In this document: piece by piece, positions 1 to 32,000 of the stretch
Layout of the letters: every line of letters starts with the position of its first letter
Position numbering within the stretch: the first letter of the stretch is position 1
Assembly: GCA_963704755.1 (NCBI GenBank)
Contig: OY969938.1
Location: 1,050,001-1,082,000 of the forward strand
Origin: an uncultured Chloroflexia bacterium
GTDB taxonomy: Bacteria > Chloroflexota > Anaerolineae > Anaerolineales > Anaerolineaceae
Length of the DNA stretch: 32,000 nucleotides
Reading direction: 5' to 3'
Translations under genes and position numbers: made by a program
The notes under the pieces: generated by a model
Seen by the model: the letters and a program-made list of their open reading frames with translations, nothing else
What the model was told of the DNA's origin: nothing
Databases searched by the model: none

Positions 1-171
1 CGGGTGGACAGCCTCGTATAGGTGCAGGGCAGCCTGGCCTTCCTCGGCCTCGCCGACCACGTCCAGGCCATCTTCCAGTTCCAGCAGCGTGCGCAACCCA
101 TCACGCATCAGGCGTTGATCGTCTACCAGGCAAACGCGAATGGGAGCATCATCCGCAGGCGCGGTCTTCAT
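1..171 (-). CDS. Response regulator, NarL/LuxR-type receiver domain (N-terminal part only; gene runs off the window start)
   Basis: Not in the ORF track because it is edge-truncated. The reverse complement of 171..1 reads MKTAPADDAPIRVCLVDDQRLMRDGLRTLLELEDGLDVVGEAEEGQAALHLYEAVHP with no stop. GGGAGG lies 6 nt upstream of the ATG. The start overlaps the kinase stop by 23 nt, a typical HK-RR coupling. Confidence 0.8.
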   Translation of the reverse strand, partial: MKTAPADDAPIRVCLVDDQRLMRDGLRTLLELEDGLDVVGEAEEGQAALHLYEAVHP

Positions 172-1360
172 ACGGAACCTCCCTGGGCAGCGGGATGCGG
201 AAAATCAACTGCGTACCTCCGCCCGGACGCGGAACAACCAGAAATTCACCCTCCAACAGCGCCGCCCTTTCTTTGAGCCCGGTCAGACCGAAACCTTTAT
301 GGTCCGTTTCGGCGGTTAGACCGACGCCGTTATCGCTGACGAGCAAAGTCAGGTTTCCATCACGCTGATCCATTTGCAGCCAGGCCTCGCTGGCGTGCGA
401 GTGGCGCTGGATATTGGTCAGCCCCTCCTGGGCGGCCCGGTAAATCGCCTGCCGGTGGGCGGCCGGCACCGGTTCGGGACATTCCCCCAGGCTGAGATTG
501 ATTTGAATGCCGGTCGCTTCCTGCACCTGGCGAGCTAGCAACGGCAGGGCCTGTTCTAACGGTAGATCCTCTTCCACAGCCGCGCGCAGGATCGCTACCG
601 TCCGGCGCAATTCTCCCAATCCTTCGCGAATTTGTTCGCGCACCGTCCCCAGGATTTGTTCGGCCCGCTCCGGGTTGGAACGGACCAGGCGCTGGGCACC
701 TTCCAACTGCACCGAAACCACCGTCAGCCGGTGACCCAGCGTATCGTGCATCTCGCGGGCAATGCGGTTACGCTCCTGGGTGATGGTCAATTCTTCGAGC
801 CGGCTGGTGTATTCCTGCAACTGGTTGTGGGCCGCCTGGAGCTCGGCCAGGAGCTGTTCGCTGCGCTTGCGGTCCTTCATCGCCTGGCTGGTCGTCCAGC
901 CAAAAATGGCAAAGAAAAGGTACCCGGCCGCATACGGCAGCAATAAGAGCAGTCCCATCCAGCCGATGAAAACGGCAAAAATCACCCCGGTTACTAAAGT
1001 GAAGATGCCTACCCAAACCACACCGATCGTGATGGGGAAACGGATAAGCGCTTCAGGCCCCAGCAGGAAAAACAGGATCGGAAACACGCCCCAATTGGGC
1101 TGCATGTAGATCAAACCGGCCACCACACAGGTCTCGGCGGCCAACTTCGATTGCATCAGCCAGTTAGAAGCATGGTGATAATCCGGCACAAAAAAGAGAA
1201 CCGCAAAAACGACCAACAGGCCAATGGCCAAAGCGCGTTTGCGGGGCTCTTCCAGGTCCATTACCCCTGTAACTGCCACGGCCAGGTAAGCCAATACGGC
1301 TGGCAGGAGCAAATAATTGGGCTTTGGAGAACGGCGTTCCATATCATGATTGTACATCAA
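149..1360 (-). CDS. Sensor histidine kinase, HisKA_3 (LiaS/DesK/YvfT-like), intramembrane-sensing type
   Basis: 403-aa ORF. The N-terminal half is about 5-6 hydrophobic helices with very short loops. H-box ERNRIAREMHDTLGHRLTVVSVQLEGA. C-terminal HATPase motifs LVSDNGVGL and GFGLTGLKERA. Confidence 0.9.
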   Translation of the reverse strand: MMYNHDMERRSPKPNYLLLPAVLAYLAVAVTGVMDLEEPRKRALAIGLLVVFAVLFFVPDYHHASNWLMQSKLAAETCVVAGLIYMQPNWGVFPILFFLLGPEALIRFPITIGVVWVGIFTLVTGVIFAVFIGWMGLLLLLPYAAGYLFFAIFGWTTSQAMKDRKRSEQLLAELQAAHNQLQEYTSRLEELTITQERNRIAREMHDTLGHRLTVVSVQLEGAQRLVRSNPERAEQILGTVREQIREGLGELRRTVAILRAAVEEDLPLEQALPLLARQVQEATGIQINLSLGECPEPVPAAHRQAIYRAAQEGLTNIQRHSHASEAWLQMDQRDGNLTLLVSDNGVGLTAETDHKGFGLTGLKERAALLEGEFLVVPRPGGGTQLIFRIPLPREVPYEDRACG

Positions 1361-1472
1361 AGCACCTCTCGCTTAGGAAAAGACCATCTATAAGGGATAA
1401 GGTAGAACCGCTGAAACCCCAATCATTCAAACCTCGATCCCGCTTGACCGCACTCGCTTTGCCGGACAAAAC

Positions 1473-1517
1473 GCCGGCACCTTCCCCTTGATTTTTCCTC
1501 AAGGAAAAGGCACCGGC
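1473..1517 (-). terminator. Intrinsic-terminator-like hairpin between the ABC permease and the kinase gene
   Basis: 19-nt arms at 1473-1491 and 1499-1517 around a 7-nt loop. The four non-Watson-Crick positions are G-U wobbles only in the minus-strand RNA; they are C-A or A-C mismatches on the plus strand. On the minus strand the hairpin is followed by GTTTTGT. Confidence 0.5.
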
Positions 1518-1582
1518 ATGCAATAATGTGTATCTGGATTTCAAAGATAAACCTGCTTGAGCATGTGGAAATGCTGCCCGGC

Positions 1583-2860
1583 CTAGTCGAAGCGGAAGCG
1601 CCAGATGGCGATGCCCCAGAAGATGACGGCGAAACCTAGCAGCACACCAACACTGGGCAGGATAGCGCTTACGCCCAGCCCGCGGACAATCACGTCCTGG
1701 AACCCGTTCAGCGCCCAGGAATGGGGGGTGAACTTGGCCAGCGTCTGCATGAAGTGCGGCATCACATACAACGGGATCATGCTGCCGCCGATAGCGGAGA
1801 GCATCACCGCCAGCAGCGTGCCCAGGCTGCCGGCCTGTTCCTGGGTCTTGGTCAGGCTGGCCAGCAGTAAGCCCATCCCGGTCGCGGCGGCAGCCGAGGC
1901 CAGGGATAGCAGGATCAATGCCAGGTAGTTATTGCCCAGGGTCATGTGGAAGACCAGGATGCCGACCGTGAACATCAACGCGATCTGGACCAGGTTGACC
2001 AGAAAGTAAGGCAGCATCTTGCCGGTCAGCAAAGCGGCCTGAGATAACGGGGCGGCCTGCAGGCGGCGGAAGGTGCCCTCATTCTTTTCGCGGAACAAGC
2101 TGGTAGCGATGGTTTGCATGATGAAGAACACACCGTAAATCGTGTAGCCGGGTACGTTCTGCTGAGCCGCGGTCGGCGTGGGAACCGCCTTGTATTTGGC
2201 CGGAGAAACCACCCGGTAGTCCACACCTAACTCGCCGGCATATTTGCTCTGGTCGCTCAAGAGCTGCGAGGAGAAGCTCGAGCCGATCGAGCGGATCAGC
2301 GGGGCCTGGGCCGGTGAGGCCTGGTCGGCCAGCAAGTCGAAACCCAACTGGGTCCTTCCCGGGGTCTGGGCAACCGAAGCTTCCCGTTCGACATAGCCCT
2401 CGACCATGCCCTGGGCCGGCGAAAGCAGTTGGCTGCCCACGGTCGGGTCGGTGATGAACGTCACCGTCGTCTTAGGAGCGTCCCCTTGTGTAGCCGTGGC
2501 CAGGATGCGGTCCGAAAAATCGACCGGGAAAACAAGCGCAATCTGGTACTGCCCGGAGGTGATCAGGTCCTCGGCGGATGAGCGGGTCAGCGCCTGGCCG
2601 CCCTGGTCTTCGATCAGGTCCAGCCCCTGGACGCCTTTCAGATCGCTGATGACGTTGGCGGCAATTTGGCCCTGGTCCTGGTTAACGATCAACAATTGCA
2701 CCGGGTTATTGTTGCTGCCCGTATCGAACACACCTTGCAGAGCCGTGGTCATGACCAGGATGAACGCGATTGGCAGCAGGAACAGCCCGACCAATGCACC
2801 CCGGTCACGGGCAATAACTTTTAATTCTTTTTTTGCGATAGCAAAAATCTGGTTTAACAT
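1583..2860 (-). CDS. ABC-2 type transporter permease (YvfS/NatB-like)
   Basis: 425-aa ORF with one N-terminal TM helix, a soluble loop of about 200 aa and a C-terminal bundle of hydrophobic helices. It lies directly downstream of the ABC ATPase gene. Confidence 0.85.
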   Translation of the reverse strand: MLNQIFAIAKKELKVIARDRGALVGLFLLPIAFILVMTTALQGVFDTGSNNNPVQLLIVNQDQGQIAANVISDLKGVQGLDLIEDQGGQALTRSSAEDLITSGQYQIALVFPVDFSDRILATATQGDAPKTTVTFITDPTVGSQLLSPAQGMVEGYVEREASVAQTPGRTQLGFDLLADQASPAQAPLIRSIGSSFSSQLLSDQSKYAGELGVDYRVVSPAKYKAVPTPTAAQQNVPGYTIYGVFFIMQTIATSLFREKNEGTFRRLQAAPLSQAALLTGKMLPYFLVNLVQIALMFTVGILVFHMTLGNNYLALILLSLASAAAATGMGLLLASLTKTQEQAGSLGTLLAVMLSAIGGSMIPLYVMPHFMQTLAKFTPHSWALNGFQDVIVRGLGVSAILPSVGVLLGFAVIFWGIAIWRFRFD

Positions 2861-2957
2861 GATTTAATTCCTCTTTTTCAGAACCTCGGGAAAAAGCAGG
2901 GGCATTATCGCCAGGCCTCACCTGCTCAACCTTTCGGAAAACCGTTTTATCCAATCC

Positions 2958-3899
2958 CTATTCGCGCAAGCTCTTCCCGGTCAGGCTGAGAAAGACCGTT
3001 TCCAGGTCAGCCTCCATAATTTGCAGCGAAGTCACCTGGGCATCCAGGTGGTTGGAGATTTCGAGCACATCCACCAGTGTCTTTTGGGTATCCGTAGACT
3101 GAATATCGAGCGTATGGTCGCGCTGAGAGACCGCCCGCACGGTAGCTAAAGACATGGCCTGGTGGCGGACTTCCTGGATCACGCCATCGACGATGCCAAT
3201 GCGGACCATCCCCGCCCCCATACTACGGATCAGGTTGGCCGGCGTATCCAGGGCGATCACCTGGCCGTGGTCCACGATGGCTACCCGCCGGCATAAGCGC
3301 TGGGCTTCTTCCATGTAATGGGTGGTGTATATGACGGTCAGCCCGGCCTGGTTCAAGGCCTGCACGCTTTCGAAGATCGCATTGCGGCTTTGCGGATCGA
3401 CTCCCACCGTCGGCTCGTCCAGGAACAGGATTTCCGGGCGGTGCAGCAATCCGGCCGCCAGATTCACCCGGCGTTTCATCCCGCCCGAATAATTCTTGAC
3501 CGGCTCTTTAGCCCGGTCGGCCAGTTGGACCAGATTCAGCACTTCACTGACCCGGTCGCGCAGCGCTTTTCCTTTCAGCCCGTAGATCTGCCCGAAAAAG
3601 GCCAGGTTGTCCCAGGCGGACAGAGTTGGGTAAAGCGCCAGCTCCTGCGGTACCAGCCCGATGCGAGCTTTGACCGCTTTCATATGGCCGCGGATATCCA
3701 CGCCATCCAGCAGAATCTGGCCGCTGGTCGGCTCGAGCAGGCCGGCCATCATCGAGATGGTGGTGCTTTTTCCGGCCCCGTTCGGTCCCAACAGGCCAAA
3801 AATTTCGCCTTTAGCAATCGAAAATGAAATTCCACGAACGGCCTGGTTCTCGCCGTAAGATTTATGTAAATCGCGAATACTTAGAAATTCTCCGTTCAT
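2958..3899 (-). CDS. ABC transporter ATP-binding protein (ABC-2/YvfR-like)
   Basis: Walker A GPNGAGKST, signature YSGGMKRR, Walker B ILFLDEPTVGVD, H-loop TTHYMEEA. The track ORF begins at GTG 3935. I prefer ATG 3899 (MNGEFLSIRDL...) because GAAAGGGA lies about 6 nt upstream. Confidence 0.92.
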   Translation of the reverse strand: MNGEFLSIRDLHKSYGENQAVRGISFSIAKGEIFGLLGPNGAGKSTTISMMAGLLEPTSGQILLDGVDIRGHMKAVKARIGLVPQELALYPTLSAWDNLAFFGQIYGLKGKALRDRVSEVLNLVQLADRAKEPVKNYSGGMKRRVNLAAGLLHRPEILFLDEPTVGVDPQSRNAIFESVQALNQAGLTVIYTTHYMEEAQRLCRRVAIVDHGQVIALDTPANLIRSMGAGMVRIGIVDGVIQEVRHQAMSLATVRAVSQRDHTLDIQSTDTQKTLVDVLEISNHLDAQVTSLQIMEADLETVFLSLTGKSLRE

Positions 3900-4010
3900 T
3901 GCAATCCCTTTCACGAACAAGTTATCGACGTTCACAGGATAGCCCCGAACGGGTCACCTCCGTTAGTCCGCATCGTCACCTGCCGGTCATATGACTTTTT
4001 AGGATAGATT

Positions 4011-4061
4011 TTCGGGTTGTAAATGGCCGGGTGCGATACATCCGGCCATTCACAACCCGAA
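4011..4061 (-). other. Long hairpin (20-bp stem, 11-nt loop) in the divergent intergenic region
   Basis: TTCGGGTTGTAAATGGCCGG (4011-4030) pairs with CCGGCCATTCACAACCCGAA (4042-4061). The single mismatch is a U-G wobble only in the minus-strand RNA. It lies upstream of the ABC ATPase start. Confidence 0.6.
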
Positions 4062-4196
4062 TCGCTTCACCAAGTCGTTACCCAGGGTTTACAATTGGGT
4101 TCTACTCACAAGAACCAAATGTTCTTTTTTTACATCCAATATCGGTGTTTATCTGTGAGTCCACTGAAAAAACTCTATTTTTTAAAAACGACCGCT

Positions 4197-4235
4197 ATAT
4201 GTGGGGGGAGCGGCTTCGCCGCTCCCCCCACATAT
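4197..4235. repeat. Palindromic element, family 1 (ATATGTGG...GCGGC-TTC-GCCGC...CCACATAT), copy A
   Basis: Perfect 18+3+18 palindrome ATATGTGGGGGGAGCGGC TTC GCCGCTCCCCCCACATAT. A related copy sits at 19241-19285. Confidence 0.75.
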
Positions 4236-4322
4236 CGACCTTCTCTCGTGAAAAGAACACTTTTTTTTTGGAGAGTCATCTGTGCCAACCTGCGGTTAAA
4301 CTCATTATCAGGAGTACATTCC

Positions 4323-4799
4323 ATGCCAGAAAACCATTCCCTGCAACCCAACTCCCGCCATTGTTTCGTCTGCGGGCTCGAAAACCCGGTGGGGTTGCAG
4401 TTACGCATCTACCAAACCGGTCCCGGTGAAATCGAAACCACCTTCGTCGCCCCTGAGCACTTTCAGGGCTACCCGGGGGTGCTGCATGGGGGCATCATCG
4501 CCACCATTCTGGACGAGATTAGCGGGCGAGCGCACATGGGTGACCCTTCGGCGCCGCGCTTTATGTTTACCGGCAAATTGGAAGTCAAATACCGCCGGAA
4601 CGCCCCGACCGGCAAGCCTTTGCGAATCGTCGGCAAAGCCGGTAAAGATAAGGGAAGAGTTGCCGAAGCCTGGGCCGGGATGTATGATGAAGAAGGCAAC
4701 CTCTTGGCCGAAGCCAACAGTGTCCTTTTCAACGTCCCGCCCGAAATGCTCGGCGGCACCGATCTCGATACCCTGGGTTGGAAGGTCTATCCGGAATAA
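4323..4799 (+). CDS. PaaI-family hotdog-fold thioesterase
   Basis: MPENHSLQPNSRHCFVCGLENPVGLQLRIY ... GVLHGGIIATILDEISG is the typical PaaI/4HBT signature. AGGAG lies 9 nt upstream of ATG 4323. The track ORF start at 4023 crosses the hairpin-rich intergenic region and is rejected. Confidence 0.85.
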   Translation: MPENHSLQPNSRHCFVCGLENPVGLQLRIYQTGPGEIETTFVAPEHFQGYPGVLHGGIIATILDEISGRAHMGDPSAPRFMFTGKLEVKYRRNAPTGKPLRIVGKAGKDKGRVAEAWAGMYDEEGNLLAEANSVLFNVPPEMLGGTDLDTLGWKVYPE

Positions 4800-4806
4800 T
4801 TGTCTC

Positions 4807-5754
4807 ATGACCGCCTGGCGAAAAGACGCAGAAAATAAAAACGCCCCACAGCACTGGCCGCTCCATGGCTGGCTGGGATTGGCGCTGGTGGCCATTTTTT
4901 GGCCGCTCAACTGGCTGGCACCCGGCCAACGAACGGTTTGGGCCTTCTTTCCGCTCTGGCTGGGGTTTATTTTGATTGTGGATGGGGCAGTGTCCTATCG
5001 GAAACAAACATCGCTGCTCCGGCGCTCCTGGCGCAAATTTATCGGCCTATTCCTGGTTTCGACCCTATGTTGGTGGTTATTCGAGGCCTTGAACAACCGC
5101 ACTCAAAACTGGCAGTACCTGGGCGTAGAAGGCATTGGCCCGCTAGCCTATTTTGTCCTCGCCAGCATCAATTTTTCCATTGTCATCCCGGCCATCTTCG
5201 AGGCCGCCGAGCTGGCCGCGACCTTTCCCTTCATCCGCGCTGCCCGTCCGGGATGGGTCGTCCGCGGTGATCGCCGTACCACCCGCATCTTTTTCGTGGC
5301 CGGCTGGGGGATGCTGGCTTTGATGCTGGCCTGGCCCAAATACTTTTTTCCCTTCCAATGGCTATCGATATTTTTTATTCTCGAACCGGTCAATATCTGG
5401 ATGGGCAACCGCAGCCTGGCTCACTGGACCGAAAAAGGGGACTGGCGCCCGATTTTCAGCTTGTGGGTGGGGGTCATAATGACCGGCTTTTTCTGGGAGA
5501 TGTGGAACTTCTTCGCCTGGCCTAAATGGATTTATTCCGTCCCAGGGGTGAATTTCCTGCACATCTTCGAGATGCCGCTGTTGGGCTACGGCGGTTATAT
5601 GCCCTTCGCCCTGGAGTTGTTCAGCCTGTACCATCTAATCGTCGGTATGTTGGGTGAAAAGAAGTCCGTATATATGCAGATCGATCCGCTCGAAAAAACT
5701 GCTGGGCCGGATTACGAAGTTGTTCGCAGCCCAGTTGAAAATATTGGAGAATAA
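4807..5754 (+). CDS. Polytopic integral membrane protein of unknown function
   Basis: 315 aa from ATG 4807 (MTAWRKDAENKNAPQHWPLHGWLGLALVAIFWPLNW...). It has about 8 hydrophobic Trp/Phe-rich segments. The part of the track ORF before 4807 overlaps the thioesterase in another frame. It starts 7 nt after the thioesterase stop. I recognise no family. Confidence 0.7.
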   Translation: MTAWRKDAENKNAPQHWPLHGWLGLALVAIFWPLNWLAPGQRTVWAFFPLWLGFILIVDGAVSYRKQTSLLRRSWRKFIGLFLVSTLCWWLFEALNNRTQNWQYLGVEGIGPLAYFVLASINFSIVIPAIFEAAELAATFPFIRAARPGWVVRGDRRTTRIFFVAGWGMLALMLAWPKYFFPFQWLSIFFILEPVNIWMGNRSLAHWTEKGDWRPIFSLWVGVIMTGFFWEMWNFFAWPKWIYSVPGVNFLHIFEMPLLGYGGYMPFALELFSLYHLIVGMLGEKKSVYMQIDPLEKTAGPDYEVVRSPVENIGE

Positions 5755-6156
5755 AATCGCGACTTCAACCCCCTATTTTTGCCAGACAAGAACAAAGATT
5801 ATAAAAAATATATAAAAAATAGACAATTAACTCGAGATTCCCTTCGTGGTACACTTTTTGAAGGTTGGTAACATCGTTTCGGGGGCGTAAAAAAGGGTAC
5901 TCTCCCTTTTTCATTATTGAGGAATTCAATAAAAATACATGCGCCATCAATAACGCTTCCTCAAGTTGGGGAATACAGGTATTGGTTTTGTTTACAGTTA
6001 AAAAATGCGGGGACATTATTGTTATTCAAAGTTATTTGTAGTTCGACTGAGTGATTAGAAATTAAGTCAATTTACTATTGGAGTTTTCTGGGGCAATGGA
6101 GAGTTCGTATATTCCTCTTGCAACCAACCAAACCAGCATGCTTCTAGGGGTCCTCT

Positions 6157-8361
6157 ATGTCGAACAAAGAAGAACGGGAATTGCATTGGATTTTTGATGT
6201 TGTCCGCCGTTGGTGGTTATTAATTGTTGCCTGCGCGTTAGTGCCGGCTATCCTTGCTTTTGGAATCGCATCCCTTCTGCCGCCGGTCTATGAAGCGACA
6301 GTCGTCATGATGATCGAGCCCGCCCAGGACAAGATCACCAACGAGTATAGCGCCTTGATCGCCGGTGAACAGTTGGCTGTTACCTATAGCCAGATGGTAA
6401 AAACCGATACGATCCTGCAAAAAGTGATCGATCAAATACAGTTGAACGAACAACCGGACAAACTGGCGCAAAAGATCGATGTCATTCCAATTAACAACAC
6501 CCAGCTTATCCAGATCACTGTGAAAGATTCCACGGCAGAAGGATCCGCGTTATTGGCCAACACAGTAGCTGAGGTGCTCATCGACCATATCCAATCGATG
6601 CAAGAGAAGAAATATTCCGACTCGCTCGATGGCGTCCAGGCGAAAATCAATTCCCTCACTACCGAGATCCAGGACGGCGAGAGCCGGCGGGACGCGCTAA
6701 ACGCCCAAATCATCACTCAATCTTCAGAAATAGACCGCCTGAACAATCTGCTGGAACAGGACAAAGCCAACCTGAGTAATTTGCAGCAAAATTACCACAC
6801 GCTGCAGATCAATGTGACCCAGCTCACCGATAAAGTCCATGTCGTAGCGTCTGCAGCGACCACCAAACTCTATGCTCAGCCGCTCTACCAGGCCACCACG
6901 ACCTTGCTCTTTGACCAGGAAATGATTTCCGGATCGAGTGGCTATGTCCCCGCCACCGGCACTGCCCAATTGGCGCTGACCTACGGCCCAATGCTTTCCG
7001 GGCAGCCCGTTATTCAGGAAGCGGCCGACCAGCTCGGGCTCACCGAAGATTATGCAACCCTGGCGGATAAGGTTTCCTTCGAAGCGGTTCCCGGTACCCA
7101 ACTTATCCACCTGTACGTGACCGACACCAGCGAAAAAAATGCCGCTGCCTTAGCGGATGCCATTGCCAAAACCTTCGTCAAGCAAATCCAGGCCCAGTTG
7201 GCCGAACCCTATGCCGGCCGGCTGGCGGATATCCAGTCTCAACTCGACACTTTGGAGAAAAATGTCGAGGTTGACCAGGAAAATCTCCAGGAGCCATCCC
7301 TCGCGAAGGTGAACGCCGAGACCGAACTGACCAACATCGAGGCGCAGTTGACGGACTATCGCTCCGATTTACGGTCCTACCAGCAGCAGTACGATGACTT
7401 ATTCACTGCAACGACCGCCGCATCTGACGACGCGGTCATCTCGGGTCCGGCCACCTTGCCGGACGAGCCGGTTCGGAATCGCTCATTGTTTATGGTTATC
7501 GCCGGTTCGGTCGGCCTGCTGGCAGGCATCGGCCTGGCTTTCATAATGGACAATATGAATGACCGGGTCCACACGCCTCATGACATCAGCGAAGCCGTAG
7601 GGATCCATTCAATTGCCTCGATTGGCAAAATGGAAAAAAGCCTGAACGAATTGATTATGGGCCTGCCTGAAGAAAGTCATGTCCAGGAAGACTTTCATAT
7701 GCTGGGTGCAAAATTGCGGACCATGAGCAAAGATCAGCCCCTGCACACCATCCTGGTAACCAGCCCGGCTTCTGAGGCAGGCAAATCTTTTGTCACGGCC
7801 AATCTGGCAGCCGAAATGGCCAAATCCGGGCTAAATGTGATCGCTGTGGACGCAGACCTGCGCTACCCACGGCTCCACCAGATATTTGGTCTCAGCCAGG
7901 ATGGCAGCCTGGAAACAGCCCTGGCGAAAGATGGCCCTGAACCGGATTTGCAGTCCACCCCGATCTCAGGCTTACGCGTCCTGACGAGCCAGATTTCCGG
8001 AATTAATCCCGCCGAGGTATTTTGCTCGCCCAGACTCCCCGATTTTTTTGCCAGCCTGAAGAAGAAAGCCGACCTGGTTTTGATCGATTGCCCGCCCATG
8101 CTTTCGGTCCCCGACACCATGCTGCTTTCTTCAATCGCCGACGGTATCTTATTGGTGCTCAGAGCAGACCACACCTCTACTGTTTCGATTAAAGATGCGA
8201 TTTCCAATTTGAATCAGTACACGTCCAGACTGGTTGGAGTGGTCTTAAACGATATACAAAACAACAGGGATGGATATTACAGATACGAAAGACACGTCTC
8301 AACCGGTTCAAAAGTTACTGCAATCTGGGGCCAAATAAAGTCGGCCCTAAAAACACACTGA
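6157..8361 (+). CDS. Polysaccharide co-polymerase (Wzz domain) fused to a BY-type tyrosine autokinase (Wzc/EpsAB-like)
   Basis: 734 aa. N-terminal TM followed by a Wzz-like region. Long Q/L/E-rich coiled-coil. Second TM (LFMVIAGSVGLLAGIGLAFI). P-loop kinase with Walker A TSPASEAGKS, Walker A-prime VIAVDADLR and Walker B LVLIDCPP. Tyr cluster DGYYRYE near the C-terminus. AGGGG RBS 6 nt upstream. Confidence 0.9.
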   Translation: MSNKEERELHWIFDVVRRWWLLIVACALVPAILAFGIASLLPPVYEATVVMMIEPAQDKITNEYSALIAGEQLAVTYSQMVKTDTILQKVIDQIQLNEQPDKLAQKIDVIPINNTQLIQITVKDSTAEGSALLANTVAEVLIDHIQSMQEKKYSDSLDGVQAKINSLTTEIQDGESRRDALNAQIITQSSEIDRLNNLLEQDKANLSNLQQNYHTLQINVTQLTDKVHVVASAATTKLYAQPLYQATTTLLFDQEMISGSSGYVPATGTAQLALTYGPMLSGQPVIQEAADQLGLTEDYATLADKVSFEAVPGTQLIHLYVTDTSEKNAAALADAIAKTFVKQIQAQLAEPYAGRLADIQSQLDTLEKNVEVDQENLQEPSLAKVNAETELTNIEAQLTDYRSDLRSYQQQYDDLFTATTAASDDAVISGPATLPDEPVRNRSLFMVIAGSVGLLAGIGLAFIMDNMNDRVHTPHDISEAVGIHSIASIGKMEKSLNELIMGLPEESHVQEDFHMLGAKLRTMSKDQPLHTILVTSPASEAGKSFVTANLAAEMAKSGLNVIAVDADLRYPRLHQIFGLSQDGSLETALAKDGPEPDLQSTPISGLRVLTSQISGINPAEVFCSPRLPDFFASLKKKADLVLIDCPPMLSVPDTMLLSSIADGILLVLRADHTSTVSIKDAISNLNQYTSRLVGVVLNDIQNNRDGYYRYERHVSTGSKVTAIWGQIKSALKTH

Positions 8362-8418
8362 TCCAAAGCTCTTTGGTGGTTTCGGTTCACTAAATCTAAG
8401 GCCGAGGGTTCACGCCGT

Positions 8419-9942
8419 ATGATAAGTATTCGCCGGCTCAAGCGGAACATAATCAGCAATGCCTTCGGGACCATCGTCCCGGCGCTGGCCTGGTTCTTCG
8501 TGGTTCCTGTTCTGATTCTCAAACTGGGGGATGCAGGATATGGCGTTTATACAATCGCCATCTCTTTTGCCGGTGTACTTGGATTCTTGGAGTTAGGGCT
8601 CACCTCGGCAGCCACAAAATTCGTCGCCGAAGTCGAAATCCGCAACGACCAGGACAAGCTGGAAAAAATCATTGCCAATAACCTGTCGATTTATATCGCT
8701 ATAGGAATTGTCATCAGCCTGGTTTGCCTGGAATTCGGCGGGAAAATTGCGCCCCTACTATTTCACGATACCGGCTTGAGCCAGCCCGAACTGGCTACCA
8801 TGGTCTTGTTAATGGGCCTGGTTCTTTCTTTGACCCTGATTAAAAACGCCTTCGCCTCCATTTTGATGGGGCTCCACCGCTACGATTATTACAATTTCAT
8901 TCAAATCGGTTACGCGGTTTTATTGGCCCTGGTCCAGGTATTGATTGTTACGCTGAATGGACAGGTCAATTCCCTGCTAATGGGGAACATCGGCGTGATC
9001 CTGGCCAGCCTGGTGGGCTTCGCGGTCATGATCCGGAAATTACTTCCCGGTGTGCACTTCGTTCGCCTGCCGGACGGTTATTTTCTGCGAGTCCTGTTCA
9101 CATTCGGCATGTATATGATGGTCATCAACCTGGCGGGGACCTTGCTTTTCAACCTCGATAAAGTCATCATCGGGCAGATCTTGGGCCCGACCAGTGTTTC
9201 ATATTATGCCATTCCCAGCCAGATTACCCTGAAGATCCATAATGGGCTGGCCGTTTTTGTTTCGTTTCTATTTCCCATGGCCTCCGAAGTCCAGTCGAGC
9301 GGTGACAAGGCCACGATGAGGAATATATTCTTACAAGGGATGCGCTTCATCGCATTGTTGGATGGCGCCGTCATGGTTTTCCTGGCCGTTTTTGCCCAAA
9401 AAATATTGCAGGTCTGGATCAGCCCGGATTTTGCCGCCCAATCCTCATTATTGCTGGTCATTACGGCCATCGGGTACATTATCTATTCCCTCAGCATCAC
9501 GCCTTATCACATATTGCTGGGAATGGGCCGCCCGCGCGCGTTGGCCATTATGAACACCACTATCACCTTGGGCGTCATCGCCGGCCTCTATTTTGGGTTA
9601 ATCTGGTTTGGCCTGGTCGGCGGCTGTGTGGGTGTGGCGATCGGTTTTTGTACTGCCGCGATCTTGCCGGCCTTCGTACAACGCAAGCTGGAAATTTCCT
9701 GGGCCACCATTTTCAAAGAGAGCTACGGCCGCACGCTAATTTGCACGCTGGGAGCAGCCTTGCTCAGCGCGTTTCTGCCCGCCGCCCTGGTCATCCGGCT
9801 GATGTATTTTGCCGTTTTTGTAGTGGTGTTAATTTTCTTCGGAAATACACGCCTTGAGGATTGGCGTTTCTTTCAAAACCAGTGGCAACGCCTGGTCACC
9901 CAAATCGTGATTATGAGGAAACAGATTGCTCACCGAAACTAA
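8419..9942 (+). CDS. wzx: Polysaccharide flippase, MOP superfamily (Wzx-like)
   Basis: 507-aa ORF that is hydrophobic throughout, with about 12-14 predicted helices. The composition and operon position match Wzx-type oligosaccharide-unit flippases. Confidence 0.8.
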   Translation: MISIRRLKRNIISNAFGTIVPALAWFFVVPVLILKLGDAGYGVYTIAISFAGVLGFLELGLTSAATKFVAEVEIRNDQDKLEKIIANNLSIYIAIGIVISLVCLEFGGKIAPLLFHDTGLSQPELATMVLLMGLVLSLTLIKNAFASILMGLHRYDYYNFIQIGYAVLLALVQVLIVTLNGQVNSLLMGNIGVILASLVGFAVMIRKLLPGVHFVRLPDGYFLRVLFTFGMYMMVINLAGTLLFNLDKVIIGQILGPTSVSYYAIPSQITLKIHNGLAVFVSFLFPMASEVQSSGDKATMRNIFLQGMRFIALLDGAVMVFLAVFAQKILQVWISPDFAAQSSLLLVITAIGYIIYSLSITPYHILLGMGRPRALAIMNTTITLGVIAGLYFGLIWFGLVGGCVGVAIGFCTAAILPAFVQRKLEISWATIFKESYGRTLICTLGAALLSAFLPAALVIRLMYFAVFVVVLIFFGNTRLEDWRFFQNQWQRLVTQIVIMRKQIAHRN

Positions 9943-11413
9943 GGCATCCCCCGGCCAAAATCTACCGCACCTGTTCGCGGGACAGGCCGTTTCTTCGAGC
10001 GAAGGCTCCTCGAGGCTTTCCGCCACCCCGAAACTTGTGCTGTGGGGATTTTATGCGTGCCTCATGACCGCCCCATTCTTCGGCTTCTCCTTGCTGAACG
10101 CGACCGGTCGGGGCATTTTACGCATCGATTGGATCGCGGCCGTATTCTTTGTTGGGGTCGCTTTCGCCAGTTTTCTGCTAGGCCGGCTGGCTATCCGGCG
10201 CAGCCCGGTCAACCTGCCGGTGTGGTTATTTGCTTATTCGGCCGTCTTCAGTATATTCGGCCTGCTTACCCAAACAGTCGGGATCGACCAATTGATCGAT
10301 TTCTCTACGAAAGCAGCCCAGCTTTTCCTGGCTTTGCCATTTTTCTTCGCGATCTCGAGTTTGAAATTATCCGAAATGGGGCTGAAACGGACCTTGCGGC
10401 TATGGGTGACCATGGCCGTGGTCGTCTCGATATTTGCCCTCTACCAGGTCTTTGCCATCCCGTTTCACTTACCTTTTGCTCAATTAACTTATAACAACCT
10501 GTCTGTGACTTATCAAGGCGGCCAGGCGCGCACGATCGAGGGCTTCGGGCAGGTCTCGAGCTTTTTCCGCGAACCCAGCTACCTGGGCGCTTATTTGCTC
10601 CCGACCGTCATCTTGATGATTGTGTTTTCCCTGAAAAGCCAGGGGAACCTGGCCTTTTTCCGTTCCCGCATCCTGAACTGGGGAATCCTGGCCATCATCG
10701 GGGCGGCCTTATTGTTGACCAATTCCCAGGCCGCTTACCTATCGCTGGCGGCCGCCATCCTGGCAATGCTTCTGGTGCCCCAGGTCGGCCGGTTTCGGCT
10801 GATCCGCTTCCTGTTCATCATGGCCGGGCTGGCCCTGCTGGGTGGTTTTGCGCTTTCTCTGTTCGGGATCGATTTCTTTAGCGCTATTCTCTTGCGCTTC
10901 AAATACCTGATCATCAACATGCTCCATCCATCCCAAACCCTCGAAGTAACCTCTTTCCGGGTGCGGACCGAGTGCATGATAGCTGCCTTCCAGGTCTGGA
11001 CCCGCAGCCCGCTGATCGGGGTTGGGCTGAATAACATGTCTCACCTGACCAACGTTTGCGAATTTTCCCTCGGTTGGAGCCAGCTCCTGGTCGATCAGGG
11101 GCTCCTGGGGTTTACGCTGATGCTGGTCATTTTTGCAGTATTAATCCGCAACCTGTACAAATTAGCCGTCCATCCAGGCTTGCAGCCGTTCTGGTCCACC
11201 CTTTGCCTGGCAATGATATTCATTCTGGTCGGTGAGATGGTCGATGGGTTTTTTACCTACAACTGGGTGGACTTGCAGCGCTGGATTAATCTGGGTATAG
11301 CCAATCTCGTCTTGATCCTGGCCAAATCCCATTTGGCCGATGAGCAAACCGAATCCCTGCAAACCGGACCGGACTTTACCGAACGGCCCGGCTTAGAAAA
11401 GAGGCTACCATAG
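9926..11413 (+). CDS. wzy: O-antigen ligase/polymerase family membrane protein (Wzy-like)
   Basis: Polytopic protein with a larger loop and a Wzy_C-like segment (LLLTNSQAAYLSLAAAILAML). The start is uncertain. The track uses TTG 9926, which overlaps the wzx stop. GTG 10037 and ATG 10064 are in-frame alternatives. Confidence 0.72.
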   Translation: MLTETKASPGQNLPHLFAGQAVSSSEGSSRLSATPKLVLWGFYACLMTAPFFGFSLLNATGRGILRIDWIAAVFFVGVAFASFLLGRLAIRRSPVNLPVWLFAYSAVFSIFGLLTQTVGIDQLIDFSTKAAQLFLALPFFFAISSLKLSEMGLKRTLRLWVTMAVVVSIFALYQVFAIPFHLPFAQLTYNNLSVTYQGGQARTIEGFGQVSSFFREPSYLGAYLLPTVILMIVFSLKSQGNLAFFRSRILNWGILAIIGAALLLTNSQAAYLSLAAAILAMLLVPQVGRFRLIRFLFIMAGLALLGGFALSLFGIDFFSAILLRFKYLIINMLHPSQTLEVTSFRVRTECMIAAFQVWTRSPLIGVGLNNMSHLTNVCEFSLGWSQLLVDQGLLGFTLMLVIFAVLIRNLYKLAVHPGLQPFWSTLCLAMIFILVGEMVDGFFTYNWVDLQRWINLGIANLVLILAKSHLADEQTESLQTGPDFTERPGLEKRLP

Positions 11414-11421
11414 ACATCCTG

Positions 11422-12690
11422 ATGCTCTCCGGCGCTTACCCTATCCCCGCAAATAATGGGGCTAAGAGAAGGATTCTGGCTACAGCCCAGCAACTTTCTC
11501 GCAATAATCATATAAACCTCGTCTCATTTGCCGAACCTGATGCCAGTCCAGTTGAAAAACAAGAACCGGTTAACAATGAGCAATGGAACAATTTTTTGGT
11601 GGAATTTCCCTGTGTTCCTCGTTGGAGGACTGCCATAAGATCCTGCCTTTCCAATGACTCTTATGGCATGACCAAATACATGGATCCAAATTTTGCCAGG
11701 GCCGTAACACGCCAGTTGCAGGAGAAACAATTTGACGCAATCTGGCTGCATACTTTCAATATGGTGCCTTACCTGGAACAATGCATCCGGTTTTATCGCG
11801 GTCGACACGACCACCCGCTGTACGTTCTCGACCAGCACAATGTGGACGAACTCTATTTTGGCAGTTTCATCAAGTGCAAGAATCCGATAATCTCCACTTT
11901 TGCGTTCCTCGAGGTTCGCAAGAACCGGATTTTGCAAAAGCGCTGGTTCCCCCGCTTTGACGTCATTTACAGCGTCGCGGCGGAAGACCAGCAAATGACC
12001 AAAAGCTACGTAAGTAATGATGTCAATGTCTGGCTGGCGCCCAATGGAGTGGACATCGAATATTTCAAGCCCGTGGAGATCCGTTCGGATACCCGGCCGA
12101 TGCCAATTGTCGTTTTTGGCGCGTCCCTGGATGTGACCATGAACCAGGATGCGGTCCAGTGGTTTGTCAACTCAACCTGGCCAATGGTTCGTGAAAAAGT
12201 ACGCAACGCCCAATTCTGGATCGTCGGCAGAAATCCGCCGGCGTTTATCCAGAGCATGCACGGAAAGGAGGGAATAACCGTCACCGGCACGGTACCCGAT
12301 GTACGTGATTTTTACCGTCACGCAGATGTATTCGTGGTTCCAGTACGGTACGGCGGTGGAACAAAACTAAAGACTTTGGAAGGCATGGCCATGGGATTAC
12401 CCGTGGTAAGTTCATCGGTCGGCGCGCAAGGATTGGACATCGAGGCTGGAAAACACATCCTGGTTTGTGATGACCCAGCTGGATTTGCCGCCGACATTAT
12501 TGATCTTCTTGCAGATCGTAAGAAAGCCCTGCAGATGGGCCGTGAAGCCCGTCGCCTGGTTGAAAACCGTTATAGCTGGGAAAGCATCGTAGGAAAAATG
12601 GATTTGCAATTAAAAGATCTTTGTTCACGAAAGAAGGTCTTGAATGTCAAATCTATCCAGGTCGAACGACCCAGGCAGCCGGGGTTCTGA
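11422..12690 (+). CDS. Glycosyltransferase family 4 (GT-B fold)
   Basis: The N-terminus LSGAYPIPANNGAKRR and the C-terminal domain motif GGGTKLKTLEGMAMGLPVVSSSVGAQGL (E-x7-E type) are typical of GT4. Confidence 0.88.
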   Translation: MLSGAYPIPANNGAKRRILATAQQLSRNNHINLVSFAEPDASPVEKQEPVNNEQWNNFLVEFPCVPRWRTAIRSCLSNDSYGMTKYMDPNFARAVTRQLQEKQFDAIWLHTFNMVPYLEQCIRFYRGRHDHPLYVLDQHNVDELYFGSFIKCKNPIISTFAFLEVRKNRILQKRWFPRFDVIYSVAAEDQQMTKSYVSNDVNVWLAPNGVDIEYFKPVEIRSDTRPMPIVVFGASLDVTMNQDAVQWFVNSTWPMVREKVRNAQFWIVGRNPPAFIQSMHGKEGITVTGTVPDVRDFYRHADVFVVPVRYGGGTKLKTLEGMAMGLPVVSSSVGAQGLDIEAGKHILVCDDPAGFAADIIDLLADRKKALQMGREARRLVENRYSWESIVGKMDLQLKDLCSRKKVLNVKSIQVERPRQPGF

Positions 12691-13984
12691 AACCACCACA
12701 AAATATCCACTCATCGCGAGCCTTGGGATTATTCATTTCCGCTGGTTGTTGATTTTAGGGCTGGCATTAATCGTTACTTTTGCCCTGGCCCTGATCTATC
12801 GAGCCAATGTCCCCGCCAGTATTGCCAACGCCCTCAAATTAGCCCCGGAAAGCCAGGTTGCGCCTGCCTCGATGAGCGATGACAGCGCCATGATTAAGTT
12901 ACATGGACAGAATTTCATCCCCATCGGGCTTTATGACGTGCCCTCCACCGCATTTCAGGAGGTCAAAGAGCGCGGGTTCAACACCGTTCAACTCTATTAT
13001 GATACGCAGACGCTGGCCGAAGCAGAAGATTACCTGCAGAAGGCCGGGGATGCCGGGCTCAGGGTCATCCAAAATATGCCGCGTGCCTCCCTTTCTGCCG
13101 GTGATGACTTCTGGATTCAATGGGTGAGCGAACTTTCGAAATACGATTCATTGTTGTGGTGGTATTTGCCGGAAGAGCCAACCCTGCATGGCGACAGCCA
13201 TGCCGATTTGGAGCGTCTTTATACCATCGTGCACCAGTACGACCCGCAGCATCGCCCGGTTGCGACTTACTTTGGCATATTCGGCCCATTGGATGAGTGG
13301 TGTGACACAGTCGATATCATCTTCGTCGGCTGCTACCCGGAATACTCCAATGAACCGCGTGCCTGTATGAAAGCCTACATCGATGAAGCGCGCCGGTCCT
13401 GCCCAAACAAGTCCTTCGTCGGCGTACCTGCCTTTTTTGACAGCGCCGAATTTGGTCAACCGGCAGGCTATCCTTCCCCTCAAGAAGCTCGTTTTGATGC
13501 CTATACCGCCTTGATCGATGGAACTTATGGAGTCAACTGGTTCTCCTATCAAGCCGGGGTAGGCCTGCCCGATCTTTATCAAGGCATCACCCAAATCGCT
13601 GCAGAGTTGAATCAACTAAAACCGGCGCTCATTTCACCCTATGCTTACCAAACCATTGGGGTATCGATCATTGCCGGGCCGCTAAAAAGCCCGATTACCC
13701 AATCGGGAGACATCTACGATTCGATCCAAATCTTGCAGAAACAAACTTCATCGAATTCGTATCTGTTTGCGAGCAACATGGCGACCGATATGGTCACCGC
13801 AAAATTCACCGGCCTGCCCTGGAGTATCACATCCATTGAAGTAATGTTCGAAAACCGCACCATTCCGGTTAAATATGGGGTTTTCCGGGACAGTTTCGAT
13901 GCCTACGGCGTCCATGTTTACCGCTTGCTCTCCGATACGGCTTATCCCCCTCCCTGCCCTACCGATATTAAACCCTACCCGTAA
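12644..13984 (+). CDS. Membrane-anchored protein, putative TIM-barrel glycoside-hydrolase-like enzyme
   Basis: N-terminal TM anchor (FRWLLILGLALIVTFALALIY) followed by GFNTVQLYYD, WWYLPEEP and VGCYPEY segments reminiscent of clan GH-A beta-strand motifs. AAGAAGG RBS 6 nt upstream of ATG 12644. The gene overlaps the preceding GT4 by 47 nt. The family assignment is tentative. Confidence 0.5.
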   Translation: MSNLSRSNDPGSRGSETTTKYPLIASLGIIHFRWLLILGLALIVTFALALIYRANVPASIANALKLAPESQVAPASMSDDSAMIKLHGQNFIPIGLYDVPSTAFQEVKERGFNTVQLYYDTQTLAEAEDYLQKAGDAGLRVIQNMPRASLSAGDDFWIQWVSELSKYDSLLWWYLPEEPTLHGDSHADLERLYTIVHQYDPQHRPVATYFGIFGPLDEWCDTVDIIFVGCYPEYSNEPRACMKAYIDEARRSCPNKSFVGVPAFFDSAEFGQPAGYPSPQEARFDAYTALIDGTYGVNWFSYQAGVGLPDLYQGITQIAAELNQLKPALISPYAYQTIGVSIIAGPLKSPITQSGDIYDSIQILQKQTSSNSYLFASNMATDMVTAKFTGLPWSITSIEVMFENRTIPVKYGVFRDSFDAYGVHVYRLLSDTAYPPPCPTDIKPYP

Positions 13985-14002
13985 AAGGACTTGAATTGTT
14001 TT

Positions 14003-15268
14003 ATGGGAAAAAACCCCAATAATCACCATACTCGCCCAGTCCGTGTTCTGGTTCTCACACCCTTTTATGCGCCCGATTTCGGGCCATCTGCACCGATTTT
14101 TACCGCCCTGTGTGAAGACCTGCAACACAATGGCTGCCAGGTAACCGTCGTGGCCGGTATTCCTCATTACGGCAATGCCCGTAAGTTATACCCTTACCCC
14201 CGGCGGCTGTTCGCTCGCGAAGTAATAAACGGGGTACGTATACTCAGAATATTTGTCTTTGACGTTCCGAAAAGCTCACTTTCCCGCAGGCTGCTCTATC
14301 ATGCTTTCTTCAACCTTTTCTCGACCATCGCGGCGCTGTTCGCTGGCCGCTCTGACGTGATATTGGCCGACGCGCCTTCCTTATGGAGCGGCTTGCCCTT
14401 GCTCACCCAAGCGATCATCCCCGGAAAACCGTATATCTACATCATTCACGATATCTATCCGGAAGTACTGGTCAAATTGCAGGTGCTTCACAACCAACGC
14501 ATGATTAAGTTCATCGACCAAATCGAAGGATTTTTCTATCGTCATGCGTCGCAAATATCTGTACTTTCGGATGGATTTAAGAAAAATTTACTTGAGAAGG
14601 GAGTACCCGAAAGGAAAATAGCCGTTATCCCGGTTTGCGTCGATGCTGATTTCGTCCAGCCGATGGATTGTGATCCGGGCCTATGCCAGGAATGGGACCT
14701 GGAAAGTAAATACGTCGTTTTGTATGCCGGCAACATGGGCCTTTCCCAGGGACTGGAAAATGTGGTCGAGGCGGCTCGCCAATTGACCCGGTTCCCGGAT
14801 ATTGCGCTTGTCCTGGTCGGTGAAGGCGCCAGCAAACCAGGATTACAAAAACTGGTGAGCCAGTATGGCCTGGCGAACATCCATTTTTACCCCTTCCAAC
14901 CGCGCGAGAAAGTTCCCCAGATCTATTCTCTCGCGCACGTCTGCCTGGTTTCACTCAATCCGAGTATTGTGACCGAATCGGTTCCGTCCAAGACCTTCAC
15001 CATCATGGCTGCCTGCCGGCCCATCATTGCCACGGTCGACCCTAACACCGAGGTTGGCCGGCTCTTGGATGTGGCGGGCTGCGGACTGCGTGTGGATCCC
15101 GAAAAACCCAACTCGCTCGCCGAAGCCGTGATCCGCTTATACCATGACCGCGACCTGGGCGAAAAAATGGGAAAATTGGGCCGCAATTTCGTCGTTTCCC
15201 ATTTTTCCAGAGGGGTAGCCTCGGAATATTATCATCACCTCATCCTCCAATGTACGGACGGAAGATAA
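14003..15268 (+). CDS. Glycosyltransferase family 4, WcaI/WbuB-like
   Basis: VRVLVLTPFYAPDFGPSAPIFTALCEDLQHNGCQVTVVAGIPHY and ESVPSKTFTIMAACRPIIA match the WcaI/WbuB-type pattern. The start is either ATG 14003 or TTG 13991. Confidence 0.88.
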   Translation: MGKNPNNHHTRPVRVLVLTPFYAPDFGPSAPIFTALCEDLQHNGCQVTVVAGIPHYGNARKLYPYPRRLFAREVINGVRILRIFVFDVPKSSLSRRLLYHAFFNLFSTIAALFAGRSDVILADAPSLWSGLPLLTQAIIPGKPYIYIIHDIYPEVLVKLQVLHNQRMIKFIDQIEGFFYRHASQISVLSDGFKKNLLEKGVPERKIAVIPVCVDADFVQPMDCDPGLCQEWDLESKYVVLYAGNMGLSQGLENVVEAARQLTRFPDIALVLVGEGASKPGLQKLVSQYGLANIHFYPFQPREKVPQIYSLAHVCLVSLNPSIVTESVPSKTFTIMAACRPIIATVDPNTEVGRLLDVAGCGLRVDPEKPNSLAEAVIRLYHDRDLGEKMGKLGRNFVVSHFSRGVASEYYHHLILQCTDGR

Positions 15269-15269
15269 T

Positions 15270-16460
15270 ATGATTCCCAGATACGGCCCCACCTACACCT
15301 ATTCCGATTTGGTGAAGAGTTATCGCCTGGCCGGCCAGGCGGATGTCGCAGCCCAACTTTGTGACCGCCTGTCTGAGCTATACCAGGTCAAACACGTGTT
15401 TTTGCTGGAGAGCGCCCGGGTGGGTCTATACACCATTTTAAAAGCCTATGACCGCCCCGGTGAAGTCATCATGCCGGCCTATAACTGCATCGTCGTCCCA
15501 GAGGCAGTCGATTTTGCCGGGTATACGCCAGTTTTTGCGGACATTGATTACCCATCGCTCAGCATGAACCTGGATACGCTGCGTGCCGTCGTTTCTCCAC
15601 GAACGACCGCGCTGCTGGCCACCCATTTGTTCGGAATTCCATGCCAATTGGATGAATTGGTCGACTACGGCCACCGGCAGAACATGCTGGTCATTGAAGA
15701 CGCCGCGCCTGCTTTAGGCGCTCGATTCGACGGTCACATAACCGGCAATTTTGGCGACGCAGCCATCCTGAGCTTCCAGTCAGCCAAGGTGATTGCTGCC
15801 GAAAGCGGGGGCGCCTTGCTCACCAATCGAGACGACCTGGCCGCAAAGGTCAAGAATGTCCTGGAGCATGCGGCCATGCCGGGTGGAAATTTGCGTCTGA
15901 TGGCTCAGGCCTTTGCTCGAAAATTTATCACCGCCCCGCAAATCTATCCATCCACCAAAATGGCTTACCGGCTGTTGAAATCGGAGCCTATGTATGAAAT
16001 TGTCTCACCTCTGCGAAAAGAACCGGCAGAGTTCTTAAGATATTGCTCGAATTTTTCCTGCGCGCTGGTTCTGACCCAGATCGAAAAACTGGGATCGAAC
16101 CTGAGCCGCAGAAGGCACCTGGCCGAAATATACATTCACCGCTTGGCAAACAATAACGGCATAAAAAAGGTGCAATATCCGGCCGGAAGCGCTCCGGCCT
16201 GGATTCAATATCCGATACTCACCAATGAAAAAAGTAATCTGTATCAATATATGCAACACAGCCAGGTGGACCTGAGTTGGACCTATCGCTATTCATGCGC
16301 TGAAAGTTATAAATCCCAAAAATGTCCCATTGCTTACAAGGCGGCCAATACGGTCCTCGGGCTGCCGACCTACCCGTCATTGAAAGATGAACAGGCCGAA
16401 TACATTTGTCAGCTTGTCAACTCATATGGTGGGGAGTTCGAGAGTGACGAGAGGGTATGA
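15270..16460 (+). CDS. DegT/DnrJ/EryC1/StrS-family PLP-dependent aminotransferase (sugar aminotransferase-like)
   Basis: 396 aa. Contains PAYNCIVVPEAV, IEDAAPALGA and the PLP-lysine region LSFQSAKVIAAESGGALL. It starts 1 nt after the GT4 stop. Confidence 0.82.
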   Translation: MIPRYGPTYTYSDLVKSYRLAGQADVAAQLCDRLSELYQVKHVFLLESARVGLYTILKAYDRPGEVIMPAYNCIVVPEAVDFAGYTPVFADIDYPSLSMNLDTLRAVVSPRTTALLATHLFGIPCQLDELVDYGHRQNMLVIEDAAPALGARFDGHITGNFGDAAILSFQSAKVIAAESGGALLTNRDDLAAKVKNVLEHAAMPGGNLRLMAQAFARKFITAPQIYPSTKMAYRLLKSEPMYEIVSPLRKEPAEFLRYCSNFSCALVLTQIEKLGSNLSRRRHLAEIYIHRLANNNGIKKVQYPAGSAPAWIQYPILTNEKSNLYQYMQHSQVDLSWTYRYSCAESYKSQKCPIAYKAANTVLGLPTYPSLKDEQAEYICQLVNSYGGEFESDERV

Positions 16461-17035
16461 CCATGGTAAATTATTCGGAAGATCCCAAAGCATGCCAGAT
16501 CGCTTCTTTGCCCCGTGTTTCAAGGGGGTTTGCAAAAGTGCCGCCCGAATCGATTCTAAGGCGGCTGCGCTTGTTCGTCCGGCGGAGCCTGAACGTTCGC
16601 CAGGTCAAAATTATTCGCAAAAAAATAACCCCGCTGATTACATGGTTCCAAACCGCACTCCATTTGAACCAAAAGGCCCTCGACATGGCCACAAGGGCGA
16701 AGGTGATACCCAAGTTTGCCGAAAGTGATTGGGTACGGGTCCGCTCCAAAGAGGAGATAGAAGCGACCTTGAACGTTTGGAGACAGCTAAAGGGTTGTAT
16801 GTTCATGCCGGAAATGCTGCCCTACTGCGGTACAACCCAACGTGTCTTTCGCCGGCTGGAACGATTCGTCGATGAACGCGATTATCATGTCAAAGAGTTG
16901 CACGGCATTGTTTTGCTGGAAGGGCTACACTGTCAGGGCACTTCAGACTACGGCCGCTGTGACCGTTCTTGTTTCTATTTCTGGCGAGAAGAATGGCTGG
17001 AAAAAATCGACGAGAAACCAATTGAACAGCAATGA
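16457..17035 (+). CDS. Hypothetical protein, basic N-terminus plus Cys-rich C-terminal domain
   Basis: 192 aa. ATGA start/stop overlap with the DegT-like gene and a GAGAGGG RBS. C-terminal WVRVRSKEEIEATLN...LKGCMFMPEMLPYCG...LLEGLHCQGTSDYGRCDRSCFYFWREEWL carries 6 Cys. I recognise no family. Confidence 0.65.
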   Translation: MTMVNYSEDPKACQIASLPRVSRGFAKVPPESILRRLRLFVRRSLNVRQVKIIRKKITPLITWFQTALHLNQKALDMATRAKVIPKFAESDWVRVRSKEEIEATLNVWRQLKGCMFMPEMLPYCGTTQRVFRRLERFVDERDYHVKELHGIVLLEGLHCQGTSDYGRCDRSCFYFWREEWLEKIDEKPIEQQ

Positions 17036-17081
17036 TAAGAGGATTAAAAGCAACCACATACTTTAACTGAAGGGGATTGTG

Positions 17082-18077
17082 ATGAATATCGAAATTTTCT
17101 CAGAATGGTTGAGGAGACAAGGACATGATGTAATCCAAACCGAAAGCTCCTATTGGTTCAACGCTGGACCAAGAGTTTACCAGGCTTTCCCCTACGGCTG
17201 GATCATTCAGCCGTCGGAAACAGAACTCCACCAATTGATGCTGAAGCACAATATCATGGCGTTGAGATATTCCACACCATTGGATAGTGGAGAGGGCATC
17301 GCCAGTTATCATGTCGTATTGCAAAAACCCTATGACCTGGATTGCATTGGGCGTAAGTCTCGAAACAATATCAAGCAGGGTTTGTGCGCCTGCCAGATTG
17401 AAAGAATTTCTTTTCGACGCCTGGCGGAAGAAGGCTGGAAACTTCAAGACTCCACCATCGAAAGACAGAATCGAATTGACTGTATGGCCCAATCCGAGTG
17501 GGAGAAAATCTGTCTCTCCGCCGAAGATCTACCCGGCTTTACTGCCTGGGGGGCGAGTGTGGACGGGAAGCTGGTGGCCTCGATCCTCACGGCTCGCATC
17601 GGTGACACCTGGTATGTACCTTATGCCCAATGTTTGAAGGAATTCATGTGCAAGCGGGTCAACCACGCCTTGTTTTTCACGGCCTCCTGCAGCATGTTAG
17701 CAGAAGAGGGCATCAAGGAAATCTTTTTCTCGCTGCACTCTCTGGATGCGCCTGCCACCGTAAACGAATTCAAGTTTCGAATGGGCCATACTGCCCGGCC
17801 AGTTCGCCAGCGCGTTGTCCTCCATCCCATGCTAAAACCTTTTGTCAATCCTACAAGCTATAAACTGGTCGATTACTTAAGCCAGCGTAATCCATGCAAC
17901 AACCTGTACTCGAAAACAGAAGGCATGCTGCGGTTTTACCTCCAAGGGAAGGAGTCGCTTCGCGACCAGGAATGGCCCGATTGCCTGAAAGAATATAAAC
18001 AGACCTATTTGAATTCACAAGAGCCCATTACCCTTGAACCAAACGAAAATGCCAGGGTTCTTTCTAACGCGGATTGA
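17082..18077 (+). CDS. FemAB/GNAT-like acyltransferase (Acetyltransf_6 / CelD-type), tentative
   Basis: GAAGGGGA RBS before ATG 17082 (GTG 17079 is also possible). The pattern RKSRNNIKQG ... AWGASVDGKLVASILTARIGDTWYVPYAQC ... KRVNHALFFTASCSMLAEEGIKEIFFSL resembles FemX/CelD-like GNAT proteins found in EPS loci. Confidence 0.55.
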   Translation: MNIEIFSEWLRRQGHDVIQTESSYWFNAGPRVYQAFPYGWIIQPSETELHQLMLKHNIMALRYSTPLDSGEGIASYHVVLQKPYDLDCIGRKSRNNIKQGLCACQIERISFRRLAEEGWKLQDSTIERQNRIDCMAQSEWEKICLSAEDLPGFTAWGASVDGKLVASILTARIGDTWYVPYAQCLKEFMCKRVNHALFFTASCSMLAEEGIKEIFFSLHSLDAPATVNEFKFRMGHTARPVRQRVVLHPMLKPFVNPTSYKLVDYLSQRNPCNNLYSKTEGMLRFYLQGKESLRDQEWPDCLKEYKQTYLNSQEPITLEPNENARVLSNAD

Positions 18078-18089
18078 CAGGTAAATCCT

Positions 18090-18986
18090 ATGATCATAAA
18101 TTCGATTTTGGATGTAATTGGGAACGCACCTATGGTCCGGCTGAAACATATGTCCTCTGGAAATGTTTTTGCCAAAGCGGAGTTCCTCAACCCGGGTGGA
18201 AGTATCAAAGACCGGGTGGCAAAATACATAATCCAGACGGCGATGCAAACCGGAACGCTGAAATCTGGCATGACCATCATCGAAGCGACTTCCGGAAATA
18301 CGGGTATCGGCCTGTGCCTGGTGGGGGTTCAATGTGGTTTTAAGGTCATTTGTGTGATGCCCGACAATGTCAGCGGCGAACGGAAGCGGATCATTCAGGC
18401 CCTGGGCGGTGAAGCGGTATTGATCCCCGCGAAAGAAAACCTGGCCGGCTGTTTGAAATATATCCGTGACCAGGCCGCCACAGATCCGGATAAATATTTC
18501 CTGGTCAATCAATTCGACAATTTCGATAATCCGGAGACCCATTACCTCCAAACCGGCCCGGAAATCTGGAAGGACGTCGATGGCGAAGTGGATATGTTTA
18601 TCGCCGGCATCGGCAGCGGAGGAACCTTGCAAGGGGTAGGAAAGTACCTGAAAGAGAAGAATCCCCAAGTCAAAATTGTCGCGGTCGAACCCCGCCGGGC
18701 CACCTCGCTGCTGGGTCGAGAGCCAGGATTGCATCAAATCCAGGGCATCGGAGACGGGTTTATTCCCGGTGTATTGGATGTCGAGTTGATCGATATGGTT
18801 TTCTCGATTTCCGACGAAGAAGCCATTGCAACCACGCGGCGATTGGCCTGCGAGGAAGGTCTGCTGGTCGGCACGTCCTCTGGCGCAAACGTTTTTACCG
18901 CGCTGCAAATGGACAATAGCCGCAACCGGATTGTGACCGTCTTGCCGGACCGGGCCGAAAGATATTTCAGCACAGCCTTGTTGTGA
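18090..18986 (+). CDS. cysK: Cysteine synthase / O-acetylserine sulfhydrylase family PLP enzyme (CysK/CysM-like)
   Basis: LNPGGSIKDR (PLP lysine), ATSGNTGIGL (Asn loop), GIGSGGT (Gly loop) and GTSSGAN. 298 aa. The symbol denotes the family only; a CysM-type or other paralogous function is not excluded. Confidence 0.9.
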   Translation: MIINSILDVIGNAPMVRLKHMSSGNVFAKAEFLNPGGSIKDRVAKYIIQTAMQTGTLKSGMTIIEATSGNTGIGLCLVGVQCGFKVICVMPDNVSGERKRIIQALGGEAVLIPAKENLAGCLKYIRDQAATDPDKYFLVNQFDNFDNPETHYLQTGPEIWKDVDGEVDMFIAGIGSGGTLQGVGKYLKEKNPQVKIVAVEPRRATSLLGREPGLHQIQGIGDGFIPGVLDVELIDMVFSISDEEAIATTRRLACEEGLLVGTSSGANVFTALQMDNSRNRIVTVLPDRAERYFSTALL

Positions 18987-18990
18987 TATT

Positions 18991-19051
18991 GCGGATGTCC
19001 TAAACACAAAGAGAGCGGATAATCCGCTCTCTTTGTGTTTAGGACATCCGC
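18991..19051. repeat. 61-nt perfect palindrome (30-nt arms, single central A) immediately after the cysK-like stop
   Basis: GCGGATGTCCTAAACACAAAGAGAGCGGAT A ATCCGCTCTCTTTGTGTTTAGGACATCCGC, checked base by base. It starts 5 nt after TGA 18984-18986. There is no U-tract after it. Confidence 0.85.
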
Positions 19052-19108
19052 CAGCGATGTACCTCAACGATGGACGAATCCTGAGAGTGTCGAAAAACGC
19101 CTTCATAT

Positions 19109-19239
19109 AAAAATTTTGTAACTACTCAGCCACCGCAGAAGAAATAGGGCGTTTTTATTGTTTTTTGCGTGCTTCGCATGCAAAAAACAATAAAAACGCT
19201 TTCCCCTTCTGAACCCGCCTGAGTAGTTACAAAATTTTT
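19109..19239. repeat. Nested palindromic element: 21-bp outer inverted repeat enclosing a family-2 palindrome (19149-19199)
   Basis: Outer arms AAAAATTTTGTAACTACTCAG (19109-19129) and CTGAGTAGTTACAAAATTTTT (19219-19239). Inner GCGTTTTTATTGTTTTTTGCGTGC TTC GCATGCAAAAAACAATAAAAACGC has one G-T wobble that is valid in the plus-strand RNA. Confidence 0.8.
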
Positions 19240-19240
19240 T

Positions 19241-19285
19241 GGATATATGTGGCGGGGCGGCTTCGCCGCCCCGCCACATATATCC
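19241..19285. repeat. Palindromic element, family 1, copy B
   Basis: Perfect 21+3+21 palindrome GGATATATGTGGCGGGGCGGC TTC GCCGCCCCGCCACATATATCC. It shares the ATATGTGG...CGGC-TTC-GCCG...CCACATAT framework with 4197-4235. Confidence 0.8.
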
Positions 19286-19334
19286 AAATCTTGAGGATGA
19301 AAAGTGACTTTTTCAACGCCCTCAATCCTACCAC

Positions 19335-19364
19335 TTGACTCCTGCCGGGCGGATCCGGTATAAT
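19335..19364 (+). promoter_or_regulatory. Candidate sigma70-type promoter for the 2-hydroxyacid dehydrogenase gene
   Basis: TTGACT (19335-19340), an 18-nt spacer, then TATAAT (19359-19364). This implies a leader of about 175 nt before ATG 19547. Confidence 0.45.
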
Positions 19365-19546
19365 TGTTGTACACTATAAATATACATACGTAAATTATAG
19401 GCATACAGATTCTGTCCAATCCCCAACAAATGCGTTCAACCTAATAAGTGATCCCCCTGGCAATTGTCCGGAACGCTGCCAGGTTTTTTCTCGCCGATTT
19501 TTTTTACCCAGTAGACACCCCTAATCTCCACTTTTAAAAGGTAAAA

Positions 19547-20572
19547 ATGACCAAACACCCAACCCTCTTTATTACCCAACGCGGGCAATACCACCAACAG
19601 GCTGCCCTGGATGCAGCCCCGGCCGACCTGGACGTGACCATGATGCGGGCGCCTTCCAAGGAGGAAATAATTTCCCTCCTGCCCGGTAAAGAATTTTTGA
19701 TCACCGAACGGGCCGGCGTCATCGACGCAGACATCATTCGCGCCGGCAAGGATCTGCGCCTGATCCAACGCTTAGGCTCGCAAACCCACGACATCGACCT
19801 GGACGCGGCCCAGGCAGCGGGCATTCCGGTCTGCTATCTGCCAATCCAGACCTGCATCATGGTTGCCGAGCACCTGCTCATGCAAATGCTGGGCCTGGCC
19901 AAACGATCCCCAGAGATGATGCGCATCGTGATGAGCGCCGAAAATTTCGGTCACGAGCCCACCCGCTGTAATGAAGATACATTTGCCTATAACTGGTCCG
20001 GCCGGGAAGATATCCGTGGTTTGTGGAAGTCAACGGTGGGAATCCTGGGGATGGGTGAAATTGGTTTTGAATTGGCCCGCCGCCTGCGCAACTTTGGCTG
20101 CAAGGTTATTTACAACAAACGCAACCGCCTGCCTGCTCACGCCGAACGCGAGCTGAATGTAAGCTATGCCACCCGCGAAGAACTGCTGGCCGCCAGCGAT
20201 TTCGTCTGCATCCTCTTGCCTCTGCTCAAAGAGACCGAGCAAAGCCTGGACGAAAAATTCTTTGCCAGCCTGAAACCCGGCGCAATTTTTGTCAGTTCCG
20301 GTGGCAGCGGCGTCATCGACGAAAACGCCCTGGCCGGAGCTATTTCTTCCGGCAAGTTGTATGGCGTCGCGGTGGACAATTTCACCTATGAACCGATCCG
20401 CCCGGATTGCCCTCTGCTTGCTCCAGCCGCTCGCCCGGACACGAACGTGATCTTGACCCCCCACACCGCCGCGGGCACCGTGCCGGTGGTGGACAAAGAC
20501 CTGCGTATCGATGATTACCAGAACCTGACCAGGCTCCTCAACAACGAAGAGCTTGAATTTCGTTTGGTATAA
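19547..20572 (+). CDS. D-isomer-specific 2-hydroxyacid dehydrogenase (phosphoglycerate/glyoxylate reductase-like), NAD(P)-binding
   Basis: 341 aa. Rossmann motif GILGMGEIGFELARRL, then the catalytic-region pattern ending in LTPHTAAGT. Confidence 0.88.
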   Translation: MTKHPTLFITQRGQYHQQAALDAAPADLDVTMMRAPSKEEIISLLPGKEFLITERAGVIDADIIRAGKDLRLIQRLGSQTHDIDLDAAQAAGIPVCYLPIQTCIMVAEHLLMQMLGLAKRSPEMMRIVMSAENFGHEPTRCNEDTFAYNWSGREDIRGLWKSTVGILGMGEIGFELARRLRNFGCKVIYNKRNRLPAHAERELNVSYATREELLAASDFVCILLPLLKETEQSLDEKFFASLKPGAIFVSSGGSGVIDENALAGAISSGKLYGVAVDNFTYEPIRPDCPLLAPAARPDTNVILTPHTAAGTVPVVDKDLRIDDYQNLTRLLNNEELEFRLV

Positions 20573-20579
20573 GACCCTT

Positions 20580-20623
20580 AAAAAGGATCCGGCCGGAGCG
20601 AATGATCCGGCCGGATCCTTTTT
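20580..20623. terminator. Bidirectional intrinsic terminator
   Basis: AAAAAGGATCCGGCCGGA (20580-20597), loop GCGAATGA, TCCGGCCGGATCCTTTTT (20606-20623). This is an 18-bp stem with an A-run 5' and a T-run 3'. It starts 8 nt after the dehydrogenase stop, in a convergent intergenic region. Confidence 0.75.
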
Positions 20624-20689
20624 AAAATCCCGCATTCGAGCCCAAGTAGTTAAAAGTAATTGTAACCGCTCAGGTTTGTTCATAAAGTC

Positions 20690-20746
20690 GGGGTGTTTTT
20701 ATTGTTTTTCGCGTGCTTCGCACGCGAAAAACAATAAAAACACCCC
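20690..20746. repeat. Palindromic element, family 2, copy B
   Basis: Perfect 27+3+27 palindrome GGGGTGTTTTTATTGTTTTTCGCGTGC TTC GCACGCGAAAAACAATAAAAACACCCC. It shares GTTTTTATTGTTTTT..GCGTGC-TTC-GCAYGC..AAAAACAATAAAAAC with 19149-19199. Confidence 0.85.
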
Positions 20747-20780
20747 ATTTATTTCTGATAGATGAGTAGATATATGCAAT

Positions 20781-20826
20781 TTATAGTTTTCAAAGCCGGC
20801 CTATAGGCCGGCTTTGAAAACTATAA
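20781..20826. repeat. 46-nt perfect palindrome
   Basis: TTATAGTTTTCAAAGCCGGCC TATA GGCCGGCTTTGAAAACTATAA. The arms are 20781-20801 and 20806-20826. Confidence 0.8.
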
Positions 20827-20972
20827 AACCAAATATATATGGATTGAGGCTGTCCCAAAGTTGTTTTAAGACAGCCTCATGTGGAGGCGCAAGCCTCTGT
20901 TTAAGGAGGAGTGAGATATTCTAATTCAACCAGGGTTTCTGCTCTCGCAGTAAATCCCAGGCACACAAGTTC

Positions 20973-22595
20973 TCAGGTCAGGAAAGTGATTTCCTCAGCC
21001 GGGCCAACCGGTGCATTTTCCGGTTTACCGCCGGCCATCAAGAAGCCGATCCGGTTCAGGTTCGTCTCGGCAGCCGGCCGCGTCTCGCTGATCTGGCCTT
21101 CGTAGATGACGCTGATCACATCGCTTAGGGCCATAATCTCGTCCAGTTCGGAAGAGATGATTAGCACCGCGCAGCCGCGGTCGCGCGCTTCGACGATCTG
21201 CTTGTGGATAAACGAGGCCGCCCCAACATCCAACCCACGGGTCGGCTGCATAGCCACCAGCACGGTTGGGTCGCACCACAGCGAGCGGGCCAGAATGACT
21301 TTCTGCTGGTTTCCGCCGGAAAGCTTTTTCGTTTCCATCGTGGGGTCCGGCGCGCGGATGTCGAATTTTTCCATCAGCGCTTCGGCATGTTCGTTCATCA
21401 CCTTGAACTGGCGCATCCCTTTTTTGGCATACGGCGGGCGCTCATAATTCTCCAGCAGCAGGTTATCGGTGATGCTCATTCCCAGCACCAGGCCTTCAGT
21501 CTGCCGGTTTTCCGGGATCAGCTCGATCCCGGCCATGATCCGTTTAGCCGTTTCCAACTTGGATATGTCTTCATCGCGGTAGATGATTTTTCCCGATTCC
21601 AGCCCGTGCAGGCCCATCATCGTCTGGACAAGCATTTGCTGGCCGTTGCCATCCACGCCTGCCAGGCCATGAATTTCACCGGCCTTGAGGCCCAGGTTGA
21701 GCCCGTTTAATTTCAAAGTGCCCAGTTCATCTCTGGCAGATGCGTCGCGCAATTCCAGGGTAATTGCCCCACTCTTGCACGGGTTTTTAGCGACGGTCAA
21801 GTCAACGGCCTGGCCAACCATCAATTCGGCCAGTTCGAAAGTGGTGGTATTACAGGTGTTCACCGTCTGGATGACCTTACCGCGGCGCATAACCGTAACC
21901 CGGTCGCTGATATGCAGCACTTCCTTCAGCTTGTGGCTGATGAAGATAATGGTCACCCCATCTTCGCGCAGCTTTTGAATCAGCTTGAACAGCTCTTCGG
22001 TTTCCTGGGGGATCAGCACTGCGGTGGGCTCGTCCAGGATGAGGATACGCGCACCGCGATACAGGGCCTTGATGATCTCCACTTTCTGCTGTTGGCCAAC
22101 GGTCAGCTCCCCGACCAGCCTCGTCAGGGGAACATTAAGGCCAAAATCATCCGCCAGAACCTTGGCTTTACTCAAGGCCTGGTCCAGGTCCAACAGGGGA
22201 TATTGTTTAGACTTCAACCCCAGGATGATGTTTTCGATCACCGAGAAGGTTGGGATGAGCATGAAATGCTGGTGCACCATTCCGATTCCCAGGGCGGTTG
22301 CATCCTGGGGAATATGAATTTGGGCCTTTTTACCGCGTACAAAAACTTCGCCTTCGTCCTTCTGGTACAGGCCATAGACGACTTTCATCAAGGTGGATTT
22401 ACCCGCCCCGTTTTCGCCTAACAGCGCGTGGACTTCGCCAGAATAGATCTCCAAATCGACGTGGTCGTTAGCGACGACACCCGGGAATTTCTTGGTGATC
22501 CCTTCCATCTTCAAAACGACATCCCGGCCTTCGGTCGAAAAAACCTGGTCACCGTTGATGGGTTCGGGGTTGATTTCAGTAGTCATTTCGCTCAT
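20973..22595 (-). CDS. ABC transporter ATP-binding protein with two ABC cassettes (BMP/nucleoside-sugar type, NupO/RnsA-like)
   Basis: 540 aa. First cassette: GENGAGKST, LTVGQQQKVEI, ILILDEPT. Second cassette: GVDGNGQ, LSGGNQQKVILAR. It is the last gene of the operon. Confidence 0.9.
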   Translation of the reverse strand: MSEMTTEINPEPINGDQVFSTEGRDVVLKMEGITKKFPGVVANDHVDLEIYSGEVHALLGENGAGKSTLMKVVYGLYQKDEGEVFVRGKKAQIHIPQDATALGIGMVHQHFMLIPTFSVIENIILGLKSKQYPLLDLDQALSKAKVLADDFGLNVPLTRLVGELTVGQQQKVEIIKALYRGARILILDEPTAVLIPQETEELFKLIQKLREDGVTIIFISHKLKEVLHISDRVTVMRRGKVIQTVNTCNTTTFELAELMVGQAVDLTVAKNPCKSGAITLELRDASARDELGTLKLNGLNLGLKAGEIHGLAGVDGNGQQMLVQTMMGLHGLESGKIIYRDEDISKLETAKRIMAGIELIPENRQTEGLVLGMSITDNLLLENYERPPYAKKGMRQFKVMNEHAEALMEKFDIRAPDPTMETKKLSGGNQQKVILARSLWCDPTVLVAMQPTRGLDVGAASFIHKQIVEARDRGCAVLIISSELDEIMALSDVISVIYEGQISETRPAAETNLNRIGFLMAGGKPENAPVGPAEEITFLT

Positions 22596-22600
22596 GATTT

Positions 22601-23659
22601 TTACCCTTCTTCCTGGAAAGGCGCCCCACTGGCTGACGGTGCGCGGGCGTTGCGCATCAAAGCTACCAGAGCGATCAGGGTAACCACGTAGGGCAGCATC
22701 AACAAAAGTTGGTACGGCACGTGGATTCCATAAGCCTGTAAGCGGATCTGGAGGGCATCCCCCAAACCGAACAGCAGCGTTCCCAGAAAAGCACCAACCG
22801 GGTTATAGCGGCCGAACACCACCGCGGCAAAGGCGATAAACCCACGGCCGGCCGAGAGGTTTTCCTGGAAAGCATTGATCCCCGAAGCACTGACCAGCGC
22901 GGAACCGCTTATGCCGGCGATCGCACCGCTGATCAACACCGCGATGTAGCGCACCCGGTTGACATTGATTCCAACCGTGCTGGCGGCCATGGGGTGCTCG
23001 CCGACGGAACGCAGGGTCAGCCCCCAGGATGTTTTGTAGAAGATAAACGACATGACCGGGATCAACAACAAAGCCAGGTAAACGATGATGTTGTGCGAGA
23101 AGAACGCTTTGCCCACGTAAGGCAGGTCACTTAAGATTGGGATATGGATAGCCTGAAAACCAGGGGCCGAAACGAAGGCCTGGTTGACGTAAAGCAGCCG
23201 GTAGCCCAGGGCAGTTGCGGCCATGGCAAACAGGTTAAGCGCCACAGCACTGACGATCTGGTTGCTGCGCAGGGAGATCGAGAAAACGGCGTGAATCAGG
23301 CCGACCAGCATACCGGCGATGGCTGCGGCTATCAGTCCCACCCAGGGACTGCCGCCGCGGTCCGAAGCCGCGTAAGCCACGAACGCACCGATGAGCATCA
23401 TCGATTCGAGCGCCATATTCAGCACACCCGAAAGCTCACTGACCAGGCCACCCAGGGCGGCCAGCAAAAGGGGAGTCATGGCGATCAAGGCCGCCCGAAC
23501 GAATTCGGGGGCTACCAGGATATCGAGAATACTATCCAGTGTATCACGGGTTTTTCCGCCTACCATTTGCAAGGCAAGCCCAATGATCACCAGCGCACCG
23601 ATAAAGATCAGGAGTTTACGAACACTACTGCGGGCAAAGAACTGTTTTAGTTTTACCAT
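22601..23659 (-). CDS. ABC transporter permease (BPD_transp_2 type, NupQ/RnsD-like)
   Basis: 352-aa polytopic ORF. Its start overlaps the upstream permease stop by 7 nt (ATGGTAA). Confidence 0.88.
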   Translation of the reverse strand: MVKLKQFFARSSVRKLLIFIGALVIIGLALQMVGGKTRDTLDSILDILVAPEFVRAALIAMTPLLLAALGGLVSELSGVLNMALESMMLIGAFVAYAASDRGGSPWVGLIAAAIAGMLVGLIHAVFSISLRSNQIVSAVALNLFAMAATALGYRLLYVNQAFVSAPGFQAIHIPILSDLPYVGKAFFSHNIIVYLALLLIPVMSFIFYKTSWGLTLRSVGEHPMAASTVGINVNRVRYIAVLISGAIAGISGSALVSASGINAFQENLSAGRGFIAFAAVVFGRYNPVGAFLGTLLFGLGDALQIRLQAYGIHVPYQLLLMLPYVVTLIALVALMRNARAPSASGAPFQEEG

Positions 23660-24756
23660 TTTCGATCTTCTCCCTGTAGTTTGCGGGCGATTTCCACAAT
23701 CTTCGGAGAGGATGCAGCCAAAACGGCCAGAATCGCCAGTACACGCACCAGGTCAACTAACTGAGCAGGCAGCTTGGCGATTGCTTCCATAGCAACTGCC
23801 CCTGTCTGAAGACCGGAGAAAAACAACGCGGACAGGCCAACGATGAAGGGCTCAAAACCACCCAACAACGCCACCGCAATAGCGTCATAACCCGTATTGG
23901 GTGCGAAACCAGAAATCAACCGGGTCTGGTAACCCAGGATTTCAGAGGCTCCGGCCAGGCCAGCCAGCGAACCGCTTATAAAGAAAGCTAATAGGAATAC
24001 CTGATCTGAACGAATACCCGCATGGAAAGCAGCAACCGGGTTTTGCCCGACGATGCGCACTTTTTGTCCCAGGGTGGTATAGCGCATTACAAAGAACATG
24101 ATCAGCATGGCCACAACCGCGATCACCAACCCCAGGTGCAATTGCGTATGTGGGATCAGTTTAGGATACATCGTGTTGCTCACCACCGGCCATGAGGTTG
24201 GCGCATCCGTGTGCCCGCCGGACTTGATCGGCCCGGAGACCATGTAATCAACCAGGTAAATCCCGATGTAGTTCAAGAGAATAGTGGAAATAATTTCGTT
24301 AGACCCGTAGCGTATCTTTAGAAACGCGGGGAACAATGCCCACAACCCGCCGGCAACAAAAGCCGCCAGGGTGGCTAAAAGCATATGTAAAGGACCAGGC
24401 AGATTTGGAAACTTGCCAGCCACGATAATCGCGGCTAATGCGCCTGCATACATTTGCCCAACTGCACCGATATTGAACGCTCCCGCTTGAAAAGCAAATG
24501 CGATTCCCAAACCGCATAATAAAAGCGGGACGGCTGTTTTCAATGTCTCAGATGTTTGAACGAGATTCCCAAACGAACCTTGCCAAAGTGCTTGATAGGC
24601 CGTAATCGGGTCGAAACCCATGAGGATCATGATAACGGCACCGATAAGAATTGCTATGAGAATCGACAATAAAGGCAATCCAATACTTGCAAAGGGCAGA
24701 CTAAACCTGGCTTTCTGCTTCAATGGTCTTAGAGTCTCGCTAAATTCTTCCGACAT
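23653..24756 (-). CDS. ABC transporter permease (BPD_transp_2 type, NupP/RnsC-like)
   Basis: Polytopic ORF. I prefer ATG 24756 (MSEEFSETLRPLKQKARF...) with GGAGAA 6 nt upstream. The track TTG 24819 would read through the GC hairpin at 24786-24808. Confidence 0.86.
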   Translation of the reverse strand: MSEEFSETLRPLKQKARFSLPFASIGLPLLSILIAILIGAVIMILMGFDPITAYQALWQGSFGNLVQTSETLKTAVPLLLCGLGIAFAFQAGAFNIGAVGQMYAGALAAIIVAGKFPNLPGPLHMLLATLAAFVAGGLWALFPAFLKIRYGSNEIISTILLNYIGIYLVDYMVSGPIKSGGHTDAPTSWPVVSNTMYPKLIPHTQLHLGLVIAVVAMLIMFFVMRYTTLGQKVRIVGQNPVAAFHAGIRSDQVFLLAFFISGSLAGLAGASEILGYQTRLISGFAPNTGYDAIAVALLGGFEPFIVGLSALFFSGLQTGAVAMEAIAKLPAQLVDLVRVLAILAVLAASSPKIVEIARKLQGEDRKW

Positions 24757-24785
24757 AAAAGTTCTCCAGGCTTCCGTGAGACGAA

Positions 24786-24808
24786 GGGTGCGGGGCAGGC
24801 CCGCACCC
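24786..24808 (-). other. GC-rich intra-operon hairpin between the binding-protein gene and the first permease gene
   Basis: GGGTGCGGG (24786-24794), loop GCAGG, CCCGCACCC (24800-24808). There is no U-tract on the transcribed (minus) strand, so it looks like an mRNA-stabilising or processing hairpin rather than a full terminator. Confidence 0.5.
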
Positions 24809-24828
24809 TTTTCAATCAAAACAATTAA

Positions 24829-25899
24829 TTATTGAGATATAGTGAAGCTTAGTTTGCCAGCCAGGTAATCGTTGATGGCGGACTGAACTTTGTCCTGAAC
24901 ATCCTGGGGAACGAAGTCGCCCCATTGGCCCATCTTCTGGGTGCCTTCAGCGAAACCGCTGATGAAGGTGGTGTTCCCTTCCAGTTTACCGGCCAGGAAC
25001 TGCTGAGCAACTTCCATGTACACACCGGGGATATCCTGGACGCCGCTGGTGATGACGGTATCGGGAGCCAGCGCGTAGTTATCGCCACTCCAACCGCCGA
25101 TGACCATTACGCCACTGTCCTGGGCCAGTTTGATGGCCGGAGGAGTGAAGGCATCGCCCATGATGACGAGAACATCGACACCGCGGTCGATCTGGGCCTG
25201 AGCAACCTGCTGGCCCTTGACCACATCGTCCCAGGAACCCACGAAGGAAACGTTCACATCAGCGTCGGGATTGACAGCCAGGGCGCCAACCGAAATGTTG
25301 TCGGAATCGGCAGTAACCTGGGGAGCATCTTCAGCAGCCACGACACCGATTTTATTGTTTTTGGTCATCAAACCGGCAGCCATACCAGCGAAGTAACCCA
25401 GCTCACCGAATTTGAAGTTGGTACCAACAATATTGTTGCCGGCCGTGGTGGCGTTGATCTGGACGAACATGATGTTCGGGAAATCCGGAGCAACAGCAGT
25501 CAGAGCATCACCCCATTCATAACCATGAACGAAGATGAGGTCATAACCTTGTTGCGCATACTGGCGCAGCACGTTCTGCTGCTGGGCAGCGGCTACATTT
25601 TCGGAATAAGCCATTTCCCAACCGAGTTTGTCGTGGATTTCCTGGACGCCTTCCAGAGCTAACTGGTTCCAACCATGATCGTTGGTCGGGCCCGAGGTAA
25701 CCATGGCCACTTTGTAGGTTTTACCCTCAGCGGTCGGCACAGCCGTGGAATTCGACAATGCCAGGGTCGGTTGTGCAAGGCTTGCGACTGTGGGAGCAAC
25801 AGCTTCTTGCGTCGGGGTAGCTGCCTGCGAGCAACCAAACATAGCGATCGCAGCAATTACGAAAATCAGCGAAAGTTGAACCAACTTGTTGAATTTCAT
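24829..25899 (-). CDS. BMP-family (Med/PnrA/TmpC-like) ABC substrate-binding lipoprotein
   Basis: Signal peptide with lipobox AMFGC, then an A/P/T-rich linker. MVTSGPTNDHGWNQ is the BMP-type motif. GGAGAGAGA RBS on the minus strand directly upstream of the ATG. Confidence 0.9.
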   Translation of the reverse strand: MKFNKLVQLSLIFVIAAIAMFGCSQAATPTQEAVAPTVASLAQPTLALSNSTAVPTAEGKTYKVAMVTSGPTNDHGWNQLALEGVQEIHDKLGWEMAYSENVAAAQQQNVLRQYAQQGYDLIFVHGYEWGDALTAVAPDFPNIMFVQINATTAGNNIVGTNFKFGELGYFAGMAAGLMTKNNKIGVVAAEDAPQVTADSDNISVGALAVNPDADVNVSFVGSWDDVVKGQQVAQAQIDRGVDVLVIMGDAFTPPAIKLAQDSGVMVIGGWSGDNYALAPDTVITSGVQDIPGVYMEVAQQFLAGKLEGNTTFISGFAEGTQKMGQWGDFVPQDVQDKVQSAINDYLAGKLSFTISQ

Positions 25900-26317
25900 T
25901 CTCTCTCCTATTTTCAGGTTTTGTAAAATTGGGAATTCATTGTCGTGGAATAATATGCAACCACTATCCAGCTAACCAGTTTCCAGCTAAAACGAGTTAA
26001 ACCCTCTCTCTTAATTTATCCGTGTAGCCTCCTTGAATTAAGATATGATTTCACCCGTGCGAATATCGCGGTTTGACAAGAGCTGCCTCTATACAAACCT
26101 GCTGCTGAATTCGATCCGTTGTTCCTCGGTTGTTGTTCTTAACCATGGGCAGTAAAATTTACACAAAGCTCTTACTGATAAACAAGCGGTTACCAGGGAA
26201 AACCACCCCATTTTCCGGAAGGTTAGGAATTTTGAATTTTTATTCTTCGTTTCAGTGGAATAACCTGATTTTAGCAAAAACAAATACATCTGTCAACCAC
26301 AAGTTTACACTTGTAAT

Positions 26318-26723
26318 CTATATGTTAATTGATAAATTATTTACTGAACAGTAATTTACCGTTTTTGCCGAAGATTTCCAAAACCCCATCCAATTCTCGC
26401 AGTAGAGGGTCCACCAGGAATAGTCCTCAACCCAGGCCCGGCCCATCATAGCGGGGCAATCCGGTCGATTTCCCCATATATTTTGGACAATGGCCTGGAA
26501 AAAGTCTTTTCGGAGTGAACAGGTTGTAAATATGCACATTGGGCGATTCGATGGTGCCCATATTATCAGGAATATTCCAATTCAGGTAGTTATTTATAGG
26601 AAAATACGCCCGTTCTTTGCACTTTTGTAAAATTTCCAAGAATCGAGGGGCAAGGTTACTTTTCAGCGCCGGGTAAAAGCCTATTCGTGCCATCACCCGA
26701 TTGTCCAAATCAATTTGTTCCAT
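26318..26723 (-). pseudogene. Possible frameshifted remnant of a small gene of unknown function
   Basis: Two overlapping minus-strand ORFs in adjacent frames (26427..26723 and 26318..26539) both read protein-like. They could be joined by a 1-nt shift near the A5/T5 runs at about 26509-26520 (GGAAAAAGTCTTTTCGG). The region is AT-rich. No family recognised. Confidence 0.3.
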
Positions 26724-26759
26724 TTTGAAACACGCTGCCGGCGCGCACCCTCATCCCAA

Positions 26760-26815
26760 CCTTCTCCCTCGCTGGAGAAGGCGGAAAACAATTTCCGGCT
26801 TTCGAAGCCGGAAAT
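26760..26815. other. Two adjacent short hairpins
   Basis: First: CCTTCTCC CTCGCT GGAGAAGG (26760-26781). Second: ATTTCCGGCTT TCG AAGCCGGAAAT (26791-26815). Confidence 0.6.
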
Positions 26816-27132
26816 ACGCCGGACTATCAATCGTTCGTCAATTCACCAGGCTGACAATGGTGTTCCTCGCCCAAATTGGCATTAATTCCGCCCACCTACC
26901 CGCTTCAAGTACCATTGCTCGATCATAAATATGCCAAATGTCATAATTGAAGCAGGATTAAGAGTTGTTTAGAATGAATAATGCGTTTTAATGTGGCTTA
27001 ACTATTTTCAGGCCGGCACGCATAAGAACGCTTCCCTTTGGTTCCACTCCATCGATATAAGAAAACCTGGATAGATCAATTTCTTTTTAGCTCAGGTTGC
27101 ATGCAGCATGCAGGAAAGCTCAGGCGAACTTC

Positions 27133-28113
27133 ATGATCCCTCAAATTCCTTTCCCCATCGAGAAATTACGCCTCAATCTGCTTTACCAGGATCCCATCGA
27201 ACTGGAAAAAGCTAAGGCCAGCTCGGCTGCGTCCAAGTCGCTTTCCAAAGTCAGTGAAGCCTACCATGACTTATACTTCCCCGCCCCCGCCGAGGACCGG
27301 CCATATATTTTCGCCTCGATGGTCCTCTCGCTGGACGGGAAAATGGCCTTCCCCGACAATCCCCAGGGACCGGTGGTCGCTTCGGCCAATGCCATCGACC
27401 GCGAAGGCGGGCTGACCGATTTTTGGGTCCTGAATGTGCTGCGTGCCTACGCCGACGCGATCGTGGTCGGGGCGCGCACCCTCCAATCCGAGCCGGATGC
27501 CGTCTTCTCCTGCCTGGACCACGATTTGCTGGCCGAGCGCAAAGACCTCCTGGGCAAACAACGTGAATGCCCGCTGACTATCGTGGTTTCGCTGGATGGG
27601 CAGGACATTCCCCTTAATCATTCTATTTTCTCCGTCCCTGAAGTCCAAACAATACTGGCCACCTGCCATCGCGGTGGCCAGTATTTGCAATCTCAATGTG
27701 GATCGGATGCCATGTTGATCGGCCCCTTCAACGCTATCACTGATATCGATACCGTCGAGCTGCTCCGCCAGGTCAAACAAGGTTTCCGGGCCCACAAGAA
27801 AATCGTCCTGATGACCGGCGAAAACGAACCGGACGCCCGGGTGCTGATGTACTGTCTGCGTAAAATCGGCGTTGGGCACCTGTTGATCGAATCACCGACC
27901 TACATGTGGCTCTTGATGGGCCAGGCCATGCTGGACGAATTCTTCGTCGATTACTCGACCCTTTTCATCGGCGGGTTGTTCACCCCCGGTTACAACAACG
28001 GCTTTACTTCCCTGAGCCACCCGCACAGCCGCTTCCTGGTCATCGCCATGCACCAGCACAGCTTCCTGTTCACCCGCCAGAAACTTATCTACGGCCTATC
28101 CACTCAGTCCTGA
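27133..28113 (+). CDS. RibD C-terminal domain (pyrimidine reductase / DHFR-like fold) family reductase, without a deaminase domain
   Basis: PYIFASMVLSLDGKMAFPDNPQGPVVASANAIDREGGLTDFWVLNVLRAYADAIVVGARTL is a typical RibD_C core. There is an N-terminal extension of about 60 aa and no cytidine-deaminase-type zinc motif. The start is ATG 27133, with TTG 27097 less likely. Confidence 0.8.
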   Translation: MIPQIPFPIEKLRLNLLYQDPIELEKAKASSAASKSLSKVSEAYHDLYFPAPAEDRPYIFASMVLSLDGKMAFPDNPQGPVVASANAIDREGGLTDFWVLNVLRAYADAIVVGARTLQSEPDAVFSCLDHDLLAERKDLLGKQRECPLTIVVSLDGQDIPLNHSIFSVPEVQTILATCHRGGQYLQSQCGSDAMLIGPFNAITDIDTVELLRQVKQGFRAHKKIVLMTGENEPDARVLMYCLRKIGVGHLLIESPTYMWLLMGQAMLDEFFVDYSTLFIGGLFTPGYNNGFTSLSHPHSRFLVIAMHQHSFLFTRQKLIYGLSTQS

Positions 28114-28138
28114 TCCCGGCACAGCCAAAGGAGTTGCC

Positions 28139-29557
28139 ATGGAAAATGTTGATCTGATTATCAAAAACACAACCATCGTCACGATGGATACCGCTACCTC
28201 CATCCTGCCAGACCACGCAATCGCGGTCAAAGGCAGCAACATCATCGCCATCGAGCCCAGCGCGAGCCTGCTCGAAAAATACACCGGCGCCAAAGTCATT
28301 GACGGGATCGACCGCTTTGTCTTTCCGGGTTTTGTCAACACCCACACCCACCTGTTCCAGAATGGGCTCAAGGGCCTGGGGCGAGACAAGCTTTTGTTCG
28401 ACTGGCTGGACAGTTCCGTCCGCCGCGCGCTGCGTGAAATTCGCTATGAGGATGTGTACAACGCGGCCGTCGCCGGCTGCCTGGAAAATATCCGCAGCGG
28501 CGCGACCACTGTGCTGGATTACATGTACGCTCATGGCAGCCAGTTAAGCCTGGACGATGCCGTCATTCAGGCCTTCGAAGATACCGGTATCCGCGGCATT
28601 TTGGGGCGGGCCCACACCAAGACCGAATTCTTGCCCAAAGGCAGCGAATGTGAGATCAACGAGACCGAAGATATGTTCTTCGCAGATGTTGACCGCCTGA
28701 TGGCAAAATTAGCCGGCAACGGCAGGATCTCGCTAGCCATGGCTCCCGGCATCATTTGGGATATGAGCGAAGAGGGTTACCGCCAACTCCGCCGCTATGC
28801 GGATAAATACGGCATCCGCATAACCATGCACCTGGATGAAACCGGCGAGGACGACGAATTTGCCCTGAACAAGTTTGGCGTCAACGCTGCCGAATTACTG
28901 GACCGCAACGGTGTGCTCGGCGAAGATTTTATCGGGGTTCACCTGGTCCACCTCGACCCGAAAACCATCGAGCTCTTGCAGAAACGCCAGGTCAAGGTCT
29001 CGCACAACCCGGTTTCCAATATGATCCTGGCTTCTGGGGTCGCCCCCATCCCGCACCTGTCCGAACTCGGGCTGGTGATCGGCCTGGCGACCGACGGCGC
29101 CGCCAGTAACGATACCCAAAACATGCTGGAAGTGGTCAAAACCACTGCCATCTTGCATAAATGCATCCAGCGGGATGCAACTCTCTTCCCCGCCATCGAG
29201 GTGTTGAAAATGGCCACCATCGGCGGCGCCCGTGTGGCCGGCCTGGACCACGAGATCGGCTCGATCGAGGTCGGCAAGAAGGCCGACTTCTTCCTGTTCA
29301 ATCCGCGCAACGTGGCCTGCGTCCCGGTAGCCGATCCGATTGCTTCCCTGGTGTACTCGGCCAATCCCACATCCATCGATACGGTCGTTATCCACGGCCA
29401 GGTCGTCCTGGAAGACGGCCAGTTCCGCACCGTGAATGAAGAAAACGCCGTCTACGCCTTGCAAGATTCGGCTTTTCGCCTGCGGCAGCGGGTTGGCCTG
29501 GGCTGCCAGATCAACGGCCAGGAAATAACCGTCGGGCCATTCCACAAACAGGCTTAG
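28139..29557 (+). CDS. Amidohydrolase-superfamily deaminase/chlorohydrolase-like enzyme (COG0402: guanine deaminase / MTA-SAH deaminase / TrzA-AtzA group)
   Basis: 472 aa. Metal and catalytic motifs FPGFVNTHTHLFQ (HxH), ITMHLDET (HxxE), GVHLVHL and GLATDGAASN. AAAGGAG RBS 5 nt upstream. Confidence 0.88.
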   Translation: MENVDLIIKNTTIVTMDTATSILPDHAIAVKGSNIIAIEPSASLLEKYTGAKVIDGIDRFVFPGFVNTHTHLFQNGLKGLGRDKLLFDWLDSSVRRALREIRYEDVYNAAVAGCLENIRSGATTVLDYMYAHGSQLSLDDAVIQAFEDTGIRGILGRAHTKTEFLPKGSECEINETEDMFFADVDRLMAKLAGNGRISLAMAPGIIWDMSEEGYRQLRRYADKYGIRITMHLDETGEDDEFALNKFGVNAAELLDRNGVLGEDFIGVHLVHLDPKTIELLQKRQVKVSHNPVSNMILASGVAPIPHLSELGLVIGLATDGAASNDTQNMLEVVKTTAILHKCIQRDATLFPAIEVLKMATIGGARVAGLDHEIGSIEVGKKADFFLFNPRNVACVPVADPIASLVYSANPTSIDTVVIHGQVVLEDGQFRTVNEENAVYALQDSAFRLRQRVGLGCQINGQEITVGPFHKQA

Positions 29558-29668
29558 TGCTTTCCCGGAATTCTCTTTTCGATCCAGGCGCTATCTTTCA
29601 CCAGCCGTGATTCTACAAAGATGCGCTTACCTGACCGGGGGAGGCCCCCACAGAAAATCGAGGCTTCT

Positions 29669-30358
29669 ATGACCCAATTGAACCCATTCGAACAATCGCT
29701 CGAAATCGAAGCTCGCCGCCCATTTTTGAGCAAAGGCGAGTATGTCTATCGCTTGTTGAAAGAAAAAATTGTTAACGGATACCTGGAACGGAACAAAATC
29801 TACACCGTGGTAGAAATCGCCGAAAGCCTGGGCGTCAGCCGGACACCCGTCGGCAAGTTGGTCAAGATTTTGGCTTCCCAGAACTACGTCATCCAGTTCC
29901 CAGGGGTTGGCTTCAAAGTCAAGGAACTGACCATCGACGATATCCGCGAGACCTTGATCATTTCTGGTGCGTTGGAAGAAGCTATTCTGCACAAGATCGT
30001 CAAAGATGGCAAATCGCTGTCTGCCAACCTGAAGGAAGCCATGCGCAACACCTGGTCGGCTTTCGAGGAGCAGGCGCCCGAGCTGTACACGCAGGCTTCC
30101 GCAGACTACCACAAAGCCCTGTATGCGCTCTCGGGCCTGCACCGCGTGACCGAAATCTTGAGTGAAAACATCCTGGCGCACGAGATCTGGTACCGCGAAG
30201 GTGCCATCCGCTACCCCGAACTGATTAAAAAAATGATCCTCGATCACGAGGCGATCCTGGATCTGATCCGTCACCGCGAGGACCAAAAAATTAACGGCGT
30301 AATTGCAGCCCATGTCGAAAACTGCGAGCAAGTTTTAATCAAAGTCATCAAGGATTGA
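29669..30358 (+). CDS. GntR-family transcriptional regulator with an FCD (FadR-like) C-terminal domain
   Basis: The wHTH is YTVVEIAESLGVSRTPVGKLVKILASQNYVIQFPGVGFKV. The helical C-terminal domain carries His residues (ADYHKALY, DHEAILDLIRHRE). ATG 29669 is preferred over the track start 29621. Confidence 0.85.
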   Translation: MTQLNPFEQSLEIEARRPFLSKGEYVYRLLKEKIVNGYLERNKIYTVVEIAESLGVSRTPVGKLVKILASQNYVIQFPGVGFKVKELTIDDIRETLIISGALEEAILHKIVKDGKSLSANLKEAMRNTWSAFEEQAPELYTQASADYHKALYALSGLHRVTEILSENILAHEIWYREGAIRYPELIKKMILDHEAILDLIRHREDQKINGVIAAHVENCEQVLIKVIKD

Positions 30359-30434
30359 ACCGTGGTATTTAAACCTTGTTACAGTTCAGCAGGACTTGAT
30401 CGGTAATTCAAATTTACTTTCCAAGGAGTCCGAA

Positions 30435-31166
30435 ATGAAACGCTTTCAAGATAAGGTCGCGATCGTAACAGGCGCCGGTAGAGGACTGGGGGCTCAATAT
30501 GCCAAGGACCTCGCGCGAGAAGGGGCTGTCGTTGCTATCTGGGATATCAACGCTACCAACCTGCAAAAAGTCAAGGAAGAGATCGAATCTGAGGGGGGAC
30601 GGGTGGTCACCTCGACCACCGATATCACCGATTTCAGCCAGGTTGAAGCCGCCGTTGCCGAGATCGTCCGCCAGTTCGGCAAAGTGGATATCCTTATCAA
30701 CAACGCGGCATATCACAAGGCCCAATCGGTCTTCGAAACCTCGGTCGAGGATTGGAAGAAACAGATCGACACCAATTTGAATGGCTCTTTTTATTGCACC
30801 AAAGCCGTCCTGCCTTATATGTTAGAGAAACAATACGGAAAAATCTTGAACATCGCCTCGGCGGCGGCCAAAGTTTATTTCCCCGGTTTTGGCGCCTATT
30901 CGGCCTCCAAAGCAGGCATTATTGGGTTTTCGAACGTCCTCTCCGAAGAAGTCAAATACAAAAATATCAACGTCAATTCCGTGTACCTGGGGATGACCAA
31001 CACCGAGTACACCCGCGAGCGGATCGGCAGCGATCCTTCCGTCACCATTTCGCTCAACGAAATGATGCAGCCGCCGGAAGTAGCGAAAGTGGTCCTCTTC
31101 CTGGTTTCGGACGAAGCCGCCCCCATCAAAGGCGCAGCCGTTGACGTATTCGGAAACCGCTATTAG
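30435..31166 (+). CDS. Short-chain dehydrogenase/reductase (classical SDR, FabG-like)
   Basis: TGAGRGLG cofactor motif, NNAA, and the catalytic S...YSASK. AAGGAG lies 7 nt upstream of ATG 30435. The track start 30396 is rejected. Confidence 0.9.
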   Translation: MKRFQDKVAIVTGAGRGLGAQYAKDLAREGAVVAIWDINATNLQKVKEEIESEGGRVVTSTTDITDFSQVEAAVAEIVRQFGKVDILINNAAYHKAQSVFETSVEDWKKQIDTNLNGSFYCTKAVLPYMLEKQYGKILNIASAAAKVYFPGFGAYSASKAGIIGFSNVLSEEVKYKNINVNSVYLGMTNTEYTRERIGSDPSVTISLNEMMQPPEVAKVVLFLVSDEAAPIKGAAVDVFGNRY

Positions 31167-31177
31167 GAGCGCAAAGC

Positions 31178-32000
31178 GTGAAAACATCTATCAACAAACT
31201 AGCCGTCAAAGTCGTCAAAGAGATCATCGCCCGCGAAGATGAGATTGGTGTCAAAGTCATCCACATGAACTGCGGCGCAACCCTGATCGACATGGGCCTG
31301 AACGTCAAGGGAAGCAACGAAGCCGGGCTCCTCTTTACGCGGGTCACCCTGGGCGACATGGCCACCGTCAACCTGGGCACCTGGAAGCTGGACGACGACT
31401 ACATCTTCGGCTCGGTCGAGCTGTTCGTCACCGAGCCGCTGGTCGCCTGCCTGGCCTCGCAAATCGCCGGCTGGCAACTGGGCAGCGGTGAATTCGCCAC
31501 CATTGGCTCCGGCCCGGCCCGGGCCCAGGCCGTCATTCCCAGCGATTATTACCTGGACATGACCCCCTACCGCGACCGCAACGACGAAGTAGTGCTGTGT
31601 ATCCAGGATATCCGCTATCCGGACGATGCGATCGCCCTGGAAGTGGCCCAGGCCTGCAAAGTGGCGCCCGAAAACGTGTACCTGTTGATTGCACCCAGCG
31701 CCTCGATTGTAGGCTCGATCCAGGTCTCGGCCCGCATGATCGAGGAAGTCTGCCACAAGATGCACGAAAAGGGCTTCGACGTCTCCAAGGTGATCAATGC
31801 CCGCGGCCGCACGCCGGTCGCCCCGCTGGTAATGGACGAGGTCAAGGCCATCGGCCGCATCAATGACGCCATTCTGTACGGCGGCGACACCGAGTTCTGG
31901 GTGGACGCCAGCGACGAAGAAATCGCCGCGGTGGTCGAAAAACTGGTTTCCAAAACGTCATCCCCCTATTACCCCGAGTTGTTCGGGGTGGTGTTCGAGC
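31178..32000 (+). CDS. Methenyltetrahydromethanopterin cyclohydrolase (Mch) family protein, function here probably different (3' end outside the window)
   Basis: Absent from the ORF track. GTG 31178 has AGGAG 8 nt upstream, and 274 codons are open to the window end. The translation contains GATLIDMG, EAGLLF, EPLVACLASQIAGWQL, ATIGSGPARAQ, APENVYLLIAPSASIVGSIQVSARMIEEVCHKMHEKGFD, PVAPL and AIGRINDAILYGG. These match the conserved blocks of Mch as I remember them from methanogens and methylotrophs. Confidence 0.8.
   Translation, partial: MKTSINKLAVKVVKEIIAREDEIGVKVIHMNCGATLIDMGLNVKGSNEAGLLFTRVTLGDMATVNLGTWKLDDDYIFGSVELFVTEPLVACLASQIAGWQLGSGEFATIGSGPARAQAVIPSDYYLDMTPYRDRNDEVVLCIQDIRYPDDAIALEVAQACKVAPENVYLLIAPSASIVGSIQVSARMIEEVCHKMHEKGFDVSKVINARGRTPVAPLVMDEVKAIGRINDAILYGGDTEFWVDASDEEIAAVVEKLVSKTSSPYYPELFGVVFE

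Follow-up and report, generated by a model that had tools for sequence, protein, structure and literature searches.

Mch-type enzymes, whose native substrate is a tetrahydropterin, are to our knowledge otherwise known only from methane and C1 metabolism. The COG0402 family includes the pterin and isoxanthopterin deaminases, the pteridine, sepiapterin and dihydropteridine reductases are SDRs, and a pyrazine ring, when opened, gives a 1,2-dicarbonyl, which an acetoin- or PDH-type complex working with an SDR would naturally accept. A precedent for pairing a reductase with a hydrolase is found in YgfK/UacX and SsnA, which are encoded by adjacent genes (PMC12507026), and pteridines enter Cupriavidus via purine/pyrimidine-type permeases (PMC12391406). 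The window (the whole 32,000-nucleotide stretch of DNA analysed here) covers the left-hand portion of a gene cluster that is conserved in anaerobic bacteria of several phyla and, as a preliminary description of this DNA had supposed, we found no published pathway combining its genes in full-text searches of the literature or in the Pfam, NCBIfam and Rfam libraries.

The leftward arm, read previously as a Bmp-type ABC importer transcribed from 25899, indeed comprises four genes with significant family matches: an ATPase with two fused ABC_tran domains (20973-22595, minus strand; PF00005 twice, E 2.6e-49; 78% identical to its counterpart in loci L002 and L005), two BPD_transp_2 permeases (22601-23659 and 23653-24819, both minus strand; PF02653, E 2e-38 and 8.6e-44; the start codon of the second is uncertain) and a Bmp-family substrate-binding lipoprotein (24829-25899, minus strand; PF02608, E 3.4e-53) with a lipoprotein-type (lipobox-type) signal peptide, MKFNKLVQLSLIFVIAAIAMFGC. 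The solved relatives nearest to this protein are Med (2hqb), the Brucella BMP (3s99) and AtzT (6pi5), the last two of which we take to be base-type binders, whereas PnrA/TmpC (2fqw), which binds nucleosides, and 4iil, which binds riboflavin, are far more distant. The operon was found again in relatives in divergent, upstream and downstream arrangements; importers are present in all loci, an NCS2, MFS or EamA carrier standing in place of the Bmp ABC system in other species. A D-isomer-specific 2-hydroxyacid dehydrogenase gene (19547-20572, plus strand; 2-Hacid_dh_C, E 1.7e-40), whose best NCBIfam matches are of the PGDH and glyoxylate/hydroxypyruvate reductase types, all below cutoff, is probably a member of the locus as well, since its orthologues (70-76% identical) hold the same place next to the ABC ATPase gene in L059-L068, with others located downstream of LplA in L006, L007 and L010. 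Thus, the genes named previously between 20973 and 32000 are in place, but that extent was too short, both on the left, where it omitted the dehydrogenase, and on the right, where the Mch gene is cut by the window end and the locus is incomplete.

The rightward set, starting at 27133, likewise matched the families assigned to it (RibD_C-like, COG0402-type, FCD-GntR, SDR and Mch-like), though the earlier listing of the enzymes does not follow the map, on which RibD_C comes first and Mch last. The mechanical ORF starts at 27097, 29621 and 30396 are too early: in a contig that is nearly identical (L001, 5031/5034 bases), the gene calls begin at 27133, 29669 and 30435. The first gene (27133-28113, plus strand) encodes a RibD_C-like (Rib7-fold) NAD(P)H reductase (PF01872, 31.4 bits against a cutoff of 24.1) that scored far below cutoff with the NCBIfam pyrimidine-reductase equivalogs (41.7 vs 184). 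Its AlphaFold2 model (pLDDT 95) has Rib7/RibD reductases as top structural matches, led in Foldseek by M. mazei Rib7 and including Rv2671-pteridine complexes; archaeal Rib7 is its closest relative in both structure and sequence, and the S-x-D-G-K motif is invariant. The protein belongs to a small dedicated subfamily, with only 114 90%-identity clusters found among 5.8 billion proteins, which in the contexts examined lies either in the cluster or beside recurrent sugar-handling genes.

The second gene (28139-29557, plus strand; Amidohydro_1, E 1.8e-63) encodes a COG0402-type metal amidohydrolase, in whose translation the HxH and HxxE motifs are visible and whose top PDB matches are AtzA, MTA/SAH deaminase and 8-oxoguanine deaminase. 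It reached no NCBIfam equivalog cutoff (best 293 vs 609), being an orthologue of neither SsnA (180 vs 444 bits) nor guanine deaminase (148 vs 375 bits), and by analogy with SsnA it may cleave a ring hydrolytically instead of deaminating it (PMC12507026). The reductase and amidohydrolase genes form an accessory module, which co-occurs in 23 of 43 genomes (adjacent in 21, in both gene orders) and is missing from several otherwise complete loci (L002, L003, L018, L020-22). They are followed by a gene for a GntR-family regulator with an FCD effector domain (29669-30358, plus strand; GntR E 2e-8, FCD E 8.6e-9), the position of which is kept in type I loci.

A classical SDR oxidoreductase (30435-31166, plus strand; adh_short, E 6e-61), which scores against butanediol/acetoin-type models and lies directly upstream of Mch1 in 39/43 loci, precedes the Mch-like cyclohydrolase paralog 1, or Mch1, of which the window holds residues 1-274 of 320 (31178-32000, plus strand; PF02289, E 7e-87; full-length protein, P0001). 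Mch1 is 43% identical to M. kandleri Mch and, even as a fragment, exceeds the TIGR03120 cutoff (267.5 bits against 228.8). The catalytic pair, Arg183 and Glu186, is invariant in the Mch-likes, and the active-site Lys94 is replaced by Ile in all cluster-linked Mch1 and nearly all Mch2 paralogs. Among the recurrent neighbour families annotated there were no H4MPT C1 genes and no riboflavin genes. The hosts of this Mch include C. difficile-labelled genomes, Oscillospiraceae and Spirochaetes, and with them taxa for which we know of no H4MPT synthesis. This pattern suggests that the cluster Mch is a repurposed hydrolase.

Conservation was assessed in 43 independent genomes with this Mch type, from Chloroflexota, Bacillota (including C. 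difficile-labelled genomes) and Spirochaetota. SDR, Mch1 and E1α are contiguous in 39 of them, and the Mch-like, COG0402 and RibD_C-like genes, a trio whose co-conservation the preliminary description had proposed as a check, occur together in 23, in three or four phyla and in variable order. Since the SDR-Mch1-E1α contiguity and the reductase-amidohydrolase adjacency persist, and the Bmp ABC genes recur, the genes form a unit under selection. The list of five functions given previously missed the most conserved part of this unit, the complex, and a frequent second Mch: the invariant core is the SDR, Mch1 and a thiamine/lipoyl E1αβ-E2(-E3) complex, which in relatives lies directly downstream of Mch1, often with the second Mch paralog. 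Accessory genes in relatives encode this paralog or else a hydroxylase of XDH type, permeases for nucleobases and hydrolases of ureides. No E1, E2, Mch2 or XDH gene lies within the window and, on the near-identical contig, the 81 nt that follow the stop codon of Mch1 contain a terminator-like hairpin and no E1α start; the Mch1-E1α adjacency is therefore only putative in this genome. An orthologue of E1α that shares 89% identity with the L005 protein is found on what is putatively the same contig. Loci of the cluster carry their own E3 along with the lipoylation genes LplA, LipA and LipB. E1 is as similar to ordinary PDH as to acetoin dehydrogenase, so that the complex could serve plain pyruvate oxidation.

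Upstream of the Bmp operon, a promoter-like site (TTGACA-17-TAAAAT with TG; 26268-26296, minus strand) was recognized by consensus match only, at 11/12 positions, and its -35 element is kept in L002, L005 and L011. The palindrome palB (ACAAGT-TTAC-ACTTGT, 26299-26314) abuts this -35 and has two-mismatch variants in the corresponding position of L005 (5768) and L011 (3455), with a similar sequence in L002. The 15-bp palindrome palA (TGCATGC-A-GCATGCA, 27098-27112), found once in the window, recurs in exact copies just ahead of the operon's first gene in L002, L005, L010 and L011, whether that gene is RibD_C or GntR; for a fifth exact copy, in L009, the gene downstream is unassigned. One- or two-mismatch variants precede GntR in L003 and L018-22, which are Clostridia loci, and also in L006, L007 and L013-16, palA at the operon start being common to two phyla, Chloroflexota and Bacillota. 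It is probably the operator of the enzyme operon, and presumably the site of FCD-GntR.

The N-heterocycle theme proposed earlier agrees with the genes that recur in relatives: an XdhA-like Mo hydroxylase with FeS and FAD subunits (16 loci), a pbuX-like NCS2 permease (8 loci), a dihydropyrimidinase equivalog (L005-7; 508 bits, above the cutoff of 393) and YgeY, PydA/UacX-like and OTCase-like proteins (L047, L044 and L050). Mch2 is paired with a sarcosine/opine-oxidase-like set, and XDH occurs in 2/17 loci with Mch2 versus about 13/18 without it, so that the two are mostly alternatives, although this alternation is confounded with lineage. An FGGY kinase, DeoC-type aldolase, TIM-barrel isomerase and Zn-ADH, present in about 12 of some 60 loci, point to a sugar or polyol moiety, beyond a simple base model. 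Corrinoid methyltransferase sets also occur in some loci and lie outside the model proposed here.

We judge it slightly better than an even chance that this is a modular catabolic cluster of strictly anaerobic fermenters, whose substrate would be a small pyrimidine-fused N-heterocycle, a pteridine/lumazine or a purine, and whose pathway would end in acyl-CoA. A catabolic, substrate-induced character is suggested by the ever-present importers, the regulators (GntR/FCD, GntR/UTRA and LacI types across loci), the conserved palA and the clusters' own E3 and lipoylation genes. The chemistry, which we infer from gene content, would begin with uptake via the Bmp ABC system, after which the RibD_C-like reductase and the COG0402 amidohydrolase, as a coupled pair, would dearomatise or reduce the ring before hydrolysing or deaminating it. 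Import followed by deamination, reduction and ring opening, as put forward earlier, is a candidate order. The SDR would generate a cyclic C=N or a carbonyl, and the Mch-likes, which retain the water-activating Arg/Glu pair of true Mch, are proposed to open the ring by hydrolysing a cyclic C=N (amidine or imine). An alpha-dicarbonyl, alpha-hydroxyketone or 2-oxoacid fragment would then be cleaved oxidatively by E1αβ-E2-E3 to acyl-CoA, probably acetyl-CoA, and the remainder handled by the 2-hydroxyacid dehydrogenase, by Mch2 with the sarcosine/opine-oxidase-like set (or the XDH-type hydroxylase) and by ureide hydrolases, with FCD-GntR repressing the operon at palA until the substrate or an intermediate is bound. 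We lean slightly towards a pteridine over a purine, given the pterin links of Mch, COG0402 enzymes and SDRs set out at the start, the entry of pteridines into Cupriavidus, the dicarbonyl expected from a pyrazine and the alternation of Mch2 with XDH, RibD_C-fold proteins also being known to bind dihydro- and tetrahydropteridine rings (Rv2671, 4xt4, 4xt6); no riboswitch or ligand clue naming the substrate was found.

A purine-specific route, starting from hypoxanthine, xanthine, guanine or a methylated or oxidised purine, seems to us rather unlikely. Once the ring was reduced, the two Mch-likes would open the formamidine positions C8 and C2, XDH would hydroxylate one of these in species without Mch2, and the central C3 unit would become a 2-oxoacid (pyruvate, hydroxypyruvate or ureidopyruvate) oxidised by E1E2E3. 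Such a route would account for the alternation of Mch2 with XDH and for a 2-hydroxyacid dehydrogenase of glyoxylate/hydroxypyruvate-reductase type; moreover, XdhA-like and pbuX-like genes share an operon in C. difficile-type loci, purines are far commoner nutrients than pteridines, and in L047 the cluster is linked with YgeY-, UacX- and OTCase-like genes, which belong to the reductive uric acid pathway (PMC12507026). Yet the amidohydrolase is no guanine deaminase or SsnA orthologue, a PLP lyase for pyruvate is absent (the neighbouring PALP genes are of the housekeeping sort: TrpB, ThrC and CysK-like), and 14 loci from Bacillota and others, in which purine riboswitches are common, yielded none. 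We know of no purine-acting precedent in the RibD_C, Mch or SDR families.

The kinship with archaeal Rib7, motif included, would also suit a ribityl- or ribosyl-amine heterocycle (6,7-dimethyl-8-ribityllumazine, 5-amino-6-ribitylaminouracil or a ring-opened nucleoside), which we consider improbable. Here the RibD_C-like enzyme, like Rib7, would act where sugar and amine are joined, hydrolysis of both C=N bonds of the pyrazine by Mch1 and Mch2 would give diacetyl or acetoin, the SDR (with its butanediol/acetoin-type scores) and an acetoin-dehydrogenase-type complex would yield acetyl-CoA, and the kinase, aldolase and isomerase, which with the Zn-ADH adjoin RibD_C-like genes in L035, L064, L082 and L083, would use up the pentose or pentitol. 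Riboflavin binding is known among Bmp proteins (4iil), but the window protein is far closer to 3s99 and AtzT; the sugar genes are confined to the minority of loci given above, C. difficile-type operons use an NCS2 nucleobase permease without sugar genes, and the candidate compounds are rare in nature.

That the cluster makes or salvages a pterin- or flavin-like cofactor or a secondary metabolite appears very improbable: Mch, RibD_C and SDR proteins are most familiar from the making of cofactors and from cofactor-dependent metabolism, and salvage had been allowed for earlier, but high-affinity importers, substrate-responsive regulators, a complex that makes acyl-CoA and releases NADH, and XDH-type hydroxylases, dihydropyrimidinase and carbamoyltransferase-type ureide enzymes are present, while ligases, synthases and export functions do not recur. 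Finally, a chance housekeeping neighbourhood (true H4MPT Mch, riboflavin reductase, nucleobase deaminase, nucleoside importer and, in relatives, ordinary PDH), in line with the source annotations (Mch, pyrimidine reductase, PDH), the Mch equivalog score and an E1β above the PDH subfamily cutoff (328 vs 321), is scarcely credible and largely refuted by the neighbourhood analysis, given the contiguity across phyla despite rearrangements, the palindrome accompanying the operon, the Lys94 replacement, the tiny RibD_C-like subfamily and its contexts, and the hosts and neighbour families described above.

If the cluster does serve heterocycle catabolism, Mch copies of the methane/C1 type and a pyruvate-dehydrogenase-like complex would be used for anaerobic heterocycle breakdown, in a pathway of which we found no description. 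Its adjacent reductase and amidohydrolase parallel YgfK/UacX with SsnA, and may also be likened to dihydropyrimidine dehydrogenase with dihydropyrimidinase. Only the Mch-like protein reaches the cutoff of a characterised equivalog and, while it has the Arg/Glu pair in common with true Mch, it differs from it in the active-site Lys and in gene context.

The layout of the locus, as proposed in the preliminary description, was borne out by an ORF listing combined with HMM scans. The leftward operon encodes a complete Bmp/PnrA-type importer, with a Bmp-family binding protein carrying a lipoprotein-type signal peptide (24829-25899), two BPD_transp_2 permeases (23653-24819 and 22601-23659) and a tandem-domain ABC ATPase (20973-22595). 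Across an AT-rich spacer of 1.2 kb, the rightward set comprises a RibD_C-like protein (27133-28113), a COG0402-type amidohydrolase (28139-29557; PF01979, E 1.8e-63), a regulator harboring both GntR and FCD domains (29669-30358), a classical SDR (30435-31166) and an Mch-family gene that begins at 31178 and runs to the window end, where the first 274 of its 320 codons are covered. The earlier list of these enzymes was correct in content, though not in map order. Start codons were taken from gene calls on L001, a near-identical contig (5031/5034 identical to the window), as the mechanical ORF starts at 27097, 29621 and 30396 were too early. Upstream of the locus, and without relation to it, lie a histidine kinase with an ABC-2 exporter (149-3935) and a polysaccharide biosynthesis block (6157-17035: Wzz/tyrosine-kinase-like protein, flippase, Wzy-like polymerase, group 1 glycosyltransferases and a DegT-type aminotransferase), followed by a plus-strand CysK-like PALP gene (18090-18986, E 1.7e-67). 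The latter is the real gene of an overlapping pair, its partner being the longest ORF (18015-19106, 363 codons, minus strand), which has no family match. We also assigned to the locus, as a putative member, the 2-hydroxyacid dehydrogenase gene at 19547-20572, because a related cluster arrangement described below carries a transporter and a dehydrogenase 70-81% identical to those of the window.

The Bmp protein was nearest to Med, the Brucella BMP protein 3s99 and AtzT, and far from the nucleoside and riboflavin binders. NCBIfam matches to a 'putative B6 ABC transporter' and to 'pyridoxal 4-dehydrogenase' fell far under cutoff and were uninformative.

The spacer between the two gene sets carries a probable regulatory site. 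A perfect 15-bp palindrome, palA (TGCATGC-A-GCATGCA, 27098-27112), lies 21 nt before the start of the RibD_C-like gene and is the only copy in the window. Exact copies were found just 5' of the first operon gene in four related loci (L002, L005, L010 and L011), be it RibD_C or GntR, and a fifth in L009, without an assigned downstream gene; variants with one or two mismatches lie 5' of GntR in Clostridia (L003, L018-22) and in L006, L007 and L013-16. Since the palindrome accompanies the FCD-GntR gene across two phyla, Chloroflexota and Bacillota, it is probably the operator of this regulator. A second palindrome, palB (26299-26314), abuts the -35 element of a near-consensus leftward promoter and is kept in L002, L005 and L011, where 140-290 bp separate it from palA, compared to ~800 bp in the window. 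The difference reflects an extra segment of ~0.5-0.65 kb within 26330-27095, which contains an orphan 98-codon ORF without family match (26427-26723, minus strand) and a hairpin with an 11-bp stem (26791-26815), and which matched nothing elsewhere in the window or the loci. A riboswitch, sought as a clue to the ligand, was not found at the Rfam gathering threshold in the window and 14 related loci, and the 1.2-kb control region itself gave only chance-level Rfam matches.

To assess how far these genes travel together, one genome per species was scanned, yielding 77 distinct loci, among them C. difficile-labelled genomes, Pseudoflavonifractor, Oscillospiraceae, Halanaerobiales, Sediminispirochaeta, Sphaerochaeta and a 'Fusobacteria' MAG. 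The closest relatives of the full-length Mch-like protein (P0001) are labelled Anaerolineae or Chloroflexia, and more distant ones carry the labels Clostridia, Bacillota, Spirochaetia and Christensenellaceae. Proteins of the window and neighbors from L002 were compared to all loci by tblastn, all ORFs were clustered, and counts were made over the 43 independent loci that have a first-type Mch paralog (Mch1) and sufficient flanks. Mch1 was directly preceded by an SDR in 39 of the 43 and directly followed by the E1α gene of a thiamine/lipoyl complex in 41, with both neighbors in place in 39/43; E1β and then a lipoyl E2 come after E1α. The RibD_C-like gene was present in 24 of these loci and the amidohydrolase in 28; 23 have both, adjacent to each other in 21, and the pair occurs in both gene orders, upstream in the window and L005-7/10 and, in C. 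difficile-type loci, downstream of E2. Position varies for the Bmp ABC genes as well: they are divergent in Chloroflexi, upstream and co-directional in L013-16 and downstream in L070, L077 and L082. As the linkage is kept despite such repeated rearrangement, the cluster constitutes a functional unit, and the co-conservation that would be expected of the locus first described is indeed seen over the 43 loci. That description took in only part of the unit, however: the invariant core is SDR-Mch1-E1α-E1β-E2, and the RibD_C-like and amidohydrolase genes fall outside it, both being absent from the otherwise complete L002, L003, L018 and L020-22.

Around this core, several further genes recur: E3 (22 loci); the lipoylation genes LplA, LipA and LipB; a second Mch paralog (Mch2) after E2, 44-45% identical to Mch1; an XdhA-like molybdenum hydroxylase (XDH) with FeS and sometimes FAD subunits (16 loci); pbuX-like NCS2 permeases (8 loci); a sarcosine/opine-oxidase-like DAO/Fer2_4/Pyr_redox set; a flavodoxin-like protein; a TIGR03792-family protein; and, in L005-7, a dihydropyrimidinase equivalog. 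Type I clusters, to which the window belongs, read GntR(FCD)-SDR-Mch1-E1αβ-E2-Mch2, and type II clusters read [NCS2]-XDH-SDR-Mch1-E1αβ-E2-amidohydrolase-RibD_C-E3-TIGR03792. A third arrangement, found in some Anaerolineales, lacks SDR, E1 and E2 and places the Bmp ABC and 2-hydroxyacid dehydrogenase genes opposite RibD_C, amidohydrolase, Mch2 and the DAO set. XDH was present in 2/17 loci with Mch2 compared to ~13/18 without it, a difference that is confounded with lineage and suggests, with the two mostly mutually exclusive, two routes for the same ring position, hydrolysis or hydroxylation. In two Halanaerobiales loci (L054 17319-20506 and L072 13833-16985), a second mini-unit of Mch, SDR and amidohydrolase genes lies downstream of the main cluster, an Mch-like gene once more paired with an SDR. 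In a Sphaerochaeta locus (L047 1620-20897), the cluster is fused with genes characteristic of reductive uric acid degradation, namely a YgeY equivalog, a PydA/UacX-like DHO_dh+Fer4 protein, an OTCase-like carbamoyltransferase and a second COG0402 amidohydrolase. Sugar-handling genes occur in about a dozen loci and corrinoid methyltransferase components in a few, where they adjoin the cluster (Halanaerobiales, spirochaetes and some Clostridia: L054 3078-8335, L044, L047, L050, L003, L018 and L020); the corrinoid sets consist of a B12-binding protein, a URO-D-like methyltransferase and a Pterin_bind protein. Together, the two gene groups may reflect decorated forms of the substrate, the corrinoid sets hinting at a methylated one.

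Mch is regarded as a signature enzyme of tetrahydromethanopterin (H4MPT)-dependent C1 metabolism, and the window's Mch-like protein would be given that name by annotation pipelines, as it exceeds the TIGR03120 cutoff (267.5 bits against 228.8, on the 274 residues up to the window end); it matches PF02289 with an E of 7e-87 and is 43% identical to M. kandleri Mch (1qlm). Arg183 and Glu186 (A. fulgidus numbering), which we take to be the catalytic pair of Mch following the A. fulgidus structural study of Upadhyay et al. 2012, were kept in all cluster-linked homologues aligned with two archaeal references. Segment 93-95 was altered from Gln-Lys-Ala to Gln-Ile-Ala/Gly/Ser in every cluster-linked Mch1 and nearly all Mch2 proteins, the Lys being limited in this alignment to the two archaeal sequences. 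None of the H4MPT C1 genes (fae, mtd, ftr/fhc, biosynthesis) was found among the annotated recurrent neighbor families, which cover most families recurring in at least four of the 77 loci (SDR, E1αβ, E2, E3, amidohydrolase, RibD_C, ABC/Bmp, XDH and others), and the hosts include clostridia and spirochaetes. The cluster proteins share fold, family and Arg183/Glu186 with the Mch of methanogens, sulfate-reducing archaea and methylotrophs, but differ from it in having Ile for Lys, two or three paralogs per locus, SDR and E1E2 genes as neighbors instead of fae, mtd and fhc, and fermentative anaerobes as hosts. A precedent exists in H4MPT-free haloarchaea, whose Mch homologue is without explanation and is listed as an open issue (PMC8305020).

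More divergent Mch homologues were also observed. A third paralog, ~28-32% identical, occurs in L021 (15613-17322), L022 (9611-11325), L042 (210-1948) and L064 (17108-18076) and carries His-x-Ala-Phe or Gln-Ala-Gly in place of Gln-Ile-Ala; in the first three loci the gene directly after it encodes 240 residues that match no more than parts of the MCH domain. Three Anaerolineae MAGs (L076, L080 and L081, ~10001-10970) encode homologues of 32-37% identity outside the cluster context, with Gln-Arg-His-Ala in the active-site segment and Asp replacing the catalytic Glu186, and these may represent another functional class.

The RibD_C-like protein was modeled by AlphaFold2 with a pLDDT of 95, and the best Foldseek match of the model was M. 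mazei Rib7 (E 6e-16, target-normalised TM-score 0.84); it also matched Rv2671, a RibD_C-fold protein crystallised with dihydro- and tetrahydropteridine rings. Three residues of the S-x-D-G-K motif (S66, D68 and G69) never vary, and K70 almost never does. The protein therefore shares both its fold (target-normalised TM-scores of 0.8-0.85) and this motif with the RibD C-terminal domain, archaeal and fungal Rib7 and Rv2671. It differs from the riboflavin-pathway reductases in its low identity (~23%), a 55-residue N-terminal extension, equivalog scores 4- to 5-fold under cutoff (best NCBIfam match 41.7 bits against 184; TIGR01508 36 against 186), the lack of rib genes among the annotated recurrent neighbor families and a very small subfamily, amounting to 114 clusters at 90% identity among 5.8 billion proteins. 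Its most distant relatives, 33-38% identical, were inspected in L082 (5145-20981) and L083 (6641-14187), and in both the gene adjoins an FGGY kinase and a DeoC-type aldolase. L082 is a cluster variant with a TIM-barrel isomerase, XDH, SDR, two Mch genes and a Bmp ABC system and without E1/E2 or amidohydrolase; L083 has a Zn-ADH and no Mch gene.

The amidohydrolase translation displays the deaminase-type motifs THTH, MHLDE, VHLVH and TDG, corresponding to the Amidohydro_1 metal ligands and HxxE. All equivalog models scored under cutoff, the best at 293 against 609 and the next at 292 against 522, followed by 8-oxoguanine deaminase (276 against 532), SsnA (180 against 444) and guanine deaminase (148 against 375), which places the protein, as judged from its sequence, outside the characterised COG0402 orthologous groups (guanine, 8-oxoguanine, pterin and MTA deaminases, AtzA and SsnA).

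The complex encoded downstream of Mch1 in the related loci has an E1 of the mitochondrial/AcoA-like PDH type. In common with acetoin and pyruvate dehydrogenases, it has a heterotetramer-type E1α/E1β, an E2 with lipoyl, E3-binding and catalytic domains, and E3 and lipoate ligase genes within the cluster; its operon also includes an SDR, two genes upstream of E1α, as butanediol/acetoin operons include one. It differs in that E1α scores under the PDH equivalog cutoff (314 against 394) and in that its genes, which lie outside the window, are set between Mch paralogs in a heterocycle cluster. An exact look-up of P0001 returned a single 5.2-kb contig that ends 81 nt past the Mch stop; the same look-up found no record of the SDR, the amidohydrolase, the RibD_C-like protein (P0121) or E1α (P0239). 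These 81 nt (L001 5175-5255, equivalent to positions 32141-32221, past the window end) contain no E1α start, compared to relatives in which E1α starts 18-24 nt downstream of Mch1; they hold a terminator-like hairpin (TGCCGC-ATTTTC-GCGGCA then ATTTTAAT) and match no repeat within the window or the loci. Nevertheless, an E1α orthologue attributed to the window's genome, 89% identical to that of L005, indicates that this genome has the complex, though perhaps in another position than in relatives.

To summarize, we regard the cluster as an inducible N-heterocycle catabolic operon with a previously undescribed combination of enzymes and a repurposed Mch; that it is a functional unit, and a novel one, is well supported, and we infer its substrate and chemistry. 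By analogy with the uric acid pathway, the RibD_C-like/amidohydrolase pair would reduce the imported ring and then hydrolyse or deaminate it. The oxidoreductase next to each Mch-like protein (the SDR beside Mch1, the DAO-type set beside Mch2) would create a cyclic C=N bond, which that Mch-like protein would hydrolyse, and E1E2E3 would turn the released alpha-dicarbonyl, alpha-hydroxyketone or 2-oxoacid into an acyl-CoA. This product is probably acetyl-CoA, as no dedicated CoA-transferase, thioesterase or kinase recurs.

A pteridine substrate would give each enzyme family a precedent: pterin deaminases are COG0402 members, some proteins of the RibD_C fold bind pteridines, the SDR family includes pteridine and sepiapterin reductases, Mch acts on a tetrahydropterin, and opening of the pyrazine ring would yield a 1,2-dicarbonyl. 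Cupriavidus, moreover, uses an XDH-type lumazine dehydrogenase and purine-type permeases for pteridines (PMC12391406). The main rival is a purine, in whose favor are its abundance as a nutrient and the physical linkage to uric-acid-pathway genes in L047; the NCS2, XDH and Bmp relatives cannot separate the two, as these families also serve in pteridine clusters. A diaminopropionate-lyase route to pyruvate was rejected, the PALP genes near the Clostridia loci being TrpB (585 bits) and ThrC, and that of the window (18090-18986) being CysK-like and not conserved. Returning to pteridines, we tentatively suggest, as a scheme that is rather unlikely to be right in full, that Mch was recruited and duplicated in fermentative bacteria as the ring-opening C=N hydrolase of the first anaerobic pteridine degradation pathway. 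Pterins or lumazines might be its substrates, perhaps in alkylated form and stemming from the folate, biopterin or methanopterin of decaying biomass. In this scheme, dearomatisation of the pyrazine ring would be the task of a RibD_C-fold reductase together with an SDR, hydrolysis of the two C=N bonds of this ring would fall to Mch1 and Mch2, and a dedicated, self-lipoylating, acetoin-dehydrogenase-like complex would make acetyl-CoA from the 1,2-dicarbonyl.

A well-conserved cluster without a described function could supply a missing piece of anaerobic nitrogen-heterocycle turnover, its carriers being gut Oscillospiraceae, C. difficile-labelled genomes, digester and sediment Anaerolineae, and spirochaetes. 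We know of no anaerobic fate for pteridines, and to our knowledge those of purines have been worked out only recently. If the proposal is true, the Mch fold gains a second function, and a lipoyl/thiamine complex of the 2-oxoacid-dehydrogenase type is dedicated to a specialised catabolic step, which is unusual in strict anaerobes. The Mch-like proteins would also be systematically misannotated, since by exceeding the NCBI equivalog threshold they receive the name methenyl-H4MPT cyclohydrolase, from which metagenomic studies can wrongly infer methylotrophy or C1 metabolism related to methanogenesis. The system is tractable, as several of the carrier organisms can be grown in culture, and ligands could be screened through the binding protein, the regulator and the candidate operator. 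A full-text search of open-access papers and bioRxiv, by literal-term matching, found no paper describing the cluster.

Among known systems, the E. coli and C. difficile cluster for reductive uric acid degradation encodes XdhD-YgfM, YgfK/UacX, SsnA, HyuA, YgeW/UacY, YgeY and YgeX, and its side-by-side reductase and COG0402-related SsnA dearomatise and then cleave the purine (PMC12507026). As we read it, the present cluster shares with it an anaerobic catabolic role on a fused N-heterocycle, an XDH-family enzyme, ureide-cleaving enzymes and, as a common end, entry of a C3 unit into central metabolism; both also pair a reductase gene with an adjacent COG0402-related amidohydrolase, the SsnA-type enzyme cleaving the ring after dearomatisation, to which we liken the present pair, and L047 physically combines genes of the two. 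However, the reductase here is of the RibD_C fold, neither YgfK nor PydA, and the amidohydrolase, at 180 bits against 444, is not an SsnA orthologue. The Mch-like hydrolases and the thiamine/lipoyl E1E2E3 core are absent from the uric acid pathway, and none of SsnA, YgfK/UacX, HyuA, YgeW/UacY, YgeY, YgeX or diaminopropionate lyase is encoded in the window, with YgeY-, UacX-like and OTCase-like genes confined to the spirochaete loci L044, L047 and L050.

Cluster I of Cupriavidus sp. LA-1, for aerobic pterin/lumazine degradation, comprises a pterin deaminase, a Mo lumazine dehydrogenase, a 6,7-dihydroxylumazine isomerase and a prFMN decarboxylase (PMC12391406). It resembles the present cluster in its nucleobase-type transporters, pterin-type deaminase, XDH-family hydroxylase, in-cluster regulators and, under the reading proposed here, pyrimidine-fused heterocyclic substrate, but its route is oxidative, funnels to xanthine and has no Mch-like, RibD_C-like, SDR or E1E2E3 component; conversely, neither an amidase-signature isomerase nor a UbiD-type decarboxylase was found among the recurrent families here. 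The phloroglucinol pathway, with its SDR reductase PGR and ring-opening dihydrophloroglucinol cyclohydrolase DPGC (PMC10470551), follows the same logic as the route proposed here, with dearomatisation or reduction by an SDR, ring opening by a hydrolase and acetyl-CoA as the end product. A phloroglucinol or polyphenol pathway was ruled out, however, as DPGC belongs to the Mn-dependent 'cyclase' family and not to Mch (PMC10470551); its substrate is carbocyclic, and TfD and TAL homologues are absent here. As a defining feature failed in each comparison, the cluster is distinct from the uric acid, aerobic pterin/lumazine and phloroglucinol pathways, from riboflavin biosynthesis and from H4MPT C1 systems.

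Follow-up and report, generated by a model that had tools for sequence, protein, structure and literature searches.

What does an Mch-like cyclohydrolase do in an uncultured Chloroflexia bacterium of the Anaerolineaceae, where its gene closely follows that of an SDR? To our knowledge, the Mch fold has only one job, the C1 step of methanogens and methylotrophs. The two genes lie at the end of the window, that is, the 32,000-nt stretch of contig OY969938.1 (assembly GCA_963704755.1, positions 1,050,001 to 1,082,000) that was analysed. The original prediction viewed them as a bicistronic unit, in which the SDR reduces a ring and the Mch-like enzyme opens it. The anaerobic phloroglucinol pathway was named as a precedent and a barbiturate- or pyrimidine-like trione as a variant substrate. 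The features of the window and the occurrence of the associated genes in related loci are listed in the table.

Table. Features of the window and number of related loci (out of 71) in which the corresponding gene occurs
Feature	Position	Strand	Remarks	Loci (of 71)
D-2-hydroxyacid dehydrogenase	19547–20572	+		
BMP-family ABC importer	20973–25899	−	Divergent to catabolic genes	
Importer double ATPase	20973–22595	−		
Importer permeases	22601–23659 and 23653–24819	−		
BMP binding protein	24829–25899	−		
RibD_C-like (DHFR-fold) reductase	27133–28113	+	Longest ORF from 27097	25
Amidohydrolase (TRZ/ATZ, guanine-deaminase, SsnA superfamily)	28139–29557	+	HxH, HxxE, H, and D motifs	36 (TRZ/ATZ/SsnA type)
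GntR/FCD-family regulator	29669–30358	+	Start according to the L001 gene call; longest ORF from 29621	
SDR	30435–31166	+	243 aa; ATG at 30435, TAG stop at 31164–31166; AAGGAG at 30423–30428 precedes the ATG	57
MchA, Mch-fold cyclohydrolase homologue	31178–32000	+	Truncated at the window end, with 274 of 320 codons present	
E1alpha				58
E1beta				56
E2				51
E3				21
XDH large subunit				20
Lipoate ligase				17
Lipoyl synthase				6

The predicted arrangement of the pair proved accurate in both coordinates and motifs. A ribosome-binding site (AGGAG at 31165–31169 of the forward strand) overlaps the SDR stop codon and is situated 8 nt ahead of the GTG that starts the Mch-like ORF at 31178; the intergenic gap is 11 nt. 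The SDR possesses the motifs TGAGRGLG and NNAA as well as Ser and YSASK, so that the Ser-Tyr-Lys catalytic set of classical SDRs is complete. The family motif FPGF is located N-terminal to the catalytic Tyr, and the score against Pfam adh_short is 206 bits. A housekeeping FabG identity was rejected, in agreement with the prediction: the scores remain below the cut-offs of the FabG models (199 vs 222, 197 vs 296, and 186 vs 298 bits) and no fab genes occur among the neighbours, the adjoining genes being those for GntR and Mch. The cofactor site was considered as a clue to the direction of the SDR reaction. The Asp found here hints at NAD, while most gut members of the family display Gly-Arg of the NADP type; because this position varies across the family, the argument was dropped. 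The logic 'oxidise, then open', in the style of MtdA-Mch or FolD, is as possible as the predicted 'reduce, then open'.

The complete MchA protein of 320 aa was read from contig L001, which is nearly identical to the window (3 of 5034 nt mismatched) and in which the stop codon corresponds to a would-be window position of 32140. The 274-aa part encoded in the window scores 292 bits against Pfam MCH (PF02289) and 267.5 bits against TIGR03120, thus passing the NCBIfam equivalog cut-off of 228.8 bits. MchA aligns over its full length with Mch from M. kandleri (1qlm; E 4e-74, 43% identity). The AlphaFold2 model of the protein (pLDDT 80.6) displays the two-domain alpha/beta fold of Mch, with TM values of 0.89 to 1qlm, 0.88 to 4gvq, and 0.88 to 4fio. 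Mch structures were its sole structural matches, and no other fold was found at E ≤ 0.001.

In addition to the fold, MchA shares a pair of active-site residues with authentic Mch (EC 3.5.4.27), the enzyme that converts N5,N10-methenyl-H4MPT to N5-formyl-H4MPT by hydrolysis. R186 and E189 are the equivalents of R183 and E186 in the A. fulgidus enzyme, which we take to be the catalytic pair described with the 2012 structure, and are invariant in all 64 sequences compared (46 MchA and 18 MchB; see below for these clades). Other positions differ. Of 61 alignment columns that do not vary among six authentic Mch proteins, MchA keeps 38 and MchB 32; 23 are changed in MchA. Neither MchA nor MchB retains the full set of residues that are invariant in archaeal and proteobacterial Mch. 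E140Q and F280H are fixed in 64 of 64 Mch-like sequences at positions that do not vary in authentic enzymes. Other fixed residues are I96, I109, D123, and W241, and the subfamily-specific residues of MchA are Q143, within the window, as well as H285 and H288, which lie past its end and were read from L001.

The genomic surroundings also differ from those of authentic Mch. The genuine mch locus of Azoarcus (L080) carries genes of the Fae, Mtd, and RFAP-synthase types, with mtdB two genes from mch. RFAP synthase, MtdB, Fae, and other H4MPT/C1 proteins from this locus had no BLASTP match in the bacterial loci (±10 kb); a single match was obtained, in a Bathyarchaeia locus (L067). Judged from sequence and genomic surroundings, the Mch-like proteins would serve a function other than that of authentic Mch.

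Conservation of the pair was examined in 71 independent genome loci, which belong to Chloroflexota, Bacillota, Spirochaetota, and Halanaerobiales. In 50 of these loci, the immediate neighbour of an Mch-like gene is a same-strand gene for an SDR of the same BLAST cluster. Counted over all loci analysed, including the window and L002, the SDR is immediately upstream of 51 of 96 Mch-like genes, with a median ORF-to-ORF gap of 12 nt. SDRs of related clusters share 50–79% identity with that of the window. The pairing, on whose conservation the original prediction had staked itself, is not due to chance; it is a real, tight, and widely conserved module. The term 'bicistronic unit' falls short of the extent of the operon, which in relatives continues unbroken into PDH-like E1/E2 genes and, in many cases, another Mch gene. 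The genes for E1alpha, E1beta, and lipoylated E2 are directly downstream of Mch in 40–58 of the 71 loci, and the order SDR-Mch-E1alpha-E1beta occurs in 40. The same operon order was obtained with independent Pfam gene calls on relatives.

The core of the operon is (GntR)-SDR-MchA-E1alpha-E1beta-E2, often followed by MchB, together with E3 and lipoylation genes. Some loci (L002, L017, and L019) consist of GntR-SDR-MchA-E1-E2-MchB only, and genes for a hydroxylase, a deaminase, or a dedicated importer are absent from their vicinity. The Mch-like genes form two or more paralogous clades (MchA and MchB). Two to three full-length paralogues per locus are present in 22 loci, and some loci contain an extra short Mch-like gene. 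The GntR-FCD gene directly precedes the SDR gene in the Chloroflexota loci and in several loci of Bacillota and is probably the regulator of the operon. In two genomes labelled as C. difficile, the SDR is represented by a stub of ~30 codons while Mch and the rest are intact; the SDR may therefore be dispensable, or the C. difficile-labelled cluster may be decaying. Our literature search, which covered papers outside subscription-only access, revealed no published description of bacterial Mch homologues or of this operon.

The E1 component is of the heterodimeric TPP type, and E2 comprises lipoyl, E3-binding, and catalytic domains. These features are shared with pyruvate and acetoin dehydrogenase complexes, as is the presence of E3 and lipoate ligase or lipoyl synthase genes nearby. 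In contrast to these complexes, E1alpha is encoded here between Mch-like genes of strict anaerobes (except in gut-type operons, which are devoid of MchB) and scores below the PDH equivalog cut-offs (314 vs 394 bits). A PDB search placed pyruvate dehydrogenase E1alpha closest, which is suggestive only; in tblastn against plasmids, E1alpha displayed only ~40% identity to generically named E1 genes.

The run of genes appears different in the genome studied here. On L001, the MchA stop is followed by 81 nt in which a hairpin precedes a T-rich stretch and no start of E1alpha is present. Hairpin/T-rich matches of this kind occurred at chance frequency (7 found, 6.6 expected), and the fold z-score of −1.8 is not decisive for a terminator. 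E1alpha (P0224) and MchB (P0122) are encoded on the same 4.87-Mb contig as the window, and the operon may be interrupted in this genome. Look-ups of the SDR and P0001 gave a single 5.3-kb Logan contig, and the sequence that follows Mch had no exact match in JGI metagenomes.

The neighbours of the operon fit the aza-ring option of the original prediction, that is, a purine- or pyrimidine-like substrate. They include an XDH-family molybdenum hydroxylase, a xanthine/uracil permease (Xan_ur_permease), a BMP binding protein of the nucleobase type, a TRZ/ATZ/SsnA amidohydrolase, and homologues of HyuA, YgeW, and YgeY. BMP-type transporters are linked in 21–28 of the 71 loci. Among solved structures, the window's BMP binding protein is closest to Med, Brucella 3s99, and AtzT, whereas PnrA and RfuA are more distant (46 bits against RfuA 4iil). 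The window amidohydrolase shares 25% identity with SsnA (74 bits) and 25% with GuaD (112 bits) and is predicted to act as a deaminase or as a hydrolase that opens a ring; of the 25 RibD_C-like genes, 22 have such an amidohydrolase gene next to them on the same strand. HyuA-like (42% identity) and OTC-like (YgeW-like, 33%) genes were detected in four loci each and M20 (YgeY-like, 35%) genes in three, none of them in the window; PALP proteins encoded nearby are not YgeX-like. In the large subunit of the hydroxylase, the equivalents of Arg880 and Glu1261 are kept. The Glu802 equivalent varies, and the active-site residues are not discriminating as a clue to the substrate. The D-2-hydroxyacid dehydrogenase of the window has orthologues (70–72% identity) in three loci of related Chloroflexota, where they closely follow MchB-LplA, and a fourth, more distant locus (L060) also encodes one (59%). 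Since the orthologue adjoins MchB-LplA in these three loci, the enzyme is possibly part of the system. An Rfam search of the window gave no matches, and a small TIGR03792-family protein encoded in gut clusters had no informative PDB match.

We put at about an even chance the reading that the multi-gene operon of these anaerobes, with the conserved SDR-Mch pair at its head, is catabolic and degrades a fused-pyrimidine N-heterocycle of the purine or pteridine type. These two types of substrate are roughly equal in probability. Behind this reading stand the gene identities, the conserved gene order, the preserved catalytic residues, and neighbourhoods free of H4MPT genes. Uptake of the substrate would rely on either the BMP-type ABC importer or a permease of the xanthine/uracil type, and the hydroxylase and/or the deaminase would funnel it into the pathway. 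The RibD_C-like reductase and the amidohydrolase may couple NAD(P)H-dependent dearomatisation to hydrolysis. The partly saturated ring would then be oxidised or reduced by the SDR with an NAD(P) cofactor. MchA, with MchB where present, may open a cyclic (form)amidine or imine C=N hydrolytically by means of the retained Arg and Glu; this would be the chemistry of Mch on the imidazolinium ring of methenyl-H4MPT. Finally, the lipoate-dependent PDH-like complex would convert the released 2-oxo-acid (or acyloin) fragment to acyl-CoA and NADH. Several of the observations weigh against the reading: the loci restricted to the core genes, the SDR stubs in the C. difficile-labelled genomes, the lack of MchB in gut-type operons, the variable Glu802 equivalent of the hydroxylase, the FGGY-kinase and associated sugar-type genes described below, and the possible interruption of the operon in this genome.

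A close known parallel is the reductive uric-acid pathway of E. coli and C. difficile (XdhD, YgfK/UacX and SsnA, HyuA, YgeW/UacY, YgeY, and YgeX), which is anaerobic, ends in pyruvate, and includes hydrolases that cleave rings and ureido groups as well as a reductase, YgfK, obligatorily coupled to the amidohydrolase SsnA (PMC12507026). The Mch loci share with it the XDH homologue, the adjacency of reductase and amidohydrolase genes, which the proposed dearomatisation step would parallel, and, in some loci, the HyuA, YgeY, and YgeW homologues. They differ in that a RibD_C-like reductase replaces YgfK/UacX, and in the addition of Mch-fold enzymes, the SDR, and a lipoate-dependent E1/E2/E3 complex. 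The amidohydrolase is as distant from SsnA as from GuaD, and the window pair does not represent an SsnA orthologue with a YgfK/UacX reductase.

A narrower variant of the heterocycle model, which we consider unlikely, concerns pteridines, lumazines, and flavin precursors. Here, the ring opened by the Mch-fold enzymes would be the reduced pyrazine of a 6,7-substituted pterin or lumazine; examples would be dimethyl-ribityllumazine, pterin-6-carboxylate, and pterins of the biopterin or methanopterin type. The SDR and E1/E2/E3 would process the released C2–C4 carbonyl fragment or side chain, acting as butanediol/acetoin dehydrogenases or as a 2-oxoacid dehydrogenase. Several of the partner families do have members that act on pterins: Mch binds a 7-methyl tetrahydropterin; RibD_C proteins have a DHFR fold and bind ribitylaminouracil; PTR1, DHPR, and sepiapterin reductase are SDRs; and pterin and isoxanthopterin deaminases are amidohydrolases of the TRZ/ATZ type. 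Mch, however, hydrolyses an imidazolinium ring, not a pyrazine. The SDR scores 174 bits against the meso-2,3-butanediol dehydrogenase model and the source annotation of E1alpha is 'pyruvate/acetoin dehydrogenase', but E1alpha is nearest to true PDH E1alpha, and the BMP binding protein is only distantly similar to RfuA, which binds riboflavin. Genes of the FMN_red type, found in 16 loci, favour this variant. FGGY-kinase genes were found in eight loci, several of which also possess genes for a DeoC aldolase or a polyol dehydrogenase; these three types, present in 6–8 loci, point to a sugar or ribityl moiety, outside the heterocycle model. Pterin_bind proteins are encoded in seven loci, but their genes sit with B12-binding and URO-D genes, that is, in a corrinoid methyltransferase set that may be unrelated to the operon. 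Aerobic degradation of pterins and lumazine is encoded in a gene cluster of Cupriavidus sp. LA-1 and yields xanthine through the action of a 6,7-dihydroxylumazine isomerase and a prFMN decarboxylase (PMC12391406). This cluster resembles the loci studied here in acting on a fused pyrimidine with a pterin deaminase of the amidohydrolase superfamily, an XDH-family Mo dehydrogenase (lumazine dehydrogenase), and an amidohydrolase-type enzyme. It lacks Mch, the SDR, and the E1/E2 complex, and the UbiD decarboxylase of this known pterin route was not seen among the annotated neighbours of the Mch loci.

A genuine role in C1 metabolism is much less probable. In this case, Mch would be a methenyl-H4MPT or -H4F cyclohydrolase and the SDR a matching methylene dehydrogenase, analogous to mtdA-mch or FolD, handling C1 units from the neighbouring catabolic enzymes. 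The equivalog score, the 43% identity to M. kandleri Mch, and the intact catalytic residues agree with this role, as does the fact that an NAD(P) dehydrogenase gene is near the cyclohydrolase gene in the mtdA/mtdB-mch couples and its counterpart in bifunctional FolD, where an aminal is oxidised to an amidinium and then hydrolysed; genuine mch genes sit with that for methylene-H4MPT dehydrogenase. Moreover, DAO and SoxA-like amine dehydrogenases, which elsewhere hand C1 units to folate, are encoded in 13 loci. However, MtdA, MtdB, and FolD are not SDRs, whereas the dehydrogenase here is a classical SDR, and the operon is one of presumed heterocycle catabolism with neighbouring SDR and PDH-like genes in place of H4MPT biosynthesis or C1-carrier genes, which occur in none of the bacterial loci. 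We know of no H4MPT synthesis in Clostridia, including C. difficile. Two to three divergent full-length paralogues per operon exceed the needs of a single C1 step, and the fixed E140Q and F280H replacements also speak against this role.

The scheme of the original prediction, in which the SDR reduces a phloroglucinol-type or barbiturate-like trione with NADPH and the Mch-like enzyme cleaves the dihydro ring, fares worst. Its assets are the tight coupling of SDR and hydrolase genes, as in the PGR-DPGC system with its dearomatise-then-hydrolyse logic, the NADP-type cofactor site of most SDR family members, and the ability of an XDH-family enzyme to make barbiturate from uracil. Dihydrophloroglucinol cyclohydrolase (DPGC) of Clostridium scatologenes, offered as a possible Mch-fold precedent, is instead an Mn2+-dependent enzyme of the 'cyclase' family that performs retro-Claisen C–C cleavage (PMC10470551). 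The window protein matches PF02289 only, and homology of the two was rejected; Mch chemistry is C–N (amidine) hydrolysis. Similarity among SDRs would not identify a phloroglucinol reductase. The BKACE-type lyase (TAL) and hydroxyacyl dehydrogenase expected downstream did not materialise: neither a BKACE lyase nor the triacetate-forming (S)-3-hydroxy-5-oxohexanoate dehydrogenase (TfD) was found in the Pfam-annotated loci L002, L003, L075–L078, L084, and L085 or in the annotated neighbour clusters, which comprise most clusters common to five or more loci, and thiolase and butyrate/acetate kinase genes were not found among the annotated neighbours either. With the PDH-like complex, the RibD_C-like reductase, and the deaminase-type amidohydrolase left unexplained as well, the scheme is hardly credible.

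Diverged Mch paralogues encoded with an SDR and a PDH-like complex in an operon of several phyla imply a second chemistry for the Mch fold. We suggest, with slightly less than even confidence, that the bacterial 'Mch' genes, which are automatically annotated as such in hundreds of anaerobes, mark an undescribed anaerobic route for purine- or pteridine-type compounds. In this route, two clades of Mch would open cyclic amidines, the SDR would set the oxidation state, and E1/E2/E3 would yield acyl-CoA. In the extreme version, the substrate may be a cofactor of the pterin class that is scavenged from organisms nearby, for example methanopterin or products of folate breakdown. If true, the Mch fold would gain its first function outside C1 metabolism, and a systematic misannotation would be corrected, as these genes exceed the NCBI equivalog cut-off for Mch. 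Cultured carriers of the operon exist, among them Pseudoflavonifractor gallinarum DSM 107456. Carriers include gut Oscillospiraceae, Pseudoflavonifractor, and some C. difficile lineages, with adjoining genes for xanthine-type permeases and molybdenum hydroxylases; the operon may therefore represent a further gut microbial sink for purines or pterins, beside the recently solved reductive uric-acid pathway.

The ATG of the SDR gene lies at 30435, behind an AAGGAG at 30423–30428, and its TAG at 31164–31166; the product of 243 aa contains the motifs TGAGRGLG, NNAA, and YSASK. The stop codon is overlapped by the AGGAG of the following Mch-like ORF, which starts with GTG at 31178 and comprises 274 codons up to the end of the window. 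This ORF scored 292 bits with Pfam MCH and 267.5 bits with NCBIfam TIGR03120 (cut-off 228.8). The sequence read-out thus bears out the original prediction of an SDR gene ending at 31166 and a Mch-like ORF behind its own AGGAG. The full-length protein of 320 aa, MchA, was read from a near-identical Logan contig, L001 (3 base differences from the window in 5034).

Features of the window considered in this study
Feature	Position	Strand	Basis or remarks
HisKA_3 kinase with ABC-2 exporter	149–3935		
Exopolysaccharide or O-antigen-type cluster	6157–16460		Wzz-tyrosine-kinase fusion, flippase, Wzy-like protein, GT4 glycosyltransferases, DegT aminotransferase
D-2-hydroxyacid dehydrogenase	19547–20572	+	
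BMP-family ABC importer	20973–25899	-	Divergent
RibD_C-like reductase	27133–28113	+	Upstream of pair
Amidohydrolase (TRZ/ATZ, guanine-deaminase, SsnA type)	28139–29557	+	Upstream of pair
GntR/FCD regulator	29669–30358	+	Upstream of pair
SDR	30435–31166	+	adh_short 206 bits; motifs
AGGAG of Mch-like gene	31165–31169	+	Sequence
Mch-like ORF (MchA)	31178–32000, runs off window	+	Pfam MCH, TIGR03120

The exopolysaccharide cluster, which is unrelated to the pair, and the histidine kinase with its ABC-2 exporter lie within the initial 19 kb. A gap of ~1.2 kb without any ORF longer than 100 aa (25900–27096) separates the divergent BMP-ABC operon from the RibD_C-like gene. The GC content of this gap is low (0.38–0.48 vs 0.52–0.61 nearby), and a search of it against Rfam gave no match. 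Related loci have a comparable gap of ~0.9–1 kb in the same place, as estimated from the coordinates of one of them (L004).

The scan of relatives, with one genome per species, revealed 71 loci with a Mch-like gene. The hosts were Chloroflexota, many Bacillota (including Clostridioides difficile-labelled genomes, Pseudoflavonifractor, and Oscillospiraceae), Spirochaetota, Halanaerobiales, and one Bathyarchaeia archaeon. ORFs around these genes were called and clustered by BLASTP, and most of the recurrent clusters were named via Pfam or NCBIfam. The SDR–Mch pair is conserved and forms the head of a larger gene set. The SDR gene was present in 57 of the 71 loci and directly adjoined the Mch gene in 50, contrary to the possibility that the two are not kept as neighbours; the median distance between them was 12 nt in all loci analysed, including the window and L002. 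The subunits of a PDH-like, lipoate-dependent complex were also encoded in many loci (E1alpha, 58 loci; E1beta, 56; E2, 51; E3, 21), and the order SDR–Mch–E1alpha–E1beta occurred in 40 loci. Other recurrent genes encoded the amidohydrolase (36), ABC ATPase (28), RibD_C-like reductase (25), GntR-FCD regulator (22), BMP binding protein (21), large and 2Fe-2S subunits of XDH (20 and 18), lipoate ligase (17), FMN_red (16), DAO-type dehydrogenase (13), and Xan_ur_permease (8). The amidohydrolase gene was the same-strand neighbour of the RibD_C-like gene in 22 of 25 cases. The same gene arrangement was seen in independent gene calls with precomputed Pfam assignments.

Three layouts are typical. Chloroflexota relatives display the order RibD_C-like, amidohydrolase, GntR, SDR, MchA, E1alpha, E1beta, E2, MchB (a second Mch paralogue), LplA, HyuA-like, and DAO/SoxA-like. 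A minimal form in Clostridia is GntR, SDR, MchA, E1alpha, E1beta, E2, and MchB. The layout in gut Clostridia is permease, XDH small, XDH large, SDR, Mch, E1alpha, E1beta, E2, amidohydrolase, RibD_C-like, E3, and a TIGR03792-family protein. The latter, a protein of ~115 aa encoded after E3 in 17 gut-type loci (L024–L040 and others), gave no informative structural relative. Some Clostridia (L020, L021, L041, and L042) also possess a third, divergent Mch paralogue and a short (~240 aa) Mch-like gene. In Halanaerobiales and Spirochaetota (L053–L055, L044, L047, and L050), a corrinoid methyltransferase-like set (B12-binding protein, URO-D/MtaA-like, and Pterin_bind) lies beside or within the Mch operon, which may hint at a methylated substrate.

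In our organism, the MchA stop is followed by 81 nt (5175–5255 of L001, corresponding to 32141–32221 of an extended window) without any E1alpha start; in the closest relatives E1alpha starts 6–24 nt after Mch. In L001, the Mch stop is followed after 8 nt by a hairpin, TGCCGC-ATTTTC-GCGGCA, and then a T-rich stretch (ATTTTAAT), but the significance of this arrangement is weak since terminator-like matches occur at chance rate. Genes for an E1alpha (P0224; 89% identity to the L004 protein) and a MchB (P0122; 85% identity to the L075 protein) also lie on the 4.87-Mb contig that contains the window.

We infer that the neighbour genes are of the kind acting on fused-pyrimidine heterocycles. Equivalents of Arg880 and Glu1261 are retained in the large subunit of XDH, while that of Glu802 is variable. 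A xanthine/uracil-family permease is also found among the neighbours, and some loci contain homologues of HyuA (42% identity), YgeY (35%), and YgeW (33%). Together with XDH, these genes fit the second suggestion of the original prediction, an aza-ring substrate, in the form of a purine- or pyrimidine-like ring. The BMP binding protein was nearest to the structures of Med, Brucella 3s99, and AtzT; PnrA, which binds nucleosides, and RfuA, which binds riboflavin, were more distant. A pteridine is a further candidate substrate, as several partner gene families of the operon have pterin-acting members. The FMN_red genes, as well as genes for FGGY kinase, DeoC aldolase, and polyol dehydrogenase in 6–8 loci, are in favour of this option. 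Additionally, XDH and amidohydrolase-type enzymes are known to break down pterin and lumazine in Cupriavidus (PMC12391406).

Full-length MchA matched Mch of M. kandleri (1qlm) with an E-value of 4e-74, and its AlphaFold2 model (pLDDT 80.6) superimposed on 1qlm, 4gvq, and 4fio with TM values of 0.88–0.89; no fold other than Mch was matched by this model in the PDB (E <= 0.001). MchA is 43% identical to Mch of M. kandleri, 36% to that of A. fulgidus, 32–34% to proteobacterial Mch, and 46% to MchB. The whole Mch superfamily is small (1033 clusters at 50% identity, E <= 1e-3). In a neighbour-joining tree, Mch-like sequences split by gene context: the MchA clade has SDR upstream and E1alpha downstream, the MchB clade follows E2, and the archaeal enzymes represent one branch among further clades. 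All 64 MchA and MchB sequences have the equivalents of R183 and E186 of the A. fulgidus enzyme, and D284-H285-x-x-H288 is also present in MchA. Six authentic Mch proteins have 61 invariant columns in common, of which 38 are retained by MchA and 32 by MchB; the replacements E140Q and F280H are fixed in all 64 sequences. Mch-like proteins share the fold and the catalytic dyad of Mch, but are a distinct subfamily, for which methenyl-H4MPT is a very unlikely substrate. BLASTP searches with queries from the Azoarcus mch locus detected no H4MPT-pathway genes in any bacterial locus; in the control, an authentic mch locus from a proteobacterium, mch is accompanied by genes for RFAP synthase, MtdB, and Fae. 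The missing pathway genes, the multiple Mch paralogues per operon, and the fixed active-site changes make a genuine C1-carrier role improbable.

The phloroglucinol or barbiturate model of the original prediction is highly improbable, since its precedent, dihydrophloroglucinol cyclohydrolase, is a Mn2+-dependent 'cyclase'-family member catalysing retro-Claisen C–C cleavage (PMC10470551) and therefore not Mch-fold, so that homology is lacking; the partner genes are left unexplained, and the expected BKACE-type lyase and hydroxyacyl (hydroxy-oxohexanoate) dehydrogenase are absent from all annotated relatives.

The SDR fell below all NCBIfam equivalog cut-offs, including that for FabG, which argues against a FabG-type enzyme, and its nearest solved structures are generic. 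Cluster SDRs are 50–79% identical to the window SDR and share a family motif, FPGF, which precedes the catalytic Tyr. At the end of beta-2, the window SDR has Asp (NAD type), and most gut members have Gly or Ala, then Arg (NADP type); because of this difference, cofactor preference does not fix the reaction direction. In two C. difficile-labelled loci (L084 and L085, 8717–9005), a ~600-bp deletion has left only a stub of ~30 codons of the SDR gene, which lies between those for the large subunit of XDH and Mch; Mch and the remaining genes are intact. L024, L026, and L028, which are also C. difficile-labelled, have an intact SDR.

In the reductive uric-acid pathway, the reductase YgfK or UacX is active only if coupled to SsnA, an amidohydrolase whose gene co-localises with that of the reductase (PMC12507026). 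Chloroflexota uricolytic clusters have a putative F420-dependent luciferase-family reductase in place of YgfK (PMC12507026). A luciferase-like PF00296 gene adjoins divergent Mch paralogues in distant Chloroflexota (L059, L064, and L068). The pair of RibD_C-like reductase and amidohydrolase resembles the YgfK/UacX–SsnA device and may be an analogue built from a different reductase.

The five-membered ring in the uric-acid pathway is a cyclic urea, which is opened by hydantoinase; in the Mch reaction, hydrolysis of the C=N in an imidazolinium yields an N-formyl amine. A ring carbon at the formamidine level, instead of a cyclic urea, would require exactly this chemistry. The oxidation state of the ring would be set by the SDR, either by reduction or by dehydrogenation in the manner of MtdA or FolD. 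E1alpha is closest to pyruvate dehydrogenase, and the PDH-like complex, accompanied by its own lipoylation genes, would turn the 2-oxo acid set free by ring opening into acyl-CoA, with formation of NADH.

Searches of the openly accessible literature gave no paper that deals with Mch homologues of bacteria or with this cluster. The known elements are the Mch fold and anaerobic N-heterocycle catabolic clusters, and the SDR–Mch operon would be a variant of both. Judged from gene content, catabolism of a fused-pyrimidine heterocycle with Mch-fold ring opening, SDR, and PDH-like complex has about an even chance of being the function of this operon; within this general model, purine-type and pteridine-type substrates would be about equally probable.

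Follow-up and report, generated by a model that had tools for sequence, protein, structure and literature searches.

Can an enzyme with the fold and the catalytic residues of methenyl-H4MPT cyclohydrolase (Mch) act on something other than methenyl-H4MPT? This question is posed by a gene at the end of a 32,000-nt stretch of DNA from an uncultured Anaerolineaceae bacterium (the window, to which all coordinates refer). The original prediction, made from the sequence alone, was that an Mch-fold protein with no C1-metabolism genes around it is likely to hydrolyse a different cyclic substrate.

A truncated Mch-family gene and its neighbours

The gene, of the paralogue type we call MCH1, lies on the forward strand at 31178..32000, where the window edge cuts it after the N-terminal 274 of 320 codons. 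From the GTG at 31178 all 274 codons are open up to the window end. A Shine-Dalgarno-like AGGAG, read from the sequence at 31165..31169 on the same strand, precedes the GTG by 8 nt and overlaps the stop codon of an SDR gene (TAG, 31164-31166), from which the start is separated by 11 nt. The translation carries the blocks VACLASQIAGWQ, GSGPARA, PENVYLLIAPSASIVGSIQVSAR and GRINDAILYGG. The list of open reading frames gives just 31199..31765 (minus strand), 31615..31953 (minus strand) and 31597..31866 (plus strand) for this region; the Mch frame is missing because frames still open where the source ends go unlisted. On the start, the AGGAG, the open frame and the decoy status of the listed ORFs, the sequence, its translation and the list bear out the original prediction. 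Its estimate of about 45 missing C-terminal residues also held: a full-length protein of 320 aa (P0001), 100% identical to the window ORF and located on a 4,871,623-bp contig, sets their number at 46. On a Logan contig (L001) with 3 mismatches in 5,034 nt relative to the window, an independent gene caller chose the same Mch start.

The truncated ORF matches the Pfam profile PF02289 (MCH) with an E-value of 7e-87 and 292 bits (gathering score 25) over positions 1-266 of 311, and the match stops at position 266 because the window edge truncates the ORF. On the NCBIfam equivalog TIGR03120 (EC 3.5.4.27) it scores 267.5 bits, above the cutoff of 228.8, and the MCH2 paralogue reaches 292.4 bits. PDB entry 1QLM is matched with an E-value of 4e-74, and full-length P0001 aligns with it end to end. 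An AF2 model of the Mch-like protein (pLDDT 88.9) has the two-domain alpha/beta fold of Mch; Foldseek with this model gave a TM score of 0.92 to 1QLM, 4GVQ and 4FIO and no other fold with E < 0.01. Judged by sequence comparison, the assignment to the Mch family goes far past chance. The original prediction, which had assigned the family from the conserved blocks, would have failed without an MCH match; the PF02289 match is very strong, so this did not occur.

The catalytic pair is retained. In the family alignment, R186 and E189 occupy the columns of the catalytic R183 and E186 of A. fulgidus Mch and are invariant in all clades; the residue exchanged in the E186Q crystal forms 4GVR and 4GVS corresponds to E189. 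The Mch-like protein keeps the outer residues of segment 93-95 (A. fulgidus numbering) as Q95 and A97, and the middle residue is Ile, as opposed to Tyr, Lys or Leu in canonical sequences. The roles given here to Arg183/Glu186 and to segment 93-95 in A. fulgidus Mch are those reportedly assigned by Upadhyay et al. 2012. The protein thus shares with Mch (1QLM, 4GVQ, 4FIO) the fold, 35-41% identity (41% to M. kandleri Mch, TM 0.92), the Gln and Ala of segment 93-95 and the Arg/Glu pair. Given this shared fold and catalytic pair, its chemistry is presumably the same by analogy, namely the attack of water on a cyclic formamidinium to yield an N-formyl amine.

Upstream on the same strand, Pfam and NCBIfam agreed with the neighbours named in the original prediction. 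The SDR (30435..31166; PF00106, E 6e-61) is the conserved partner directly upstream of the Mch-like gene; its longest ORF starts at a TTG at 30396, and the gene caller placed the start (on L001) at 30435. A GntR/FCD-family transcription regulator (29669..30358; PF00392 and PF07729), which occupies the equivalent position in Chloroflexota and several Bacillota loci, is likely the local regulator of the Mch operon. The metal-dependent amidohydrolase (28139..29557; PF01979, E 1.8e-63) belongs to the nucleobase/triazine deaminase group. Its best NCBIfam matches (chlorohydrolase, 5'-deoxyadenosine deaminase, 8-oxoguanine deaminase and SsnA) are all under cutoff, with 174-180 bits on the SsnA models IPR017700/TIGR03314 (179.7 on one) against cutoffs of 444-455; by these scores it is a relative of SsnA, not SsnA itself. 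Its nearest PDB entries are 4V1X, 4F0R and 7WW2, and the group includes 2PAJ, which we take to be an isoxanthopterin deaminase. The string begins with a RibD_C-like protein (pyrimidine-reductase/DHFR fold; 27133..28113; PF01872, E 2e-7) that has an N-terminal extension and an insertion, matches pyrimidine reductase models weakly and has only the 5XUX series as PDB relatives.

Divergent from this string lies a BMP/PnrA-type ABC importer of four genes (20973..25899, minus strand; PF02608, PF02653 twice and PF00005), absent from the original prediction. It consists of a binding protein (24829-25899), two permeases (23653-24819 and 22601-23659) and a double ATPase (20973-22595). In the 1.2-kb intergenic region between the importer and the RibD_C-like gene (25900..27132), promoter-like sites are no commoner than in shuffles; one minus-strand site (26296-26268) has a TG extension and agrees at 11 of 12 positions, an 11-bp hairpin lies at 26815-26791, and Rfam found no match. 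On the far side of the importer, a D-2-hydroxyacid dehydrogenase resembling glyoxylate/hydroxypyruvate reductases (19547..20572, plus strand; PF02826 and PF00389) is a possible peripheral member of the Mch system. Homologues with 59-72% identity lie downstream of Mch in four Chloroflexota loci (L003, L004, L007 and L058), in the first three of them just past the lipoate ligase position. A PLP enzyme in the window was considered as a YgeX and rejected; it is an unrelated CysK (363.9 bits, cutoff 350.95).

A branch apart from canonical Mch, with no H4MPT genes nearby

In a neighbour-joining tree of the family, which carries no bootstrap support, the Mch-like protein falls within a superclade containing every operon-linked sequence. 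The other superclade holds both solved archaeal Mch (1QLM and 4GVQ) and 95 of the 118 family representatives, so the phylogeny did not group the protein with canonical Mch. Two residues are switched between the branches. In place of E140 of A. fulgidus Mch (Glu in 91% of canonical sequences), the MCH1, MCH2 and distant-SDR groups all have Q143 (100%). F280 (Phe in 92%) is replaced by H288, which is 95-100% conserved within MCH1 and MCH2. D123, Y125, C141, Y168, R227 and W241 are fixed in the operon clade only, while the proteobacterial Mch of Azoarcus has the canonical Y94/E140/F280 signature. As far as sequences and an unbootstrapped tree can tell, the Mch-like proteins of the operon are a bacterial branch apart from canonical Mch. 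A search of plasmids returned canonical proteobacterial and haloarchaeal mch genes only (31-35% identity), giving a positive control and no new context; the haloarchaeal one, from Natronorubrum (35% identity), lies outside the sampling of the tree.

The surroundings differ as well. Neither Pfam annotation nor tblastn with 11 proteins of a genuine H4MPT cluster found C1 genes in the 31 kb preceding the gene. These probes (Fae, MtdB-like, beta-RFAP synthase, ATP-grasp, MfnB, DUF447 and others) gave no tblastn match in the window and 72 loci (1.23 Mb), and the control Mch probe matched all 73 sources. The 10 kb around each of 69 related genes are free of H4MPT and methanofuran genes; in the Azoarcus positive control, all 11 partner proteins are packed around mch. 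The lack of a C1-metabolism context on which the original prediction rested thus extends from the window to about 1.2 Mb around 69 relatives, with the genome beyond the window uninspected. Unlike Mch, the Mch-like gene is never found beside fae, mtd, fhc or H4MPT/methanofuran biosynthesis genes in the loci examined. Rfam at gathering thresholds returned no riboswitch or RNA family in the window and seven representative loci, and no clue to a ligand.

A conserved operon across phyla

In the related loci, the Mch-like gene is part of an operon of SDR, Mch-like protein, E1alpha, E1beta and lipoyl-E2, often joined by E3, lipoylation genes (lipoyl ligase/synthase) and a second Mch paralogue. Its carriers are Chloroflexota, Spirochaetota, Halanaerobiales and Bacillota, with records titled C. 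difficile among the last. Frequent flanking genes encode xanthine-dehydrogenase-type enzymes (XDH), deaminase-type amidohydrolases, a RibD_C-like reductase and nucleobase/nucleoside transporters. The gene directly upstream of Mch (at most 150 nt, same strand) is an SDR in 47 of 67 loci; the one directly downstream is E1alpha in 44 of 63. Among 69 loci, E1beta is present in 55, E2 in 50 and E3 in 25; the amidohydrolase is found in 37, RibD_C in 25 (mostly beside the amidohydrolase), the BMP importer in 21, XDH in 20 and FMN_red in 16. At least two Mch copies occur in 22 loci, two or three paralogues can share one operon, and Halanaerobiales clusters contain two separate SDR-Mch pairs. This setting, in which the hosts are fermentative anaerobes, again sets the protein apart from Mch. 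The E1alpha, E1beta and E2 genes and the second Mch paralogue behind the gene in relatives did not figure in the original prediction.

Independent match lists for Mch and E1alpha have 29 contig sizes in common, and E1alpha P0124 and MCH2 P0422 are on contigs of 4,871,623 bp, the size of the P0001 contig. In the source strain, the 81 nt 3' of the Mch stop, at the end of a 5.3-kb Logan contig, contain no E1alpha start, and the operon may therefore be split there. The same 81-nt tail has no hairpin and T-run above chance (1 seen, 1.6 expected). The operon is tightly conserved, and the best 120 database matches of E1alpha share 66-89% identity with the Chloroflexota query. We found no description of the operon in the literature searched, which did not cover Tong et al. 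2023, who reportedly described the xanthinase-pathway cluster.

The relatives' loci also hold a Xan_ur permease, the Mo, FeS and FAD subunits of XDH, a PydA/UacX-like protein (PF01180 and Fer4) and YgeW-type (PF00185), UacY-type (PF07969) and F420 luciferase-family (PF00296) proteins. Li et al. 2025 relied on these families to recognise variants of the reductive uric-acid cluster, among them the F420 variant of Chloroflexota. The transporters of C. difficile-type clusters are Xan_ur (NCS2) nucleobase permeases, and the XDH of relatives is nearest to XdhA-type xanthine dehydrogenase models. The window contains neither an XdhA/D-type molybdoenzyme nor a ring reductase (YgfK, UacX or F420 LLM), and among relatives the UacX-like protein occurs in 3 loci and the F420 LLM in 3 Chloroflexota loci. 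Purine-type genes are missing from roughly half of the loci, many of them on short contigs, and the recurrent gene clusters of 71 loci include neither a HyuA hydantoinase nor a YgeX diaminopropionate ammonia-lyase. Other substrates, namely ectoine (a cyclic amidine), histidine/imidazole-pyruvate and nucleoside ribityl cleavage, were set aside as unsupported.

Candidate substrates and a possible pathway

Because the Mch-like branch travels with a thiamine/lipoate complex and often with purine-breakdown genes, a different ring substrate is most likely. We give roughly even odds (about 0.5) to the ORF being the MCH1 of a conserved catabolic operon of anaerobes, an Mch-family enzyme that does not act on methenyl-H4MPT and has a purine-derived substrate; its competence is predicted and its substrate untested. 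In this best reading, which is inferred and not demonstrated, the enzyme is a cyclic-amidine hydrolase acting on a purine-derived, non-H4MPT intermediate. The original prediction of a different cyclic substrate is supported by the separate superclade and the absence of a C1 context, with the substrate itself unidentified. The most probable function of the protein is to open another nitrogen ring, as part of a breakdown pathway that has yet to be described, and its database name is then a misnomer.

The class of substrate, the order of the steps and the products are all inferred. A purine-type base or nucleoside would be imported and then trimmed by XDH or a deaminase. Reduction of the C4=C5 bond would turn the imidazole ring into an imidazoline, a cyclic formamidine that mirrors, in a small molecule, the imidazolinium ring of methenyl-H4MPT. 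Hydrolysis of this amidine to an N-formyl amine would fall to the Mch-like enzyme with its Arg186/Glu189 water-activating pair; the conservation of the pair is observed, the hydrolysis is not. In the known reductive uric-acid pathway, the counterpart of this step would be the action of the hydantoinase HyuA on the 8-oxo ring. Loss of formate, urea or ammonia might follow, after which the SDR and the E1/E2/E3 complex could oxidise the leftover C3 oxo- or hydroxy-acid to an acyl-CoA.

This scheme resembles the reductive uric-acid/2,8-dioxopurine pathway (XdhD, YgfK/UacX, SsnA, HyuA, YgeW/UacY, YgeY, YgeX; Li et al. 2025; Liu et al. 2025), which is also anaerobic and found in overlapping taxa (Bacillota, Chloroflexota and Spirochaetota). 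The two share accessory families, which around the Mch operon comprise XDH, an SsnA-related amidohydrolase, YgeW/UacY-type enzymes, a PydA-like reductase and, in Chloroflexota, an F420 luciferase-type reductase. The proposed logic is alike: dearomatise, open both rings and release a C3 unit. The text of neither 2025 preprint mentions a cyclohydrolase, Mch, or a thiamine or lipoyl enzyme. Unlike the reductive pathway, the Mch system lacks HyuA and YgeX, and its amidohydrolase stays below the SsnA cutoff. With the Mch-like enzyme in the hydantoinase's place, the intermediate would be an 8-H compound (imidazoline), not an 8-oxo one (hydantoin). It is possible, though only as a tentative proposal, that this amounts to a fourth anaerobic purine route besides the oxidative, xanthinase and reductive ones. 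Here a methanogenesis-type Mch-fold enzyme would have been recruited to open the imidazoline of a reduced 8-H purine, and the skeleton would pass via the SDR and the TPP/lipoyl complex to acyl-CoA. Transfer would have carried the route between Chloroflexota, spirochaetes, Halanaerobiales and Clostridia, the last with C. difficile lineages and gut Oscillospiraceae among them.

Several observations count against a purine-derived substrate and lead to other explanations. The score above the equivalog cutoff would suit a genuine methenyl-H4MPT cyclohydrolase that serves an H4MPT-dependent C1 pathway encoded elsewhere in the genome. This would also be compatible with the similarity to M. kandleri Mch, the intact active site and the uninspected rest of the genome, but it appears very improbable: H4MPT/methanofuran genes are missing from the 31 kb here and from 10 kb around 69 relatives, whereas the control locus is packed with them, and the tree puts the protein in the other superclade, where the signature residues are switched. 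The host taxa (C. difficile, Pseudoflavonifractor, Oscillospiraceae, Halanaerobiales and spirochaetes) are not known to make H4MPT. Some loci contain a corrinoid protein, pterin-binding and URO-D-type methyltransferases, or a Mer-like F420 enzyme, which could indicate C1-pterin chemistry instead. The SDR and the Mch-like protein would then act like FolD, or like Mtd and Mch, on the C1 unit of tetrahydrofolate or another tetrahydropterin, and the neighbours would make or use this unit. We consider this unlikely, if still worth keeping in mind. As in FolD or Mtd plus Mch, a dehydrogenase adjoins the cyclohydrolase; no other link within the operon is as tight (47 of 67 loci), Halanaerobiales have two such pairs, and the catalytic site is fully conserved. 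Next to the operon, Halanaerobiales encode Pterin_bind, a URO-D-type methyltransferase and an MtgC-like corrinoid protein, as do, in part, spirochaete and Peptococcaceae loci. Haloarchaea use folate, not H4MPT, and their Mch homologue is suspected to act on C1-folate, although we know of no E1/E2 operon that includes it. That homologue (e.g. HVO_2573) has been flagged as not isofunctional with characterised Mch (Pfeiffer et al., PMC8305020), which speaks for a C1-pterin role here and provides a precedent for a non-H4MPT role within the Mch family. Formiminotransferase, Fhs and MetF, however, appear in no recurrent gene cluster, methyltransferase genes occur in only about 7 of 69 loci and adjoin unrelated xylose genes, and a single C1 carrier poorly explains two or three Mch paralogues per operon. 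Nor do we know of a reaction that links a TPP/lipoyl E1/E2 complex with C1-pterins. The Mer-like, luciferase-family gene that follows Mch in three distant Anaerolineae loci had seemed to support this chemistry and is now ambiguous; it scores 192 bits on Mer against a cutoff of 276, and the putative F420-dependent reductase (PF00296) of Chloroflexota uricolytic clusters (Li et al. 2025) offers an alternative reading of it.

The ring might instead belong to a non-purine heterocycle such as a pterin, lumazine, flavin or other N-heterocycle. The SDR would oxidise a side chain, the acetoin-dehydrogenase-like E1 would cleave it, and the Mch-like enzyme would hydrolyse the amidine or methenyl-type ring of a reduced pteridine. 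Mch naturally acts on a tetrahydropterin, the fold of the RibD_C protein is of the DHFR type, 2PAJ falls in the amidohydrolase group, FMN_red proteins occur in 16 of 69 loci, and BMP-type binding proteins include riboflavin binders of spirochaetes. This remains rather unlikely in the face of the Xan_ur (NCS2) permeases in C. difficile-type clusters, the XdhA-type affinity of the XDH and the nearby UacX-, YgeW- and UacY-type genes, which indicate purines. Finally, the SDR, E1/E2/E3 and lipoate genes also look like acetoin/butanediol operons. The locus could thus be an acetoin/2,3-butanediol-type or generic 2-oxoacid operon, with a ButA-like SDR, AcoABCL-like E1/E2/E3 and lipoylation genes, in which the Mch-like protein is an accessory or has nothing to do with a heterocycle. 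E1alpha homologues are named 'acetoin dehydrogenase' or 'pyruvate/acetoin dehydrogenase' in databases, E1beta scores above the PDH-E1beta subfamily cutoff, E1alpha is nearest to PDH E1alpha, the SDR has a sub-threshold BudC match (NCBIfam), and the Pelobacter aco cluster also has a lipoate synthase gene. Relatives have the components of such a system and the window has the SDR only; no acetoin-specific model reached its cutoff. We nevertheless find this explanation quite improbable. Mch lies between SDR and E1alpha in 44-47 loci over four phyla, often duplicated. Its catalytic residues are strictly conserved, and XDH, deaminase, reductase and nucleobase-transporter genes recur nearby; we know of no classical aco operon with an Mch-family gene, XDH, deaminase, RibD_C protein or nucleobase transporter. 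The cyclohydrolase, deaminase and RibD_C-type reductase also parallel the initial reactions by which riboflavin is made from a purine (GTP cyclohydrolase II/III and RibD). Unlike this system and FolD/Mtd, the operon combines an SDR with an amidohydrolase-type (not CDA-type) deaminase and an Mch (not GCH) fold, in a catabolic setting with importers and an acyl-CoA-forming complex.

To our knowledge, Mch has so far been treated as a single-substrate enzyme family tied to H4MPT. A large bacterial branch that spans phyla and keeps the active site intact, yet has a different conserved context, would be a clear reuse of the Mch fold for new chemistry. The accessory genes tie the operon to anaerobic catabolism of purines or other N-heterocycles, which bears on the disposal of urate in the gut; two new anaerobic purine pathways were published only in 2025. 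NCBI and JGI name the operon-type proteins of Clostridia, Anaerolineae and spirochaetes methenyl-H4MPT cyclohydrolase because they exceed the TIGR03120 cutoff. In one survey that used mch/PF02289 as a marker for 'CO2 to methane', 864 mch reads were counted against 69 mtd reads (PMC10059902). Since the operon proteins pass this cutoff and carry the Mch name, surveys based on mch or PF02289 can overestimate the methanogenic or H4MPT potential of guts, sediments and hypersaline mats.

The Mch-like gene at the window edge

The gene for a methenyl-H4MPT cyclohydrolase (Mch)-like protein, which the original prediction placed at 31178-32000 (+), is real, and its assignment to the Mch fold is confirmed. 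Translated from GTG 31178, the frame is open to the end of the window (274/274 codons) and contains the conserved blocks on which the prediction rested (VACLASQIAGWQ, GSGPARA, PENVYLLIAPSASIVGSIQVSAR and GRINDAILYGG). The start is preceded by an AGGAG motif at 31165-31169 (+), and the stop codon of the upstream short-chain dehydrogenase (SDR), TAG, is read from the sequence at 31164-31166 (+). As had been noted, the ORF list over the gene holds only 31199..31765 (-), 31615..31953 (-) and 31597..31866 (+); the gene is missing from this mechanical list because ORFs running off the end go unreported. The translation matches the MCH family (Pfam PF02289, E 7e-87), and even when cut at the edge it scores 267.5 bits against NCBIfam TIGR03120, above the equivalog cutoff of 228.8. 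An identical full-length protein is on record (P0001, 320 aa, 100% identity, on a contig of 4,871,623 bp), which puts the residues missing beyond the window at 46, where about 45 had been estimated. In L001, a contig with 3 mismatches to the window over 5,034 nt, an independent gene call gives the same start. The AlphaFold2 model (pLDDT 88.9) superposes on Mch of M. kandleri, A. fulgidus and M. ruminantium with a TM of 0.92, and a structure search with the model returned no other match at E < 0.01 besides these three enzymes.

The plus-strand order of the neighbours is as predicted: RibD_C-like protein (27133-28113, +), deaminase-type amidohydrolase (28139-29557, +), GntR/FCD regulator, SDR and Mch-like gene. 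No window gene belongs to C1 metabolism, which bears out the predicted lack of such a context. The RibD_C-like protein measures ~326-338 aa against a 197-position profile and aligns to it as two segments (residues 69-229 and residues 229-304), implying an extended N-terminus and an insertion. Its sole solved relatives are the 5XUX-series chains. An unusually long divergent spacer of 1.2 kb (25900-27132) separates it from a BMP/PnrA-type ABC importer (20973-25899, -). The spacer carries a near-consensus promoter-like site (26296-26268, -), an 11-bp hairpin (26815-26791) and a 98-aa ORF without family match (26427-26723, -); an Rfam search of it found nothing. Further upstream lie a D-2-hydroxyacid dehydrogenase (19547-20572) and CysK (18090-18986, +, by family annotation). 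The whole cysK gene is spanned by an antisense ORF of 363 aa without family match (18015-19106, -), a decoy of the same sort as those over the Mch-like gene. Within the first 17 kb are genes for a histidine kinase and an ABC-2 exporter, together with a cluster for polysaccharide synthesis (6157-16460) that encodes a Wzz/tyrosine-kinase-like protein, a flippase, a Wzy-like polymerase, GT4 glycosyltransferases and a DegT-type aminotransferase. The ORFs 4426-5754 and 12644-13984, each longer than 400 aa, match no Pfam family.

Separation from H4MPT-linked Mch

NCBI and JGI label proteins of this type methenyl-H4MPT cyclohydrolase. A genuine H4MPT enzyme is nevertheless the less likely reading. 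The annotated mch from Azoarcus sp. KH32C, whose product has the canonical signature residues, served as positive control. Its neighbours encode beta-RFAP synthase, NAD(P)-dependent methylene-H4MPT dehydrogenase, an ATP-grasp protein, fae, dihydroneopterin aldolase, a methanofuran-biosynthesis gene and formate dehydrogenase. With 11 of its partner proteins as tblastn probes, no match was obtained in the window and 72 loci (1.23 Mb), while the Azoarcus Mch probe matched 73/73 sources.

The MCH family is small, with 171 representatives at E<=1e-30 in an exhaustive search. A neighbour-joining tree built from 118 full-length representatives together with 77 locus and 2 PDB sequences resolved two superclades. 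The canonical one (n=98) includes 1QLM, 4GVQ and the Bathyarchaeia locus; every operon-linked sequence falls into the other. As the tree has no bootstrap support, we take this split as indicative.

In the column analysis, the catalytic Arg183/Glu186 of A. fulgidus Mch (R186/E189 in the window protein) are invariant in all groups, and Gln93 and Ala95 are likewise conserved. The roles of these four residues were reportedly described by Upadhyay and colleagues in 2012; crystal forms 4GVR and 4GVS carry Glu186 changed to Gln (E186Q). Two positions switch cleanly: E140 (A. fulgidus numbering), a Glu in 91% of canonical sequences, is replaced by Q143 throughout (100%) in the window protein's group (MCH1), its paralogue group MCH2 and the distant-SDR group, and F280, a Phe in 92%, is replaced by H288 in 95-100% of MCH1 and MCH2. 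D123, Y125, C141, Y168, R227 and W241 are fixed in the operon clade only. With catalytic residues invariant and signature residues switched, the chemistry is probably retained and the specificity determinants changed, as far as sequence can tell; whether the switched residues lie in the pocket is not established.

A conserved operon with a dehydrogenase complex

Relatives were collected as 71 loci from a scan of species-representative genomes, and the operon was defined by clustering their ORFs de novo and annotating them with Pfam and NCBIfam. Record titles name Chloroflexia/Anaerolineae (82-88% identity), many Bacillota and Clostridia, Clostridioides difficile (n=3), Pseudoflavonifractor, Oscillospiraceae, Christensenellaceae, Sediminispirochaeta, Sphaerochaeta, Halanaerobiales, Symbiobacterium and Bathyarchaeia (n=1). 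The conserved order is SDR, Mch-like, E1alpha (PF00676), E1beta (transketolase-type domains) and lipoyl-E2 (PF00198), with additions of dihydrolipoyl dehydrogenase and lipoate ligase or lipoyl synthase. SDR lies immediately upstream of Mch in 47/67 loci and E1alpha immediately downstream in 44/63; E1beta is present in 55/69 and E2 in 50/69. Recurrent accessories among the 69 loci are amidohydrolase (37), RibD_C-like protein (25), BMP transporter (21), xanthine-dehydrogenase-type Mo subunit (20), FMN reductase (16), TIGR03792 protein (16) and Xan_ur permeases (8). Independent database searches with Mch and E1alpha queries share at least 29 contig sizes, which supports co-localisation of the two genes at metagenome scale.

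The genes of the operon may not all lie together in the source organism. The nearest relatives have a gap of just 18-30 nt between Mch and E1alpha, and no E1alpha start occurs in the 81 nt after the Mch stop of the near-identical strain (L001:5175-5255). This stretch contains a GC hairpin followed by a T-run, the hairpin not being above chance. An E1alpha (P0124, 89% identical to that of the nearest relative) and an MCH2 protein (P0422, 76%) are found on contigs of 4,871,623 bp, the same size as that of P0001; both probably belong to the source genome, their position there not being established. Between Chloroflexota and C. difficile, where NCBI names the E1alpha copies 'acetoin dehydrogenase', E1alpha identity is ~69% and Mch identity ~60% (L022, L024, L026; hit lists). 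The higher conservation of E1alpha suggests that it is strongly constrained or has recently spread by horizontal transfer.

A second or third Mch-family gene is present in 22 loci. MCH2, which follows the E2 gene (L002:14173-15168; also in L003, L004, L006, L007, L010-L013, L015, L017-L019, L042 and L048), forms its own clade, sister to that of the window protein, with catalytic Arg/Glu intact. A third, divergent member occurs at L018:15613-17322, L019:9611-10612 and L040:210-1226; the gene after it encodes a ~240-aa protein (cluster c60) with only a partial MCH-profile match, so that an operon holds at most three Mch genes and one fragment. Three Halanaerobiales clusters (L052, L053, L061) contain two separate SDR-Mch pairs, in the order SDR-MCH-E1a-E1b-E2 ... 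E3-MCH-SDR-amidohydrolase. This suggests that SDR and Mch are a functional couple, employed twice there.

A possible role in nucleobase catabolism

The genes that accompany the operon point to the catabolism of nucleobases. Among them are Xan_ur permeases, xanthine dehydrogenase Mo/FeS/FAD subunits, amidohydrolases of the deaminase and cyclic types, a carbamoyltransferase (PF00185), a PydA-like PF01180+4Fe-4S reductase, an opine/sarcosine-oxidase-like FAD dehydrogenase and, immediately behind Mch in distant Anaerolineae loci, an F420 luciferase-family enzyme. The same families serve Li et al. (bioRxiv 10.1101/2025.05.19.654654; Life Metab, PMC12507026) as markers of reductive uric-acid pathway variants, among them Chloroflexota clusters with a putative luciferase-family F420 reductase. 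No cyclohydrolase, Mch, thiamine or lipoyl enzyme is mentioned by Li et al. or in the 2,8-dioxopurine paper (10.1101/2025.04.24.650524). Unlike in the uric-acid pathway, HyuA and YgeX were not found in the related loci, and the window amidohydrolase scores below the SsnA cutoff. We infer that the operon encodes a variant pathway handling an 8-H purine; the substrate is unidentified and there are no biochemical data. Here, reduction of the purine C4=C5 bond would yield an imidazoline, which as a cyclic formamidine is an analogue of the imidazolinium ring in methenyl-H4MPT. The Mch-like enzyme would open this ring to an N-formyl amine, the counterpart of the hydantoinase step in the 8-oxo pathway. 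The C3 remnant, at the oxidation level of hydroxypyruvate or tartronate semialdehyde, would then be oxidised to an acyl-CoA via SDR and the PDH/acetoin-DH-like complex. The window 2-hydroxyacid dehydrogenase and a hydroxypyruvate-isomerase-like gene (three loci) are consistent with this oxidation level.

A FolD-like SDR and Mch pair working on a C1-pterin remains a rival. The very tight SDR-Mch adjacency, the paired Halanaerobiales clusters and the corrinoid and pterin methyltransferase genes close by in ~7 loci speak for it, but such a pair has no known connection to an E1/E2 complex. In Halanaerobiales (L051-L053:3143-8335), an MtgC-like corrinoid protein and URO-D-type and Pterin_bind methyltransferases adjoin the operon, intermingled with xylose genes; Pterin_bind is found in spirochaete and Peptococcaceae loci as well (L042, L048, L015, L017). 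Directly after Mch, distant Anaerolineae loci (L057:8477-9439, L066:10969-11985, L062:11291-12112) encode an F420 luciferase-family oxidoreductase, whose best NCBIfam match is the methylene-H4MPT reductase Mer (192 bits, below the cutoff of 276). This protein could reflect C1-pterin chemistry or be the putative F420-dependent purine-ring reductase noted by Li et al. We regard a pterin or flavin substrate, and likewise an acetoin-type operon with Mch as accessory, as less likely than an 8-H purine pathway.

In the literature searched, which did not cover the xanthinase-pathway cluster paper (Tong et al. 2023), we found no published account of the operon and none that gives bacterial Mch homologues a non-H4MPT role. 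A haloarchaeal Mch homologue, flagged as not isofunctional by Pfeiffer et al. (PMC8305020), comes closest to a precedent. In metagenome surveys, mch/PF02289 serves as a 'CO2 to methane' marker (PMC10059902). For the proteins described here the fold is known and, without biochemical data, the chemistry is probably that of Mch; what is new is the conserved pathway context and, probably, the substrate.
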